64,000 bases of DNA from an uncultured Methylomirabilota bacterium (GTDB lineage: Bacteria > Methylomirabilota > Methylomirabilia > Methylomirabilales > 2-02-FULL-66-22). Shown one piece after another: positions 1-64,000 of the stretch (position 1 is the stretch's first letter; each line of letters begins with the position of its first letter). Made by a program: the position numbers and the translations under genes. The stretch is from NCBI GenBank assembly GCA_963705305.1, contig OY970067.1:384001-448000 (forward strand), in the 5' to 3' direction. The notes under the pieces are model-generated. The model saw only the letters and a program-made list of their open reading frames with translations. It had not been told where the DNA came from and did no database searches.

Positions 1-4
1 TCAT
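1..4 (-). CDS. Probable start codon of a gene running off the left edge of the window
   Basis: CAT at 2-4 is preceded on the minus strand by GAGGG (SD-like but very close), with an AT-rich promoter-like tract at about 97-145. Product not visible. Confidence 0.3.
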
Positions 5-96
5 CCCTCACGGTCTGGGCGCAGCGCTCAGCAGGGTCCGCCGCGCTCACCGAAATCCCCCCCCCTCTCGCTCTTGAGAACCCGCGAAAGGGAGCG

Positions 97-146
97 GCAA
101 TATTGGGATTATATCGGGATCTAATAATTAGACCAGTGAAATTATG
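97..146. promoter_or_regulatory. AT-rich divergent promoter region with palindrome TCTAAT-A-ATTAGA (120-132)
   Basis: Local AT-rich island in GC-rich DNA; perfect 6-bp inverted repeat. Confidence 0.45.
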
Positions 147-508
147 GGCATACGCCGGGGCTGCTGTCAAACGCAGAAGTTGATCATCCGTACATCGGTT
201 GCGGGGCTTTGGGGCGCGGCGGCCCGGCGAGCTTTTCCCCGAACAGCCCTTCTGTGCGCTATCGATTCCCTTGTTTTCCTGCCTCCCGAGAGCCCCCGCA
301 TGCGGAGTGTCAGGGGTGGCTGGCTCCCGATCGCGGACGCCCCCCCCTCCGGGCTGGCCCACCCGTCCAGCCCGTTCGGGTGCGGAACCAGATTGCCCGG
401 CTCGCCCCGACGTGGGCGGAGAAGCGGGGAAATCGAGGGATTAACGTCTCGAGGGAACTGCAATACATTCGCTCGGCCCTGGGCCCTCGCCCTCAGGAGA
501 GGTGCCAC

Positions 509-1444
509 ATGTCGAACAAGCTTTCAGCGGGCAAGGCGCAGGTAGGAGCAGACAGTCTCGCGCTCGGCGTCTGGGCGCGCCGGGTGGCCGGGCTGGCCGT
601 CCAGCTCTGGTTTGCGGCCGCCCTGATCGTGCCTTGTGCGCGGGCAGCCGCACCGGAGCAGATCCACTTTCCTTCCTTGGACGACCGGCCCCCCCTGCTC
701 GACGGTTACCTGGTCCGGCCGGAAGGGGAAGGCGGGCATCCCGCGCTGGTCTTTCTCCACGGCTGCGGCGGATTGCTGACCAGGAAGGGCGCGCTCGAGG
801 CTCGCCAGGCTGACTGGGCCGCGCGGCTGGCGGCCCGGGGCTACGTGGTTTTGATGGTGGACAGTTTCGGTGCGCGCGGCCAGGGCGAGATGTGCTCCCA
901 GGGTGGTTACCGATCGTCCGTGTATCTGGAGCGGCCGAAGGACGCCTACGCCGCTTTGCGGTATCTACAGGGACAGGCGTTCGTGCGTCCGGACCGCATC
1001 GGACTGATCGGCTGGTCGCAGGGAGGCGGGACAGTACTCTTGGCGATTCGGACGGCCAGCCTGGGGCGCCCCGCCGAGCTGCCGAACGGGGATTTCCGCG
1101 CCGCCGTCGCCTTCTATCCGGCCTCATGCCGAGATGCATCCCACAAGACGGCCTGGACGAGCACGATTCCCCTGCTCGTGCTGGTGGGGGAAGAGGACAA
1201 CTGGACGCCCGCGGGTCCGTGCAAGACGTTCGTCGACGGGGCGGTGGCGCGCGGCGCGGCGATCGAGATGCAGATCTACCCGGGCGCCTACCACGATTTC
1301 GACTGGCCGAATCTCCCACGGCACGAAATCGCGGCATATCGGACGCACTCCGGCGTCGTGCCGATCACCGGGATGGATCCGGCGGCGCGCGCGGACGCCC
1401 TCGAGCGGGTGCCGGAATTCCTTGGGCGCCACCTTCAGAACTGA
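509..1444 (+). CDS. Dienelactone hydrolase-family alpha/beta hydrolase, probably exported
   Basis: AGGAGAGG before ATG 509; motifs LHGCGG, GWSQGG nucleophile elbow, GEEDNWT and YPGAYHDFD; hydrophobic N-terminal stretch ending ARA-AA. Confidence 0.85.
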   Translation: MSNKLSAGKAQVGADSLALGVWARRVAGLAVQLWFAAALIVPCARAAAPEQIHFPSLDDRPPLLDGYLVRPEGEGGHPALVFLHGCGGLLTRKGALEARQADWAARLAARGYVVLMVDSFGARGQGEMCSQGGYRSSVYLERPKDAYAALRYLQGQAFVRPDRIGLIGWSQGGGTVLLAIRTASLGRPAELPNGDFRAAVAFYPASCRDASHKTAWTSTIPLLVLVGEEDNWTPAGPCKTFVDGAVARGAAIEMQIYPGAYHDFDWPNLPRHEIAAYRTHSGVVPITGMDPAARADALERVPEFLGRHLQN

Positions 1445-1592
1445 CCCCTGGAGCGGGTGTCGGATTTCCCCACGCCGGGGACCGTGGACCCGAAGAGCGC
1501 CGACACCGGAACCCGCCGGGACCGCTCCGGTGATTTCTTGGCATGGAACATGGAATTGGCGGCCTGGCGCAGACGCCACGAGCGTGAGGGGT

Positions 1593-2495
1593 ATGGCGAT
1601 CAGCAGTCGGACCAAGGGGATTGCGCTCGTTCTGTCGGCGTCCGCCCTCTGGGCGGCGACCGGCCCACTGACCAAGATTCTTCGGCTACACGGGTTCGGG
1701 CTGGCGGACATTCTCTCCTGGCGCTACCCCATCGGCCTCGTCTGTCTGGTGACCTGCTCTCGGCTGTTGCCGAAACCTCCGGCTCTTCGCATTGACGCAA
1801 AGCGATTCTCCGCCGCGCTCGTGCTGGCACTCAGCATCCTTGGGGTCAACGCGGCCTTCACCTGGAGCAACTTCTTCACGACCGTGGCCAATGCCCAGGC
1901 GCTCATCTTCACCGCGCCGCTCTTCGCCTCGCTCTTGGCGTGGCTGCTGCTCCGCGAGACCATCCGCGCCACTCACCTGTTGGCGATCGCCATCGGCTTC
2001 ACCGGGGTCTGCATCTTGGCATTCGGCTCGTACCTCGGCAAGGCAGGGCCGCCTACCCCGCTCTCTCCAAACCTCCCCCTGGGCAACGCCCTCGCGTTGA
2101 TCGGCGGGCTGCTGTACGGCTGGTACTTCGTCATCGCGCGAAAAGTGGCACAACGCGATGCGGCCGTGCTGACGAGCACCATCTGGCAATTCTTGATTCT
2201 CTCCGTCCTGCTGTCTCCCCTTATGGTCCACACATTTTCCCAAAGCATTGACGGGCGCGGCTATGTGACCCTCGCGATCTACGGCACGCTGTGCACGGCG
2301 GGACCGATTCTCCTCCTCAACCTCGCGGGCCTCTTCCTCCAGGCGCACGAAACGAGCCTGCTGGCGCTCTCCCAGGTGCCGTTTACCATCTTTGCCGGCA
2401 TGATCCTCGTCGAAGAATTTCCTCCCCTCATCACCTGGATCGGTGCGGGGCTCATCGTGGCGGCCGGCTTCCTGGGGGCACGCAAGCGCACGTGA
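1593..2495 (+). CDS. DMT/EamA-family transporter
   Basis: About 300 aa, about 10 hydrophobic segments, EamA motif FTAPLFASLLAWLLLRE; GAGGGG before ATG 1593. Confidence 0.85.
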   Translation: MAISSRTKGIALVLSASALWAATGPLTKILRLHGFGLADILSWRYPIGLVCLVTCSRLLPKPPALRIDAKRFSAALVLALSILGVNAAFTWSNFFTTVANAQALIFTAPLFASLLAWLLLRETIRATHLLAIAIGFTGVCILAFGSYLGKAGPPTPLSPNLPLGNALALIGGLLYGWYFVIARKVAQRDAAVLTSTIWQFLILSVLLSPLMVHTFSQSIDGRGYVTLAIYGTLCTAGPILLLNLAGLFLQAHETSLLALSQVPFTIFAGMILVEEFPPLITWIGAGLIVAAGFLGARKRT

Positions 2496-2735
2496 GGCGG
2501 CAGCCAAGCAATGGAAGGAGCTCTGTGGTCGAGAGCGTGAGCCGGGAACTGTCAACAATTCCTGATGGGGCTTCGGGAGTTCCGGGCCGCCCGCCCGGGC
2601 GACCCCGCACCGGTTTTCCCGTTCCATTGGGGACTCCGAAAGGTCTTCGTCAAGGCATTGGCAGCTCGGAGCATGTCATCCTTGGCGACCTTGGCATAGA
2701 TCCTGGGGTCTGATGCTCGCACGCCCGAGCTGCTG

Positions 2736-4676
2736 CTAGCGCAGCTTGCCTATCTTTTCAAGATCATCCGCCACGCTGTCCAGCCCGAGATCAACCAAGG
2801 TCTTTCGTCTTGGGTAGCTGGTTTCGCGATCCCATCCGTGAAGATCATAGTACTCATCAAGCATCGCGTCATATTTCGCTCTGTCAATTCTCCAGCCTTT
2901 GAGGGTCCCGGATGGAATCGGCTCAGCTAGATCCCTAGCCGTCGGCATATCGTCCTTGCGGTCAAAGCTGGTGAATCGCAAATTGAGCGCCTTTTCCAGA
3001 TTGAGCTGCTTCATGGCGTGTCGCCGCAGATCCTCGGCCGACGTGTCCCAGCCAGTGGCCGCCGAATACAGATCCGCCATCTGCGGGAGGTCCGTCTGGT
3101 CAATGTCCAGGCAGGTCGTGGTGTAGAGACATATCCCAAGGCAGTTTGCCATTCGGGACACGGCCTCCATATACGTAACCATCGTGGCCTTCCCATCGTA
3201 TTCCAGCGGCCTGTCCAGGCCGGCGGCGCCATACACGAGGTGCGCCTTTTCGGAATTCAGATCCGGGACCGTTTCAATCACGAGCGCCCCGGTGGTATGC
3301 GTGCCGCCTCGAGTGGAGGTCGCGGTGCCGAGCAGCCAGCCATTCGATCCCCGGCACGGTTCATACAGGTCCTGCCCTTTGATATGCAGGGCGTAGTAGC
3401 CGCTATCGCGGCCAACGATGTCGGCGGCTCGTGCACAGCCTTCCGCCAGAACATCGCCGAACCCCTCCCGGTGGCAGATCTTCCGGATCAACTCCAAGAC
3501 AACGTCCGTATCGCCCCATTCGAGTCTCAGCCCATCCGTGTCTGCCTCGCGCAGGATCCCGCGTTGGTAACATTCCATCGCCCAGCCGATCGCCCCACCC
3601 GCGGCGTCCACATCGATGCCGAGCTGATTACAGTAGGCATTCGCTTTCAACATGAACGTGGGTTCCCGCATGGCCAGGCGGGTCTGAAGGGTCCCGAAAG
3701 CCTCCCATTGGTTACATTCCGTCTTGAGCCCGGCGTAGGGCCCCTCGGTGATGTCCAAATGACGGCCGCAGCCGATGACGCACCCGGGGGCACTCTGATT
3801 CCCCACTGTGTACCTGTCGAGCGTGGTCCGGGGGTCAATGGCGTGCAGCATCTCCTCGGGAAGGCAGCACTCCTGGAAGTTCTTGTAGTTGATGCCACAA
3901 ACCTCTTGCTTGCGCGCCAGCACAAATAGCGTTCCGTACCGGTGAAACTTCTCTCGGAGGCCTGCCTTTTCGAACATCTTCCGCACGCGGATGGTGGTCT
4001 CCATGAAGCGGGTCGGGTCTGCCACCCGGATCCCGCGGCTCCCCTTGGCTACGATGGCCTTGAGGTTCTTCGCCCCCATGACTGCACCTGTCCCGCAGCG
4101 TCCAAACGCTCGTCCCTTGTCCTGGATGATGCACGCCCCCCGGACCAAATGCTCCCCCGCCGGCCCGATGGACATGGCGTGCAGATTTGGATCCTGGAAT
4201 TCATTGCGAAGGATGTCCAGCGTCTCCCATGTGGTCTTTCCCCAGAGATGCGAGGCGTCTCGAACTTCGACCGCCTCATCCTGGATCCAGATATACACCG
4301 GCACCGGGGATCTCCCCTCGCACACGATGGAATCATAGCCAGCGCTCTTCAGTTCACCGCCGACGTAGCTGTCGCTGCAACTGGTGGCCCATCCACCCGT
4401 CATGGGCCCCAAGGTGCTGACGTTCATCTTGCAGGCACCAGGAGCCGGCGTCCCTACCAGGGCGCCCGCCCCGAAAACCAGTCGATTCGCGGGGTCATAC
4501 GGCGTGACCCAGGTCCGCAGTTCATCATACAGAATCTTGACCGCGATCCCGGAGGCTCCGATCCACTCGGGCACATATTTCCCGGTCGGCTCCGTCCGCA
4601 CTCGCCCGTTACTGAGATTGACGCGTAAGATCTTCCCGCCATACGCCCGCGGGATTACTTCGGCTGCGTGTTGCAT
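2736..4676 (-). CDS. Aldehyde:ferredoxin oxidoreductase (AOR/WOR family, tungstopterin-dependent)
   Basis: GKILRVNLS N-terminus, SIGPAGEHLV, GRCGTGAVMGAKNLKAI, CNQLGID, EGCARAA, C-terminal LDEYYDLHGWD. Confidence 0.92.
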   Translation of the reverse strand: MQHAAEVIPRAYGGKILRVNLSNGRVRTEPTGKYVPEWIGASGIAVKILYDELRTWVTPYDPANRLVFGAGALVGTPAPGACKMNVSTLGPMTGGWATSCSDSYVGGELKSAGYDSIVCEGRSPVPVYIWIQDEAVEVRDASHLWGKTTWETLDILRNEFQDPNLHAMSIGPAGEHLVRGACIIQDKGRAFGRCGTGAVMGAKNLKAIVAKGSRGIRVADPTRFMETTIRVRKMFEKAGLREKFHRYGTLFVLARKQEVCGINYKNFQECCLPEEMLHAIDPRTTLDRYTVGNQSAPGCVIGCGRHLDITEGPYAGLKTECNQWEAFGTLQTRLAMREPTFMLKANAYCNQLGIDVDAAGGAIGWAMECYQRGILREADTDGLRLEWGDTDVVLELIRKICHREGFGDVLAEGCARAADIVGRDSGYYALHIKGQDLYEPCRGSNGWLLGTATSTRGGTHTTGALVIETVPDLNSEKAHLVYGAAGLDRPLEYDGKATMVTYMEAVSRMANCLGICLYTTTCLDIDQTDLPQMADLYSAATGWDTSAEDLRRHAMKQLNLEKALNLRFTSFDRKDDMPTARDLAEPIPSGTLKGWRIDRAKYDAMLDEYYDLHGWDRETSYPRRKTLVDLGLDSVADDLEKIGKLR

Positions 4677-4708
4677 GGGCCGTCCTCACGCCAAGAGTGA
4701 TGCACATC

Positions 4709-5002
4709 TCATCGACCGGGGGCACAGCGAAACTCATCAAGAATCGCCTTCAGTTCGTCCCTCTTGCAGCAAAACTCCAGACAGAGGGGCTCCAGCAGAT
4801 CCGGGCACCCATCGCAAGGAATCCCTGGGATCCCCTGCGCCTCGCCCTCCCGGACGAGCCACACCCGGAAAGGGGCCGCGCCCTCCACATTAAGGATCTT
4901 AATGCTGGAGACGGATGGATTGAACTCCTGAATGTGATGGAAGGAGCAGGCCATCTCACAGGTCCTGCAGCCGCCGCAGGCAGGCATATCGAAGGCCGGC
5001 AT
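4709..5002 (-). CDS. Small ferredoxin-like Fe-S subunit accompanying AOR
   Basis: GAGGAG before ATG 5002; CGGCRTCEMACSFHH plus CDGC-x7-CLEFC; directly upstream of the AOR gene. Confidence 0.8.
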   Translation of the reverse strand: MPAFDMPACGGCRTCEMACSFHHIQEFNPSVSSIKILNVEGAAPFRVWLVREGEAQGIPGIPCDGCPDLLEPLCLEFCCKRDELKAILDEFRCAPGR

Positions 5003-5056
5003 CGTGCTCCTCGCTGGCGAGGCACCTCGCGGTATCCGAATACGTGTAAACTCCAA

Positions 5057-5863
5057 TCACGCCTGCGGCGGGGGGGCAGCCAGTGCGAGCCGCCCGACAT
5101 ATTCGAGGTGCCGCCGCATGCTGAACCGGGCCCCTTCGGGGTCGCGGCTCGCGATGGCCTCGAAGGTCTGACGGTGAGCCCGCAGGCCCGCCGCAATGGA
5201 GGCCGGCGCGTTTGAGACCGCCGCGGCAATGACTCGTCGAAGGAGATCCAGGATCGAAGTCAACATGTTGAGCATGACCTCGTTGCCGGCCGCCCGCCAC
5301 ACCGCGAGGTGAAACTGCGGATCGATCTTCACGTACTCCTCCGGCTGATGGCAGACGGTTTCCATGCGGAGGAGCTCCCTTTCGATCGCCAGAATATCCT
5401 CCTCCGTCGCGCGCTGGGCTGCCATGGCGGCCAGTTCGCTCTCCATGCAGCGACGAGCTTCGGCAAGCGCCGCGATCTTGGACTGGTCGAGCAGGGCGCT
5501 CCAGCTCAGGGGCTTCAGGAAGAAGCCCGAGGTGTCTTCCCGGACAAAGGTCCCGCGCCCATGCCTGATTTCCACGATCCCCACCAGCTCCAACGCCATG
5601 AGGGCCTCGCGCACCGAGGTCCTCCCCACCGCGAACTGTTGTGCAAGGGCCTCGATCGACGGCATGCGGTCTCCCGGCTTGAGCCGCCCCCCGACGACCG
5701 ATGCAATGATCCGGTCGATAACGAGGCTGCTGCGTTTCCGCCGCTCCGCCCCGACATGCCCTGGGACCTCTGCCGCTCTTCTCCGCACGCCGCGCGATCC
5801 TTTATGGTTAAAGAGAGCAGATGACTTTGACCGAATGTTCCTGGCATTCGAAAGCTTTGTCAA
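5057..5863 (-). CDS. GntR/FadR-family transcriptional regulator (start uncertain)
   Basis: wHTH LKPGDRMPS...VGRTSVREAL...HGRGTFV and FCD domain (FHLAVWRAAGN). Confidence 0.9.
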   Translation of the reverse strand: MTKLSNARNIRSKSSALFNHKGSRGVRRRAAEVPGHVGAERRKRSSLVIDRIIASVVGGRLKPGDRMPSIEALAQQFAVGRTSVREALMALELVGIVEIRHGRGTFVREDTSGFFLKPLSWSALLDQSKIAALAEARRCMESELAAMAAQRATEEDILAIERELLRMETVCHQPEEYVKIDPQFHLAVWRAAGNEVMLNMLTSILDLLRRVIAAAVSNAPASIAAGLRAHRQTFEAIASRDPEGARFSMRRHLEYVGRLALAAPPPQA

Positions 5864-5929
5864 GCAGATTTAGGACCATCGAGTACTTGTATGGCGGAAT
5901 TTACAAGCATTATAGGCTCATGGCGACTC

Positions 5930-5982
5930 TTGACGCCAGACTTGGAAGTGATATAGTGCATCATTCACTCATCTGCTGAGTG
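5930..5982 (+). promoter_or_regulatory. sigma70-like promoter (TTGACG 5930-5935, TATAGT 5952-5957) and operator-like palindrome CACTCA-N5-TGAGTG (5966-5982)
   Basis: Direct reading of the divergent intergenic region between the regulator and the ABC operon. Confidence 0.55.
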
Positions 5983-6980
5983 TGTCAAGATCAGGAGCCG
6001 TCGCTGTGAACGCGAGACCTGCTTCGGGCGCGCTGGCAGGCGCCCGGCCCGGCCGGTCGGTCTTTCAGGAGAGCCAGGCGATCGTCATCTGGCTCGTCGT
6101 GCTGCTGCTCGTCGTCGTCGCCTCCGTCTTGTCGCCCGCGTTCCTTCGCACTCGCAATCTGCTCAACGTCCTGCGGCAGGCGTCCACCCTTGGGGTCATC
6201 TCGGTCGGGCAAACAATGGTCGTGCTGTCCGGCGGCGCGGATCTGTCCCAGGCGACGGTAATGACACTCAGCGCCGTGGTGGCGTTCAAGTACCTCGGAG
6301 GCAACAACGCGCTGATCGTGCCGGTCATCCTCCTCTGTCTCACCCTCGGCGGACTCATCGGCGCGGGCAACGGGGTCATGGTCAGCAAGGTCAAAGTCCC
6401 GCCGTTCATCATGACCCTTGGGACGCGCACCATAGTCTTCGGCCTGGCCCTGATGTTCACGAAAGGGGCCCCGCAGGGCGACACGACGCCACTCTTCCGC
6501 GCGGTGCTCGGCGAAACCTATGTGCTCGGCATTCCAGGCCAGGTACTGATCTGGGCCGCCGTTGCCCTCCTGGGGTGGCTGGTGCTCATGCGGACCGTCT
6601 TCGGCCGGAAGCTCTACGCCGTGGGGGGCAATGCCCGGGCGGCACGCCTTGCGGGGGTGCAAGTCGACCGAGTGCTGATTCTCGCCTACGTGCTCTCAGG
6701 CGTGCTGGCTGCGCTGGGCGGATTGGTCCTGGGCGCCCGGTCGGGAAATGCAGACAACGTGATGGGCAACGGCTACGAATTGAACGCCATTGCGGCCGTC
6801 GTCATCGGGGGCACCTCCTTTGCCGGAGGGCAGGGCGGCGTCACGGGAACGGTCGGGGGTGTGCTCATGATGACCGTGTTGCAGAACCTGCTGAACATCC
6901 TGGGCGTGAGCCCCTACGCGTACCTCATCGCCATGGGGATTGTCATTATCGCCGCAGTGGCGTCTATCAAGCAGAAGTAA
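5982..6980 (+). CDS. Sugar ABC transporter permease (RbsC family; start uncertain)
   Basis: NLLNVLRQAS, GGADLS, FGRKLYAVGGN, YELNAIAAVVIGGTS. Confidence 0.92.
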   Translation: MSRSGAVAVNARPASGALAGARPGRSVFQESQAIVIWLVVLLLVVVASVLSPAFLRTRNLLNVLRQASTLGVISVGQTMVVLSGGADLSQATVMTLSAVVAFKYLGGNNALIVPVILLCLTLGGLIGAGNGVMVSKVKVPPFIMTLGTRTIVFGLALMFTKGAPQGDTTPLFRAVLGETYVLGIPGQVLIWAAVALLGWLVLMRTVFGRKLYAVGGNARAARLAGVQVDRVLILAYVLSGVLAALGGLVLGARSGNADNVMGNGYELNAIAAVVIGGTSFAGGQGGVTGTVGGVLMMTVLQNLLNILGVSPYAYLIAMGIVIIAAVASIKQK

Positions 6981-7087
6981 CCCTGCGACAGTCTCGAAAG
7001 AGGGTGGCGTTCCGCCGCACCCGGTAGGTTGGCACCCCAGTTCGGATGTGATCCCGGCGGCGTGCTTGGCACGCGAGAGGAGGAGCG

Positions 7088-8197
7088 ATGCGACTCATCG
7101 GGCGTCAGTTCAGGGTAGTCTCAGCGGGTATATCGATCGGCACGCTGGCTTGTCTTTTGGCCGTGGCTCCGATCCCGGCCGCGGCGGCCGGCGGCGGCCA
7201 ACTCGTGAAGATCCCCGACGTCTACCGCTGGCCCGCCGGCACGAATCCCCAGATGGTGGAGACGGCCAAATACAAGAAGCCCGGTCCCTACAAGATCGGC
7301 TTCTCAAACTGCTCTACCACCAATGCGTGGGCCGTCCTCTTCTGGGAGACCGCGAAATGGGAGGTGGCCAAGCATTCGCAGCAGATTTCCCAGTTCTACA
7401 CGACCGATGCCGGGGATAGCGCTGCCAAGCAGCTGTCGGATGTGGAGGACCTCATTGCCAAGGGTATAGATGCTCTGATCATCCGGCCCTGCACGCTCGA
7501 CGCGGCGGTCCCCGCTATCGAGAAGGCAATGAGTAAGAATATCCCGGTCATCGTATCGAATCGCGACACCAAAGCGACGCAGTACGTGACGCAGAACACG
7601 ACACCGGCCGTCGACATCGGGCGGAACCAGGGCCTCTGGCTGGCGAAGCAGCTGAACGGGAAGGGTAAGATCATCTCCATCGAGGGGCCTGCGGGGAGCG
7701 GCCCGCAGGTCGAGCGCTTCCAGGGTGCGGAGGAGGTTCTGTCCAAGTACAAGGGGATCGAGATCCTGGCGCGCAAGCCGACAAACTGGTCTCGCTCCGA
7801 GGCGAAGACCGCCATGGAGGACTACCTTCAGTCCTTCAAGAAGATCGATGGCATCCTGAGCCAGGCCGGCATGATGTCCATGGGAATCGTGGAGGCCCTG
7901 GACGAGGCCGGCATCAAGCCCACCAGCGTGCCCATTACGGGCGACGACTACAACGGGTGGATGAAGTGGATTGCCAAGAACAAGGCGGGCATGGTTTCCA
8001 CCAACCCGACCTACTGCAGCGGCGCGTCGATCGTCGCCGCCCTGATGATCTTAAACGGACAGCCGGTGCCGAAGCGGTGGGATATTCCCAGCCAGATGTA
8101 CGATGCAAGCACTATCGGCAAGATTGTCGTCCCGGACCGCTCGGACGAGTGGTACCCGAGCATCCTGCCAGCCAGCTGGAAGATCGAAGGACGCTAG
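7088..8197 (+). CDS. Sugar ABC transporter substrate-binding protein (RbsB-like fold)
   Basis: GAGGAGGAG RBS; signal peptide; KKPGPYKIGFSN, KQLSDVEDLIAKGIDALII. Confidence 0.9.
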   Translation: MRLIGRQFRVVSAGISIGTLACLLAVAPIPAAAAGGGQLVKIPDVYRWPAGTNPQMVETAKYKKPGPYKIGFSNCSTTNAWAVLFWETAKWEVAKHSQQISQFYTTDAGDSAAKQLSDVEDLIAKGIDALIIRPCTLDAAVPAIEKAMSKNIPVIVSNRDTKATQYVTQNTTPAVDIGRNQGLWLAKQLNGKGKIISIEGPAGSGPQVERFQGAEEVLSKYKGIEILARKPTNWSRSEAKTAMEDYLQSFKKIDGILSQAGMMSMGIVEALDEAGIKPTSVPITGDDYNGWMKWIAKNKAGMVSTNPTYCSGASIVAALMILNGQPVPKRWDIPSQMYDASTIGKIVVPDRSDEWYPSILPASWKIEGR

Positions 8198-8202
8198 GCG
8201 CC

Positions 8203-8237
8203 TGGGCGGGTGAGCGGACTGCCCGCTCACCCGCCCA
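8203..8237 (+). other. 15-bp perfect intercistronic hairpin after the SBP gene
   Basis: TGGGCGGGTGAGCGG-actgc-CCGCTCACCCGCCCA; no U-tract. Confidence 0.7.
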
Positions 8238-8274
8238 TCTCAGCGGGGACGGAAGGAATCTGCGAAGGGCAGGA

Positions 8275-9261
8275 ATGCCTCAGATGGTAGATGGGCAGGC
8301 AGAGCACGTACGGCTGAGAGGGACCGCAGAGCGGGTTGCTGCCCTGGCTGGACAGCACACGGTGTGGCTCGTGCTCGCCCTCCTCGGGATCGTGGGCGGG
8401 CTCTTTGCGCCCGAGTTCCTCAGCCTTGTCAACATCTTCAACGTCCTGCGCCAAGCCACCGCGCTCGCGTTCGTGAGCGTTGGGCAGACGTTCGCCATCA
8501 TCGCGGACTGTATCGATCTCTCAGTCGGGGCAATGATCAGCCTGACCGCCTGCCTGGCGGCCGGGACCATGGATGGACGCACCGCGGGCATCCTGCCCGC
8601 TTTGGGCGTGGTCGCCGCCGCCGTGAGTGCCGTGGGCCTGCTGAACGGATTCGCCGTGGCCCAGCGGAGGGGTAATCCGTTCATCGTCACGCTTGGCAGC
8701 ATGGCGGTGATCAACGGGGTCGTTTTGCTCTACACCAAGGAGCAGCATGTGGGGTCTGTTCCAGGCGGCTTCCGGGTCTTCGCGGAAGGCCACCTGGGGG
8801 CGATGCCCGTGCCCGTGCTGCTCGCGGCGGCCGTTTTCCTTGCCGCGCACTTCGCGCTGCGTCGCACCCGGTACGGGCGCTACGCCCTGGCCGTGGGCGG
8901 GAACGAGGAGGTGGCCCGGCTTTCCGGCATCGCCACACGGCGCATCAAGACGCTCACCTATCTGGTATCCGCGTCCGGCGCCGCTGTCACGGGGCTCTTC
9001 CTTGCCGCGCGCATGAACGTGGGGGACCCGCTGGTCGGCGTCGGCTTCGACCTGGATGCCATCTCGGCCGTCGTGATCGGGGGAACCGACATCATGGGGG
9101 GCCGAGGCAGCATCGGCGGAACCCTGGGAGGCGTCCTGCTCTACGCGGTGCTCAGCAACTTGATGAACCTGCTGAATATCCTTCCGTTCTCCCAGATCGT
9201 GATCAAGGGCGCCATCATCGTGCTCGCCATCAGCGTCTACCAGGTGCGGCGGTCCCGGTAG
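8275..9261 (+). CDS. Sugar ABC transporter permease (RbsC family), second permease
   Basis: NIFNVLRQAT, IDLSVG, YGRYALAVGGNEEVARLSGI, DLDAISAVVIGG. Confidence 0.9.
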   Translation: MPQMVDGQAEHVRLRGTAERVAALAGQHTVWLVLALLGIVGGLFAPEFLSLVNIFNVLRQATALAFVSVGQTFAIIADCIDLSVGAMISLTACLAAGTMDGRTAGILPALGVVAAAVSAVGLLNGFAVAQRRGNPFIVTLGSMAVINGVVLLYTKEQHVGSVPGGFRVFAEGHLGAMPVPVLLAAAVFLAAHFALRRTRYGRYALAVGGNEEVARLSGIATRRIKTLTYLVSASGAAVTGLFLAARMNVGDPLVGVGFDLDAISAVVIGGTDIMGGRGSIGGTLGGVLLYAVLSNLMNLLNILPFSQIVIKGAIIVLAISVYQVRRSR

Positions 9262-9277
9262 GGAGGAGCGACTTCGC

Positions 9278-10822
9278 ATGGTGGATCAGGCCGTGTCGGG
9301 CATGGATGTCATGCTGCAGATGGAGGGCATCACCAAACGCTTCCCTGGGGTGGCCGCGCTCGACGGCGTCTCGCTTCACTGCCGCGCTGGCGAAGTGCTG
9401 GCGCTGGTAGGCGAGAACGGAGCGGGCAAGTCTACCCTCATGAAGGTCCTCTCCGGCGTCTACCAACCCGACGCTGGACAGATCGTCTTCCGGGGCCGCC
9501 CCGTGCAAATCTCCAGTCCACGGCAAGCGCAACATATCGGCATTGCGATCATCATGCAGGAACTGAACCTCCTGCCCTACCTCACCGTAGAGGAGAACAT
9601 CTGGCTCGGCCGCGAGCCGATGAGCCGTCTCGGGGTGATCGACGGCCGGGCTCTCCGCGCACGGTCCCAAGAGCTGCTCGAGAGCCTGCACGTCCGCCTG
9701 CAACCGGCGGAATTGATCGCGGACCTGACGGTGGCCCAGCGCCAGTTCGTCGAGATCGCGAAAGCCCTTTCCTTGCACGCCGACCTCGTCATCATGGACG
9801 AGCCGTCGTCCAGCCTGACGGAGCACGAACTGCAGTACCTGTTCCGCGTCATCCGCGACCTGAAGCGGCGGGGGGTCGCCGTGATATATATCTCTCATCG
9901 GCTGAACGAGGTTTTCGAGATCGCCGACCGGGTGACGGTGCTCAAGGACGGGAGGCTGGTGGGTAGCCGCCGGATCTCGGAGGTCACGCGGAGCGACCTC
10001 GTCCAGATGATGGTTGGTCGAAGCCTCGCCGAGACGTTCCCGCCGCACACCGCACACTGCCATGCGCCGGTGTTGAAAGTGCGTGGCCTTGGGTGGCGGG
10101 GCGTGCTCCGCGACGTCAGCCTGGAGGTACACGCAGGCGAGATTGTCGGCCTCGCCGGACTGGTTGGTGCAGGCCGCACGGAGCTCGCGCACGCGGTCTT
10201 CGGCGCCGATCCGATCGACGCAGGAACGATCGAGCTGGAGGGCAAGCCGCTGCGGATCCGGAGCCCCCACGACGCCGTCCGGGCCGGAATCGTTCTGGTT
10301 CCCGAGGACCGGAAGTTGGAGGGGCTGATCCAGCTAATCTCCATTCGGAAAAATATCGGGCTGCCCAACCTCGACCTCTTTCGACGGTGGGGCTTCGTGC
10401 GGCGCACCCGGGAACTGGCAACAGCCAGACACTGGTTGAGCCAGCTCTCCATCCGCGCTAGCAGCGTCGATCAGCCGGTCTTCAGCCTGAGCGGTGGCAC
10501 CCAGCAGAAGGTCGTACTTGCGAAGTGGCTGGTGCGGGACCCCAGGTTGATCATCCTTGACGAGCCCACGCGGGGTGTCGACGTGGGGGCCAAGGCAGAG
10601 ATCTACCGCATCATGCGGCAGCTCGCCGACGGGGGCGCCGCGATCCTGATGATCTCCTCGGAGCTCCCCGAGATCCTCGGGATGGCCGATCGCATTCTCG
10701 TCATGCACGAGGGCCGGTTGACAGCGGAATTGGATGGGGCGGCCGCGACCGAGGAGGCCATCATGGCCGCCGCGACCGGCAGCCTTGCCGCCGACGGCGA
10801 AGCCGCCAGGCCGTACACCTAG
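9278..10822 (+). CDS. Sugar ABC transporter ATP-binding protein (RbsA/MglA, two NBDs)
   Basis: GENGAGKST, IMDEP, GLVGAGRTE, LSGGTQQKV, LDEPTRGVDVGAK. Confidence 0.95.
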   Translation: MVDQAVSGMDVMLQMEGITKRFPGVAALDGVSLHCRAGEVLALVGENGAGKSTLMKVLSGVYQPDAGQIVFRGRPVQISSPRQAQHIGIAIIMQELNLLPYLTVEENIWLGREPMSRLGVIDGRALRARSQELLESLHVRLQPAELIADLTVAQRQFVEIAKALSLHADLVIMDEPSSSLTEHELQYLFRVIRDLKRRGVAVIYISHRLNEVFEIADRVTVLKDGRLVGSRRISEVTRSDLVQMMVGRSLAETFPPHTAHCHAPVLKVRGLGWRGVLRDVSLEVHAGEIVGLAGLVGAGRTELAHAVFGADPIDAGTIELEGKPLRIRSPHDAVRAGIVLVPEDRKLEGLIQLISIRKNIGLPNLDLFRRWGFVRRTRELATARHWLSQLSIRASSVDQPVFSLSGGTQQKVVLAKWLVRDPRLIILDEPTRGVDVGAKAEIYRIMRQLADGGAAILMISSELPEILGMADRILVMHEGRLTAELDGAAATEEAIMAAATGSLAADGEAARPYT

Positions 10823-10891
10823 TGGCGTGGGCTCCAGAGGCTCGCGCACCAATTATTCATCCGGGCCACGCTGACAGGAAAGGATACTGCG

Positions 10892-11998
10892 ATGGTTGAC
10901 GATCCCATGGTGCAGGCGGATCCCAAGAACGACGGCCGGGGGATCATGCGCGGGGGTTACCTGCTGACCCAGGACCGGCCGATGGACGAGGCACGCTGGC
11001 GGGAAGAGTGTTTCCCGGAGTGGGGGCACTTCCTCAACCGACAAGTGGAGATGACGACGGTCGAGAAAGGACAGGTGGGACTCTGGTGGTTCGGCGCGGG
11101 CACGTTCCTCATCAAGAGTGCCGCCGGCCGCGTCTTCATCATTGACAGCTACGCTGGCCCCTCCCACTACACCGAAGAGGCAAGCTGCGGCGTCTGCCGA
11201 ACCACAGGAGCCCCGTACATCAACTGGTTCCGCCTCTACCCCCAGGTGTTTAACCCATGGCGCTTCGCGAAGCTCGATTACGCCCTCTGCACCCATCAGC
11301 ATGCCGACCACTGTGACCTGTACAGCCTAAAGGCCTACGCCCAGACGACAACCTGCCGTTTCGTCGGGCCGATGTCAACGGTGGAGCGGATGCGCATCTT
11401 TGGGGTCCCGGAGGCGCGGATCGATCTTGCGGAACCCGGGATGACGATCGCAGCGGACGATGTCGAGATCGAGGCGACTGAGAATTTCAACGTCATCGCC
11501 ACCTATACCTTCGCGAAGCGGCCGGGCCAGACGCGGCCCTTCCACGAGGTAGCTGTCGGCTTTCTCTTCAAAACCGAGGGGGCGAATATTCTCTTCCTCG
11601 GCGACACCCTCTACCACAACGCCTATGTGACCCTCGGCCGCAAGTACGACATCGATCTCGCCATCTTCAACATCGGCAACAACGCGCCAGGGGGCAAAGA
11701 CAAGCCCACGCCTTACGACGCCTACATGATCATGGAGTCCTTGCGAGCCAAACGGTTCATCCCGTTCCACTGGGAGACCTGGGGAAACGTGGCCTCCGAC
11801 CCCAGCGAGGTGGAGTGGGTCTTTGCAAAGCGGAACCCAAGCATGAAGGCGATCATCATGCAGCCGGGAGGGATGATCATGTACCCACGGGACCGCGACA
11901 TCGGGCGCTACCGCTACCCCGATTGGCGCGAGTTTTACCGCCCGGAGGAATCATGGGAGTACGGCAAACCGGCCCGGGATGCCGGTGTGTTCAAGTAG
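10892..11998 (+). CDS. UlaG-like (L-ascorbate-6-phosphate lactonase family) metallo-beta-lactamase-fold hydrolase
   Basis: FPEWGHFLN...LWWFG, THQHADH, GDTLY, DKPTPYD, IPFHWETWGN...DPSE, following the UlaG motif order as I recall it. Confidence 0.8.
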   Translation: MVDDPMVQADPKNDGRGIMRGGYLLTQDRPMDEARWREECFPEWGHFLNRQVEMTTVEKGQVGLWWFGAGTFLIKSAAGRVFIIDSYAGPSHYTEEASCGVCRTTGAPYINWFRLYPQVFNPWRFAKLDYALCTHQHADHCDLYSLKAYAQTTTCRFVGPMSTVERMRIFGVPEARIDLAEPGMTIAADDVEIEATENFNVIATYTFAKRPGQTRPFHEVAVGFLFKTEGANILFLGDTLYHNAYVTLGRKYDIDLAIFNIGNNAPGGKDKPTPYDAYMIMESLRAKRFIPFHWETWGNVASDPSEVEWVFAKRNPSMKAIIMQPGGMIMYPRDRDIGRYRYPDWREFYRPEESWEYGKPARDAGVFK

Positions 11999-12229
11999 CA
12001 GGCGTCGTGGAGTTCGTGATCGCGGCCAGCGAGCTCCGCTGGCCGCGTTCTTGTTGACCTTCTCACGGCGACGGGATGGGAGCCCGACAAAGACAATACG
12101 AGTTGGGGCGGGGGGGTCGCCGTTCACATTTTCCGTAAGGATCTAGTATGGGTCTGCGCATGACCTTGGCCTCCTTTCGCGCCCGATTGGGCGCAGCCCG
12201 CCCTCCTAGACCGTCCAGAAGATGACGAC

Positions 12230-13222
12230 TCAAAACGGATTCACCCAATACTTGGGCCTTCCGTGGAGCAGGGCGTCTCGCACCTGCTCTGCCACCTTGC
12301 GCTGGAGCTCCCGGATGGAATCGGTGGAGTACCAGGCCATGTGAGGTGTCAGGATCACGTTGTCGAACTGGAGCAAGGGATGGTTGGCAATGCGCTGTTC
12401 ATCCTCCAGAACGTCCACGGCCGCCCCGGCCAGACGGCCGGCGTGCAGCGCCTGCACCAGAGCGTCCTCGGCGATCAGCGCGCCACGGGATGTATTGACC
12501 AGGAAGGCGCCCGGTTTCAGCAGGGCCAGCCGTTCCCGGTCCAGCAGGTGTCGGGTTTCGCCGGTGGCCGGTGCATGCACCGAAAGCACATCGGACTCCC
12601 GGAGGAGCTCTTCGAGCGGAACGAGTGAGACCTCCGGCATCCCCGCATCCGGCCGCACATACGGGTCGTGGGCCAGGACTCGTCCGAATCCAAGCGCATG
12701 CGCTTTCCGAGCCAGCTGCCTGGCGATGTTTCCGAAGCCGATCAAGCCCAGGCTCATTTCCGACAGGCGCCGGACGGGAACCGCCCTCCGGTAACTCCAA
12801 ATCCCCTGCCGGACCTCCGCATCCATCAGTTTTACCTTGCGGACAAGAGCCAGGATCAGGGCCAGCGCATGATCGGACACCTCGCTGATGCAGTAGTCGG
12901 GGACGTTGGCCACCATGATCCGCTTTGCGGTCGCCGCCGGGATGTCGATGTTGTCCAGGCCGATCGCGTACCGGACGATCACCCGGCAGCGCGTCAGTCC
13001 TTCGATGACCCGCCGGCTGATGCGCACGAACTGGACGATGAGGGCGTCCGCGTCGCGTGCCAGGGCAAGGATGTCGTCCTCGCCAGTGCAGCGGCCATTC
13101 CCATCCACAATCTCGATCCCCGTATTCGCAAATACCCGCTGCTCCTCGATCAGTGTCGGGTAATAGTAATCCGTAATTACGACCTTCAATGACACCGACT
13201 CCTCCCTCGCGGAGATCGTCAT
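12230..13222 (-). CDS. D-isomer-specific 2-hydroxyacid dehydrogenase (CtBP/SerA-like; alternative GTG start 13195)
   Basis: RYAIGLDNID, NVPDYC, GLIGFGNIA, VNTSRG, ILTPHMAWYS. Confidence 0.92.
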   Translation of the reverse strand: MTISAREESVSLKVVITDYYYPTLIEEQRVFANTGIEIVDGNGRCTGEDDILALARDADALIVQFVRISRRVIEGLTRCRVIVRYAIGLDNIDIPAATAKRIMVANVPDYCISEVSDHALALILALVRKVKLMDAEVRQGIWSYRRAVPVRRLSEMSLGLIGFGNIARQLARKAHALGFGRVLAHDPYVRPDAGMPEVSLVPLEELLRESDVLSVHAPATGETRHLLDRERLALLKPGAFLVNTSRGALIAEDALVQALHAGRLAGAAVDVLEDEQRIANHPLLQFDNVILTPHMAWYSTDSIRELQRKVAEQVRDALLHGRPKYWVNPF

Positions 13223-13351
13223 GCCTCACCGCGCCACCTGCTCGCCGCCTTCATCTGCTCCTGATTCCGCCTCATCCCCCGCCGAACCGGTCCGGCCTCG
13301 CGCATATCTGCTCATTCCTCCCGTTCTTGGCCGCACACAGCACCAGATCGC

Positions 13352-14110
13352 TCAGGCCGCCCGGACTGGATTCCGCAGGACACCGATCCCGTCGATGGAC
13401 ACCTCGACCACATCGCCTGGATGCATGGCGGCCACTCCCCGGGGGGTTCCCGCGCTGATGATGTCTCCCGGGAACAGCGTCATGCACTGGGAAAGATAGT
13501 GGACGAGATAGGGCACCGAGAAGATCATCTCGGCGAGGCGCGCCTCCTGCATCACCTTGCCATTCAGCATCGTCCGGAGGGTCAGCGCGGAGGGATCCAG
13601 TCCTGTGGCAATACAGGGACCAAAGGGTGCGAAGGTGTCGAAACCCTTCGAGCGGGTGAGCTGCCCCTGAGCCACACTGAGCGGGCGCTCGGTAATGTCG
13701 TTGAAACAGGTGTACCCCAGGATGTGCCGCGCGGCATCCTCTAACGACACGTCTTTGATCTGATCCTTGATGATGACTGCCAACTCCCCCTCGTAGTCGA
13801 CCTGCTCGGCGACCCGCGGGATCACGATCGGCTCGTCGGGGCCTGCAATGGTCGTGAGCGGCTTCAAGAAATGGGCAGGCTGCTTGGGGGTCTCGAACTT
13901 GATCTCCGCGATATGATCGCGGAAATTCAGCCCGACGCAGAGGATCTTGGTCGGCTCCACGGGCGCCAGGAGGCGAACGTTACCGACCCGGTGGGTCACC
14001 TGACTACGTGTGAATTCCCCGAAGATGGATCCGAGGATCTCGTGCACCAGATCGCCTTCCCAGACACCATACGCCGTGCGCTGCCCTTGTTGAAAACGAA
14101 CAATCCGCAT
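13352..14110 (-). CDS. Fumarylacetoacetate hydrolase-family protein
   Basis: KILCVGLNF, VDYEGELAV, GYTCFND, KGFDTFAPFGP, PGDIISAGTP; AAGGAGG RBS. Confidence 0.92.
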   Translation of the reverse strand: MRIVRFQQGQRTAYGVWEGDLVHEILGSIFGEFTRSQVTHRVGNVRLLAPVEPTKILCVGLNFRDHIAEIKFETPKQPAHFLKPLTTIAGPDEPIVIPRVAEQVDYEGELAVIIKDQIKDVSLEDAARHILGYTCFNDITERPLSVAQGQLTRSKGFDTFAPFGPCIATGLDPSALTLRTMLNGKVMQEARLAEMIFSVPYLVHYLSQCMTLFPGDIISAGTPRGVAAMHPGDVVEVSIDGIGVLRNPVRAA

Positions 14111-14253
14111 GCGCCTTTCCTCCTTGTGGCTCCCTGTCCCCGACACTGAGAGTTGTTATCCGTTGATAGGAGATCTGCCGAGCCAACGATCGGCTGTGAA
14201 GCCTCCCTGGCCACCGAACCAGGGCTGGACGCTAGCGATCCGCGACCAGGACC

Positions 14254-15291
14254 TCAGGCAACATCCGCCCCTCCCGTCAGCCACCCTGCTCGCCGGGCGA
14301 TCGCAACGGCACCGTCGATGCTGAGGCGGTCCACTGCCTCTGCATCGCTGATCTCCCTGACGGCCACGGCCGGGAGCGCGCGCACAAGCAGCTCCCGAAA
14401 TACGCGGCATCGCCGCGGCGAACCGATGAGAACCATCGGGCAGTCTCGCGGGAATCGCACCAGCGGGAAATCCTGCATGGCTTGCAGGTCTTCCGCCGCG
14501 ATGGCCGCCTCCACGAAGGTCCGGCGGACCTCCGCGGGGACTCCCAACAGGACATCCATGAATCGCGGCATGAGCAGCGCCCGGAGAAAGCCCGCGTGTC
14601 GCACCGCATCAAACGCGGTCCGTGCGGCGAGGGCCAGGTCTTCCGGTTCTGGCTCCCCCTCCGCCGCAATCGATTTGCCGATGGAGGTGGCCTGCTGAAT
14701 GGCCTCGAACATCTGTCCGCTCAAGGTGGTGAGCGAGCCGGCGATGCACCCGTCCTGGCGCACGTGAATGTACTTGGTATGCGAGCTGAGCACGACCGCC
14801 GTGAGCGGCGGCCGCGGCAGGGCCTGGCGGGTCAGGAGCCCCATCATCTGCGTCTCCTCGCCCCGCATGAAATCGATCCGGCGGATGTCCTCGTAGGTGG
14901 TCTCGGGCGGATAGGGGTTCTTGATGCCCCGGATGAACACTAGCGGGAGATCCAACGGGAAAACGGTGGGGTCTTGTGTCACAGTGAGGCTCTCGGCGAG
15001 CTCTGCCAGCCCGGCCGGCGCCCACAGATGCGGAATCTCCCGGAGGCCAATCTCCGAGGTAATCATCCCGGAGGTAATCGCGAACCTGATGTCGGAAAGA
15101 GCAAGCCCCGCGGCCATGACGGTCTGCTCGAACAGCTCCGAGAGGCCCGCCTTTAAGACTTGGTTTGAGCCGTGGACTGCCGTGTCCCTCACGCCAATCT
15201 TGCGCGACCCCTTCCCGACCACAGTGCACGTCTCGCCAAGAAGGAAGACCCGAGAGTTGGTCGTTCCGCAATCGATGGTGGCGAAATGCAT
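14254..15291 (-). CDS. dgoK: 2-dehydro-3-deoxygalactonokinase-like sugar-acid kinase
   Basis: IDCGTTNSR, SGMITSEIGLREIPH, DFMRGEETQ, SSHTKY, SGQMF. Confidence 0.82.
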   Translation of the reverse strand: MHFATIDCGTTNSRVFLLGETCTVVGKGSRKIGVRDTAVHGSNQVLKAGLSELFEQTVMAAGLALSDIRFAITSGMITSEIGLREIPHLWAPAGLAELAESLTVTQDPTVFPLDLPLVFIRGIKNPYPPETTYEDIRRIDFMRGEETQMMGLLTRQALPRPPLTAVVLSSHTKYIHVRQDGCIAGSLTTLSGQMFEAIQQATSIGKSIAAEGEPEPEDLALAARTAFDAVRHAGFLRALLMPRFMDVLLGVPAEVRRTFVEAAIAAEDLQAMQDFPLVRFPRDCPMVLIGSPRRCRVFRELLVRALPAVAVREISDAEAVDRLSIDGAVAIARRAGWLTGGADVA

Positions 15292-15345
15292 GGTCTCGAT
15301 TCCCCTGATGCGTGTGCAGCACACCGCCCCGTCTGTTTGGGGCGT

Positions 15346-16230
15346 CTAACAGAGGAACCCTCCCGCCGCCAGCTCCGCTTTCATCCGATCGCACTCCTGA
15401 TCTGAGAGCGGGATGAACGGCTCGCGGGGATACGCCTCGCAGACCTTCCGGATCTTGAGCAGGGCGTAGACTGCAACCACGGTCGACTTGGCGAGGTACA
15501 TGATGTCGCGGAGCTCGTTCACCCTCGCCTGGAGGGCCCGGGCCCGCTCCATGTCGAAGCTCGTGGCGGCCTGGAAAAGGTCCACGCACAGCTCGGGAAA
15601 AGCATTGCCCAGGCCCGGGATGAAGGCTTGTACCCCCAGGGTCGCGGCGTACAGGAACATCGCCTCCGTCCCGAGGACCACGTCGAAATCGGGCTGCCGG
15701 ATCTTGCGGACGAAGTTAGCCAGTACCATGATGTCGAAGCTGCTGTCCTTGACGCCGGCCACACCCAGGTCCGCCAGCTCTTGCAGCATGGGCACGTCCA
15801 CAGCCACGCCGGTGAACCGCGGGTTGTTGTAGCAGTAGACCGGAATCTGCACGGCCTGGACGATCCGTTCGAAGTACAGTTTGATGCTCTCGCGGGTGTG
15901 GTGGAAGTAGTAGGGAGGGACGGCTGCCACTTTTGCGGCACCTGCGTCCTGAGCGTATCGGGCCAGGGCTACGGAATCCCGCACGTTGGTCGAGCCCACG
16001 TGGACGATGACCTGGATCTGCGGCTGGGCGTGCCTGACGACCACGTCGACGACTCGCTTCTTCTCCTCCACCGACATGAGCGGCCCATTCCCGTAAGAGC
16101 CGCAGATGAATAGCCCGTGTACGTGCTGGCAAAGGAATTCGGCCAATTTCGCCAAGTTGGACTCATCCACGCTCCCGTCCGGCGTGAAGGGGGTTACCAT
16201 GGGGGGAATAACACCGACAACCTTCTGCAT
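15346..16230 (-). CDS. DHDPS/N-acetylneuraminate-lyase-family class I aldolase
   Basis: PPMVTPF, GSYGNG, AVPPYY, YNNP, Schiff-base GVKDSS. Confidence 0.9.
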   Translation of the reverse strand: MQKVVGVIPPMVTPFTPDGSVDESNLAKLAEFLCQHVHGLFICGSYGNGPLMSVEEKKRVVDVVVRHAQPQIQVIVHVGSTNVRDSVALARYAQDAGAAKVAAVPPYYFHHTRESIKLYFERIVQAVQIPVYCYNNPRFTGVAVDVPMLQELADLGVAGVKDSSFDIMVLANFVRKIRQPDFDVVLGTEAMFLYAATLGVQAFIPGLGNAFPELCVDLFQAATSFDMERARALQARVNELRDIMYLAKSTVVAVYALLKIRKVCEAYPREPFIPLSDQECDRMKAELAAGGFLC

Positions 16231-16290
16231 GGCGCGTTCTCCTTGGAAGTCAGTGAGAAGTCGGGTGAGAGCCCGGCCGGCGAGCTGGCC

Positions 16291-17085
16291 TCAACAGAAC
16301 CCGAGGTCCCTGCGGATCTTCTGGGCCGCCTCCTGGAGGATGCCCGCGTGCCGCCGGAGACTTTCCTCGTCCGGAAAATCGACGACCAAGCCGGTGATGC
16401 TTAGCGCCGCCTCGATCCCCCCCTGCTCGTTCAGGATGGGCACGGCGACGCACTTGATATGCTTCTCGTGCTCCGAATTGTCGATGGTATATCCGCGCTC
16501 TCGGATGGCGCGCAGCTCCTCGAAGAGCCCGTTGGCGGTCGTGATGGTATTCGGCGTGAAGCGGGTGAGACCGTGGGTGTTGATGACCTGCTCCACCGTC
16601 TCTTGCGGGGAGAAGGCCAATAGGGTCTTCCCCTGTCCGGTACAGTGGGCGGGGACGACGATCCCGACTCGGGAGAACATGTTGATCATATTGGAGGGAT
16701 CGATTTTCTGCAGGATGACGACCGAAGTGCCCTCGAGAATCCCGAGATGCACCGTCATGCCGATCCGCTGGGACAACTCCCGCAGGTAGGGAGTGGCAAC
16801 CCGTCGGATGACACTCTCCCGCGTCAAGCTATTCCCCAATATGAAGATGTTCAGCCCGAGGGAATACCGCCCGCTATCGTTGCGTGACAGGTACTCGTTC
16901 TTCTCGAGGGTATACAGCAGACGGAACAGCGTGGACTTGTTCAGGCCGAGGCGATCCTTGATCTCCGCAAACGACAGGCGGGGCTGATCCTTGAAAAGGT
17001 TCAAGACATCCAACCCTTTCTGGATCGTGGTGGAAAGGTAGGGACTACCCTGGGCCTCCGGCAGATTTTTTTTTGAATTACGCAT
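16291..17085 (-). CDS. IclR-family transcriptional regulator
   Basis: LGLNKSTLFRLLYTL HTH; PAHCTGQGKTLLA; RERGYTIDNSE; CVAVPI. Confidence 0.93.
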   Translation of the reverse strand: MRNSKKNLPEAQGSPYLSTTIQKGLDVLNLFKDQPRLSFAEIKDRLGLNKSTLFRLLYTLEKNEYLSRNDSGRYSLGLNIFILGNSLTRESVIRRVATPYLRELSQRIGMTVHLGILEGTSVVILQKIDPSNMINMFSRVGIVVPAHCTGQGKTLLAFSPQETVEQVINTHGLTRFTPNTITTANGLFEELRAIRERGYTIDNSEHEKHIKCVAVPILNEQGGIEAALSITGLVVDFPDEESLRRHAGILQEAAQKIRRDLGFC

Positions 17086-17230
17086 ATTTAATCTAAAAGG
17101 TTCAGTATATGAAACTATATGGCAATTTTTTCTTATTGAACTTCAAATTAATTCAACATATAAACTCTAGTATCATTATATGAAATTCATCCAACTTTTC
17201 AAGGATAAAACGCTGTCTTCGGAACAAGAA
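17086..17230. promoter_or_regulatory. Very AT-rich divergent control region with three related TTCA-N5-TGAA-like boxes (17101-17114, 17152-17165, 17172-17185)
   Basis: TTCAGTATATGAAA, TTCAACATATAAAC and ATCATTATATGAAA read directly. Confidence 0.6.
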
Positions 17231-17422
17231 ATTCGCGAGAGCGTCCTCGGCGTCGCCCGTGAAGGGGGAGAGGGCCAGGCGTAGGTCCACGCCGGGTTCT
17301 CCGGTCCGATCCAGGTCCTCTTTCGACTCACGTTTTGGATGTGGGCGCGCGGAGCGCGGGAAGGCGCAAACCGAGTGTGCCGTGTTCACGAGTCCGCCAG
17401 GGAGGGAGAACAGGAGGGTCTC

Positions 17423-18784
17423 ATGAGCAAGCAAGAGCGAATGGACAGACCGGCTGGGATGCGCGGGGTGAGCCGCCGGGATCTTCTCAAGGTGGGCGCC
17501 GCCGCGGCCGCCGGGGCGGCGGTAGGGCCGTTCATAATCACCCCGGCCCGCGCCCAGAGCTTCAACTGGCAGCGCTTTCGCGGCACGGAACTCTTCCTCA
17601 TTCTCACCCGGCACCCCTGGATTGATGAGATGGTGACGCACATCCCGGAGTTCGAGTCCTTGTCGGGGATGAAAGTCAACTATGAGATGCTGCCGGAGAT
17701 TCAAGGGCGCCAGAAGCTCACTGTCGAGCTGACGGCCGGCACGGGCGGGGTGGACGCATTCCACACAGCGCTCCATGTGGAGAAGCGCCGATTCTGGAAG
17801 GCGGGATGGTACCAGCCGCTGAACCGCTTCCTGGAAGACAAGACGCTGACCGCGCCCGACTACGACTGGGACGACTTCGTCGCCGGGGCCAAGGAAGCAG
17901 TCACTCAGCCGGACCACACCATCAGCGCGATTCCGACGATGGTGGACTTCTTCGCGTTGTTCTACCGCAAGGACCTCTTCCAGCAGAAGGGCTGGAAGGC
18001 CCCGCGCACCCTGGCGGAAATGGAGGACTACGCCCAGAAGCTCACCACCCCGCCCGGGATGTACGGGATCGTCGCGCGCGGGCTGAAGAATGCGAATGCG
18101 GCCGCCATCGCCTGCATCCTCTATGCGATGGGTGGGACGTACCTCACGCCGGATGGCAGGTCGGCCCTCAATACGCGTGCGTGGGTGAAGGCCGTCGACT
18201 ACTACGCAACGCTGCTGCGGCAATTTGCCCCGCCCGGTGTTCTGAACTTCAACTGGTATGAATGCAGCTCGGCGTTCATGCAGGGGAATGTCGGGATGTA
18301 CTTCGACGGCATCAACTTTGCCAATCAGTTTGAGGATCGGGAGAAATCCAAGATCGCCGGGAAGGTGGGCTACGCCGTGCTGCCCGCAGGCCCCGGAGGG
18401 CACATCGTGCCGACCTTCACGAACGGCATGGCCATTACCGCCCATAGCCGCCGCAAGGAGGCCGCCTACCTGTTCATCCAGTGGTCCACCGACAAGCAGA
18501 ATGCGGCGCGGGAACTCCTCTCGGGCGTGGGGGTGGGGCGGGGCTCGACCTGGAACCTCCCGGAGATCAAGGCGAAGCGGAAGATGCCGGCCGATTGGTA
18601 TGCGACCTACTCGGAGAGCCTGAAGATCGCCCGGCCGGGTCTGCCGGAAATCATGGACGTGACCCAGTACCGGGACATCATCGGTGTGGCCATCCAGAAG
18701 GCCATTGAGGGGGCCAAGGCAGAGGAGGTCATGGCCCAGGCCGACAAGGAATTCCAGGCGCTGCTGGACAAAACTGAGAGGTGA
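17423..18784 (+). CDS. Sugar ABC substrate-binding protein (CUT1/MalE-like) with Tat signal; no adjacent permease
   Basis: AGGAGG RBS; SRRDLLK twin-arginine motif; LFYRKDLF, SKIAGKVGYAVLPAGP, EAAYLFIQW. Confidence 0.88.
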   Translation: MSKQERMDRPAGMRGVSRRDLLKVGAAAAAGAAVGPFIITPARAQSFNWQRFRGTELFLILTRHPWIDEMVTHIPEFESLSGMKVNYEMLPEIQGRQKLTVELTAGTGGVDAFHTALHVEKRRFWKAGWYQPLNRFLEDKTLTAPDYDWDDFVAGAKEAVTQPDHTISAIPTMVDFFALFYRKDLFQQKGWKAPRTLAEMEDYAQKLTTPPGMYGIVARGLKNANAAAIACILYAMGGTYLTPDGRSALNTRAWVKAVDYYATLLRQFAPPGVLNFNWYECSSAFMQGNVGMYFDGINFANQFEDREKSKIAGKVGYAVLPAGPGGHIVPTFTNGMAITAHSRRKEAAYLFIQWSTDKQNAARELLSGVGVGRGSTWNLPEIKAKRKMPADWYATYSESLKIARPGLPEIMDVTQYRDIIGVAIQKAIEGAKAEEVMAQADKEFQALLDKTER

Positions 18785-18907
18785 GGCGGGGTCCCAGAGC
18801 CGACCTGGCCTGGTCGTCCGCCAGGAGTGCCGGGCCCAGTCTCTATAGAGATTCCAGCCGACCGGGTGGAATCCTCACGGGCGCCGACCGAACGCCTGCG
18901 ATGGAGA

Positions 18908-19870
18908 TCACGCCGGATAGGTTCCCGCCAGGGCTGCCTCGATGTGGGCCAGCAAGGTCGGTCCCGCCAGCAACGGCATCCCGGTGAGGCGAAGCCGGAG
19001 CTGGGGAATCTCGTAGAGCAATTCATCCAGCGCGGCCAGGGCCATCTCCCGCCTGCTCGCCCCTGGCAGGCGCCGGACCACCGTGGTCACCGCGCCGTGG
19101 ATGGTATCCGCCACTTTCCCGGAGGCGCCCAGGAAGGCCCGGACCTCCGTTCCGCGGCGAACCGGCCCGTTCACGAGTGTTCCGCCATGGTACGCATGCC
19201 CCAGGCAGAGCGTCCGGGCATCCAGTGCATCCAGCTTCGCGAGGGACCGCCGGTACGTGGGCGCGTCAAAGTAGTAGGGGTAGCCGCCGGGACGGGCCCC
19301 CTGTCCCTGGGCCGCATCGCCGGTGAAGAGCATGCTTTCGCTCTCCCAGAAATAGGCCACGTGGCCGGGCGTGTGTCCCGGGCAGTGGAGCACGCGGAGA
19401 CTGATGCCGGCCCCCAGGTCCACCCGGTCTCCGTCGGCGAGGAACACATCGGCCCCGGCAGGTTCGCCGGCGTTCCGGAGCACGTGGTCAATCCGCTCCT
19501 GGAGGGCGGCGGCGGGGAACTCCAGGGCGCGCAGGGGGGCCGTATGAAACTCGACCTGGGCCTGGTTCGACTCGACCATGGGGCGGTCCATGGCATGCAC
19601 ATGGATGCGCGCCCCGGACCGGCGCTTGACCTCCGCGTTGCCGCCGGAGTGATCCAGGTGGGCGTGCGTGTTCAGGATCAACGCCACGTCCTTGAGCGCC
19701 ATGCCGATCTCTGCCAGCGCCGGCTCCAGGGCCGTCTGGGGAGAGTCCGAGGCTCCGGTGTCGATGAGGGCCGCCTGCTCACCCTTGAGGAGGTAGAGGA
19801 AAACGGTTCCCGTCCCGTCGAAAGGAGTTCGGATCTGATAGACGCCCTGCCGGAGCAACTCGATATGCAT
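18908..19870 (-). CDS. Metallo-beta-lactamase-fold hydrolase
   Basis: LIDTG, THAHLDHSGG, PGHTPGH, FTGD; GGAGG spaced for ATG 19870. Confidence 0.88.
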   Translation of the reverse strand: MHIELLRQGVYQIRTPFDGTGTVFLYLLKGEQAALIDTGASDSPQTALEPALAEIGMALKDVALILNTHAHLDHSGGNAEVKRRSGARIHVHAMDRPMVESNQAQVEFHTAPLRALEFPAAALQERIDHVLRNAGEPAGADVFLADGDRVDLGAGISLRVLHCPGHTPGHVAYFWESESMLFTGDAAQGQGARPGGYPYYFDAPTYRRSLAKLDALDARTLCLGHAYHGGTLVNGPVRRGTEVRAFLGASGKVADTIHGAVTTVVRRLPGASRREMALAALDELLYEIPQLRLRLTGMPLLAGPTLLAHIEAALAGTYPA

Positions 19871-20209
19871 GGCCATCACCTCCGTATGTGCCATTCCCTG
19901 CGGACTTGCTTCCCCGGTGGCAACCCGCGAAGCGTCGTTCGCGGGACCGGGATTCCGCCGGCGAAAGCGATCGCACAAGAGCCCCTTCTGCCTGCGGGTG
20001 ACGCTGCGCAGCCGCCAAGCCCCACGGTCGACCGCACCTCTCCACGCGATCGGGCGCCCCCGCAGCCGGACGGTGGCATCATGATGTTCCCGCCGCCATG
20101 CGGCCGTCAAGTCGAAACCTGCGGCCCGCGGCATCTCGGCCTCGCCACCGATCGAAGATTTCGGAATGTGGACGAATTCCTACTTGGACGCACAGACGCG
20201 AGATTGCCG

Positions 20210-20239
20210 TTGACAGCCCGCTCCCGTCACACATACACT
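20210..20239 (+). promoter_or_regulatory. sigma70-like promoter TTGACA-N18-TACACT upstream of the peptide-type ABC operon
   Basis: Consensus -35 at 20210-20215 and near-consensus -10 at 20234-20239. Confidence 0.5.
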
Positions 20240-20346
20240 GCAAGTCTACTGTCGTCCTTCTGGGTCTGCGGGGGCAACGGTTGGTGGCTGCCTGGCGCGC
20301 GGACCGCCGTTCCCGTGCCCGGCATCATTAGGAGGAGGATTCATCT

Positions 20347-22428
20347 ATGTCTCGAAAACGGAGCGGCATCACCCGACGGCAGTTCTTGCAGCAGACGGCA
20401 CTGGCCTCGAGCGCGGTAGCATTGGCGGGCCTGTACCCGCCGCTCATCCGCGCCGGCGAGGCGGCGGAGGCCAAGCTCGGGGCCCGATTCATCGGCAAGC
20501 TCGAAGGGCCCGAAATCCTCCGCGACGCGGCGAAATTCCCCAAGGCGTTCAAGGAGGCTCCCATGCTGGCCGAGCTGGTGAAGGCTGGCAAGCTCCCGCC
20601 CGTGGACAAGCGCCTGCCCGAGCCGGCCGAGCTGATGGTGATCAAGCCCCTGAAGGAGATCGGGAAGTACGGCGGCCGCTGGCGCCGGGGATTCACCGGG
20701 CCCGCCGACAACGAGAACGGCAACCGCATCGTCTCCACCGACAAGATCCTGATGTTCGACTATACCGGCAACAAGATCGCGCCCGCCCTGGCCAAGGACT
20801 GGCACCTCAGCGACGACGGGAAGGTCTGCACCATCTCCCTGCGCCGCGGTATGAAGTGGTCGGACGGGCAGCCGTTCACCGCGGACGACTTCCTCTTCTG
20901 GTACGAGGACATTTACCAGAACAAGGAGCTGGTGCCGACGCCGATGCCGGAGCTCCAGATCAATGGCAAGCTCGGCCGCATGTTCAAGCAGGACGATTAC
21001 ACCCTCGTCTTCGAGTTCCCCGAGCCCTACTTCCTCTTTGTGGACATCCTGGCCGGGGACACGCTGATCGGCGGCGGGCAGGCGACGGGGGCGGCGCGCG
21101 CGGCCTTCATGGGCGGCTACGCCCCGGCCCACTACGTCAAGCAGTTCCTGCCCAAGTATTCCTCGGTGGATGAGGCCACGCGAAAGGCCAAGGCCGCCGG
21201 TTTCGACAGCTGGGTGAGTTACGTCCGGAACCGCACCAACTGGGCGCTCAACGTGGAGCTGCCCATCGTCGGTCCCTGGAAGACGGTGAGCCCGATCAAC
21301 ACGCCCACCTGGGGGATGGAGCGGAACCCGTACTACTGGGCGGTGGACACGGCGGGAAATCAACTGCCGTACATCGACCGGATTGCCATGGGCCTGGCGG
21401 AGAACCTGGAGGTCCTGAACCTGCGGGCCATCGCGGGCGAGTACGACTTCCAGGCGCGCCACGTCAGCCTCTCCAAGATGCCCGTGTTCATCGAGAATCA
21501 GAAGAAGGGCGATTACAGGATCCACCTGGACACCTCGCAGAGCGGCTGTGATGCGGCCCTGCTGATCAACACGGCCTACGAGGCCGATCCGGAAATCGCC
21601 AAGTGGCTGACCAACAAGGACTTCCGCCACGCCATGGCGCTCGGCATCGACCGCGACCAGCTGAACGAGGCCCTCTGGCTCGGCCTGGGGACCCCCGGCT
21701 CGTGCGCGCCGGCCGAGGATGTGCCCATCAGCCCGGGGAAGGAATACCGGAAGAAGTGGGCCGTCCTAAACGTGAAGCAGGCCAACGCCCTGCTGGACAA
21801 GATCGGCCTGACCAAGAAGGACGGCGAAGGGTACCGGCTGCGCACCGACGGCAAGGGACGCGTTCGCATCGAGCTGATGTCGGTCGGCGGGCAATTCATC
21901 CCCTACACCCAGATGGGCGAGATGATCAAGCAGCAGTGGGTGAAGATCGGCATCGACGCCGATGTGAAGGAGACCGAGCGCGGCCTGGCCTTCACCAAAA
22001 CGGCCAACGCCGAGCACCAGATCATGTTCTGGACAGTGGGGGGATCGGAGAACCTCTACCTCTTCCCGCGCCACGTCCTCCCCGTGGATCCGGCCGAGTG
22101 CCATATCGGGATGCCCTTCGCCCGCTGGTACGCCAGCAACGGGACCCAGGGCAAGAAGCCGACCAACCCCGAGATGCTCCGGGCCTTCGAGCTCTACCGC
22201 TCGGCGGCGGGCAAGAAGGAGCCCGAGCGCGTCAAGATCGCGCAGGAGATCTGGAAGATCATCCTGGAGGAGTGCTGGGTCATCGGCACGGTGGGACTGT
22301 CGCCCGCGTTCATGGGGGTGCGGATCGTCAAGAACACCATGGGCAACATCCCCGCACGCCAGACCAACGCGCAGCACGCCCGCACGCCCAACACCTCGCA
22401 CCCGTCCACCTTCTTCTTCAAGGCGTAA
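20347..22428 (+). CDS. ABC transporter substrate-binding protein, family 5 (Dpp/Opp/Nik type), Tat signal
   Basis: TRRQFLQ; EAPMLAELVKAGKLPPVDKRLP; KWSDGQPFTADD; RNPYYWAVDTAGNQLPYID. Confidence 0.93.
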   Translation: MSRKRSGITRRQFLQQTALASSAVALAGLYPPLIRAGEAAEAKLGARFIGKLEGPEILRDAAKFPKAFKEAPMLAELVKAGKLPPVDKRLPEPAELMVIKPLKEIGKYGGRWRRGFTGPADNENGNRIVSTDKILMFDYTGNKIAPALAKDWHLSDDGKVCTISLRRGMKWSDGQPFTADDFLFWYEDIYQNKELVPTPMPELQINGKLGRMFKQDDYTLVFEFPEPYFLFVDILAGDTLIGGGQATGAARAAFMGGYAPAHYVKQFLPKYSSVDEATRKAKAAGFDSWVSYVRNRTNWALNVELPIVGPWKTVSPINTPTWGMERNPYYWAVDTAGNQLPYIDRIAMGLAENLEVLNLRAIAGEYDFQARHVSLSKMPVFIENQKKGDYRIHLDTSQSGCDAALLINTAYEADPEIAKWLTNKDFRHAMALGIDRDQLNEALWLGLGTPGSCAPAEDVPISPGKEYRKKWAVLNVKQANALLDKIGLTKKDGEGYRLRTDGKGRVRIELMSVGGQFIPYTQMGEMIKQQWVKIGIDADVKETERGLAFTKTANAEHQIMFWTVGGSENLYLFPRHVLPVDPAECHIGMPFARWYASNGTQGKKPTNPEMLRAFELYRSAAGKKEPERVKIAQEIWKIILEECWVIGTVGLSPAFMGVRIVKNTMGNIPARQTNAQHARTPNTSHPSTFFFKA

Positions 22429-22481
22429 TGGCGCGCTTCGCGCGCCATCAGCGGCCGCCCCGGAGCCTCCGGGGCGGCCGC
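22428..22481 (+). other. Tandem intercistronic hairpins after the SBP gene (8-bp and 14-bp stems)
   Basis: ATGGCGCG-cttcg-CGCGCCAT followed by GCGGCCGCCCCGGA-gcc-TCCGGGGCGGCCGC (22451-22481). Confidence 0.7.
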
Positions 22482-22507
22482 AACGGTTCCCGCCACGGGA
22501 GCGAACC

Positions 22508-23497
22508 ATGCTTGGCTATCTCATCCGCCGGCTGATCCTGGCCATCCTCACCTGCTGGGCCGTCTCCGTCCTCTCCTTTGTGGTGATCCAGCTCCCGCCG
22601 GGCGACTACATCACGTCTTACATCGCCGAGATGTCCGCCTCGGGGAGCGGTGTCTCGGCGGAGGAGGCGGAGGCGCTCCGCCACCAGTACGGGCTGGACC
22701 AGCCGCTTTACATCCAGTACCTGCGCTGGATGGAGATGGTCGTCCGGGGGAACTACGGGATGTCGCTGGAGTACATGCGGCCCGTCTCGGACGTGATCGG
22801 CGACCGCCTCTGGCTCACCATGGTGGTCTCCGTGGCGGCCATCATCCTCACCTGGATCCTCGCCCTCCCCATCGGGATCTACTCGGCGGTGCGACAGTAT
22901 TCTCTGGGCGATTACCTGGCCACCTTTGTGGGCTTCATCGGTCTGGCTGTCCCCAGCTTCCTGCTGGCGCTCATCGTCATGTACCTGGGCTACACCTACT
23001 TAAACGCCAACATCGGCGGGCTCTTTTCCGACCAGTACGCCGAGGCCCCGTGGACGCTGGGCAAGATCTGGGATCTGACCCGGCACCTGCCGATCCCGGC
23101 CGTGATCCTGGGCCTGGCCGGCACGGCCCAACTGATCCGGATCATGCGGGCCAACCTCCTGGACGAGCTGGGGAAGCCGTATGTCGTGACCGCCCGCGCC
23201 CGGGGGCTGCCCGAAACGCGGCTGATCCTGAAATACCCGGTCCGGGTGGCCTTGAACCCGTTTGCCAGCACCATCGGCTACCTGCTCCCCTTCGTGGTGT
23301 CGGGGAGCATCATCGTCTCCCTCGTCCTCAGCCTGCCCACGGTGGGCCCGCTGCTCCTCAAGGCGCTGATCGCCCAGGACATGTTCCTGGCGGGAACCAT
23401 CGTCCTGCTGCTGGGCGTGATGACGGTCATCGGAACCTTCTTGTCCGATCTCCTCCTGATGTGGATCGATCCCCGCATCCGGCTGGAGGGGAAGTGA
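22508..23497 (+). CDS. Peptide/nickel ABC permease (DppB/OppB-like)
   Basis: YGLDQPLYIQYLRW, PYVVTARARGL, DLLLMWIDPRIR. Confidence 0.93.
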   Translation: MLGYLIRRLILAILTCWAVSVLSFVVIQLPPGDYITSYIAEMSASGSGVSAEEAEALRHQYGLDQPLYIQYLRWMEMVVRGNYGMSLEYMRPVSDVIGDRLWLTMVVSVAAIILTWILALPIGIYSAVRQYSLGDYLATFVGFIGLAVPSFLLALIVMYLGYTYLNANIGGLFSDQYAEAPWTLGKIWDLTRHLPIPAVILGLAGTAQLIRIMRANLLDELGKPYVVTARARGLPETRLILKYPVRVALNPFASTIGYLLPFVVSGSIIVSLVLSLPTVGPLLLKALIAQDMFLAGTIVLLLGVMTVIGTFLSDLLLMWIDPRIRLEGK

Positions 23498-24654
23498 TGA
23501 GCGCTGCCGAGGTTCGCCCCGGTCCGGCCGCCGAGGAGGAAGCGACACTGTCCGCCTCGACCACCGAGGAGCGCGTCTCGGTCGCCACCCAGTGGCAGCT
23601 CATGTGGTGGCGGTTCAGGAAGCACCGCCTGGCCATGGTAAGCACCGTGGTCGTGCTGCTCTTTTACCTGGCGGTGGCCGGCGCCGACTTCCTCGCCTAT
23701 TCGGACCCGCTGGCCTCCGAGGCCCAGCGGTCCCTCCTGCCCCCGCAGCGGATCCACTGGTTCGACGAGGGCCATTTCGCTCCCCACGTATACGGCCTGA
23801 AGGGGGTGCGGGATCCCATGACCTTCAAGCGCGTGTACGCACCCGATCCCGAGCAGAAGATTCCGGTCAAGTTCTTCACGCACGGATTCCGATACGCCCT
23901 CTTCTGGGTGATCCCCACGGACCTCCATTTGATCGGCGTGGAGGGCACCACGCCCGAGGAGTCGCTCTTCCTCATGGGCACCGATGAGCAGGGGCGCGAC
24001 ATGTGGTCCCGGCTCATGTACGGGACGCGCACCTCGCTCTCCATCGGCCTGGTCGGGGTGGCCCTCAGCCTGGTGCTGGGGGTGTTCCTGGGCGGGATCT
24101 CGGGGCTCTACGGCGGGGTCATGGACACCGTCATCCAGCGCATCATCGAGATCCTGCGCTCGATTCCCACCATCCCTCTGTGGATGGGTTTGGCGGCGGC
24201 CTTGCCCAACGACTGGTCCGTCGGGCAGGTCTACCTCGCCATCACCGTCATCATCTCCCTGGTCGGCTGGACCGAGCTGGCCCGCGTGGTCCGCGGCCGG
24301 TTCCTCTCGCTCCGGCAGGAGGACTTCGTGATGGCGGCGGAGCTGTGCGGCTGCGGACAGATGCGGATCATCTTCACCCACCTGGTGCCCTCGTTCCTCA
24401 GCCACATCATTGCCGCCACCACGCTGGCCATCCCCGCCATGATCATCAGCGAGACGTCCCTGAGCTTCCTGGGGCTGGGGCTGCGGCCCCCGGCCATCTC
24501 CTGGGGGGTGCTCCTGCAGCAGGCGCAGACCATCCAGGCCCTGGCCATCTCGCCCTGGCTGCTGTTGCCGGCCGTTCCCGTGATCGTCGCCATCCTGGCT
24601 TTCAACTTCATGGGTGACGGCTTGCGGGACGCGGCAGATCCGTATGGACATTGA
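23497..24654 (+). CDS. Peptide/nickel ABC permease (DppC/OppC-like)
   Basis: TGATG overlap; GTDEQGRDMWSRL, ETSLSFLGLG, FNFMGDGLRDAADP. Confidence 0.93.
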   Translation: MSAAEVRPGPAAEEEATLSASTTEERVSVATQWQLMWWRFRKHRLAMVSTVVVLLFYLAVAGADFLAYSDPLASEAQRSLLPPQRIHWFDEGHFAPHVYGLKGVRDPMTFKRVYAPDPEQKIPVKFFTHGFRYALFWVIPTDLHLIGVEGTTPEESLFLMGTDEQGRDMWSRLMYGTRTSLSIGLVGVALSLVLGVFLGGISGLYGGVMDTVIQRIIEILRSIPTIPLWMGLAAALPNDWSVGQVYLAITVIISLVGWTELARVVRGRFLSLRQEDFVMAAELCGCGQMRIIFTHLVPSFLSHIIAATTLAIPAMIISETSLSFLGLGLRPPAISWGVLLQQAQTIQALAISPWLLLPAVPVIVAILAFNFMGDGLRDAADPYGH

Positions 24655-25705
24655 GCGCCGAGACGGCGGGACGAGCCTCGTGAACGAACAGCCAGCAGCC
24701 ATGCGCCAACCCGAGCCGCCGATCCTCTCTGTGCGCGGCCTGCAAACCTACTTCTTTCCCGACGAAGGGACCGTCAAGGCGGTGGACGGAGCGAGCTTCG
24801 ACCTTTTGCCTCGGACGACCCTGGGCATCGTGGGCGAGAGCGGTTGCGGCAAGAGCGTGACCGCACGGTCCATCCTGCGCATCGTCGAGCGGCCCGGCCG
24901 GATCGTGAGCGGCTCCATCCTGCTCCGGAGGGACGGGGGCGAGGTAGACCTGACCCAACTCGATCCGCAAGGGCGCGAGATGCGGCAGATCCGCGGCGGG
25001 GACATCGGCCTGGTGTTCCAGGAGCCCATGACCTCCTTCAGCCCGGTCCACACCATTGGCAACCAGATCGTGGAGACGATCCGCCTGCATCATCCCCTGA
25101 GCAAGCTGGAGGCGCAGGAGCGGGCCATCGCCCTGCTCCGGTCCGTGGGGGTCCCCAAGCCCGAGCGGCGCGTCGACGAGTACGCCTTCGAGCTGTCCGG
25201 CGGCCTGCGCCAGCGGGCCATGATCGCCATGGCCCTCTCCTGCGGGCCGCGCATCCTGATCGCCGACGAGCCGACCACCGCCCTGGACGTCACCACGCAA
25301 GCCCAGATCCTGGACCTCCTGCGGGCGCTGCAAGAGCGCGAGGGGATGGCCATCATCCTGATCACGCACAATCTGGGCGTTGTGGCCGAGATGTGCGATC
25401 TGGTCGTGGTCATGTACCTGGGGCGTGTGGTGGAGGAGGGTCCCGTGGATTCCATCTTCCATGCCCCCCGCCACCCGTACACGCAGGCGCTCCTGCGCTC
25501 CATCCCGAGCATCCGCTCCACCGCGCGCACGCTTTTGCCCACCATCGCCGGCTCCATCCCCCACCCCTACAACCGACCCGCGGGCTGTCCCTTCCACCCC
25601 CGCTGCCCCGACTTCATGCCGGGGACGTGCGATCGGGCGGAGCCGGCGCTACGGCCCGTGGGGGACGGGCAGGCGGTGAGCTGCTTTCTCGGAGAGGGGA
25701 CGTGA
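24644..25705 (+). CDS. Peptide ABC ATP-binding protein (DppD/OppD-like; start uncertain)
   Basis: [42 protein letters not shown]. Confidence 0.93.
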
Positions 25706-25707
25706 CC

Positions 25708-26727
<1,020 letters not shown>

Positions 26728-26896
26728 AGGCTCGAGCTCCGCCCGAGCTCTTCTCACGGCTGCCGACTGCGTGCGCGGGCGCAGGCCCGAGCTGCTCGCA
26801 CGCCTGCATTGCGAGAGCACGGCCGATCCCCCGGACGGGGGTCCTGGGAGGACGCCTTCACGGGAACAGACGGGCGAAGAGAAGCGGTGGGCGGAT

Positions 26897-28783
26897 CTAC
26901 CGCACCCGCAGAAACCCGGTCGACAGCCACGGGACAGCCGCAACCGCGACGAGCGCGACCATCACCGCGACCAGGTACGGGAAGACGTGACGCATGGCCT
27001 CGTCGGGTGAGACCTTGCCGATCGCACACGCGGCGTAGAACCCAACGCCGAACGGCGGCGCGAAGAGCCCCACGCCCATGGCCAGGATCACCACCATGGC
27101 GTAGTGGACATCGTTCACGCCCATCAGACGGGAGACGGGGAAGAGCAGCGGCCCGAAGAGCACCACGGCCGGAATGCCCTCGAGAAAGCTCCCCAGGAGG
27201 ACGAATACCACGACCGAGGCCGCCAGGAAGCCGCCGCGGCCGCCGGGGACCCCGGCCAGAAGCCTCGCGAGCCCCTGCGAAAAGCCGGACTGGGTCAGCG
27301 CCCAGGCCATTGCCGTCGCCGTCGCGATGATGAGGAGGATCGCCCCGGACAGCGAGGCGGTCTCCACCAGCATCGGATAGATCCGCCGCCAGTCGAACTG
27401 GTGATAGATCAGGAGACCGATAACAACGGCGTAGGCGATGCCGACGGTCGACACCTCCGTCGCCGTCGCGACCCCTTCAATCACGGCGCCCAGGACGAGA
27501 AACGGCAGCGCCAGCGCGGGGAGGGCGGCAAAGAACTTCTTCAGGATGGTCAGGACGGTTGGGCGGGCCGTCCCCCTCAACCGCTCCCGGCCGGACCGCA
27601 CAAAGACGATGGCGGCCATGGACAGCGCGGCGATGGCGGCCGGCATCAGCCCTCCGGTGAACAAGGCGGCGATGGACACCCCTGTCACCGATCCGATGAT
27701 GATCACCACCAGGCTGGGCGGAATCGTCTCACCCATCGCGCCCGATGCCGAGAGCATTCCTACCAGCTCTCCCGGCTCCCATCCGCGGCGCTTCATCTCA
27801 GGAAAAAGCACCGGGGCAACCGCCGCCATGTCGGCGGCTTTGGCGCCGGAGATCCCCGACACGAAGTACATGGCCACCAGCAGGACATAGCCCAGCCCGC
27901 CACGCACATGGCCGATCAATGCGGCGATGAAGTCGATGAGCCTCCGCGTGATCCCGGCCATCTCGATGAGCAGGCCGAGCAGCACGAACAGGGGCACGGC
28001 CAGCAGCACCAGCGTGGACATCCCTTCGGTCATCCGGCCCACCACCACCGACAAGGGCATCTGGGTCGTCAGGGCCAGGTAAGCGAGGGTTGCGACGCCG
28101 AACGCGAATGCGATCGGCACGCTGGAGGAGACGAGCAGACCCACCAGCACGACGAAGAATAGGATGAGATTGACGTTGCCCAGGCGGGCGAGAGACGACT
28201 CAGCGAGGACCGCCGCCAGGCCTACCCCTCCCACCAGCAGGAGGGCCCCCACAAACATCCGCAGCGAGGCGGTCCCGGCCAGCCGCACGAGGGTGATGAC
28301 CAGCATCAAGAGAATCCCGACCAGGATTGCCGAGACGCTGTACGCCGCGGATACGTTCAGGGCGGGCATGGTGATGGCCGATTCGGTAATCAAGAAGCTT
28401 CTGGTGGGGCCGAGCATCTGCAGGGCGAAGGTCGCCATGACCACGAGCACCGCGACATCGATCCAGGCGCGCCACCTGTGCGAGGCGCGCTGCACGATGG
28501 CCGTCAACCGCATGTGCTCGTCCCGACGCAGCGCGACGGCGGCGCCGAGCATGTTCAACCAGACAAACAGGGTGGCGGCAAGTTCGTCCACCCAGAACAG
28601 CGGGCGGCCGAAGACGTACCGGGCGACAACCCCCGTCAACAGGAGGACGAACTCGACCAGCACCAGGACGGCTGCCGGTACCTCCGTGCTCCAGCGCAGG
28701 ACCTCATCGGCAACCTGCACCCATCGCGGGCCGGCTCGGGACGCGGAGGGCGCGGGACTGTCCGCGGAGACGCCGCTGTCCAT
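26897..28783 (-). CDS. TRAP transporter fused small+large permease (DctQM)
   Basis: N-terminal DctQ (ARYVFGRPLFWVDELA) fused to DctM (LLAVPLF, SGISGAKAAD, GETIPPS, ATATEVS). Confidence 0.92.
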   Translation of the reverse strand: MDSGVSADSPAPSASRAGPRWVQVADEVLRWSTEVPAAVLVLVEFVLLLTGVVARYVFGRPLFWVDELAATLFVWLNMLGAAVALRRDEHMRLTAIVQRASHRWRAWIDVAVLVVMATFALQMLGPTRSFLITESAITMPALNVSAAYSVSAILVGILLMLVITLVRLAGTASLRMFVGALLLVGGVGLAAVLAESSLARLGNVNLILFFVVLVGLLVSSSVPIAFAFGVATLAYLALTTQMPLSVVVGRMTEGMSTLVLLAVPLFVLLGLLIEMAGITRRLIDFIAALIGHVRGGLGYVLLVAMYFVSGISGAKAADMAAVAPVLFPEMKRRGWEPGELVGMLSASGAMGETIPPSLVVIIIGSVTGVSIAALFTGGLMPAAIAALSMAAIVFVRSGRERLRGTARPTVLTILKKFFAALPALALPFLVLGAVIEGVATATEVSTVGIAYAVVIGLLIYHQFDWRRIYPMLVETASLSGAILLIIATATAMAWALTQSGFSQGLARLLAGVPGGRGGFLAASVVVFVLLGSFLEGIPAVVLFGPLLFPVSRLMGVNDVHYAMVVILAMGVGLFAPPFGVGFYAACAIGKVSPDEAMRHVFPYLVAVMVALVAVAAVPWLSTGFLRVR

Positions 28784-28792
28784 GCAGCTCTC

Positions 28793-29806
28793 CTATCCGA
28801 GTTGCCCGGCATACCGCTCCAGCGCACCCCATGCGGTCTCGCCGAACTTCTGCTTCCACTCCCGATAATACCCGGCGCTCCTGAGCACGTCCCGGAACGG
28901 GCCCGTGACGGGGGTGTTGAAGATCATCCCGTGCGACACGAGTTTCTTGGCAATACTGTCGTTGAGGCCCTCCACGTCGGCGCGCTGCTTCACCGCCCCC
29001 TCGTTGAACCGTCGGATGACAATGTCCTGGAGGTCTTTGGGCAGCTTCCCCCAGGCGTCCCCGTTGGCCAGGATCCAGAAGCCGTCCCACATGTGGCTCG
29101 TCAGGGAGACGTACTTCTGGACCTCGTACAGCTTGAAGAGCTCGATGAGTCCCAACGCGTTTTCCTGCCCCTCGGCGAGTTTGGTCTGGAGCGCCGAGTA
29201 GGTCTCGTTCCAGTTGATGCTTGTGGGGGCCGCGCCCAAGGCGTTGAACATCGATGTCCACATCGGGCTGACCGGCACGCGGATCTTGAACCCCTTCAGG
29301 TCGGCCGGGGTGACGATGGGGTGGGTGCTGGTGGTGATCTGCCGGAAGCCGTTGTCCCAGATCTTCTCGAACGTGTAGAGGTTGGCCTTGGCGATGTCGC
29401 CCCGGATGTGCTTGCCCAGGTCCCCGTCCATGGCGGGCCAGACCTCCTTGTAGCTCTTCCAGGCGAACCCGACCCCATTGATGGACGCGACGGGAACGAG
29501 GGTCGCCAGAATCAGGCCGGAGAGATGGAAGAACTGGACCGCGCCGGCGCGCAGCTGGGAGAGCACATCCGTGTCGCCGCCCAGTTGGCTGTTGGGGAAG
29601 ACCTGGATCTCCAGGCGTCCGTTGGAGTCCTCCTTGATCGCCTTGATGGCCTCGGCCATCCTGATGTTCATCGGGTGCGTCATCGTCATGTTGTTGCAGT
29701 ACTTGTAGGTGAATTCGGCCGCCCGGGCCTTGCCGCGCAGGATCCCGACGCTCGCAACCGTTGCCCCCGCCCCGACCACGAATTGCCTGCGAGTTATGGA
29801 GCCCAT
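28793..29806 (-). CDS. dctP: TRAP transporter substrate-binding protein, Tat signal
   Basis: TRRQFVV; FPNSQLGGD, DNGFRQIT, DLKGFKIRVP, YSALQT, EVQKY. Confidence 0.93.
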   Translation of the reverse strand: MGSITRRQFVVGAGATVASVGILRGKARAAEFTYKYCNNMTMTHPMNIRMAEAIKAIKEDSNGRLEIQVFPNSQLGGDTDVLSQLRAGAVQFFHLSGLILATLVPVASINGVGFAWKSYKEVWPAMDGDLGKHIRGDIAKANLYTFEKIWDNGFRQITTSTHPIVTPADLKGFKIRVPVSPMWTSMFNALGAAPTSINWNETYSALQTKLAEGQENALGLIELFKLYEVQKYVSLTSHMWDGFWILANGDAWGKLPKDLQDIVIRRFNEGAVKQRADVEGLNDSIAKKLVSHGMIFNTPVTGPFRDVLRSAGYYREWKQKFGETAWGALERYAGQLG

Positions 29807-30151
29807 GACTCACTCCTCCCTTGAAGTGTCTCCGATCACGCCATCGAAACCGCCGGCCCTATCACGACTCTGTGGCGTCCCGCGCTGTCCAGAACACTCA
29901 CAGCATTCCCGTTGATAACCCCGGAAGGCCTCCGTGCTGCCCGTCCCGTGTGCCGGCAGCCTGCCAGTGCGTCCGCATACGGGAATCGGGCGGGAGAATC
30001 CCCTGCAGGCGGCGCGCATGCACTCCTGGTCCACCCGGATCGGGGGGCGAAACGAGACCGTATGGGCAGCGAAGAATACCGCAGCCACGGGGACGGGTGT
30101 CAAGTGAAAACCCCCCGCACGAAGGAGATTCGGCGAGCGCCGTCGATGGTT

Positions 30152-31192
30152 TCACGGAACGAGGATCACCTTGCCTCCTTTGCCGGCCTCCAGGAGGGCC
30201 AGTGCTTCTTCCGCCTGCTCGAGCGGCATCTCGTGGGTGATCACCGGTTCCACACTGAGGAGGCCGCAGGCCAGAAGGTCCAGCATCCGCGTCCAGGTGC
30301 GGAACATCTCTCGCCCGTGGATCCCGATGATGGTGGCCTCCTTAAAGACCACGTCCGGCCCCAGATTCAAGCGGACGGGATCAGGAGGCAGCCCTATCAG
30401 GACGCACTTCCCGCCCTTCCGCAGGTACTGGAAGGCACTCCCCAGCGCCGCCGCGCTTCCCGACGCCTCGACGATCGCATCCACACCCACCCCGCCCGTG
30501 GCGGTCAAGATGCGATCCACCGTATCAGGCTGCCGCGGGTCGAGCGCGATCTCGCAGCCCATCCGCCTGGCCAGGACGAGCCGCTCGTCCCGGACGTCCA
30601 GGCCGATGACGCGCGATGCCCCCATGGCCCTGGCGGAGGCCACGGCGAACAGGCCGATGGGGCCGCAGCCGACCACCGCAAGAGTGCTGCCTCCCACGTT
30701 CAACTCCAGCACGGCCCGCAGCGAGGTGCCCAGCGGCTCCAGCATGGCCGCCACCCGTGGCGGGATCGTCGGCGGCAGTCGGTAGGCGCACAGCTCGGGA
30801 ATGGTCGTGTATTCCGCAAAACAGCCGTCCCGGTGAATGCCGAAGAGTTTCAGATTCCTGCAGATGTGTTGAAGGCCGTTTCGGCATTGGTAGCACGCTC
30901 CGCATGGCAGGTGAGTCTCCCCCGCCACATAATCCCCGACCCGAAGCGCCCGGACCCGGCTTCCGATCCCCACGACTTCGCCGCAGAACTCATGGCCCAT
31001 CACCAGGGGCAGCCGGATCCCGGCACCCCGAGCCCAGCTGTTCCACTGCGCGATGTGTAGGTCAGTCCCGCACACGGCGGAAGCTCTGACGCGCACCTGG
31101 ACTTCCTCCGGTCCCGGGTCGGGGACGGGAACGCTCCCCCGGGTGACCCCGGGCCCTTCGGCGGTCTTCAGGACGGCCTTCATGTTCACCAC
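30152..31192 (-). CDS. L-threonine 3-dehydrogenase-like Zn-dependent alcohol dehydrogenase
   Basis: CGTDLHI, GHEFCG, ETHLPCGACYQC...HIC, GCGPIG, GIHGREMFRTW. Confidence 0.88.
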   Translation of the reverse strand: MVNMKAVLKTAEGPGVTRGSVPVPDPGPEEVQVRVRASAVCGTDLHIAQWNSWARGAGIRLPLVMGHEFCGEVVGIGSRVRALRVGDYVAGETHLPCGACYQCRNGLQHICRNLKLFGIHRDGCFAEYTTIPELCAYRLPPTIPPRVAAMLEPLGTSLRAVLELNVGGSTLAVVGCGPIGLFAVASARAMGASRVIGLDVRDERLVLARRMGCEIALDPRQPDTVDRILTATGGVGVDAIVEASGSAAALGSAFQYLRKGGKCVLIGLPPDPVRLNLGPDVVFKEATIIGIHGREMFRTWTRMLDLLACGLLSVEPVITHEMPLEQAEEALALLEAGKGGKVILVP

Positions 31193-31263
31193 GCTTTGCC
31201 TCCAGCCCCGCCCGTGGATCCGTCGTCAGCACCATCCGGGTCCATTCGCAGGAATCCCGCTGT

Positions 31264-32061
31264 CTACCTCACCTGAGCGGTCAGCCCCCCGTCGACCATC
31301 AACGCCGTCCCGGTGATGTACGCGGCCTCATCCGAGGCCAGAAACAGCGCCGCCTGGGCCGTATCCCAGGCGTCCCCCTGCCTTCCCATGGGGCACATTC
31401 CTGCCCGCCGGATGAGCATCTTCTCCGCGTCGCCTCCGTAGGCGCCGGTCAACTGCGCCTTCACCATGGGCGTATCCATCAGGCCGGGGAGAATTGCGTT
31501 CGCACGAACGCCCTTCGCGGCGTACTGGATCGCGATCTCACGCGTCAGTGCAATGACCGCGGCCTTGGAGGCCGCATAGGCGACGGCGATGGCCGGCAGG
31601 CTCCGGATGGCGTTGGCGGAGGCAATGTTGACGATCGCCCCCCGACCCCGTCGTTCCATGTGGGGGAGGACGTGTTTGCAGGTGAGAAACATGCTCTTCA
31701 CGTTGATCCGCATGATCCGGTCCCAGTCCTCCTCGGCAAGCTCCACCGGGCCGCCCGGAATGGTGATGCCGACATTGTTATGGAGAACGTCGACGCTGCC
31801 AAAGGCTTCCAGGCATGCCTCTGCCATGCGCCGGCAGTCGGCCGATGATGTCACGTCGCAGGCCAGGGCGACGGCCTCGCCCCCCTCCGCAACGATCAGC
31901 CGCCGCGTGTCCTGCGCGGCGGTCAGGTCCAGGTCGACCAACAGTACCCGGCCGCCCTCGCGCGCATACAGGATGCTGGACGCTTTGCCATTCCCCATCC
32001 CGGGCCCGATCGAGCCGGCCCCCGTCACGATGATCGCCTTCCCGCGCATCCGATCGCTCAT
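31264..32061 (-). CDS. Short-chain dehydrogenase/reductase (SDR)
   Basis: VTGAGSIGPGMGNG, LHNNVGI, YAASK, ITGTALMVDGG. Confidence 0.92.
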   Translation of the reverse strand: MSDRMRGKAIIVTGAGSIGPGMGNGKASSILYAREGGRVLLVDLDLTAAQDTRRLIVAEGGEAVALACDVTSSADCRRMAEACLEAFGSVDVLHNNVGITIPGGPVELAEEDWDRIMRINVKSMFLTCKHVLPHMERRGRGAIVNIASANAIRSLPAIAVAYAASKAAVIALTREIAIQYAAKGVRANAILPGLMDTPMVKAQLTGAYGGDAEKMLIRRAGMCPMGRQGDAWDTAQAALFLASDEAAYITGTALMVDGGLTAQVR

Positions 32062-32132
32062 CGCGCGCCCTTTCACATTCCAGTGCCCCGCTCGCGCTAT
32101 CCCCGATTCACCGACGCGGCCGGCCGCACCGC

Positions 32133-33116
32133 CTACGCCTTCCCAAGGAGCCTCCGGACCTCGGCCACCACCCATTCCCTGCCGGGGATCACGAAATCTT
32201 CCATGGGCGGGCTGAAGGGATCCGGAACGTTCTTGGCCCCAATCCGCATGACGGGAGCGTCCAGGAAATCGAAAGCCTCTTCCTGGACGACCGCGGCAAC
32301 CTCGGCGCCCCAGCCCGCCCTCCGCCAGGTCTCGTGCACCGTGATCAACCGCCCGGTTTTCCGCACGGAGGCAAGAACCGCCTCTTTGTCCCACGGCACC
32401 AGCGTGCGCAGGTCCAGGACCTCGCACTCGATGCCGTCCTCGGCCGCCAGCGTGGCCGCCGCGTGGAGACTCTCGTGCACCATCCGGCTGGTTGCCACCA
32501 GCGTGACGTCGACACCGGCCCGCCTCACCTCCGCCCGGCCGAACGGCACGTACGCCTCCTCCTCGGGAACCATCCCCTTGAGCCCATAGAGCATCTTGTG
32601 CTCGAAGACGATGACAGGATCTTGGCCGGTGAGGGCCGTTTTCAGGAGGCCGTAGACGTTGGCGGGCGTCGAGGGAATTGCCACCTTGATCCCCGGGATG
32701 TGCATGAAAAGCGTCTCCACGCTCTGGGAATGGTGGGCCGCCGCCGCGCGCGCCCGCCCGTCCGGGCCCCGCAGGATGATGGGCAGCGCCCTCTGGCCCC
32801 CCGACATGTAGCGGATCTTCATGATCTGGTTGATGATGGCCCCCATGCCCGTGAAGAGGAAATCGGCGAAATGGAACTCCACCACCGGACGACAGCCCGC
32901 CAGGGCCGCGCCGACGGCCGATCCGTAGATCACCTCTTCCGAGATCGGCGTGTCGATGACCCGATCCTGAAAAGAGCCGAGCAGGTCCTTGTACTGTCCG
33001 AAGATCCCCCCTTGCTTGGCGATGTCCTCGCCGTACGTGAAGATGGTGGGGTCCCGCTCCATTTCTTCTTTGAGCGCCCGACAGATCGCATTGGCGTACG
33101 TCATCTCGATCGGCAT
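32133..33116 (-). CDS. ThDP-dependent 2-oxoacid/acetoin dehydrogenase E1 beta subunit
   Basis: YGEDI, RVIDTPISE, AAAHHSQS, FEHKMLY, DLRTLVPWD, FDFLDAPVMRI. Confidence 0.93.
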   Translation of the reverse strand: MPIEMTYANAICRALKEEMERDPTIFTYGEDIAKQGGIFGQYKDLLGSFQDRVIDTPISEEVIYGSAVGAALAGCRPVVEFHFADFLFTGMGAIINQIMKIRYMSGGQRALPIILRGPDGRARAAAAHHSQSVETLFMHIPGIKVAIPSTPANVYGLLKTALTGQDPVIVFEHKMLYGLKGMVPEEEAYVPFGRAEVRRAGVDVTLVATSRMVHESLHAAATLAAEDGIECEVLDLRTLVPWDKEAVLASVRKTGRLITVHETWRRAGWGAEVAAVVQEEAFDFLDAPVMRIGAKNVPDPFSPPMEDFVIPGREWVVAEVRRLLGKA

Positions 33117-33128
33117 GTCTGCACCGCC

Positions 33129-34112
33129 TTAGTAATCGTAGCCTGCGTCACTCACGAAGAGGTCGCCCAGGGCCTCGGAGGGACTGGGATAGGGGCTCTC
33201 CTCGGCAAATCGGGTCGCCTCGTCCGTTTCGACCTCGTAGCGCCGCCAGATCGCGCCCCGCTCCTCCTCGCTGAGCATCTGCTGATCGGCCAGGTGCCGC
33301 TCGAGCCGACCGATCGGCTCCTCCTGCCAGCGCGCCCGAACATCCTGCGGGTCCCGATACTTCTGCGGGTCCCCGACAAAGTGTCCCTTGAGGCGGTAGG
33401 TCTTGGCTTCGATCAGTGTCGGCCCGTCCCCTCGCCGCGCCTTCTCGATGGCCGCGCGCGCAGCCCGATGGACCTGCAGGACATCGTTGCCGTCCACGCA
33501 CAGGCCTTCCATGCTGTACGACTGCGCCCGCGCGGCAATGTCCTTCACGGAGGTGGACTCGACGGTGGGCATGGTCGAGGCATAGCAGTTGTGCTCGACC
33601 ACGAACACGACCGGCAGGCGGTAGATGGCGGCCCAGTTCAGCCCTTCGTGGAACGCCCCGCGATTCGACGCCCCGTCGCCAAAGAAACAGGCGACGACCT
33701 GATCGGTCTTCTTCACCAGCCGGATCGCCATTCCGGCGCCAACGGCAATGGGAATCCCTCCGGCAACCTCCCCATTTGCCCCCAGGACACCGAGGGAGAA
33801 GTCCATGATGTGCATGGACCCGCCCTTTCCCCTGCAGTAGCCCGTGGCTTTTCCGAACAGTTCCGCCATCATCCGCTTGCTGTCGGCCCCCTTGGCAAGC
33901 ATGTGCCCGTGGCCGCGATGCGTGCTGGTGATGTAGTCATCCGTCCGCAGTTGGGTGATCACCCCCGCGGCAATCGCCTCCTCGCCGACATAGAGATGGA
34001 TGAACCCCGGGATCTTCTTGTCCAGAAACAGCTGCTCGGCACGCTGCTCGAAGACGCGGATGCGAACCATGGTCTCGTAGAGACGCGTCAACTCCCTCCT
34101 CTCGATGGCCAT
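33129..34112 (-). CDS. ThDP-dependent 2-oxoacid/acetoin dehydrogenase E1 alpha subunit
   Basis: GFIHLYVGEEA, STHRGHGH, GKGGSMH, ThDP motif GDGA...HN, TYRLKGH. Confidence 0.93.
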   Translation of the reverse strand: MAIERRELTRLYETMVRIRVFEQRAEQLFLDKKIPGFIHLYVGEEAIAAGVITQLRTDDYITSTHRGHGHMLAKGADSKRMMAELFGKATGYCRGKGGSMHIMDFSLGVLGANGEVAGGIPIAVGAGMAIRLVKKTDQVVACFFGDGASNRGAFHEGLNWAAIYRLPVVFVVEHNCYASTMPTVESTSVKDIAARAQSYSMEGLCVDGNDVLQVHRAARAAIEKARRGDGPTLIEAKTYRLKGHFVGDPQKYRDPQDVRARWQEEPIGRLERHLADQQMLSEEERGAIWRRYEVETDEATRFAEESPYPSPSEALGDLFVSDAGYDY

Positions 34113-34744
34113 ACCGTTCCTCCCGTCAGGCTTTGCGGCAGGGCGAGCGCCGTGATCGAAAGCCTCTCTCTCGGGCCGGGCCGCCGCAGGCGGACCATCG
34201 TCAGGGATCTTCCTGAGTGGTCGGGGTGCCGGGCGGGAGCGGACGCGGGATGCGAGAGGCCTGCCCCGGAGCCGGGGCTCCGGACGCCCGTGCGCTGGGC
34301 CGCAGGGATCCCGCGACCGGTCAGGTCATCGGGATCCGGGTGCTGGAATCTGAGAGCATCGGGAAGCCGCGCGTGGCAGCGCGGTTCCCGCAGGAGGCGA
34401 GGGAAGTCACGAGCCGGGTCTGGCCGGATGCAAAGGCGGGGAGATGATCGAAGGGAAGCGGCACACGGCGGGAGCGCGGGGCGGTGCCCGCTCCGGCCTC
34501 CCGCCGACGGAAAGGCCGTCTGGCCGGGATAAAAAGGCGCTTCCGCATTTTCCCGCACGGCCAAGGCCTTTCCATTGAGAGGGGAACGGCCCCGTAGACG
34601 GCTGGATTGGATCACGGGCCCCCTCGCCGTGTCAAGCCATCCACCGGCGGCAAGCAGACTCCGGTGATATTTCCGGGCGTTTCGCTTCGACCAGGAGCGC
34701 CTCCATGGACACGGGGCCACCCCGCCGGAGATCTTCCGCATCCC

Positions 34745-35353
34745 TCACTCGTGGGGCAGCGGGCCGGGCAGATCGAAGCGCTGGCGAGTCGTGCAGTACC
34801 GGTCGCCGTATAGGCGCCCAATAGGACGGTAGGTCTCGCTCACGCGCCAGGTGGCGGGATCCACGAGCCCCTCTCGGACGTGCGCGTACAGGACCTCACC
34901 GAGGACCACCTCCCGGGCAGATCCGAACGTGAGGCGCCGGGTCAGCCGGCACTCCAGGCTGGCCGGAGCCTCCAGGATCCGCGGCGGCTTCACCATGACG
35001 CTGGGCGCCGGCGTGAATCCCGCCGCGACGAATTCACTCTCGGTCTCGGGCAGCTCTTGGGCGGTCAGCAGCATCGCGTTGGCCATACCTTCGTCCACCA
35101 GGTTCACCACGAAGGCCTTTGTCCGGCGGATGTTCCTCACCGTATCTTTCAACTGGCCGTCGCTCCGCCGATTGAAGCTGAGGACCACCATGGGGGGCTC
35201 GTCGGCCAGCACGTTGAAGAACGAGAATGGAGCGGCGTTGTACACTCCGCAGGCGCTCATGGTCGAGACCAGGGCGATGGGGCGTGGGTAGACCAAGCCG
35301 ATCAGCAGCTTGTACCGTGCTGGCCGCTCCAGGTCGCCAAACCGGAATTCCAT
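34745..35353 (-). CDS. Flavin reductase-like (DIM6/NTAB) FMN-binding protein
   Basis: PRPIALVST, NAAPFSFFN, KDTVRNI, SLECR, PIGRLYG..Y. Confidence 0.9.
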   Translation of the reverse strand: MEFRFGDLERPARYKLLIGLVYPRPIALVSTMSACGVYNAAPFSFFNVLADEPPMVVLSFNRRSDGQLKDTVRNIRRTKAFVVNLVDEGMANAMLLTAQELPETESEFVAAGFTPAPSVMVKPPRILEAPASLECRLTRRLTFGSAREVVLGEVLYAHVREGLVDPATWRVSETYRPIGRLYGDRYCTTRQRFDLPGPLPHE

Positions 35354-35467
35354 GGGGGATGCCTCAGCTGTCGCCGCCCCGCCCCGAGCGTCGGGCTCCG
35401 CCCGCGGAAGTCGCGGTGCTGTCCCGCGGGCTGGCCCCTACGCGCCCGTTCAGCGCGGGACCGTCAG

Positions 35468-36133
35468 TCACACCCCGAGCATCTCGGCCATGATGCGGGG
35501 AATCAGGGTCTGCGGGCAGAGCACGGGTTTGCCGGACAAGACCCGCATCCGGTGGGCCTCCTCGGGAGAGAAGCCCAGGCAGTCCAGGACGATCAGCTCC
35601 AGATCGGGCCGGCTGAGTTCCCTGGCCGCCCGCGGGAGATCGGAAGGGTTCGCTGGCGAGGCCACGGCCGCCTCGACTTCAAACCCCCTCCCCTGCCAGT
35701 GCGCCTTGGCGCACTCGGTCTGGCCGGCATTGGGGATCACGATCCCGATGCGGTTTCCGGAGCATACTCCCCTGACCATCGACGGGAGCAGCCGGCCGGG
35801 ATAGAGGACCGGAATGGGGCTCTGCAGCGCCGGGAAATCGCCCGCACACATGACCGCCGCCATGACCGCTCCCTCCCCGGCCACCTGCAACACCCGTTCG
35901 TCCAGGAGAGGCTTGAGGCGGTACAGCGAGATCTCCCTGGTCGTGCCGTCGCGCAGGATCGTGAACAGGGGGTACTCGCCGCCGGCCGCCGCCATGCGGT
36001 CGATCGTTTCCTCGGACAGGCCGTCCAGCGCCCCCCGCACGAGCAGCTGCACCTGCGGCAAGTGGCGCCGGAACACTCTCTCGAAATCCGGCCGGGGAGT
36101 CTGTCCGATAGTGAGGATTCCCACCGTATCCAC
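35468..36133 (-). CDS. aroM: AroM-family protein (Asp/Glu/hydantoin racemase-like fold)
   Basis: GILTIGQTPRPD, GALDGLS, TILRDG, MCAGDFP, IVLDCLGF; GAGGGG before GTG 36133. Confidence 0.82.
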   Translation of the reverse strand: MDTVGILTIGQTPRPDFERVFRRHLPQVQLLVRGALDGLSEETIDRMAAAGGEYPLFTILRDGTTREISLYRLKPLLDERVLQVAGEGAVMAAVMCAGDFPALQSPIPVLYPGRLLPSMVRGVCSGNRIGIVIPNAGQTECAKAHWQGRGFEVEAAVASPANPSDLPRAARELSRPDLELIVLDCLGFSPEEAHRMRVLSGKPVLCPQTLIPRIMAEMLGV

Positions 36134-36210
36134 GGGCCCCTCGCTTGGATGTCTTCGCCTCCGAAGCCGCACGCGGCTTCGGACCGGAGAGGATGAGGCG
36201 CGCGCCCGTC

Positions 36211-37440
36211 TCAGATCCGGCCAGCCAATCCCAGCAACGTCCCCAGCAGCACCTGGCAGCCCTGCGCGGCCTGGTCGGGCTCGATCCACTCGTCGGGACT
36301 GTGACTGACCCCTCGCCGACACGGGACGAAGATCATCCCCGTGGGGACCCCCGCCGCAGCGAAGCTCTGGGCATCGTGCCCGGCGCCGCTGGGCATGCGG
36401 ATGCACGAGAGCCCCTCTTGGGCAGCCGCATCGGCTACCGCTTGGATGAGATGCTCGGCACACGGGGTGCCGTCCTTCTCGAAGATTGTCTCCACCTTCC
36501 AGCCCCTCCGGGCCGCCGCGTGGGCTTTGAGCACCTCGCGGAGGTGGACCATGTCCTCCCGCTTCTGCGAGCGCACTTCAACCGTGAAGCGACAACGGCC
36601 GGGCACCACATTGGTGGCGCCGGGTTGAAGCTCCAACCGGCCGATGGTTCCCACCATGTCCGGATCGCGCGCCTTCACCCACTCGGGAAGCAGGGTAAAC
36701 AGCGGCGCGGCCTTCACCAGGGCGTCCTCCCGAAGGGCCATCGGCGTGGTGCCGGCGTGGGCCGGCTCGCCCTCGACACTCACCAGGTAGCGGTAGATTC
36801 CGACGATCGCCGTCACGGCGCCGATCTGGATACCTTGGCTCTCCAGCCGCGCTCCCTGTTCGATGTGGAGCTCCAGGTAGCAGGTGAATGCCCGGGGATC
36901 CCGGCGAGCCTCGCCGATCCGCTCCGGATTCCTGCCGGCCTTGCTGAGGTCATCAGCGAAGGACGGCCGGCCCTGCCCGATCCGCTGGAAGATCTCGCCG
37001 TCGGCAAGGCTGCCCATCATGGCCCGGCTGCCCACCGTGCCAGCATTGTGCGCGGCCTCCTCGTCGCAGAAATTGATGAGCTCCAGGTCCCAGGGAAGCT
37101 CGATGCCACGCTCTCGAATCGTCCGGATGCACTCCAAGCCCCCGAGGACCCCTAGAACGCCATCGAATTGCCCTCCTCCCGGCACCGAGTCCAGGTGAGA
37201 GCCCACGGCCACCAGGCCCGCGCCCGCTGTTCGGGATGGCAGGCGGCCGACTACGTTGTACGCGGCATCGACGGACGTCTCCAGGCCAGCCTCCCGCAGC
37301 CTGCCGATCAGCCACTCCTTGGCATGGAGATCCGCGTCGGACAGAGCCGTTCGGCTCGCCCCGCGGCCCGGCGTGAATCCCATCTTTCCCACCGCCATGA
37401 GATCGGCCCACAACCGGTCGGCGTTGATCTTAGGAGTCAT
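36211..37440 (-). CDS. M20-family Zn amidohydrolase (N-carbamoyl-amino-acid hydrolase / allantoate amidohydrolase type)
   Basis: GSHLDSVP.GG.FDG, DEE, ELHIEQG, AHAGTTPM, NVVPG, SGAGHDAQ, SHSPDE. Confidence 0.92.
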   Translation of the reverse strand: MTPKINADRLWADLMAVGKMGFTPGRGASRTALSDADLHAKEWLIGRLREAGLETSVDAAYNVVGRLPSRTAGAGLVAVGSHLDSVPGGGQFDGVLGVLGGLECIRTIRERGIELPWDLELINFCDEEAAHNAGTVGSRAMMGSLADGEIFQRIGQGRPSFADDLSKAGRNPERIGEARRDPRAFTCYLELHIEQGARLESQGIQIGAVTAIVGIYRYLVSVEGEPAHAGTTPMALREDALVKAAPLFTLLPEWVKARDPDMVGTIGRLELQPGATNVVPGRCRFTVEVRSQKREDMVHLREVLKAHAAARRGWKVETIFEKDGTPCAEHLIQAVADAAAQEGLSCIRMPSGAGHDAQSFAAAGVPTGMIFVPCRRGVSHSPDEWIEPDQAAQGCQVLLGTLLGLAGRI

Positions 37441-37597
37441 CGCTCCCCCGCTGCATGACAGCCCTCTGATGAGCACGGCGTCGGGCACCACCCGGCCGTC
37501 GCCGGGCGACGCCATCCGCCCCCGTCAGTACTGGATGACACGGGCGACCGCCCGGCTCTGCTATCGTACGCGCTTCCACGATCGGGGGCTGCCGACA

Positions 37598-38443
37598 TCA
37601 CGCCTGTCCTCGGGAATCGCTCGATCCGGTCTCACCGTCCTCGAAGGCGGCAACAGCCTCGGCCACGGTGAGGGCGGGGCGCGGTAGGCCCACCCCCAGA
37701 CTCCACCGGGTGATCATGGGCGGCGCCAGGGCGGTCCGCTGCAGGACCTCCACCTCTCGGAAGACCTCTCGGGGGGTGCCATCCAACAGCAGCTCGCCCC
37801 GGAACATCACCAGGGTGCGGCTGGCGCACTCCGCCAAGAGCTCCATGTCGTGGGTCACGAGGACGAGCGTGTGGCCGGCCGCATTCAACTGCCGTAGCGT
37901 CCCAACTAGCCGACTGACCTGCTGCCGGTCTTGGCCGCCCGTGGGCTCGTCCAGGATCAGGACGGGGGGGCGCATGGCGAGGAGGGAGGCGATGGCCAGG
38001 CGCTGGCGCTCGCCGCGGCTCAGCCGGAAGGGATGGCGGTCTTCCAGCCCCTGAAGGTCGAGGAGCTCTACGACATACCGACAGCTGGCCTCGATCTCGG
38101 CGGCCGGCATCCCGAGATTTCGGGGGCCGAATATGATCTCCTCGTGCACCGTGTTGCAGAAGATTTGATGATCCGGATTCTGAAAGACATAGCCCGCGTG
38201 GCGAGCCAATTCGGCCACCCCCTGGGTGCGGGTGTCCACTCCCAGCAGGCGGACCACCCCGCTGGTCGGCTTCAGCAAGCCGTTGAAATGTTTTACCAGG
38301 GTGGATTTGCCCGATCCGTTCTGGCCGACCACGCCGAGGAACTCCCCTGACCGGATGGTCACGGTGACCCCCTTGAGGGCCTCGACGCCGGACGGGTACG
38401 CGAAGCGGAGGTCGGCCGCCTCAATGGCGGGCGTGCTGTCCAT
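37598..38443 (-). CDS. ECF transporter ATPase (EcfA-type, second copy)
   Basis: GQNGSGKST, GYVFQNPDHQIF, HPFRLSRGERQR, LDEPTGGQD, VTHDM. Confidence 0.92.
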   Translation of the reverse strand: MDSTPAIEAADLRFAYPSGVEALKGVTVTIRSGEFLGVVGQNGSGKSTLVKHFNGLLKPTSGVVRLLGVDTRTQGVAELARHAGYVFQNPDHQIFCNTVHEEIIFGPRNLGMPAAEIEASCRYVVELLDLQGLEDRHPFRLSRGERQRLAIASLLAMRPPVLILDEPTGGQDRQQVSRLVGTLRQLNAAGHTLVLVTHDMELLAECASRTLVMFRGELLLDGTPREVFREVEVLQRTALAPPMITRWSLGVGLPRPALTVAEAVAAFEDGETGSSDSRGQA

Positions 38444-39266
38444 AGAGTGCACCAAGGCTTTGGATTCCTTCCTCGAGCGTGACAGGGACGGGGCCGGTGA
38501 GGTGGAGCCGCTGCTGGAGCGCCAGATACAGGTCGGTGACTTGCGGGAAACGGATCTTCGGGTCGTCCCGGATGGACGCATAAAACTCGCGGGGCGGCGC
38601 GAGGACCGCCGCCTTGCCCTCGCGCAGCAGGAGCATCCGATCGGCCAACGGGGCCACCCGGTCCGGATCGTTCTCCACGATCACAATGGTCGTCCCCCGC
38701 GCCTTCAGCTGCGCCAGGAGGCCGAACACTTCCTCGGTCCCCAGGGGGTCCAGCTCGCGCGTCGGCTCATCGAGGATCAAGATGGTGGGTTGCATGGCGA
38801 GGATCGCGGCCACCGATGCTCGCTGCTTCTGCCCGCCGGATAGCTCCTGGGACATGCGCCCCCCCAACCCCTGCAGGCCGACGAGCCCCAGCACCGTTTC
38901 CAGGCGAAAGACCATTTCCTCGCGGGGCACCCCCAGGTTCTCCATCCCGAAGACCACGTCGGCCTCCAGGGTCAGATTGAACAGCGCGTTCTCCGGATCC
39001 TGCAGGACCATTCCGACCTTCGTGGCCAGCTCGGCGAGACGCGCGGCGCGGGTGGACACGCCCTCCACGATGACCTCCCCTTCCATCCGGCCGGCGACGA
39101 GGTGCGGGATGGCCCCCACGAGGCAGAGACAGAGGGTGCTCTTGGCAGAGCCGAACACCGCCAGGCATTCTCCCCGCTCGAGGTCGAAACTGACCCCGCC
39201 GAGGGTCGGTTCAGAGGCCAAGGGATAATGAAAGACCAGATCGCGCACGCTGAGAATTGGCATCAT
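38421..39266 (-). CDS. ECF transporter ATPase (EcfA-type, first copy) with degenerate Walker A and H-loop
   Basis: VGMVLQDPENALF, FGMENLG, LSGGQKQR, LDEPTRELDP; Walker A reads FGSAKST and the H-loop reads VEND. Confidence 0.88.
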   Translation of the reverse strand: MMPILSVRDLVFHYPLASEPTLGGVSFDLERGECLAVFGSAKSTLCLCLVGAIPHLVAGRMEGEVIVEGVSTRAARLAELATKVGMVLQDPENALFNLTLEADVVFGMENLGVPREEMVFRLETVLGLVGLQGLGGRMSQELSGGQKQRASVAAILAMQPTILILDEPTRELDPLGTEEVFGLLAQLKARGTTIVIVENDPDRVAPLADRMLLLREGKAAVLAPPREFYASIRDDPKIRFPQVTDLYLALQQRLHLTGPVPVTLEEGIQSLGALYGQHARH

Positions 39267-39270
39267 GCCC

Positions 39271-40062
39271 TCAGAGCCACCCGCCGAGAACCGCGCCGAG
39301 GACGGCGGCGGCCGCCAGCACTGCCGCCGCCCGGAGACCGATATCCAGCGCCCCCCGTTGCACCTCCACGAAGAACGTCCGGTCCGGACGTGCGCCGAAG
39401 GCCCGCAAATCCAGCGCCAGCGCGATCGTGGACGCACGCCGGAGCGCGATCAGGACGAGCGGCACCATCAGGGGGAAGACGCGAAAGACGCGCAGCAGCG
39501 GGTTCACGCGCTCGATGTCGTAGCCGCGGCATTGCTGCGCGTTCTTGATCGTGGTCAGCTCTTCCAGCATGAGCGGCAGGAACCGCAGGGCCAAGGTAAA
39601 GCTGTAGGCATACTTGAACGGCATGCCGAGGTCGCATAAGGCCTTCGTGAACTTCGCCGGATGAACGACCACGAAAAAGATGGTCAGGGTGATCGCCAGC
39701 AGGACCACGCGCAGGGTGATGCGCAGCCCGAGCACGAACCCCTGCCCGGACAGGGTGATCTCCCGGCCCAGGATGTGCCAGCTCGCGACGATCTGCTCGG
39801 GCTGCGTCACCGTCTGAATGAGCGTGATGAAGAAACACAGGGGCAAGATGAGTATGAGCGGCGCCAGGACCGTCCGGGCAGGCAGCCGCCCTACGACCAT
39901 GAACAGGAGCAGCGCCGCGAGGGTGGCGCCCATGACCCCCAGATGGAGGGTCGAGAAAACGATCACCGTGGCGCACACCACCAGAGTCGCCATCGTCATC
40001 GGGTGCAGCCGGGTCGTCCAGGAGCGCCCCTCGAGGGCAAACGTGTAAAGCGATCGGGCCAT
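39271..40062 (-). CDS. ecfT: ECF transporter transmembrane T component
   Basis: RLHPMT, LALRFLPLM, coupling-helix motifs AQQCRG and ALDLRAF. Confidence 0.9.
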   Translation of the reverse strand: MARSLYTFALEGRSWTTRLHPMTMATLVVCATVIVFSTLHLGVMGATLAALLLFMVVGRLPARTVLAPLILILPLCFFITLIQTVTQPEQIVASWHILGREITLSGQGFVLGLRITLRVVLLAITLTIFFVVVHPAKFTKALCDLGMPFKYAYSFTLALRFLPLMLEELTTIKNAQQCRGYDIERVNPLLRVFRVFPLMVPLVLIALRRASTIALALDLRAFGARPDRTFFVEVQRGALDIGLRAAAVLAAAAVLGAVLGGWL

Positions 40063-40078
40063 AATACGATGGGGCCTC

Positions 40079-40666
40079 CTACTCCTCCACGAAGCCCGCG
40101 TTCCGGACCACGTTGAGAAGTCCCCGCAGGAAGATGGCCGGAACGGGGATGCAGACCGCGGTTTGAAACGCATACAGATTCAGCATCTTATGCCACGGCA
40201 ATTTGAAGTAGAACACGTGGAGCGGGATGTAGAGCACCACCAGCAGGAGGGCGGCCGTAATCGAATAGACGATCACGTAGGGCCAGGAGATGATGTTCCG
40301 GAAATACCGCCCCACCAGCCAGGCACTGAAGGCCTGGGAGGCATTGGTGATCAGCCAGAAGGGGGCGATCGGGCTCGTGCCGGTGGCGGTGGCGATCAGG
40401 GGGTTGATGTCCGCCACGATGATCCCGGGCACCAGGCCGTACAGCATGGTCCCCAGCCCGATCATCGTCATCGAAATGATGCGGCCGGACACCGGGAACA
40501 ATCCCCCGAAGAGGAGCGTATCTAGCCGTTCTGCAAACTGCAGGAGGCCGATCATGGCCAGCGCCAGGAAGATGGCGCTTACGATTCCCTTGGAATCCAC
40601 CCGCCCCGGGCAAGCCTTCGCGGACATCTTGGCCAACGGAATGGTGAACTGCTTCGTCGTTGCCAT
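40079..40666 (-). CDS. Probable ECF substrate-binding S component of unrecognised family
   Basis: About 195 aa, about 6 hydrophobic helices, AxxxA (AIFLA) in helix 1, immediately upstream of ecfT and the two ATPases; AGGAGGAGG RBS. Confidence 0.7.
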   Translation of the reverse strand: MATTKQFTIPLAKMSAKACPGRVDSKGIVSAIFLALAMIGLLQFAERLDTLLFGGLFPVSGRIISMTMIGLGTMLYGLVPGIIVADINPLIATATGTSPIAPFWLITNASQAFSAWLVGRYFRNIISWPYVIVYSITAALLLVVLYIPLHVFYFKLPWHKMLNLYAFQTAVCIPVPAIFLRGLLNVVRNAGFVEE

Positions 40667-40778
40667 CGTGCCCTCCTCCTTGAGGGATGCATTGCCTGCC
40701 GCACATGACGCACCGCCCCTCACCGGCAGCCGCTGCGCGGCCCCTTGACGGCCCCGGCGCGTGCCGCCGGGCCGCAGA

Positions 40779-42137
40779 TCAGGCAGTCCCCGGCGCGGCC
40801 CCTGGCACAAACCGGCCGTCTCCCGGTTTCGCCAGGAGCTCCCCGTCCCGGTACGCGAACACCCCACGGACCAGCGTCGCCACCACCGCCCCCTGCACCG
40901 TCATCCCTGCAAACGGACTCCACCGGGCATGCGAAAACATCTGATCGTCGCGGACCACCCAGCGCTTCTTGGGGTCGAACAGCACGAGGTCCGCATCGGC
41001 GCCCGGGCGGAGCTCGCCTTTCGTCGGCGGCAGATCGAAGACCCGCGCAACATTCCGGCTCAGAACCTCTACGAAGCGGCCCAGGCTGATCCGCCCTTTG
41101 GCCACCCCTTCGCTGTACAGCAGCGGGACGAGCGTCTGGACGCCGGGGGCGCCGGAGCCGTTCTCGAAGATGTCCGGCTTGCTCTTGCTTTCTGGGGGCC
41201 AGGGGGCATGGTCCGAGGCCACGAGGTCGATCCGGCCGGCCGCCAGGTCCGCCCACAACCCCTCCACGTCCGCGCGCTCCCGCACCGGCGGGTTGATCTT
41301 TGCCTTGGCCTTCAGGCGATCCATGTCGTCGATCGTCAGCACGAGGTAATGCGGGCACGTCTCCGCGGTGACCCGGGCTCCCTCCCGCCGATAGCGCTGG
41401 ACCAACTCGATGCAACGGGGGAGCGAGACATGATGGATGTGCAAGCGGACGCCCGTCTCCAGGGCAAACTCGCAGGCCCGGAGGGTAGCCTCCACCTCGG
41501 AGATCGGAGGCCGGCTCAGGCAGTGGTCGCGAGGCGCCGTGCGGCCGGCAGCGCGCAGCTGCCGGACGGTCTCCTGGACGATGCGATCGTTCTCCGCGTG
41601 AACCCCCGCGTGCAACCCTGTCCGGGCCACCCGCCGGAAGGCCTCCAGCAGAAAGGGGTCCGGCACGATGGGGAAGCGCACCGGGTCCGTATCGAAGAGG
41701 GACATCTTGTATCCGCAGGCGCCGGCTGCCGCCAGGCCGGCGACCTGGTCCAGGGTCTCCTTCTTGACAGCCGCCAGCATGGCGCAATCCACGCGGGTCT
41801 CTTTTCGGATCCGATCCAGCTTTGCCATGAACTGGTCCGTGGTCGATATCCCGGCCGGGGCATCGAACGGCATGTCCACGATGGTGGTCACGCCGCCCGC
41901 CGCCGCCGCCGCGGTTGCGGCGGGTACTCCCTCGAAGGGCGTGCTGGCGCAGTGGACGTGGGCATCGATGAAGCCGGGGAAGACCAGCAGGCCGGCGGCG
42001 TCTACCCGCTCTCGGGCGGGCGGTTCATATCCCGGCGCGAACCATCCGGCGATTCGCCCATCGCGCACCCCGATCCCCGCCCCGGAGGCGATTCGCCCAT
42101 CCCACACCACATCTCCCACGATCAGCATGTCCAGCAT
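40779..42137 (-). CDS. Allantoinase/hydantoinase/dihydroorotase-family cyclic amidohydrolase
   Basis: PGFIDAHVH, GGVTTIVDMP, GYKMS (carbamylated Lys position), HAEN, ETCPHYL, KINPPVR, ASDHAPW. Confidence 0.9.
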   Translation of the reverse strand: MLDMLIVGDVVWDGRIASGAGIGVRDGRIAGWFAPGYEPPARERVDAAGLLVFPGFIDAHVHCASTPFEGVPAATAAAAAGGVTTIVDMPFDAPAGISTTDQFMAKLDRIRKETRVDCAMLAAVKKETLDQVAGLAAAGACGYKMSLFDTDPVRFPIVPDPFLLEAFRRVARTGLHAGVHAENDRIVQETVRQLRAAGRTAPRDHCLSRPPISEVEATLRACEFALETGVRLHIHHVSLPRCIELVQRYRREGARVTAETCPHYLVLTIDDMDRLKAKAKINPPVRERADVEGLWADLAAGRIDLVASDHAPWPPESKSKPDIFENGSGAPGVQTLVPLLYSEGVAKGRISLGRFVEVLSRNVARVFDLPPTKGELRPGADADLVLFDPKKRWVVRDDQMFSHARWSPFAGMTVQGAVVATLVRGVFAYRDGELLAKPGDGRFVPGAAPGTA

Positions 42138-42189
42138 GGCTCTCTCCGTTCCCTCTCCTTGCAAGTCGAGGAGACGACCGGCCGTCCCG

Positions 42190-43092
42190 TCACCTGGGGC
42201 CCTGACCAACCGGAATCCCCTCATGCCACGTGAAAATGTCGAAATGGCGGAAGAGCTGCTCCTGAACCGCGTAGCGCTCCCTCACGGAATCGGCGGCCAA
42301 CCTGACATACTCTGCCAAGACCGCGTTTACGAGAGAAGTGGCGGCCGTGTACGAGTCGAACGACGAGGCCCCCCGGGTAGAGATGATGAATCTGAGGTCC
42401 GCCAACGGAGCCTGGGGGGCCATGGCCGAGTCGGTGAAAAGAATCACCTGACCGTCCACCTTCCGAAAGTACTCTGCCACCCTCCCGCTGAGCCGTGGGT
42501 AACGGCGGAAATCAAAGAGCCACAGGATGTCCCCCGACCGTGCCCGACTCAGGAGATCGGCAACATAGAAGTTCCCCATCGGGGCCAGGAAGACGTTCTC
42601 CCGCACCCCGTTGAGCTGGATGAAGGTGTAGAGGCAGAGCGAGAAGTGCTTCCGGGCGCCGAACACGAACACGGACCGTTCTCGATCCAGCAGAAGCCTC
42701 ATGAACTTGCGAACATCGGCGAGCGACAGGTCCTTGAAGGTCTCTTGGATGTTCTTGAGATCGAGATGCAGAACCTGCTGGAACAGCGCGGTCTCGTCCT
42801 TGACCGGCCTGATCCGCGCCGGCGTGCGCGCCAGGGGGGAGGCCATGAGGAAATTCACCGCCTCCCGAACATCCTCATGGGCACCCTTGATGCTGCCGTA
42901 CCCGATCTTGGGGAAAAAGCGCGAGACGGTGGAGACATTCAGATTGAGCGCCTTGGCAATCGACGAGGCATTCTCGAGGAGTCCGGTGGGATACGAGCGC
43001 AGCAGGTAATCGGCGATCTTCCGGTCGCTGGGCGAGAGGGAGCCGCGGGCCCGGTGGATGCGCTCAGTGAAGGCGAGCTTGGGATTCTTCAT
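42190..43092 (-). CDS. RpiR/MurR-family transcriptional regulator (HTH + SIS)
   Basis: LSPSDRKIADYL, STVSRFFPKIGY, VFVFGARKHF, FDFRRY, FTDSAMAP. Confidence 0.9.
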   Translation of the reverse strand: MKNPKLAFTERIHRARGSLSPSDRKIADYLLRSYPTGLLENASSIAKALNLNVSTVSRFFPKIGYGSIKGAHEDVREAVNFLMASPLARTPARIRPVKDETALFQQVLHLDLKNIQETFKDLSLADVRKFMRLLLDRERSVFVFGARKHFSLCLYTFIQLNGVRENVFLAPMGNFYVADLLSRARSGDILWLFDFRRYPRLSGRVAEYFRKVDGQVILFTDSAMAPQAPLADLRFIISTRGASSFDSYTAATSLVNAVLAEYVRLAADSVRERYAVQEQLFRHFDIFTWHEGIPVGQGPR

Positions 43093-43136
43093 GCAAACCT
43101 TTTTGCATTAGTCCGCTTGTGTGCAAAGAGTTTGCA
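43091..43136. promoter_or_regulatory. Two TGCAAA...TTTGCA palindromes at and upstream of the RpiR start
   Basis: ATGCAAACCTTTTTGCAT (43091-43108) and TGCAAAGAGTTTGCA (43122-43136); extra half-site TGCAAA near 43179. Confidence 0.6.
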
Positions 43137-43581
43137 GCGGTTTCGGCCGGCCTGTCAACGGGGGGGTGCAGGCGATCGTGCAAAGGTATGGCTTTTCGAA
43201 CAGCGCGATAGCACCCGCCGGGTCAGCCGGGGTGATTCGACGCCGCCCGAAACCCTGGTCATTTCGAAATTGAAAGGGCCATCTCGGTGCCTTGGCGGCG
43301 AGAGCTTCGGATTGGGTCAGTGATCGCGAAAGGCCGGGATGTCGATCGGATTGAGAAGGGTGTGGGTCGCGGAGCCGAAGGGGAATCCCTCCAAGGAAGA
43401 CTCGCCGCAGGCCTTCCCTGACAAGCAGGTCGGCCTGTGACTGACCCGTGCTGACGAGGATCGAGCTGGACGCTCGGGATGTGGGGCAGGAGGCGGCGCC
43501 CGCTTGCTTACCGATCCCCCGACGCCGTCCGATCGTCCCGGCAGGCCCCTCGTGGCGGGCCACGATCGTCTTCCTGTCGGA

Positions 43582-44988
43582 TCAGAAGGGCCCCGTGGCG
43601 GTCCCGGCTCTTGGCGTTCCGCGCTGGCGCGACAGCCCCGCGGAGCCCACGCCCCTGCCTTTCGTCGCCCGCAAATACGAGACCAGGTTCATCGGCTGCC
43701 GGGTGAGCCCGAACTTCGCGCGGATGTTCTTCCGGTGAAACGCAATGGCGCTTGGCGACACTCCAAGCATCGCGGCGATCTCCTTGGTCCGCTTGCCCAG
43801 CCGCAATAGGTCCGCGATCTGCAATTCGGTCGGGGTCAGCCGCATCCTCCAGGATTCCACCTGCTCGCCAAAGGACGAGGTGACGTTGCGGAGGTTGGCC
43901 TCCATGACCTCTACCAACACCCGCTGATCGGTGCTGAGGGGAGTCGTTTTGAGGTTCGCCACGTACGCCAAAACCAGCTCTTCCAGGGTGGTGCGCACGC
44001 CCGCCAGCCGCAGCTGCGCCTCATGCTCCCGGTGTTCCATCAGGGTCGTCAAGGCGGCATTCAGTTTTTCGATCTTCTGCAGCTGAAGCGAGATCTCTCG
44101 ATCCTTCTGCAGGAGGGCCTCCTCGGCCTGCACGCGGGCGGTCACGTCGCGATTGACACAGAGCACGCATGGCTTCCCATCGTAGCGCATCGGCGTGATG
44201 GCGGTTTCCACGATCAGCCGGGACCGATCGGGGAGGACCATCGTCTGGCGCCTGGGCGGATCCGGGAGGCCGGTTTCGAGCGCCGTGCGCGTCCGCGTGA
44301 GGAGCACCTCGTGATCGTCGGCATGGAAGAGGCCGAGCACCGAGCGGCCGTCGAGATCCTCCGGGCGCAGGGCGCCGACGAGGCGGGTGGCCGCCGGATT
44401 TGCGAAGACGACCCGGCCGCCGGTGTCCGACACGATCACGGCATCGGGGAGGAACTCGATGAGGCTGCGATAGCGCTCCTCCGCCTCGCGCAGCTCCTGC
44501 TCCGCCAGTTTCGCCGTGGTGTTGTCGAAGAGATAGCCGCGGATCTGCGTGAGGTCCCCGTGCGAGTCCCGCACGCCCACCACGTTCTCGACCACGTGGA
44601 TGCAGACGCCGTCGCGTCGCTGCCGCACGCATTCGTAGTGCTCGAGCTTCCCCCCCGTGCGGAGCGCGGCAAGGAAGCTGTCGTAGTCTTTGGGGCGGGG
44701 ATGCAGCGCCCGCAGGTTCGTCCGAAGCGCGTCCTGCCGGCTCGCAAATCCGAGGATCGCGACGAAGGCGGGGTTGCAGTCTAGAATCTTCCCCTCCCGG
44801 GTGGCAAGGTAATCGCCGGTGAGGTCGTCTTCAAAGAGTCGCCGATACCGCTCTTCACTTTCCCGAAGCGCCTGCTCTGCGCGCGCCGACTTGCTCAGCC
44901 GGCGTCCGCACGCCTCCGCTTGGGCCAGTTTCTTTTGGAGCGCGGCGATTTCCCCCAGCAGGCTTTCACGCGAGGCTGACTGTCTCAC
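43582..44988 (-). CDS. PAS-PAS-coiled-coil-LuxR-HTH one-component regulator (paralog 1)
   Basis: GGAG before GTG 44988; ESEERYRRLFE, two PAS domains, LTPTELQIADLLRLGKRTKEIA...FHRKNIRAKFGL. Confidence 0.88.
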   Translation of the reverse strand: MRQSASRESLLGEIAALQKKLAQAEACGRRLSKSARAEQALRESEERYRRLFEDDLTGDYLATREGKILDCNPAFVAILGFASRQDALRTNLRALHPRPKDYDSFLAALRTGGKLEHYECVRQRRDGVCIHVVENVVGVRDSHGDLTQIRGYLFDNTTAKLAEQELREAEERYRSLIEFLPDAVIVSDTGGRVVFANPAATRLVGALRPEDLDGRSVLGLFHADDHEVLLTRTRTALETGLPDPPRRQTMVLPDRSRLIVETAITPMRYDGKPCVLCVNRDVTARVQAEEALLQKDREISLQLQKIEKLNAALTTLMEHREHEAQLRLAGVRTTLEELVLAYVANLKTTPLSTDQRVLVEVMEANLRNVTSSFGEQVESWRMRLTPTELQIADLLRLGKRTKEIAAMLGVSPSAIAFHRKNIRAKFGLTRQPMNLVSYLRATKGRGVGSAGLSRQRGTPRAGTATGPF

Positions 44989-45132
44989 CTGACGCTCCAA
45001 TTGATACAACTGGTACTTAGAGCAGTGAATAGTAGGAAACACCTCTTGCTTTATACTATTTTTACACTCATTTGTCCATCCGAGACATGAACATGCTCAG
45101 TTATCGTTGATTACAGCATTTAGTATGAGGAT

Positions 45133-45163
45133 TTACCTACTCTTCCCCTGACCTTACCTACTC
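45133..45163 (+). promoter_or_regulatory. Direct repeat TTACCTACTC x2, 21-bp period, in the AT-rich region between the regulator and mrpA
   Basis: Copies at 45133-45142 and 45154-45163; inverted partial copy AGTAGG at about 45031. Confidence 0.55.
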
Positions 45164-45342
45164 AACAAGAATTTTTCAAGATTCGATAGGATGACGCTAA
45201 CCGTGGTATTTCACGGGCAGCCGGGAGATGGCGGCCTCTGGGTTCCGACGCGGCGGATTCAGGCGATGCCACATGTGAAGCGAGGGAAGGTGGACCCGTT
45301 CCGGCGCCGGTGCCCCGCCATCCGTCGTATCTCGGGGAAGGG

Positions 45343-47667
45343 ATGATGCCACAGTGTGACCTGCTGCTCCCCGTCATCGTGTTCGCTCCTTTCGTGTTCG
45401 CCGCGGTGGCGCTTGCCATCGGCCGTCCGGCAGGACAGCGCACCGGACTGCTCATGGTCGGGAGCGCTGCGGCCTCTTTTGGCGGTAGCCTGTTCCTCGC
45501 CACGGTGCACGGCCCGGTCGGTTTCAGCCGCCCATGGATTCCCGGGCTCGGTGTGGCCCTGAGCCTGCGGGCTGATCCGTTCGGTCTGATCTTCGCCCTG
45601 CTCATCTCGGGGATCGGGGCCTGCGTGGGCATCTATTCCATCGCCTACATGCCCAGGCTGGCCCCCAGTCGTCTCGGCCAGTTCTACGCCGCCCTGCTCG
45701 CCTTCATGGGCGCCATGCTCGGCGTGGTATTGGCCGATGACCTGATCCTCCTCTTCATCTTCTGGGAGATCACCAGCCTGACCTCCTTCCTGCTGATCGG
45801 CTTCTGGCACGAGCAGGAGGCGGCGCGCAAGGGGGCCCTCACCGCCCTCCTCGTCACCGTCCTGGGCGGCCTGACGATGATGGTCGGCTTCCTCATCATC
45901 GGAATCACGACGGAGACGTTCAGCCTCAGCGCGCTGACGCAGCACGCGGAGCTTGCGCGGCGCCTGACCGAGTCCTCCCTCTGCCTCCCGGCCCTGCTCC
46001 TCGTGCTGATCGGCGCCATGACCAAATCCGCCCAGTGGCCGTTCCACTTTTGGCTGCCTGGCGCCATGGTGGCTCCGACACCGGTCTCCACCTACCTGCA
46101 CGCGGCCACCATGGTCAAGGCGGGCATTTTTCTGCTGGGGCGGATGCTGCCCATCTTCGGCGGAAGCCCGGCCTGGGCGGGGGCGCTGGTCCCCGTAGGG
46201 CTCGCCACCTTCCTGCTGGGTGCCGTCCAGGCCGTTCACGAGGACGACCTCAAGGGCTTGCTGGCGCGGGCCACGGTCTCCACGTTGGGGATGATCACCA
46301 TGCTCTACGGCCTGGGAGGGGCCGCCCAGGATGTCCTCCAGATCCTCTCCCACGCCACCTACAAGGGCGCCTTGTTCCTGGTTGCCGGCATCATCGAGCA
46401 CGTCACGCACACCCGGGACCTCCGCCAGCTCGGGGGCCTGCGACGGCGCATGCCCGTGACCTTCGCCCTCTGCCTGCTGGGGGCCCTGTCCATGGCCGGA
46501 CTGCCGCCCCTGTTCGGCTTCCTAGCCAAGGAGTCCCTGTACGCCACGCTCCTGCACGCATCCGCCCTGCGCGGATGGGTCCCCCCGATGCTTGTCCTCG
46601 GGTTGAGCGTCCTCGCCAATGCCTTCATCTTTGCCGCAGGATGCCGCCTGGTTATCGAGGTCTTCCTGGGCCGGCCGACCGCCCATACCGAACATGCCCA
46701 CGAAGCCGGCCCCGGCCTGTGGCTTCCGGCCGCGGCCCTGGCGGGAGGTGCGCTCCTCCTGGGCCTCATGGCCCCCGCCGCCGGCCGCCTCGTCAGCCGC
46801 TTTTCCTCGGACCCGCGGGCCGAGGTGCACCTCTCCCTCGTCCCCGCTCACCTGGAGCCGCTGGCGCTTTCCCTACTGACGATCGCCCTGGGCATCGGGA
46901 TCTACGCCGGCCGGCGCGCCGCTGTGCGCTGGTGGCAGGGGGCCACACTGCCCACCATGCAGCGTGTGTGGGACGGACTGCTGGAGAAGATCACCGAGGG
47001 CGCCGTGGCCTTCAGCGTCCGCTGGCAGAGCGGGTCGCTGCGCTGGTACCTCGCCGGCTCACTGGTGTTTGCCGTTGGGTTGTCTGGGTACGCGTTCGAG
47101 CGGGCCGGAATCTCCGTTCTCGAGGTGCCCATCAGCCTCCGGGAAATGACGTGGTACGGTCTCACGCTCTGCGTGATGCTAGGGATGACGGCTGTCCTGG
47201 TCGCCCGCTCCGCCTCTCGCCTGGGGGCCGCCATCGCGCTCACGTCGAACGGCTTCCTGACCGCCCTGCTCTTCGTGGTCTACCGCTCTCCCGATATCCT
47301 GCTCACCCAGATTCTGATCGAGACCGTCTCCACGATCTTCCTGCTCCTCATCCTGTACTTCATGCCCCCCTTCCGTCCCGAGGGCCTTCCCTCCATCCGG
47401 CGGTTGGTCAACCTGGCCGTCTCCGTGGGCGTGGGCGCCGTGATGTTCAGCTTCATCCTGCTCAGCACCAGCCCGCAGTTCCGGGCGGTCCACAATCTGG
47501 GGATCGACTACCTTCGCCGCTCCTTCACGGAGGCGGGGGGCGCCAACGCGGTGAACGTCATCATCGTGGATTTCCGGGCCATGGATACCAACGGGGAGGT
47601 CACCGTCCTGGTCCTGGTGGGTCTTCTCGTGTACGGCCTGTTGCGAACGCGGCGGAGGGCGACATGA
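45343..47667 (+). CDS. mrpA: Multisubunit Na+(K+)/H+ antiporter subunit A
   Basis: FWEITSLTSFLLIGF, TKSAQWPFHFWLPGAMVAPTPVSTYLHAATMVKAG, GGANAVNVIIVDFRAMDTNGE. Confidence 0.95.
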   Translation: MMPQCDLLLPVIVFAPFVFAAVALAIGRPAGQRTGLLMVGSAAASFGGSLFLATVHGPVGFSRPWIPGLGVALSLRADPFGLIFALLISGIGACVGIYSIAYMPRLAPSRLGQFYAALLAFMGAMLGVVLADDLILLFIFWEITSLTSFLLIGFWHEQEAARKGALTALLVTVLGGLTMMVGFLIIGITTETFSLSALTQHAELARRLTESSLCLPALLLVLIGAMTKSAQWPFHFWLPGAMVAPTPVSTYLHAATMVKAGIFLLGRMLPIFGGSPAWAGALVPVGLATFLLGAVQAVHEDDLKGLLARATVSTLGMITMLYGLGGAAQDVLQILSHATYKGALFLVAGIIEHVTHTRDLRQLGGLRRRMPVTFALCLLGALSMAGLPPLFGFLAKESLYATLLHASALRGWVPPMLVLGLSVLANAFIFAAGCRLVIEVFLGRPTAHTEHAHEAGPGLWLPAAALAGGALLLGLMAPAAGRLVSRFSSDPRAEVHLSLVPAHLEPLALSLLTIALGIGIYAGRRAAVRWWQGATLPTMQRVWDGLLEKITEGAVAFSVRWQSGSLRWYLAGSLVFAVGLSGYAFERAGISVLEVPISLREMTWYGLTLCVMLGMTAVLVARSASRLGAAIALTSNGFLTALLFVVYRSPDILLTQILIETVSTIFLLLILYFMPPFRPEGLPSIRRLVNLAVSVGVGAVMFSFILLSTSPQFRAVHNLGIDYLRRSFTEAGGANAVNVIIVDFRAMDTNGEVTVLVLVGLLVYGLLRTRRRAT

Positions 47668-48080
47668 GCGAAGATCCGATCCTGCGGACCGTGGCCCGCA
47701 TTGCAGTCCCCCTCACCCTCTGGGTCTCCCTGGTGATCTTTCTGCAGGGACATAACCTCCCCGGCGGCGGCTTTATCGCCGGGGTCATGGCGGGGGCCGC
47801 GGGGGCCATGCATCTCCTGGCCTTCGGGACGGCCAGGGCGGCGCGGTATCGGTGGTGGAAGGTCTCGGTTTTCGGGCTGCTCGTGTCGGTCGCCACCGGC
47901 ACCGTGCCCCTGCTCATGGGCCGGCCATACATGCAGGATGCCATCTGGCACTTCGACCCGCCGGTCATCGGACTCTATGAGCTGCCCACGGCCACGTTCT
48001 TCGACCTGGGGGTGTACCTGATCGTGGTGGGAACCCTGATGACCATTTTCGTAGAGCTGGCCCAGGAGGAGGGACACTAA
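47664..48080 (+). CDS. mrpB: Mrp antiporter subunit B
   Basis: ATGA overlap; GHNLPGGGFIAG, FDLGVYLIVVG. Confidence 0.93.
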   Translation: MSEDPILRTVARIAVPLTLWVSLVIFLQGHNLPGGGFIAGVMAGAAGAMHLLAFGTARAARYRWWKVSVFGLLVSVATGTVPLLMGRPYMQDAIWHFDPPVIGLYELPTATFFDLGVYLIVVGTLMTIFVELAQEEGH

Positions 48081-48586
48081 TGGAGCTGCCAATGGCGGCG
48101 GTCATTGCAATACTGTTTGCCGCCGGGACCTCCCTGATCTTGCGGCCCAACCTCATCCGGCTGGTGATGGGCTTCGGCCTGTACTCCAACGCCACCAATC
48201 TCCTGCTGATCACCGTCGGGGGATATACCCGCACCAGCAGCGCCCCCTTCGTGGGGCCGGAGACCCGGACAGTGGCGGGGCTGATGGACCCCCTCCCGCC
48301 GGATATCATCCTCACCGCCATCGTCATCAGTTTTGCCGTGGGCGCCCTGACGCTCATCGTGTGTTACCGCGTGTACCTGGACCACGGCACCGACAACCCC
48401 CAGGAACTCCCGGTAGACGACGACTTCGGTCAATCGGCAGACGCGCTTTCCGCCCTCGCCAGCAGTCCGGCGGATCGCCGCGACGGCCGCGGGCGGATGC
48501 CCCGGTCGCTCCGCCTCCTCCTGCGTGAAGAGGGGCGGCCGGAGACGGGAGGAATTATGCGGGACCAACCGGTGGAGCGGCGATGA
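48080..48586 (+). CDS. mrpC: Mrp antiporter subunit C, with hydrophilic C-terminal tail
   Basis: NATNLLLI, DPLPPDIILTAIVISFA. Confidence 0.92.
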   Translation: MELPMAAVIAILFAAGTSLILRPNLIRLVMGFGLYSNATNLLLITVGGYTRTSSAPFVGPETRTVAGLMDPLPPDIILTAIVISFAVGALTLIVCYRVYLDHGTDNPQELPVDDDFGQSADALSALASSPADRRDGRGRMPRSLRLLLREEGRPETGGIMRDQPVERR

Positions 48587-50151
48587 ATAACCTGATTCTC
48601 GCGATCCTGGTCCCGTTCCTCACCGCCATCATCCTGGCGCTCTTGAACGGCCATTCCCGCCTGGAGAAGGCGATGGCTCTCGCCTCCAGCCTCGGGTTAA
48701 CGGTCTGGGCGTTCTGGCTCCTCTTCTACGTGGACGCGCACGGCGTCCAGGCCACGATCATCGGCGGGTGGAAGGCTCCCTGGGGCATCGCGTTCGTCGC
48801 CGACCGCCTGACAACCATCATGCTCTGCCTCTCCACTGGGCTGGGGACGCTGGTGCAGCTCTACTCCTTCTGGACCGTCACCGAAAAGCAACAGCGCTAC
48901 TTCTTCTACCCCCTGATGCAGGCCATGCTCCTCGGCGTCAATTGGTCTTTCATCACCGGCGACGTGTTCAATCTGTTCGTGGCCTACGAAGTGATGCTGA
49001 TGGCCTCCTACGGGGTCATGATGGTAGGCGCCAGTCCGCCCCAGGTCCGCCAGACCCTGAAGTACATCGCCATCAACAGCATCGGCTCGACCCTGTTCGT
49101 GGTCGGCTGCGGGGTGATCTACGCCACCGTGGGTACCCTCAACATGGCCGACCTGGCCGCCCGCACCGCCCAGATGACGGGGCAGCGCGCCGGCATGGTC
49201 ACCGCCGCCTCCATGCTTTTGCTTCTGGTTTTTGCCTTGAAGGCCGCCACGTTCCCGCTGATCTACTGGCTGCCGGATTCGTACCCGGTCGTGCCCACGG
49301 GAGTGAACGGATACTTCGCCGGCATCCTGACCAAGGTGGGGGTCTATTCCCTGCTGCGCGTCTTCGTCCTGTGCTTCCGGCAGGAAGGACATCAGTTCGC
49401 CCTGAACGTCCTCCTGTTCCTGTCGGGGCTGACCATGCTCCTGGGGGTATTGGGGGCGATGTGTCGCTGGGACATCCGCCGCATCCTCTCCTGGCACATC
49501 ATCAGCCAGGTGGGCTACATGGTCATGGGGATCGGCCTGGCGGGGAGCCCGGACCCGCGGGTGGTACAACTGGCGGTGGCCGGCACGATCTTCTACGTGG
49601 TCCACCACATCGTGGTGAAGTCGTGCCTGTTCCTGGTGGGCGGGATCGCCGAGCGGGTGAGCGGCTCGCAGCACCTCAAGCAGATGGGGGGCATCCTGGA
49701 CCTGGCTCCGGGGGTCGCCGGCCTTTTCATCGTGGCCGCCCTGTCCCTGGCCGGCATGCCCCCTTTCTCCGGCTTCCTCAGCAAGGTCCTGCTGGTTCAG
49801 GCGGGCCTGGCCGGCGGGCACTATGTGATCGTCGCGGTCGCGGTCATCACCAGCTTCTTCACCCTGTACTCCATGAGCAAGATCTGGGCCTACGCCTTCT
49901 GGCGCACGCCCAACCGGGGGCAGGCGCGAGGCTACCGGGGCATGATGGCGCCTACGGCTGCGCTGGTCGCCTTCACCATCGCCATGGGCCTGTTCGCCCA
50001 GCCGTTTCTCGGCCTGGCAACGCGCGCCGCCGACACGCTGACCCGGCCCGACGAGTATATCCGGACCGTCCTGGGCGTACAGCAGAACCGCCAGCCGGCC
50101 CTGGCCCGGTTCGACGGCGCGCTGCTGGCACGCCGCGAGGAGGCGCACTGA
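48583..50151 (+). CDS. mrpD: Mrp antiporter subunit D
   Basis: TGDVFNLFVAYEVMLMASY, LKAATFPLIYWLPDSY, TKVGVY, LAGMPPFSGFLSK. Confidence 0.95.
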   Translation: MNNLILAILVPFLTAIILALLNGHSRLEKAMALASSLGLTVWAFWLLFYVDAHGVQATIIGGWKAPWGIAFVADRLTTIMLCLSTGLGTLVQLYSFWTVTEKQQRYFFYPLMQAMLLGVNWSFITGDVFNLFVAYEVMLMASYGVMMVGASPPQVRQTLKYIAINSIGSTLFVVGCGVIYATVGTLNMADLAARTAQMTGQRAGMVTAASMLLLLVFALKAATFPLIYWLPDSYPVVPTGVNGYFAGILTKVGVYSLLRVFVLCFRQEGHQFALNVLLFLSGLTMLLGVLGAMCRWDIRRILSWHIISQVGYMVMGIGLAGSPDPRVVQLAVAGTIFYVVHHIVVKSCLFLVGGIAERVSGSQHLKQMGGILDLAPGVAGLFIVAALSLAGMPPFSGFLSKVLLVQAGLAGGHYVIVAVAVITSFFTLYSMSKIWAYAFWRTPNRGQARGYRGMMAPTAALVAFTIAMGLFAQPFLGLATRAADTLTRPDEYIRTVLGVQQNRQPALARFDGALLARREEAH

Positions 50152-50484
50152 TGCTCCGCCGCCTGATCTTCTTCGCCATCTATTTCCTCCGGTTCTTGAA
50201 AGAGCTGACCCTGGCCAACTACCAGGTGGCCAAGCTGGTCCTCTCGCCGGCCGCCCGGCTCCGGCCGGGATTCGTGGCGGTTCCCCTGACCGCCCGGACG
50301 GACTTCGAAATCACCAGCTTCGCCAACTCCATCACGCTGACCCCCGGCACGATCTCGGTATTCGTTCCGGAGGACCGCCGGGTCATCGTGATGCATGCCA
50401 TCGAACGTCGGGGAGGATCTGGACGTCCTGCGACAGGCCACCAAGGACGCCCTGGAGGCCCCGATTCTGCGCTTTACGCGCTGA
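50151..50484 (+). CDS. mrpE: Mrp antiporter subunit E with apparent +1 frameshift at 50404-50405 (as read it runs in frame into mrpF)
   Basis: LRPGFVAVPL, FANSITLTPGT, VMHAI; deleting one A restores ...HAIDVGEDLDVLRQATKDALEAPILRFTR-TGA(50482-50484). Confidence 0.85.
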
Positions 50485-50495
50485 GGGTGTATGCC

Positions 50496-50771
50496 ATGAG
50501 CCCATTTCTCGCCATCGTCGTGACCCTCTGCCTGACCGCGCTCCTCCTGAGCGGGCTGCTGTGCCTGTACCGGATGCTGATCGGCCCGACGACCGCCGAC
50601 CGGGCCGTGGCCTTCGACAGTCTGGCCATGATCTTCATCGGCATCATCTGCGTGCTCTGCATCCAGTGGAGCTCGGTGCTCTACTTCGACGCCGTCTGGA
50701 TCCTGATGCTGGTCGGCTTCCTGGGGTCGGCCTCCATCGCCAAGTACCTGGAGAAGGGAAGGATCTTCTGA
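50496..50771 (+). CDS. mrpF: Mrp antiporter subunit F
   Basis: YRMLIGPTTADRAVAFD, GFLGSASIAKYL; GAGGGTG upstream. Confidence 0.92.
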   Translation: MSPFLAIVVTLCLTALLLSGLLCLYRMLIGPTTADRAVAFDSLAMIFIGIICVLCIQWSSVLYFDAVWILMLVGFLGSASIAKYLEKGRIF

Positions 50772-51988
50772 TGCCAAGTCCCCACGAGATCCTGACCGCC
50801 GCCCTGCTCCTCACCGGCACGTTCCTGATCGTGCTCACCGGGGTCGGCCTGATCCGCTTCCCCGACGTGTTCTGCCGCATGCACGCCGCAGGGAAGGCCG
50901 GCACGCTCGGCGTGGTCCTCCTCGTGTTGGGGGCGGTGGTCCACTTCGCGGGCAGCGGGCAGGACATCTGGCTCCGGGGGATCCTCGCCGTCTTCTTCCA
51001 ATTCCTCACCGCGCCGGCTGCCACCCATCTCCTGGCACGCGCCGCATACGTCTGCGATTATCCCTTAGCGGCCGCGACCGCCGTGGACGAGCTCGGCGAC
51101 TACCTCGCCCCTCCGAGGGGCGCCGACCTCCTGGCGATCATGGAGAGAGAGGAGTCCAAGATGCTGACGAGAATCCTGGTGGGGCTCGACAACACGCCTA
51201 ATACGGACGCCGCGGTGCGGCAGGCCATTCAGGTCGCGGAGCGACACAAGGCGCAGCTCACCGGGCTCGTCGTCGAGGACGTACGGGCCCTGGAAAGCGT
51301 GGGGCCGATCCCTATTGGGGGAAGCTACTATGCGAAGCAGTTGCGCGAGCACCGCCTCAAGCTGAGCGCCGCCCAGTGCGAGGGTGCCCTCGCACGATTC
51401 GAGGCCGCCTGCCGCGCCGCCGGCGTCCGCTACGAGGCGAAACGGATCGCCGGAGATCCGTTCGAGACGTTCGCCGCGCAGGCCCGCTACCACGACCTGG
51501 TCGTTCTCAGCGTCCAGTTCCAGTTCTACCACGGGGTCATCAAGGAGCCTCGCGATCCGCTGGCGCGGCTGCTGAAGCGGGGGATGCGCCCTCTCATCGC
51601 CGTCGCGCCCGACGCGCAGACGATTCGCCAGGTCGTCATCGCGTACAACGGCTCGGTCGAGTCGACCATGGCGATGAAACAGTTCCTGCAGCTGAGCCCG
51701 TGGCCGGAGGTCAGCGCCCATCTGGTGTGGTGCGGCGAGGAGAGCGAGGGCACCCAGGAGCTGCTGGGCCAGGCCAGCGCCTACTGCCGGAGCCACGGCC
51801 TGGCGGTGGAGGTGGGTCACAAGCCGGCCAGGCGGCGCGAGGAGCTGCTCGATTTCGCGACGCACCGGAAAGCCGACCTGATCGTCATGGGGGCGGCGGC
51901 CCCCAGCTTTGCCGGGACCACGCTGCTCGCCGAGTCGGACGCCGGCGGGACGGAGCGCAGCACGCTGTCGCTGTTTTTGAACCAGTGA
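50771..51988 (+). CDS. mrpG: Mrp subunit G fused in frame to a tandem universal-stress-protein (USP) module
   Basis: GLIRFPDVFCRMHAAGKAGTLG and FLTAPAATHLLARAAY, then with no stop codon MLTRILVGLD...DLVVL...VVIAYNGS...ADLIVMGA. Confidence 0.85.
   Translation: MPSPHEILTAALLLTGTFLIVLTGVGLIRFPDVFCRMHAAGKAGTLGVVLLVLGAVVHFAGSGQDIWLRGILAVFFQFLTAPAATHLLARAAYVCDYPLAAATAVDELGDYLAPPRGADLLAIMEREESKMLTRILVGLDNTPNTDAAVRQAIQVAERHKAQLTGLVVEDVRALESVGPIPIGGSYYAKQLREHRLKLSAAQCEGALARFEAACRAAGVRYEAKRIAGDPFETFAAQARYHDLVVLSVQFQFYHGVIKEPRDPLARLLKRGMRPLIAVAPDAQTIRQVVIAYNGSVESTMAMKQFLQLSPWPEVSAHLVWCGEESEGTQELLGQASAYCRSHGLAVEVGHKPARRREELLDFATHRKADLIVMGAAAPSFAGTTLLAESDAGGTERSTLSLFLNQ
51161..51988 (+). CDS. Universal stress protein (two USP domains), possible independent internal start
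   Basis: GAGAGGAG SD about 6 nt before ATG 51161; RILVGLD and ADLIVMGA USP motifs. Confidence 0.7.
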   Translation: MLTRILVGLDNTPNTDAAVRQAIQVAERHKAQLTGLVVEDVRALESVGPIPIGGSYYAKQLREHRLKLSAAQCEGALARFEAACRAAGVRYEAKRIAGDPFETFAAQARYHDLVVLSVQFQFYHGVIKEPRDPLARLLKRGMRPLIAVAPDAQTIRQVVIAYNGSVESTMAMKQFLQLSPWPEVSAHLVWCGEESEGTQELLGQASAYCRSHGLAVEVGHKPARRREELLDFATHRKADLIVMGAAAPSFAGTTLLAESDAGGTERSTLSLFLNQ

Positions 51989-52037
51989 GGCCCGCCGCGC
52001 CGGAAATCCCTCGTCGCCGCGGAAGGAGGGATGGCAG

Positions 52038-53255
52038 GTGTTTGAGGACAATCTGATAGGACACTACCTGGCGTCTCCGGACGGGACGATTCTCGACTGC
52101 GATCGCCCCTTCCTGTCCATCCTGGGCATCACCTCGCGGCGGGAAGCCCTGGCGATCAACATGGCGGATCTGTGGGCCGAGAGGAAGGCACACGATGCAT
52201 TCGTGGGGCAGCTCCGACTCCGCAGGGCGGTCGAGCAGCACGAATGTTACCGGCGACGCCGGGATGGCGTGGTCATCAGGGTGATCGAGACTGCCGCGGG
52301 AGAGTTTGACCAGCACGGGGATCTGACGCGCATCCGGGGACGCCTCGTCGACGAGACCGAGGGCCGGTTCGCCGAGCGGGCGCGGCGCGAGGCGGAGGAG
52401 TCGTACTGCGTCCTCCTCAAGTCCTTCCCGGAGGCCGCGATCGTGTCCGATGCGCAAGAGCGCATCGCCTTCGCGAACGCGGCGGCGGCCCGCCTCGTCG
52501 GGGCGGAGACTGCTGAGGCGCTGCACGGCTGCTCGCTCTTCCAGTTCCTGCCCGGGTCCGACGCGATGGCTCATGAAGAACGATCGGGGGCGCCCGAGCG
52601 CGGGAAGATCGTGCGGATCGACGGCGAGATGGTGGACATCGAGAGCGTGCACAGGGCCATCCAGTTCCGCGGAGCCATCTGCACGCTTCGCGTGGTTCGG
52701 GACATCACCGCCACGGTGCGCGCCGAGCAGGCGCTGATCGAAAAGGAGCGGGAGATCGCGCTGCATCTTGCGAAGCTGGAGAAGCTGAAGGATGCCCTGA
52801 CCACGCTGCTGGAGCATCGCGACCAAGAGGGCCAGCGACGACTCGCCGGGGTGCGGGCAACCCTCGAACATCTCGTTCTCGCATACCTTGGCCAGCTCAA
52901 GGCCACGCCGCTGGAGTCGGGGCAGCGTGCACTCATCGAGGTGATCGAGGCAAACCTCCGGGACATCACGTCGTCATTCACCCACGAGCTCGATTCGTGG
53001 AGGGCGAAGTTGACTCCCACGGAGCTCCAGATTGCGGACCTCTTGCGGCAGGGGAAACGCACAAAAGAGATTGCAGGGCTGCTCAGGGTGTCCCGGAATG
53101 CCGTCACCTTCCACCGAAACAACATCCGGGCGAAACTCGGGCTCACCCGACGCCCGATCAATCTCGTCTCCTACTTGCGGACAATGGCACATCCGGCCCG
53201 ATCGGTCCCTGGCTTGCTCTCCCGCCGGCCCCGGTCGCGCGTCGCTCAGGCGTAG
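52038..53255 (+). CDS. PAS-PAS-coiled-coil-LuxR-HTH one-component regulator (paralog 2)
   Basis: AAGGAGG RBS; LTPTELQIADLLRQGKRTKEIA...FHRNNIRAKLGL; collinear with 43582-44988. Confidence 0.88.
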   Translation: MFEDNLIGHYLASPDGTILDCDRPFLSILGITSRREALAINMADLWAERKAHDAFVGQLRLRRAVEQHECYRRRRDGVVIRVIETAAGEFDQHGDLTRIRGRLVDETEGRFAERARREAEESYCVLLKSFPEAAIVSDAQERIAFANAAAARLVGAETAEALHGCSLFQFLPGSDAMAHEERSGAPERGKIVRIDGEMVDIESVHRAIQFRGAICTLRVVRDITATVRAEQALIEKEREIALHLAKLEKLKDALTTLLEHRDQEGQRRLAGVRATLEHLVLAYLGQLKATPLESGQRALIEVIEANLRDITSSFTHELDSWRAKLTPTELQIADLLRQGKRTKEIAGLLRVSRNAVTFHRNNIRAKLGLTRRPINLVSYLRTMAHPARSVPGLLSRRPRSRVAQA

Positions 53256-53377
53256 GTGCTGCGGGAGGATACGGCAACACGTCCCTTTGACCGGAGACCT
53301 CCCGACCTCCACGATCCTGGAATGCCCTGCCCCTCTTTTTCGCTTTCTCGCGACCTGCCGGCCTCTTACGGCCCCGT

Positions 53378-53740
53378 TCAGTCGGGCGTCGGTCCAGGCG
53401 GAGGGGAGGGGTCGGCCGGCGGAGGCAGGGGGGTGGAGGCGATCCAGAAGCAGAGCAGGACCACCCCCGTCAGCCCGAGCACGGTGACGGCGAGTCGGCG
53501 GCCGTGCCAGAGGCTGGCCACCCACTCGCGCAAGGCCCCCGCGAGCTCGTTGGCCTTGCCCCCGTAGACTTCAATCTCGCGGAGGTACTGCTTGCGGTCA
53601 GCCGGGTCATACCCCAGGGGGTTCGAGGGAGCGGGGGCGGCGGTGAGGTAGATCCCCAGCGCCGCCCCCAGGCCCACCATTGCAATGGCGAGGGCAATAA
53701 GCCGGCGGCGCGTCTGGCGGGATGGCGCGGTCCGCGTCAT
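53378..53740 (-). CDS. Small two-TM hypothetical membrane protein
   Basis: GGGGGAGG RBS; two hydrophobic helices flanking KQYLREIEVYGGKANEL; Pro-rich tail. Confidence 0.7.
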   Translation of the reverse strand: MTRTAPSRQTRRRLIALAIAMVGLGAALGIYLTAAPAPSNPLGYDPADRKQYLREIEVYGGKANELAGALREWVASLWHGRRLAVTVLGLTGVVLLCFWIASTPLPPPADPSPPPGPTPD

Positions 53741-53806
53741 GTCCTCCCCCCGGAAGCCGGCGACGGCCCGTGTGGCGCGCGTCGCCCGCATCCAAAACCG
53801 GCTGCC

Positions 53807-54442
53807 TCACGCCCTCCTGCGCCACTGCTGCACGGCGTGGTACGTCAGGAACACGAGTGCCAAAGCAATCACTCCGAGCAGGAGGAGTTTCTCCAGCGTA
53901 TCTTCCCCCAGCAAGAATCCTTTCACGTACCTGCGGAGGCCATAGCCGACGGCATAGCCCTCCCCGACCGTCACGGGGACATAGACAAGCGCCCCTAGCA
54001 CGTTGGCGACGATGAAAGCGGACGGCGAGAGGCCCATGCTTCCCGCCAGGGGACCGGCCATGAAGCGCAAGCCGATGACGAACCGGGCGATGAACACCCC
54101 CACCGGGCCGTAGCGGTGCACGAAACGCCGCATCGTCTCGAGGCGCTCGGGAGTCAGATAGAGGCGCCGACCATGCCGGTCGACCGCCGGTTGGCCGTAG
54201 CGGCGGCCAATCCAGTAGCCGAGATTATCACCCGCCACGGCTGCAACGACCCCGACAAGGAGGACGAGTAGGAGGGAAAGGCGGCCCTTCCACACGAGGA
54301 AGCCTGCGATCCAGAGCACGGAGTTCTCCGGAATCGGCAGCCCGAGGTTCCCGAGCACGACGAAGGCGAAGATTGCCACGTAGCCCCAGTGGCTGATCAG
54401 CACCCGGAGGCCGTGCAGGCTGAATCCGAGGAAGAAACTCAC
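53807..54442 (-). CDS. DedA-family membrane protein
   Basis: GLPIPEN, AVAGDNLGYWIGRRYG, VFIARFVIGLR. Confidence 0.9.
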   Translation of the reverse strand: MSFFLGFSLHGLRVLISHWGYVAIFAFVVLGNLGLPIPENSVLWIAGFLVWKGRLSLLLVLLVGVVAAVAGDNLGYWIGRRYGQPAVDRHGRRLYLTPERLETMRRFVHRYGPVGVFIARFVIGLRFMAGPLAGSMGLSPSAFIVANVLGALVYVPVTVGEGYAVGYGLRRYVKGFLLGEDTLEKLLLLGVIALALVFLTYHAVQQWRRRA

Positions 54443-54572
54443 GGGATACGTCGTGCCTCCGCAGCCAGGCCTGAACCCGGCTGCACCTCGCAGTCAAACG
54501 ACCGCAGGCCCGTGGTGGCGTATATCAGGAAACAAAGCGGAAGGCAACATTATCCGTCCAAGGGGGACAGAC

Positions 54573-55865
54573 TTACAGCTTGAACAGGGTGGGGAGGACC
54601 AGCACCAGCCACGGCCAGAAGGCGATGACGATCAGATCCGCGACCAGGATGCTGATGTACGGGATCGAAGGTCGGATCGTGTCCGAGAGCTGGATCTTAG
54701 CGATACTACAGATGATCACCAGGCAGAGCCCGAGGGGGGGCGACACGATGGCGATCTCCACCGCCGCGATCACAAGGATCCCGAAGTGCAGCGAGTGGAT
54801 CTGGAATGCGGTGGCGATGGGGTACAGGATGGGGAAGAAGATCAGGATGGCCGGCAGTCCGTCCAGGATCAGGCCGAACCCCAGGAAGACCGCAATGCTC
54901 AGGAGCAGGAACACCTCCCTGCCGCCACCCACCGCCTGGATCCAGTTGCCGATCAGCCGGGGGACCTGGTAGGTGGCCAGGATCCAGGCGAACGTCGTGG
55001 CCGCCCCCACCAGAAGACAGGTGACCCCCGTCATCACCGCCGAGTCGACCAGAGTCTTGTAGAAATCCCGGAGCGTCATCTCCTTGTAGATGAAGAAGGC
55101 GACGATGAAGGCGTAGATGGTCGCCACCGCCGCGGCCTCGGTCGCGGTGAAGATGCCGCCGAAGATGCCCCCGAAGATGATCACCGGCATGAGGAGGGGA
55201 ATGACCCCGTTGGCGAGGGACGCCAACACCTCTTTGAGGTGTGGCCGCGCCGACTCCGCCCCCGGCAGGATTCCGCGGACCGACTGGATGTAGATCACCA
55301 CCATCAGGCTCAGGGCCATGAGGAATCCGGGCAGGAAGCCGCCCATGAACAGGCCGGCGATGGAGATGTTCGCGATAGCCCCCAGGATCACCATGTTCAG
55401 GCAGGGCGGGATCATCTTTCCCATCCCGACGGAGGCCGCCACGATGGCCGAGGCCCGCTCGGGAGGGTACCCCGCCCGGACCATGGAGGGCAGGAGCAGG
55501 CTGCCGAGGGCCGAGGCTTCCGCGATCGTGGAGCCCGTGATCCCCGACAGGAACATGGTCGCCACCACCACCACGAACCCGAGCCCCCCCTTGATGTGCC
55601 CCACCAGGTTGCGGGCGAGGCGCACCAGCCGCTGGGAGATCCCCCCGTGCTCCATGATGCCGCCGGCCAGGATAAAGAGGGGGATGGCGAGGAAGGGGAA
55701 GCTGTCGATGCCGGAGTAGAACTTCATGGTGACGGTGGAGAGGGGGATGGTCCCCTGCCAGGCGAGGGTCAGGATGCAGGCGAGGGCCATGGCGAAGGCC
55801 ACCGGCACGTCGATGGCGAGCAGGAGGATGAACCCGCCGAGGAGGAGGAGGATGCCCGTGGTCAT
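54573..55865 (-). CDS. dctM: TRAP transporter large permease
   Basis: DSFPFLAIPLFILAG, SGITGSTIAE, MIPPC, GIFTATEAAA, SPPLGLCL. Confidence 0.93.
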   Translation of the reverse strand: MTTGILLLLGGFILLLAIDVPVAFAMALACILTLAWQGTIPLSTVTMKFYSGIDSFPFLAIPLFILAGGIMEHGGISQRLVRLARNLVGHIKGGLGFVVVVATMFLSGITGSTIAEASALGSLLLPSMVRAGYPPERASAIVAASVGMGKMIPPCLNMVILGAIANISIAGLFMGGFLPGFLMALSLMVVIYIQSVRGILPGAESARPHLKEVLASLANGVIPLLMPVIIFGGIFGGIFTATEAAAVATIYAFIVAFFIYKEMTLRDFYKTLVDSAVMTGVTCLLVGAATTFAWILATYQVPRLIGNWIQAVGGGREVFLLLSIAVFLGFGLILDGLPAILIFFPILYPIATAFQIHSLHFGILVIAAVEIAIVSPPLGLCLVIICSIAKIQLSDTIRPSIPYISILVADLIVIAFWPWLVLVLPTLFKL

Positions 55866-56338
55866 CGCGCCGCCCCCCCCTCGGAGGTGCCTCTCCACCG
55901 CTGCACTGCCAGCTCGATCAGGTACAGGAGGATGAGGCCGCCGCTCACCGGGATGGGGAGGTACGCCCAGGTGTACGAGAGGTTCATGGTGCCGTACATG
56001 CGGGTCATGTTGAAGCGGAGGAGGGTGAGCCCCTGGCTCACCATGATGAGGGCGACGACGCCGATGATGAGGGGGACCACCTGTGCCAGGGCCCGGCGCG
56101 CCCGCGTCGGGAGCTGCCGCACCACCAGCTCGATCCCGAAGTGGCGCATCCGCTTCACGCCGAGGGCCGCCCCCAGGAAGACCATCCACTGGAACAGGAG
56201 CATGGCGAGGTCCTCCGACCACGCCAGGGGGGCCTGCAGGACGAAGCGGTTGAAGACCTGGATGAAGACGGTCACGGCCAGCGCCACGCTCACGAGGGCG
56301 CACGCCGCCTCCACGAGGTGATCCAGGATCCGGAGCAT
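55862..56338 (-). CDS. dctQ: TRAP transporter small permease
   Basis: QVFNRFVL, WSEDLA, WMVFLGAA, HFGIE; overlaps the dctM start. Confidence 0.9.
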   Translation of the reverse strand: MLRILDHLVEAACALVSVALAVTVFIQVFNRFVLQAPLAWSEDLAMLLFQWMVFLGAALGVKRMRHFGIELVVRQLPTRARRALAQVVPLIIGVVALIMVSQGLTLLRFNMTRMYGTMNLSYTWAYLPIPVSGGLILLYLIELAVQRWRGTSEGGAAR

Positions 56339-56749
56339 GCGAGCCGGTCCTCCCCTCTTTGAAGCGCTGTTCGTCAACCGGACAATATACTTCCTTAAGA
56401 CGTTTTGTCGAGACCGGGATGGCTATAGTACGCAACCACGCCATTCCATGCCATTACGAACCGGATATCCGTCGTGCGACCAAGCCATTGCCTCGGATAC
56501 GCCCGATCGACGAGGCGGGTGGACACGGGACTGGGGCCTTGCCGGAGGTCTGAGCCACTGTTTTCCCCGGCTTTTTCGGGCTTTGACGTTTCCCGAAGGC
56601 CCCTTGACACGCGATCGGGGCTTGCGGTATCTATGATTCCGCCCGGCCGGTGAACGCCCCGCTCGGCGGGAAGAGCATCTGTCCGGTACACGAGGGCGGG
56701 CCTGTGACCTATGTCCGATCCATCTGCATGATGCAGGAAAGGGCGAGCC

Positions 56750-58108
56750 ATGTGGCGTTCTCTCGGACGGCTGGGAATCCTCCTGTTGACGGTGTCGGTA
56801 TGCATTCTCGCTATGGACGCGGGTAGCCTGGCTTTGGCTGCGGGGGCGAACACCGACAAGACGGTCATCCGCATCGGCGCCTTGTTGGACCAGACGGGAG
56901 GGAGCACAACGGCCCTCTACCGCGCGGCGGTGGAGCTCGGAGTCCACCAGGTCAACGAGGCCCTGGCCAAGAGCGGGAGCCGCCTGGCATTTGAGATCGT
57001 CTACGGTGATACGAAAAGCCGTCCCCCGCTGGCCCAAAGCGAGGCGATCCGTCTGATCAACCAGGAGGGAGTAAAGGCGCTGGTGAGCGCCAGCAGCGGC
57101 GAGACCGTCGCCGTGAACAAGCTCAACTACGATACCGCCAGCCCTGCCAATGCGAAGGTACCCCTCACCTGCTTCCAGTGCTCGTCTGGATTTCTCAACA
57201 ACCCGACGACGGTCGAGTCCGACCCCCTCACCCAGGCGGCCGAGCGCGATCTCGACAACTGGCTGTTCCGCGTGTTTTACATCGCCAACTACGAGGCGGC
57301 CGTCCAAGTGCAAATCGCCCTCCAGAACAAGAAGGGGAACGGGCCGTTCAAGGTGGGCATCCTGGCCGATGGCGGGCACCGGTCGCTGGCCGCCGCCGTC
57401 ACGGACCTCCTGCCGAAGTTCTCTGCCGGGTCTTCCGTCGAGGTGACCTATGTCTCAATACTCGCGAACCTCCGCGCAGATTGGGAGAAGGTGGTCAACG
57501 GCAAGCCCGATCTGGTGATCCTCGCCATGCTGCCCGAGGGAGTGACGGAAGGGTTCAAGGCCTACCGGCAGGCCGGGTACACCATTCCGATCCAATCCAA
57601 CAACAGCTTCCGCCGCAACTACATCCTGGAGCAGATCGGAACCATGGCCAACGGCCTCGAGGGCAGCTCGGTGCAGCTCGCGGCCAACAGCGAATCCGGC
57701 CGCGCGTTCGTGAGCGCCTTCAAGTCGGCCACGGGGCACCAGCCGGAAATGACCTGCTCAGGGGCGTACGACGCTACCGTCACTTTGATGCTGGCGGCCA
57801 TAGAGGCGGCGGGAAATGTCCAGCAGCCCCGCGAGGTGACGCCGGCGGCCATCCGGGAGGGTCTCACCAAGCTCAGCGCCCCGGCAGCCACCAAGATCCG
57901 GCCGACCATCGACGACTTTGCCTTGGCGGTCCGGTTGATCGGGCAAGGGAAGCCCATTTTCTACGACGGCGCGTACATCTCGGACGGGTGGGATGCCGCC
58001 GGCGATATGTTTCCCCCGCTGGTGCACTGGAAGGTCGAGAACGGGCAGTTCGTCGAGTACGAGCTCTACGACTGCAATCCGCAAAAGCCGCTCTGTCCTG
58101 TGAAGTAG
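56750..58108 (+). CDS. LivK/LivJ-like (type 1 fold) periplasmic binding protein
   Basis: Signal peptide; IRIGALLDQTG, AVELGVHQVN, GDTKSRP, AYDATVTLMLA. Confidence 0.8.
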   Translation: MWRSLGRLGILLLTVSVCILAMDAGSLALAAGANTDKTVIRIGALLDQTGGSTTALYRAAVELGVHQVNEALAKSGSRLAFEIVYGDTKSRPPLAQSEAIRLINQEGVKALVSASSGETVAVNKLNYDTASPANAKVPLTCFQCSSGFLNNPTTVESDPLTQAAERDLDNWLFRVFYIANYEAAVQVQIALQNKKGNGPFKVGILADGGHRSLAAAVTDLLPKFSAGSSVEVTYVSILANLRADWEKVVNGKPDLVILAMLPEGVTEGFKAYRQAGYTIPIQSNNSFRRNYILEQIGTMANGLEGSSVQLAANSESGRAFVSAFKSATGHQPEMTCSGAYDATVTLMLAAIEAAGNVQQPREVTPAAIREGLTKLSAPAATKIRPTIDDFALAVRLIGQGKPIFYDGAYISDGWDAAGDMFPPLVHWKVENGQFVEYELYDCNPQKPLCPVK

Positions 58109-58206
58109 GCTGGGTCCGAGCCTCCGGAAGCCGCAGTTGCCTCAGTCGCTCCTGCGACCTCTCCGGCGGAGGGGGTAGCCGGGAGCCCGCAAAGGCTGGC
58201 CAGAGG

Positions 58207-59061
58207 CTACACCGCCGCCCAGACCCTCCGCAGGAATGCCGCGTCGGCTCGGGCCCACTCCTCCAGGTGCGGGGGGGCCGTGTCGGCATAGCCGACCTGG
58301 CGGATGATGGCTTCGTCGAAATCATATTCCGTGTGCACCGAAAATGCCCCGCTAAAGCCCAGAGCCTTGAGCGCGCCGAGCGCCCGGCGCCAGTTGACCG
58401 CGCCACTGCCCAGCTTGACGAACCGGGGGACGAACGGGGGCTCGCTCCCTGCGGGTTGCGGGGCATGGTAGGCATCCTTGACGGCGACAATCGACAGGTA
58501 ATCCCGCACCATCGCCAAGCCCATCGGATAGTCCTCGCCGTCCAGCACCATGTGCCCCAGATCCGGATACGCGCCCACCCAGCGAGGATCCAGGCCGCGG
58601 AGGAGATGCATCATCCCCGCGCAATTCGAGCCCAGCACCGGCCCGCTGTGCACCTGATACACCGTCTGGACTCCGTACTTTTCCCCCACCCGCGCGAATC
58701 CCCCCAGTGCCCGGCGCGCCGCATCCACCAGCGCCCAGTAATCTTCGCCGGCCGTGTACGGAAAGAAGCCGATCTTCACCCGCGGCACCCCCGCCGCCGC
58801 GCAGCCTGCGTACAACGGCTCGACCTCCGGGGCGTCCGGGTTGGTCAGCGTCACCGGTGCCGTGGCCAGCGGACAGACCAGCCGCTGCTCCCTCCAGACC
58901 GCAACCGCCTGCGGCAGCGCAGCCTCGACGTTGATCAGGTTGACCGGATGGCCCGGCCGGACATTGACGTCGACCCCATCGAATCCCAGCTCCCGGGCCT
59001 TCACGGCGAGCTCTGAGACGCCGAGGGCAGCAAAGAACTTGGAATTGAGGACGATGTGCAC
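58207..59061 (-). CDS. Sugar phosphate isomerase/epimerase (xylose-isomerase-like TIM barrel)
   Basis: LGFDGVDVNVRPG, YQVHSG, DLGHM, VAVKD, LGSGAVNW, SVHTEY; GGAGGAGG upstream of GTG. Confidence 0.85.
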   Translation of the reverse strand: MHIVLNSKFFAALGVSELAVKARELGFDGVDVNVRPGHPVNLINVEAALPQAVAVWREQRLVCPLATAPVTLTNPDAPEVEPLYAGCAAAGVPRVKIGFFPYTAGEDYWALVDAARRALGGFARVGEKYGVQTVYQVHSGPVLGSNCAGMMHLLRGLDPRWVGAYPDLGHMVLDGEDYPMGLAMVRDYLSIVAVKDAYHAPQPAGSEPPFVPRFVKLGSGAVNWRRALGALKALGFSGAFSVHTEYDFDEAIIRQVGYADTAPPHLEEWARADAAFLRRVWAAV

Positions 59062-59209
59062 CTCTTCCTCCTCCGATGGAGCGGCGAGGCGAGCCCGGCG
59101 TCCACTGGATTGCCTCCGGACCCCTGGGGTCCTCGACCCGCCGTACCAGGTGCTGCCCCGCTTCTTCGGACCCCGGTCCACGGCGCCGCCGGATCCGTCA
59201 GCCGGATCG

Positions 59210-60205
59210 TCAGGGCACCACGATCCCCTTGATGTACCCCTCCGGGGGATGCGCGAGCGCCTCGAGCCCCTTCCCGGTTTCCTCCAGCGAGTAGCGGTGG
59301 GAGATGAGCTTCTCCAGGGGGTAGAGGCCTTTGGCGATGGCCTGCATGGCGATCTCGAGGTCCCGCCTTTGGTCCGGGGAGTGCTCGGGGTGCAGGCTGA
59401 GGATCACGGGCGCCTTGGGACCCCACAGGCTGAGGTCGTAGGTGTCCGGCACCGCATGGTACCCGTACAGAACGATGACTCCCGGAGGCGGACTGGTCCG
59501 GATGGCCCTGCCCGCCAGAGCCACCCCGGCGGGATTGCCGATTCCTTCGAACACCACGTCGCACAGCCGGCCGCCGGTGATGGCCGTCACCTCGGCAGCC
59601 ACATCGACCTTGCCGGCGTTGAGCGTGATGGTCGCCCCCATCTCTTTCGCCAGCTGGAGTCTGCTGTCGAGGATGTCGCACGCAATGATTTCCCCGAGGC
59701 CCCGGGATGCCAGGTTCGCGATGACCAGCAGCCCCATGAAGCCGCAGCCCGCCACGAAGGCGTAATCGCCGAATTTGATCTGCGAGTATCGGACGATGCC
59801 CGTGCAGCACTTTATCGGCTCGCTGACGCAGTACTCAAGGGGGATGCCGTCCGGAACCTTGACCATCCCCGTGACCAGCTCTTTGCTGGCCAGGTCGATG
59901 ACTCCGTATTCGGCAAAGCACTTCTTGAATCCGATGCCCGTCACCCGGTCGCCGGGCCTGAAGCCTTCCACGGCGCTGCCGACGTCCTCGACGATGCCCG
60001 CCGGCTCGTGGCCCAATCTGAGCGGGTAGCTGAGCGGCTCTCCCAGCCACATCGTGCCCTGGCCCTGGTATCGCCCCAGCTCGCTATGGCAGAGCCCGCA
60101 CGAGGTGATCCGCACGAGCACCTGGGTCGGGGTCAGCGCCGGCACTTCGACCTCTTGGATTTCGATCCGCCTGGGACTCACCGCAACAGCCGCCTTCATC
60201 TTCAT
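59210..60205 (-). CDS. Zn-binding medium-chain dehydrogenase lacking the structural-Zn loop
   Basis: GLCHSE, GHEPAG, GDRVT, GCGFMG; GGAGGAGGAG RBS. Confidence 0.88.
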   Translation of the reverse strand: MKMKAAVAVSPRRIEIQEVEVPALTPTQVLVRITSCGLCHSELGRYQGQGTMWLGEPLSYPLRLGHEPAGIVEDVGSAVEGFRPGDRVTGIGFKKCFAEYGVIDLASKELVTGMVKVPDGIPLEYCVSEPIKCCTGIVRYSQIKFGDYAFVAGCGFMGLLVIANLASRGLGEIIACDILDSRLQLAKEMGATITLNAGKVDVAAEVTAITGGRLCDVVFEGIGNPAGVALAGRAIRTSPPPGVIVLYGYHAVPDTYDLSLWGPKAPVILSLHPEHSPDQRRDLEIAMQAIAKGLYPLEKLISHRYSLEETGKGLEALAHPPEGYIKGIVVP

Positions 60206-60292
60206 GGATGCTCCTCCTCCACGGCGCGGCAGGTGCTCGGGAGCGGCCGCGCCTGATCCGACCTCCTATCCTGCTCCCCTTGAAATGGAAAG

Positions 60293-60316
60293 TCTCGACC
60301 CTGCCGCCGGTCGAGA
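60293..60316 (-). terminator. Hairpin downstream of livF, possible intrinsic terminator
   Basis: TCTCGACC/GGTCGAGA 8-bp stem, followed on the minus strand by CTTTCCATTTC. Confidence 0.45.
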
Positions 60317-60347
60317 AATTCCAGCGTAAAAGTCAGCGAGTAAGTCG

Positions 60348-61064
60348 TTAGCCTAACTGAAAATAGGTCCGCTTAACCTCTTCATTGTGTATCAAATCCT
60401 TGCTCCTCCCTTCCATTCCAATCTTTCCATGCTCGAGTATGTATACCCGTTCTGCAAGGTCTAAGGCTAAACTGGCATCCTGTTCAACGATGAGGACCGC
60501 TATTCCGCTCTTCCAGATACTCCGAATCCCTTCTATCAAGCTCTTTTTGATCAAGGGCGAAAGTCCGATGGAAGGCTCATCCAGCATGAGCAGTTTCGGG
60601 CTGCTCATCATGGACCTGCCGATAGCCAGCATTTGCTGTTCTCCGCCACTGAGAGTAGCTGACAGCTGTTTCTTTCGCTCTGCCAGGACGGGAAAGAGTC
60701 GATAGACGGAGTCCAGGTCCTCTCGTATTCTTCCTTTGTCTTTCCGGCGAAAAGCCCCCATCTCCAAGTTTTGCGCGACAGTGAAATCCACAAACAGCTG
60801 CCTACGCTCCGGACAATGAATGATTCCCTTGAGGACGATTTCATGGGCAGGGCAATGATCAATGCGCTCGCCCATGAACGATATCTCTCCCTCCTTCGGA
60901 ACCACAGCAGAAATGGCTCGCAGCAGGGTGCTCTTTCCCGCCCCATTCGGCCCTACCACTCCTACCATCTCTCTTGCGTCGATGTTCAGGCTGAGACCGT
61001 TCAGGGCAATGGCCTTTCCATAAAGGACCTTTAATGACTTCACTTCCAGCAGATGCAATTCCAT
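60348..61064 (-). CDS. livF: Branched-chain amino acid-type ABC ATPase
   Basis: GPNGAGKST, PERRQLF, LSGGEQQMLAIGR, LDEPSIGLSP. Confidence 0.92.
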   Translation of the reverse strand: MELHLLEVKSLKVLYGKAIALNGLSLNIDAREMVGVVGPNGAGKSTLLRAISAVVPKEGEISFMGERIDHCPAHEIVLKGIIHCPERRQLFVDFTVAQNLEMGAFRRKDKGRIREDLDSVYRLFPVLAERKKQLSATLSGGEQQMLAIGRSMMSSPKLLMLDEPSIGLSPLIKKSLIEGIRSIWKSGIAVLIVEQDASLALDLAERVYILEHGKIGMEGRSKDLIHNEEVKRTYFQLG

Positions 61065-61082
61065 CTCTCCTTGTGGCTTATT

Positions 61083-61844
61083 TTATCCCCTCGTATCTCC
61101 CAGGTAGGACTCGATCACCTTCTGATTGTTCATTATTTCCTGCGGGGTGCCCTCCGCTATCTTTTCCCCGAACACGATGGCCACGACCCGTTCTACCAGT
61201 TTCATGAATTCCCGTAACCGGTGCTCGATAATAATCATGGCTTGGCCTTGCTGATGCATCCTCTGGATGGCTGCTGCAAGAATCTCCGAATCGGCTACGT
61301 CCAACCCCGAGAACGGTTCGTCGAGAAGGAGGATATCCGGCTGGGTGGCCATGGCCCGACCAATATCCAGAAGGCGCAACTCCCCGAACGCCAAGTTCTT
61401 GGCCTTCTCATTGAATCGATCCGCCAGCCCCACTGCCTCCAGGAATCTCATGGCCGCGATGTGGGGTTTTTCCTCCGTTTGCCCCGGCAGAGAGCTCCTT
61501 CGCCTGAGGTGCCGAGCCCGTTTGGAAAAACAGGGAATCAGCATATTTTCCAACACCGTCATTTCTTTGAATAAGTCCACCAGCTGGAATGTCCGAGACA
61601 TCCCTCGGTTTACAATCTGGAAAGGTTTCAGGCGGGTAATGTTCTCCCCTTTTAACAACACCTCTCCGGAATCCGGCCGTATAAAGCCGGTGATGAGATT
61701 AAAGAGCGTGGTTTTCCCGGCGCCGTTCGGACCGATGATCCCGATGATATCTTTCTCCTTGACTTGCAGATCAAACTTGCTGACCGCCTGTAATCCGCCG
61801 AATACCTTGGAAATGCTCTGAATATCCAATAACACCGAGGCCAT
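61083..61844 (-). CDS. livG: Branched-chain amino acid-type ABC ATPase
   Basis: FGGLQAV, GPNGAGKTTLFN, RTFQ, LLDEPFSGL, VIESYLG. Confidence 0.92.
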   Translation of the reverse strand: MASVLLDIQSISKVFGGLQAVSKFDLQVKEKDIIGIIGPNGAGKTTLFNLITGFIRPDSGEVLLKGENITRLKPFQIVNRGMSRTFQLVDLFKEMTVLENMLIPCFSKRARHLRRRSSLPGQTEEKPHIAAMRFLEAVGLADRFNEKAKNLAFGELRLLDIGRAMATQPDILLLDEPFSGLDVADSEILAAAIQRMHQQGQAMIIIEHRLREFMKLVERVVAIVFGEKIAEGTPQEIMNNQKVIESYLGDTRG

Positions 61845-61880
61845 AGCACTTTCCCTCGCGCCATCTCGTATCCGACTTTG

Positions 61881-62837
61881 TTACGTTCTAACGACTACAC
61901 GCCGAAAGACGCGCAGGAGAATATCATAGAGTCCTTTTGGGGCAACGAGAAACATGCCCAAGACCAGGCCGGTGTAAATCAACAGGCGAAGGTCGCCCAT
62001 AAAGCGGAACGCTTCATTGATGATCGTTAAAATGTACCCGCCGATGATGGGGCCGATAATCGAGGCCATTCCGCCGACCACTGCCATCATTAAGACCAGA
62101 GACCCTAGAGCCTCGTCCGCCATCGCCGGTGATGCATTCATCATGATATGGGCGTACATCGCGCCTGCCACTCCGGCAATCGTTCCGGACATGGTGAAGG
62201 CAGCCACTTTATAGAAAGTCGTATTGATCCCGGAGCCTTCGCTGGCTGTCTCATTTTCTCCGATGGACCGGAGGATGATGCCAAAGTAGGATCTCGAGAC
62301 AAAATAGAGCAGAAAGACAACCGCCAACATGAATATAGCTGAGAAATAGTAATTGCCCAGAACCGAGCTCATGAGAGGGCTGACCCCGTCGAGCCCTTCT
62401 TCCCCGCCCAATGTTTTTGGGCTGACACATAACAATTTATAGAGCAACATCGCGAAGCAAAAAGTGACGCCGCCGAAGTAGGGACCCTGAAGCCTCAGGG
62501 TGACTGCCCCGATAAATAGGCCGAATAGACCCGCAATGATCCCTCCCAGGGGAAGGGTCAGCCAGGGCCCCCAGCCCAGGTGCAAGTTTAGTACGGCCGC
62601 TGCATATCCGGCCGCGCCTACAAAAAGGGAGTGGCCGAAATTAACCTTGCCGGTGTAGGCAAGAATATCCCAGCTGCAGGCCAGGGCCACATAGAAGTTG
62701 CACAGAATCAGGACTTCCATAAAGTAGCCCTGTTTCACCACCAGAGGGGCAATGAGGACAATCGCGCTGAAAAGCACCAAACCCCTGAGCCGCCGGTATA
62801 ATATCGTGAGACCGAACAAGTCCTGGCAGGAATTCAT
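61881..62837 (-). CDS. livM: Branched-chain amino acid-type ABC permease
   Basis: YTGKVNFGHS, LRLQGPYF, LGGEEG, SIGENETA, VVGGMASIIGPIIG. Confidence 0.9.
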   Translation of the reverse strand: MNSCQDLFGLTILYRRLRGLVLFSAIVLIAPLVVKQGYFMEVLILCNFYVALACSWDILAYTGKVNFGHSLFVGAAGYAAAVLNLHLGWGPWLTLPLGGIIAGLFGLFIGAVTLRLQGPYFGGVTFCFAMLLYKLLCVSPKTLGGEEGLDGVSPLMSSVLGNYYFSAIFMLAVVFLLYFVSRSYFGIILRSIGENETASEGSGINTTFYKVAAFTMSGTIAGVAGAMYAHIMMNASPAMADEALGSLVLMMAVVGGMASIIGPIIGGYILTIINEAFRFMGDLRLLIYTGLVLGMFLVAPKGLYDILLRVFRRVVVRT

Positions 62838-62839
62838 TG

Positions 62840-63706
62840 TTATTTTATTCTCCCCGATTTCAAAAGTCCGGTCGGTCGCACGGCCAGAATGAGAATCATG
62901 GCCGTCAGATACACCATATCCGAATAATTGGCAGAGATAAGGTAGCTTACCGTGGTCTCTGAATACGCCAGGAATAGACTGACAATAATCGCGCCCCCCA
63001 TGCTTCCCAGCCCCCCGATGACCACGATGGCAAACGCCTTAAATAAAGGGAACGACGACATGCCGGGCTCGGCCCCTATTATGGGAGAGGCCAACACTCC
63101 GGCAAACGCCGCCAGCGCGGCCGAAATCCCCATGGTGATCATGTAGACTCTCTCGTAACGGATCCCCATCAGAATGGATGCCAGCTTATTCTGTTCCACT
63201 GCAGCGATGGACTTCCCGATCTTGGTTTTCTTGATGAACACCCACAGGAGAGAGACGACGAGAACTGCCGCAAACAGGATAAGCAATTTCTGATACGATA
63301 TATACACGTCTGCCAGCTGGATGTCTCCGTTGATGAAATTCTGAACCGATTTGCCATCGGCGCCATAGGCCGCGTATATTACCTGTCTGCAAAACGCTTC
63401 GCCAAATATCAGGGTAACGACGACTTGATAGGCATGATTTTCCCGAAAAGGCCGGATGCCCACCTGGTCAAGGATCATGCCGATCGCAGCGACACTCGCG
63501 ACTGCCAATAGCGCAGACAGGGCTACATTCAGTTTCAAAATGGTCATGAACGTATAGGCGAGATATGCCCCGATCATGTAAAAGGCCCCATGGGCAAGGT
63601 TGACGATTCCGGCGACTCCTAAAATCAAGGTGAAACCCACAGCAATGAGGCTGTAGATGGCCCCCCAGATCGTCCCCAAGACAAGGATGTTTAATGCTGC
63701 GCTCAT
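62840..63706 (-). CDS. livH: Branched-chain amino acid-type ABC permease
   Basis: YSLIAVGFTLILG, NLAHGAFYM, KAFAIVVIGGLGS, RPTGL. Confidence 0.92.
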   Translation of the reverse strand: MSAALNILVLGTIWGAIYSLIAVGFTLILGVAGIVNLAHGAFYMIGAYLAYTFMTILKLNVALSALLAVASVAAIGMILDQVGIRPFRENHAYQVVVTLIFGEAFCRQVIYAAYGADGKSVQNFINGDIQLADVYISYQKLLILFAAVLVVSLLWVFIKKTKIGKSIAAVEQNKLASILMGIRYERVYMITMGISAALAAFAGVLASPIIGAEPGMSSFPLFKAFAIVVIGGLGSMGGAIIVSLFLAYSETTVSYLISANYSDMVYLTAMILILAVRPTGLLKSGRIK

Positions 63707-64000
63707 AGATTCACTCCATTCAACTTATCCGGCTCTTCAAGAAGAAGCGTGGGCAATTCTTCCCGCATCGGCGTCTCCCCGCTTGAGGTTGGGGTAGGGA
63801 GTCTTCTATGCCGCTTCCCTCTCTTCGCCATCGCCTCTTCTCCTTCTCGAGAGGGTGACGGCCGGGGAGTCTCGGATAGCGCAGGTGGGGATTTTGCATG
63901 ACCGGTGACGGACGGATGGATAGGAGGCGTTCAAGGCATTCACCCGGGCGCACGCGCGGGAAGCGGCGATCCTGTTCGACACGTGCCGCGTAGCGCGGCA

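Follow-up and report, generated by a model that had tools for sequence, protein, structure and literature searches.

We consider it moderately probable that the operon described here serves the scavenging of an external 5-substituted hydantoin bearing a carboxylate, most likely hydantoin-5-propionate, which arises as an intermediate late in the degradation of ergothioneine and histidine, or a close analogue. In the pathway that we infer, including its catalytic activities, the identity of its substrate and the direction of its regulation, a dedicated ECF importer (a new S component, EcfT and an asymmetric EcfA1/EcfA2 pair) would take up the compound. AroM, putatively a member of the Asp/Glu/hydantoin racemase superfamily that works with two cysteines and without a cofactor, would interconvert the D and L forms of the ring. 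An ErtD-like cyclic amidohydrolase would open the ring to an N-carbamoyl-L-amino acid (N-carbamoyl-L-glutamate), from which an ErtE-like M20 hydrolase would release the L-amino acid (glutamate), NH3 and CO2, and the signal for the RpiR/SIS regulator is probably the substrate or an intermediate. Scavenging is proposed because the host genome possesses only HutH and HutU of the histidine route and lacks a thiohydantoin desulfurase; ergothionase and thiourocanate hydratase were likewise not found in this genome.

The window, i.e. the whole stretch of 64,000 nucleotides that was analyzed, carries the nine genes between positions 34745 and 43092, entirely on the minus strand. With gene starts refined by ribosome-binding sites and HMM alignment starts, they are as follows:

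42190-43092, minus strand: RpiR/MurR-family regulator (HTH_6 and SIS), the first gene; Pfam SIS 51.1 bits, HTH_6 28.0 bits (cut-off 28.3)
40779-42137, minus strand: cyclic amidohydrolase, ErtD-like (hydantoinase/allantoinase/dihydropyrimidinase superfamily); Amidohydro_1 74 bits
40079-40666, minus strand: S component of the ECF transporter, 195 aa, without Pfam or NCBIfam match; fold predicted from a model
39271-40062, minus strand: EcfT (CbiQ-type) transmembrane coupling component; PF02361 CbiQ 88.2 bits
38421-39266, minus strand: EcfA1 ATPase; best NCBIfam model TIGR04520 ECF_ATPase_1, 181.8 bits, below the cut-off of 315
37598-38443, minus strand: EcfA2 ATPase; best NCBIfam model TIGR04521 ECF_ATPase_2, 247.2 bits, below the cut-off of 330
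36211-37440, minus strand: M20 hydrolase of the N-carbamoyl-L-amino-acid amidohydrolase type, ErtE-like; TIGR01879 348 bits, above the cut-off of 204
35468-36133, minus strand: AroM-family protein; PF07302 177 bits
34745-35353, minus strand: Flavin_Reduct-domain FMN reductase (Flr); PF01613 90 bits

From the regulator to Flr, the spacers measure 52, 112, 16, 4, -23 (an overlap), 157, 77 and 114 bp, and the next co-oriented gene beyond the set, encoding an E1 alpha subunit, follows after a gap of 632 bp. The first-pass annotation had described nine co-oriented genes at 34745..43136. All nine were indeed found on the minus strand and the start of this span is correct, but its end lies 44 bp past the RpiR start codon.

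Judged by gene order, the nine genes are a real operon and their grouping exceeds chance, because a metagenome contig (L060) keeps the same order, Amido-S-T-A1-A2-M20-AroM-Flr, at protein identities of 65-93%, and sub-sets of the genes recur at many further loci. All gene counts in this study are tblastn or HMM matches and crude ORF calls rather than curated annotation.

Going by their family scores, the two hydrolases are probably nearest to ErtD and ErtE and not an anonymous hydantoinase and carbamoylase, and their chemistry is probably a described one. ErtD and ErtE catalyze the steps from hydantoin-5-propionate via N-carbamoyl-L-glutamate to L-glutamate in ergothioneine breakdown. The best NCBIfam model for the amidohydrolase of the window is hydantoin-5-propionate amidohydrolase (ErtD, NF058539; 466.8 bits, cut-off 650), and the scores for allantoinase (TIGR03178; 334 bits, cut-off 357.85) and D-hydantoinase (TIGR02033; 303 bits, cut-off 393) are below the cut-offs as well. 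The metal-ligand motifs are present, the motifs found being DAHVH (58), GYKM (142), VHAEN (179), HIHHVS (233) and SDHAP (308). For the M20 hydrolase the top model is ErtE (NF058540; 406 bits, cut-off 520). Since both hydrolases score below the ErtD and ErtE cut-offs, their substrate may differ. Among PDB entries, the amidohydrolase is most similar to the L-hydantoinase 1gkr (263 bits), followed by allantoinases (232-242 bits), and the M20 hydrolase to the N-carbamoyl-L-amino acid hydrolase 3n5f (268 bits).

The amidohydrolase phylogeny proposed in the first-pass annotation was realized as a quick version only. In this tree, the enzyme of the window joins the amidohydrolases of locus L074 and of the TRAP-type loci (16 rows, SH-aLRT 99), and ErtD is also the best model for the TRAP-type enzymes (485-510 bits). 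In L074, the ErtD-like enzyme and AroM adjoin a thiohydantoin desulfurase (583 bits, cut-off 440) and ErtE (536 bits, cut-off 520), both above cut-off. It is because of the ErtD and ErtE models, the context in L074 and the common amidohydrolase clade that hydantoin-5-propionate is proposed specifically. The window thus shares with the lower ergothioneine-catabolism pathway (NF058538/NF058539/NF058540) the best curated models for its hydrolases and, for the amidohydrolase, the clade of an enzyme encoded beside a desulfurase and ErtE. However, its hydrolases remain below the equivalog cut-offs, the genome is devoid of the upstream Ert steps, and the window additionally encodes its own importer along with AroM, an RpiR regulator and an FMN reductase.

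An AroM-centred comparison of 80 metagenome loci, many of them on short contigs, revealed that the M20-AroM-flavin reductase trio recurs widely and adjoins an ErtD-like amidohydrolase. M20 homologs with 72-86% identity lie directly ahead of AroM in 16 of the 80 loci. An ErtD-like amidohydrolase precedes the window-type M20-AroM-Flr arrangement in nine of the ten loci having at least 3 kb upstream, and Flr follows AroM in ten of the twelve window-type loci having at least 2.6 kb of downstream sequence. The homologs near the ErtD-like amidohydrolase are 64% (RpiR), 72-86% (M20), 62-79% (AroM) and 73-89% (Flr) identical to the proteins of the window. TRAP transporter genes (DctPQM or TAXI), which stand in the place of the ECF module, were detected in only six of the 80 loci (L040, L049, L052, L054, L055 and L074). 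TRAP systems carry organic acids and anions, and by analogy their presence in homologous clusters suggests that the imported substrate is probably acidic. The SIS-domain regulator heading the TRAP-type cluster of L049 is 64% identical to RpiR of the window and one in L074 39%; there is no RpiR match in the other ECF loci, the regulator being seen only in the window, L049 and L074. Flr is NbaA-like (best PDB match: 2-nitrobenzoate nitroreductase 4z85, 141 bits) and, as indicated by its co-conservation with AroM, belongs to the M20-AroM module; it has no place in the proposed chemistry.

The loci with the S component were compared in a sample of 17 from about five phyla (14 genome loci, two same-genus genomes and L060, with the window included and several contigs cut). 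EcfT partners with 45-93% identity follow S in all 17 loci, a cyclic amidohydrolase lies beside the S-T-A-A' module in 12 of them and an M20 hydrolase of the carbamoylase type in 11. The amidohydrolases linked to the S family belong to three clades. In Chloroflexota, the S family (55-64% identity) pairs with D-hydantoinase-type enzymes (TIGR02033; 409-422 bits, above cut-off in three loci). In Bacillota and Acidobacteriota (again 55-64% identity for S), it pairs with allantoinase-type enzymes that score just above the TIGR03178 cut-off (359-364 bits), and the M20 hydrolases of these clusters pass the subfamily model 'allantoate amidohydrolase' (NF006771; 410-442 bits, cut-off 399). Either one substrate is common to these amidohydrolases of differing ancestry, or the transport range of the S family extends to several related rings.

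The latter would fit an explanation that we regard as possible but clearly less probable than hydantoin-5-propionate, namely that the same architecture handles another ring: 5-carboxymethylhydantoin (yielding aspartate), another amino-acid-derived hydantoin or a six-membered ring resembling dihydropyrimidine or dihydroorotate. In that case, hydantoin-5-propionate would be only one of a class of rings handled by the S family and AroM. The three amidohydrolase clades, the ErtD and ErtE scores below cut-off and the broad-range nature of the best PDB matches, L-hydantoinase 1gkr and L-carbamoylase 3n5f, are consistent with this. The same applies to L008, whose cluster also holds an aspartate-dehydrogenase-like gene, an aminotransferase and a 2-hydroxyacid dehydrogenase, and to L100, where AroM is paired with a dihydropyrimidinase-type enzyme (NF009941; 748 bits, cut-off 647). 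However, ErtD is still the top model for the amidohydrolase, 118 bits over allantoinase and 164 over D-hydantoinase, as is ErtE for the M20 hydrolase, and in L074 an amidohydrolase of the same clade and AroM occur with a desulfurase and an ErtE above cut-off. A dihydropyrimidine in particular is disfavored by the weaker match of the M20 hydrolase to N-carbamoyl-beta-alanine amidohydrolase (8c46, 205 bits) than to the L-carbamoylase (268 bits) and by the absence of a dihydropyrimidine dehydrogenase gene from the cluster.

The assumption of the first-pass annotation that AroM fills the racemase slot of a hydantoinase pathway gained support. A hydantoin racemase (PF01177) is present at six of the 17 S-family loci, AroM at six and both at none; in three of the other five loci the contig breaks off directly at S. 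Two of the loci with a racemase (L034 and L035) come from the same genus as the window and have the order Amido-racemase-S-T-A-A'-M20. Their racemase gene occupies the interval between amidohydrolase and S that in the window, which carries AroM, is just the 112-bp spacer. None of the 80 AroM-centred loci yielded a racemase match. The AF2 model of AroM (pLDDT 95.4) shows the Asp/Glu/hydantoin racemase fold, with hydantoin racemase 2eq5 as the best structural match (Foldseek E 6.4e-7; Z 17.5, rmsd 3.0 over 191 of 221 residues). The residues C96 and C185 are invariant in 27 of 27 aligned AroM sequences, and hhalign aligns them, though weakly, with the cysteine pair that is invariant among the ECF-linked racemases (36% probability, E 3.8e-4, two 5-row alignments). 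Based on the alternation and the modeled fold, we propose AroM as a two-cysteine racemase of the imported hydantoin. AroM has the fold of the superfamily (2eq5; allantoin racemase 3qvj/5lg5; maleate isomerase; arylmalonate decarboxylase) but constitutes a separate Pfam family (PF07302); the AroM of the window has no PF01177 match, and no AroM structure or activity was found, the search of PDB sequences with a profile yielding 0.084 as the lowest E. The reaction does not follow from the fold alone, since superfamily members within about 1-2 Z of the best match include decarboxylases and isomerases. The genome also holds four other PF01177 matches, two of them full-length and without an amidohydrolase, M20 or ECF-racemase match within about 9 kb, and a racemase may act from elsewhere in the genome.

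A racemase, a cyclic amidohydrolase and an M20 hydrolase also form the allantoin route, in which AroM would racemize imported allantoin in place of HpxA/AllR, an allantoinase would open it and an AllC-type M20 hydrolase would cleave allantoate. We regard this as improbable, although allantoinases are the second-best PDB matches, the Bacillota and Acidobacteriota versions pass the allantoinase and allantoate amidohydrolase models, and allantoin racemases are structural neighbors of AroM (Z 15.7-16.1). The amidohydrolase of the window fails TIGR03178 and its M20 hydrolase fails both AllC (TIGR03176; 203 bits, cut-off 598) and NF006771 (397.5 bits, cut-off 399), matching AllC 1z2l with 169 bits compared to 268 bits for the L-carbamoylase. 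No enzyme for ureidoglycine or ureidoglycolate was seen among the cluster genes. Moreover, the TRAP genes of homologous clusters speak for an anion as the substrate, while allantoin is neutral.

The transporter is of the ECF type, as CbiQ, ECF_ATPase_1 and ECF_ATPase_2 are the best models for its components and the remaining one has the S-component fold. According to its AF2 model (pLDDT 77), the membrane protein at 40079-40666 is the substrate-capture (S) component and represents a new, rare family. Among 48,161 PDB chains, the 15 best matches to the model are all ECF S components, followed by a drop to Z 7.9. The best is FolT (4huq_S; Z 15.7, rmsd 2.8 over 160 residues), further matches being RibU (Z 14.3) and BioY (Z 13.5), whereas NikM and CbiM match more weakly than FolT and RibU (Z 12.7 and 10.3). 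The family yielded 50 matches at E<=1e-3 among 1.84 billion representatives, all 70 close clusters are hypothetical, and Pfam, NCBIfam and wider sequence searches detected no relation to named S families. In all eight aligned A1 sequences, EcfA1 has a Walker A shortened by a 3-residue P-loop deletion and, with END instead of THD, an Asn replacing the H-loop His, while EcfA2 has a canonical Walker A and the signature LSRGE (alignment A5). One ATP site of the pair thus looks degenerate from the alignment. As in group I (dedicated) ECF transporters (BioMNY, CbiMNQO, folate and riboflavin complexes), the genes for S, T and two A components lie together and S has the six-helix fold. The window differs from these in the sequence isolation of its S component, in the unusual ATPase motifs and in the embedding of the module in a catabolic operon.

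The first-pass annotation had the ECF module import the ring compound or a needed cofactor. The former is favored by the homologous RpiR, M20, AroM and Flr genes beside ErtD-like amidohydrolases and by the six loci with TRAP genes in place of ECF, and the latter is very unlikely. Characterized ECF systems are known as importers of micronutrients (vitamins, cofactors and Ni/Co), both hydrolases are metal enzymes, Flr binds FMN, and in the nearest clusters of the Atlas 29-41% of the members carry PF07155, a riboflavin-type S family. However, an S component unrelated in sequence to named families, structural matches to NikM/CbiM below those to FolT/RibU, the absence of a CbiN/NikN-like gene with the ECF genes of the window, the organic-anion carriers as the transporter genes detected in homologous clusters and the association of S with hydantoinase-type genes in 12 of the 17 loci, in different phyla and with or without Flr, argue against a supply of cofactor or metal. 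That two unrelated modules (Amido plus ECF; M20-AroM-Flr) are merely adjacent is just as unlikely, for although the M20 hydrolase of the same-genus Amido-racemase-ECF-M20' loci is only about 40% identical to that of the window, indicating differing histories, S occurs in only one of the 80 AroM loci and 157 bp separate EcfA2 from M20, each half elsewhere carries the contribution of the other (racemase and M20, or ErtD-like amidohydrolase and transporter), L060 keeps the joined order and all nine genes are co-oriented.

Classical Hyu clusters comprise a hydantoin racemase (HyuE/HyuA), a hydantoinase, an L-carbamoylase (HyuC) and an NCS1 permease (HyuP/Mhp1). The window resembles them in combining a ring-opening cyclic amidohydrolase, an M20 enzyme of the L-carbamoylase type, a proposed racemase function and a transporter. 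It differs in having AroM instead of a PF01177 racemase and an ECF importer with a new S family instead of the NCS1 permease, and its likely substrate would be a natural carboxyalkyl hydantoin and not one of the industrial aryl or alkyl hydantoins. The first-pass annotation did not recognize the combination as a described pathway. This holds for ECF, AroM and flavin reductase, which we did not find together in the literature searched, but not for the chemistry of the hydrolases, which is probably described. If hydantoin uptake by this operon proves true, the passage of a catabolic substrate through an ECF importer would be an atypical use of such a transporter.

The cluster comprises nine genes on the minus strand between positions 34745 and 43092. 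The first-pass annotation had described nine co-oriented genes here, and all of them are present according to the ORF listing and the Pfam and NCBIfam scans, with gene starts adjusted to ribosome-binding sites and to where the HMM alignments begin:

42190-43092, minus strand: RpiR regulator (ORF with Pfam/NCBIfam scans; start refined by ribosome-binding site and HMM alignment start)
40779-42137, minus strand: cyclic amidohydrolase (same basis, refined start)
40079-40666, minus strand: S, an unnamed membrane protein of 195 aa (ORF listing; without Pfam or NCBIfam match)
39271-40062, minus strand: EcfT/CbiQ (PF02361, 88.2 bits, cut-off 25)
38421-39266, minus strand: EcfA1 (ABC_tran and NCBIfam)
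37598-38443, minus strand: EcfA2 (ABC_tran and NCBIfam)
36211-37440, minus strand: M20 hydrolase (TIGR01879, 348.4 bits, cut-off 204)
35468-36133, minus strand: AroM with GTG start (PF07302, 177.3 bits)
34745-35353, minus strand: Flavin_Reduct protein, Flr (ORF with Pfam/NCBIfam scans)

The spacers within the cluster range from -23 to 157 bp and the GC content around it lies at 0.63-0.69; at the far end of the window (60001-64000) it drops to 0.54 compared to about 0.65 in the remaining window. A gap of 632 bp separates the cluster from the next co-oriented genes (26897-34112), which encode a TPP-dependent E1 alpha and beta pair, an SDR, a Zn-dependent alcohol dehydrogenase and the TRAP proteins DctP and a fused DctQM, and which we treated as a unit of their own. 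The upstream flank of the cluster holds a PAS-LuxR regulator gene as well as an Mrp antiporter operon. A scan of 34000-43700 gave no promoter-like site (0.8 expected) and nine terminator-like sites (4.3 +/- 2.4 expected), none of them at an informative gene end. No NCS1-type hydantoin permease was found among the nine genes or the scanned flanking genes; an ECF module is present instead.

The module has the components of a dedicated-type ECF transporter. In it, EcfT is accompanied by two EcfA-type ATPases (ABC_tran 67 and 108 bits), whose best NCBIfam models, ECF_ATPase_1 (181.8 bits, cut-off 315) and ECF_ATPase_2 (247.2 bits, cut-off 330), both stay below the equivalog cut-off. In EcfA1 the Walker A loop is shorter by three residues and the H-loop His is replaced by Asn, as seen in all eight family members aligned (window, L002, L003, L004, L008, L009, L011 and L013; L-numbers denote the compared genome or metagenome contigs). 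EcfA2 has a canonical Walker A motif and H-loop, and LSRGE or LSRGQ replaces the signature LSGGQ in three of three sequences aligned. From these changes we predict that, of the two ATP sites of the ATPase pair, one is degenerate and the other follows the consensus.

The S protein, when scanned, matched no Pfam or NCBIfam model. A word-indexed search detected 70 clusters of relatives with 53-93% identity, nearly all of them called 'hypothetical protein' or nameless, and two of these clusters carry a precomputed PF12822 match. A sub-threshold PF12822 signal (about 22 bits, cut-off 30.7) was also obtained for 3 of the 26 distant relatives scanned with Pfam. The family is rare: among 1.84 billion representatives, no more than 50 proteins were obtained with HMMER at E <= 1e-3, of which 25 reach E <= 1e-10 and four E <= 1e-30. 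The AF2 model (pLDDT 77.3) was compared with 48,161 PDB representatives by VIA, and the best 15 matches are all ECF S components (Z 10.1-15.7), followed by a 16th match at Z 7.9. The folate component FolT (4huq_S) ranks first (Z 15.7, rmsd 2.8 over 160 residues) and is followed by RibU, BioY, ThiT, NikM, PanT, CbiM and BtuM. Foldseek gave only weak E-values (>= 0.013), but its top matches are S components nevertheless, and the clusters nearest to S in a language-model Atlas are S-component-like hypothetical proteins (score 0.92). Judging from the modelled structure, this rare family of membrane proteins consists of ECF S components.

The occurrence of this S family beyond the window was analyzed with one genome per species, which resulted in 14 loci. 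They belong to Methylomirabilales (L002), an unclassified MAG (L001), Chloroflexota/Anaerolineae (L004-L007 and L012-L014), a MAG labelled Sphingomonadaceae (L003), Bacillota/Negativicutes (L008, L010 and L009 from Sporomusa aerivorans DSM 13326) and Acidobacteriota (L011). Together with L034 from the same genus, the metagenome contig L060 and the window itself this makes 17 distinct loci, L035 being the same contig as L002. Gene content was determined by tblastn with the window proteins plus Pfam and NCBIfam scans of the neighbours. The gene set proved to be conserved: S, EcfT, EcfA1 and EcfA2 occur together in every locus long enough to contain all four, an amidohydrolase is present in 12 and an M20 hydrolase in 11 of the 17 loci, and several contigs end inside or right by the cluster. 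Within the phylum of the window, S matches were obtained in 8 of 251 genomes. Four of these are close, namely the genome of the window and three of the 20 other genomes of the same genus, and four are distant (E about 1e-21), including G216, which enters only these phylum counts. In the same-genus genome G019 the amidohydrolase match (L034, 11568-12503; 88% identity) is limited to 308 of 452 residues, and this gene may be truncated or frameshifted.

A distant S-like protein family (S', 27-28% identity, E about 1e-21) was found in genomes of another taxonomic family of the same class, at L036 (7761-12576), L037 (8407-14527) and L038 (163-6298). In these loci a D-hydantoinase-type amidohydrolase (TIGR02033 470 bits, cut-off 393, for L037) is followed by S', two ATPase genes and the T gene, and in L037 and L038 additionally by a DAO-type FAD oxidoreductase. 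M20, racemase and AroM were not detected in any of the three.

With regard to the chemistry of the pathway, both hydrolases have enzymes of ergothioneine breakdown as their best NCBIfam models. The amidohydrolase (Amidohydro_1, 74 bits) possesses motifs at residues 58, 142, 179, 233 and 308, which we take to be the ligands of a binuclear metal center. Its best models are those of ErtD, type 2 (NF058539, 466.8 bits, cut-off 650) and type 1 (NF058538, 441.2 bits, cut-off 600), both matched below cut-off, compared to 348.6 bits for the allantoinase model NF004839, 334.1 bits for the allantoinase AllB model TIGR03178 (cut-off 357.85) and 302.9 bits for D-hydantoinase; none of these scores reaches its equivalog cut-off. 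Likewise, the best match of the M20 hydrolase is ErtE (NF058540, 406.3 bits, below the cut-off of 520). It scores above the cut-off for N-carbamoyl-L-amino-acid amidohydrolases and far below that for AllC (TIGR03176, 203.1 bits vs 597.75). The nearest solved structures are an L-hydantoinase (1gkr, 263 bits) and an L-carbamoylase (3n5f, 268 bits), compared to 169 bits for AllC (1z2l). In ergothioneine breakdown, ErtD and ErtE convert hydantoin-5-propionate via N-carbamoyl-L-glutamate to L-glutamate, downstream of ergothionase, thiourocanate hydratase and thiohydantoin desulfurase, and the names of the NCBIfam models returned are consistent with this order. The cluster would accordingly open a hydantoin ring to an N-carbamoyl amino acid and release the amino acid, most likely by the ErtD and ErtE steps.

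A search with PF01175, PF00221 and NF058529 revealed none of the three upstream Ert steps in the window genome. The only aromatic lyase was identified as HutH (TIGR01225, 658 bits, cut-off 539) and the only urocanase as HutU (962 bits, cut-off 375; 709 bits with the thiourocanate hydratase model, cut-off 930); the two are encoded far from the window with unrelated genes between them. The desulfurase model NF058529 had no match in this 98.9%-complete genome. From these gene contents we read the cluster as a putative scavenging system for hydantoin-5-propionate, or a closely similar compound, that other organisms or abiotic reactions produce.

A related arrangement is found in the 20.7-kb metagenome locus L074, where the cluster extends over 4433-16958 and an ErtD-like amidohydrolase, RpiR and AroM stand back to back with a thiohydantoin desulfurase (583 bits, cut-off 440), ErtE (536 bits, cut-off 520) and a second, TAXI-type TRAP system, so that the locus holds two TRAP systems. 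Ergothionase and thiourocanate hydratase are absent from its scanned genes, and the cluster seems to serve the scavenging of both thiohydantoin- and hydantoin-propionate. In a quick tree the amidohydrolases of the window, L060 and L002 are sister to those of L074 and the TRAP-type clusters (16 rows, SH-aLRT 99), and the ECF-linked enzymes that resemble allantoinase or D-hydantoinase fall into two separate clades; five partial matches (L034, L086, L094, L096 and L110) and the duplicate L035 were omitted. Since S proteins that are 55-64% identical are coupled to three amidohydrolase clades, the S family may carry a small class of related rings. In L008, a Bacillota MAG, genes for a D-2-hydroxyacid dehydrogenase, a class I/II aminotransferase (639 bits with NF004854, cut-off 464) and a protein resembling aspartate dehydrogenase lie between the ECF genes and AroM (4861-7860) and may handle the amino-acid product.

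The loci of AroM relatives bear on the role of the transporter. The AroM clade comprises 199 clusters at E <= 1e-10, and from 427 metagenome relatives 80 loci were kept, 40 of them on contigs shorter than 6 kb. These 80 loci contain an amidohydrolase in 27 cases, Flr in 19, M20 in 16, TRAP genes in six and an ECF S gene in one (L060). Twenty-eight loci are of the window type, with an AroM at least 60% identical to that of the window. Where at least 2.6 kb of downstream sequence is available, Flr follows AroM in 10 of 12 of them, and where at least 3 kb is available upstream, AroM is preceded by a cyclic amidohydrolase in 9 of 10 and by M20 in 7 of 10. Among the longest examples, the locus L049 has the order RpiR (64% identical), DctP, DctQ, DctM, amidohydrolase, M20, AroM, a further amidohydrolase and Flr; the order in L054 is the same, but no RpiR was detected. 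The amidohydrolases of the TRAP-type clusters also score best on ErtD (485-510 bits). Compared with these orders, the window looks like an M20-AroM-Flr module in which the TRAP genes and their amidohydrolase were swapped for an amidohydrolase and an ECF transporter. TRAP genes take the place of the ECF genes in a few homologous clusters, and this argues that the ECF transporter imports the substrate of the pathway; the earlier proposal had named the ring compound or a needed cofactor as its cargo. TRAP systems carry organic acids, which suggests that the imported substrate is an organic acid as well.

The further amidohydrolase between AroM and Flr is TRZ/ATZ-like, about 530 aa long, present in 7 of the 80 loci (for instance L044 1594-3186, L049 9353-11299 and L054 6598-8232) and absent from the window. 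The NCBIfam matches of the L044 protein are restricted to models of the TRZ/ATZ and deaminase types, none of them above cut-off, and the proteins of L049 and L054 have an imidazolonepropionase-like composite domain. AroM also occurs in a different context, as two or three tandem paralogues on marine metagenome contigs (L075-L085, L105, L106 and L113) in which no cyclic amidohydrolase was detected. In L078 and L085 the paralogues have genes for two TPP-dependent enzymes, a cytidine-deaminase-like protein and a 2-hydroxyacid dehydrogenase as neighbours, in L085 also genes for an HpcH aldolase and an Ldh_2 dehydrogenase. The locus L100 combines AroM with genes for a glyoxalase-like protein, a DapA-like protein and a dihydropyrimidinase.

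Flr is tightly linked to AroM and has no step in the proposed route. Its nearest relatives are the 2-nitrobenzoate nitroreductase 4z85 (141 bits) and component B of NTA monooxygenase. Among other versions of the cluster, L011 encodes a nitroreductase-ferredoxin protein and L013, L036, L086 and L102 encode luciferase-like monooxygenases, so that some variant of the ring may undergo a redox step.

AroM alternates with Asp/Glu/hydantoin racemases of the PF01177 family. The window operon contains no such racemase, and four matches are located elsewhere in the genome. L003, L005, L006 and L013 carry a PF01177 racemase gene (181-192 bits) immediately upstream of S, and in L002/L035 and L034 it stands between amidohydrolase and S. 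AroM, for its part, immediately precedes S in L009, L010 and L011; in L008 its position is farther down the cluster, and in the window and L060 it comes behind M20. Among the 17 loci, six have the racemase, six have AroM, none has both and five have neither. Three of the latter (L001, L004 and L014) are cut less than 360 bp from S, and in the Anaerolineae loci L007 (441-1955) and L012 (179-1774) a GlcD-like FAD-linked oxidase is present directly upstream of S, in the racemase/AroM position. The two sides represent roughly three independent lineages each and not twelve independent events. The 80 AroM-centred metagenome loci gave no racemase match either. The contrast is sharpest within one genus, where G015 and G019 have the order amidohydrolase (87-88% identical to that of the window), racemase, S, T, A1, A2 and M20', the last being only about 40% identical to the M20 hydrolase of the window. 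In the window and L060 the order is amidohydrolase, a spacer of 112 or 116 bp, S, T, A1, A2, M20, AroM and Flr. This spacer is conserved between the two, and no racemase remnant was evident in it when it was aligned together with the racemase flanks of L002. By comparative evidence, AroM occupies the functional slot of the hydantoin racemase, as had been assumed in the first pass.

The structure predicted for AroM is compatible with such a role. The protein is the only AroM in the genome and covers the full length of PF07302 (profile positions 1-219 of 219). The AF2 model, built from 27 sequences (pLDDT 95.4), has the hydantoin racemase 2eq5 as top match in Foldseek (E 6.4e-7) and aligns with it in VIA at Z 17.5 (rmsd 3.0 over 191 residues). 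The remaining superfamily, comprising malonate/arylmalonate decarboxylases, maleate isomerase, allantoin racemases and Asp/Glu racemases, follows at Z 14-16.6. Since neighbours with differing reactions score so closely, the fold sets the superfamily of AroM and not its reaction. The model shows the two-domain Rossmann-like fold of the racemase superfamily, and the sequence contains a candidate for its catalytic cysteine pair. C96 and C185 are invariant in 27 of 27 AroM sequences. In hhalign comparisons of small alignments they fall on the two invariant cysteines of the ECF-linked racemases (motifs IAC..DPG and LGCAG), but at a low probability of 36% (E 3.8e-4). Precomputed PF01177 and PF07302 matches occur together on 6 of the 120 listed clusters of AroM homologues. 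A PDB profile search with the AroM alignment found no solved AroM structure, the best match being 2eq5 at a non-significant E of 0.084. The source names for PF07302 proteins are only 'protein AroM' or 'AroM family protein'.

Overall, the interpretation of the first-pass annotation is supported, with the chemistry refined to the ErtD and ErtE steps as the likeliest ones. This chemistry is probably a known one, from hydantoin ring to amino acid. What appears to be undescribed is that a new ECF S family delivers the compound and that AroM stands in for a hydantoin racemase. Among the records that our literature search returned, no relevant paper joins ECF transporters with hydantoin or hydantoinase, or AroM with a racemase, and the co-mentions are unrelated. 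The abstracts on ECF transporters deal with the uptake of vitamins, cofactors and micronutrients. As a joint proposal, which we put forward tentatively and consider somewhat more likely to fail in one of its parts than to hold in all, AroM, an orphan family with no activity assigned, would be a two-cysteine racemase of carboxyalkyl hydantoins such as hydantoin-5-propionate, the new S family would be the first ECF importer for a catabolic substrate and not for a vitamin or metal, the ATPase pair would have one degenerate ATP site, and the carriers would cross-feed on rings leaked by ergothioneine or histidine degraders.

The idea is directly testable, since Sporomusa aerivorans DSM 13326 is a cultured carrier, and the enzymes of the cluster may be of interest for users of industrial hydantoinase processes. 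If the proposal is true, AroM (PF07302) would receive a testable biochemical function and a naturally asymmetric ECF ATPase pair would be added for study. Moreover, the substrate range and the physiological role of ECF transporters would reach beyond micronutrients, and compounds of the hydantoin-5-propionate type would be turned over in the environment by organisms that do not possess the upstream ergothioneine/thiohydantoin steps.
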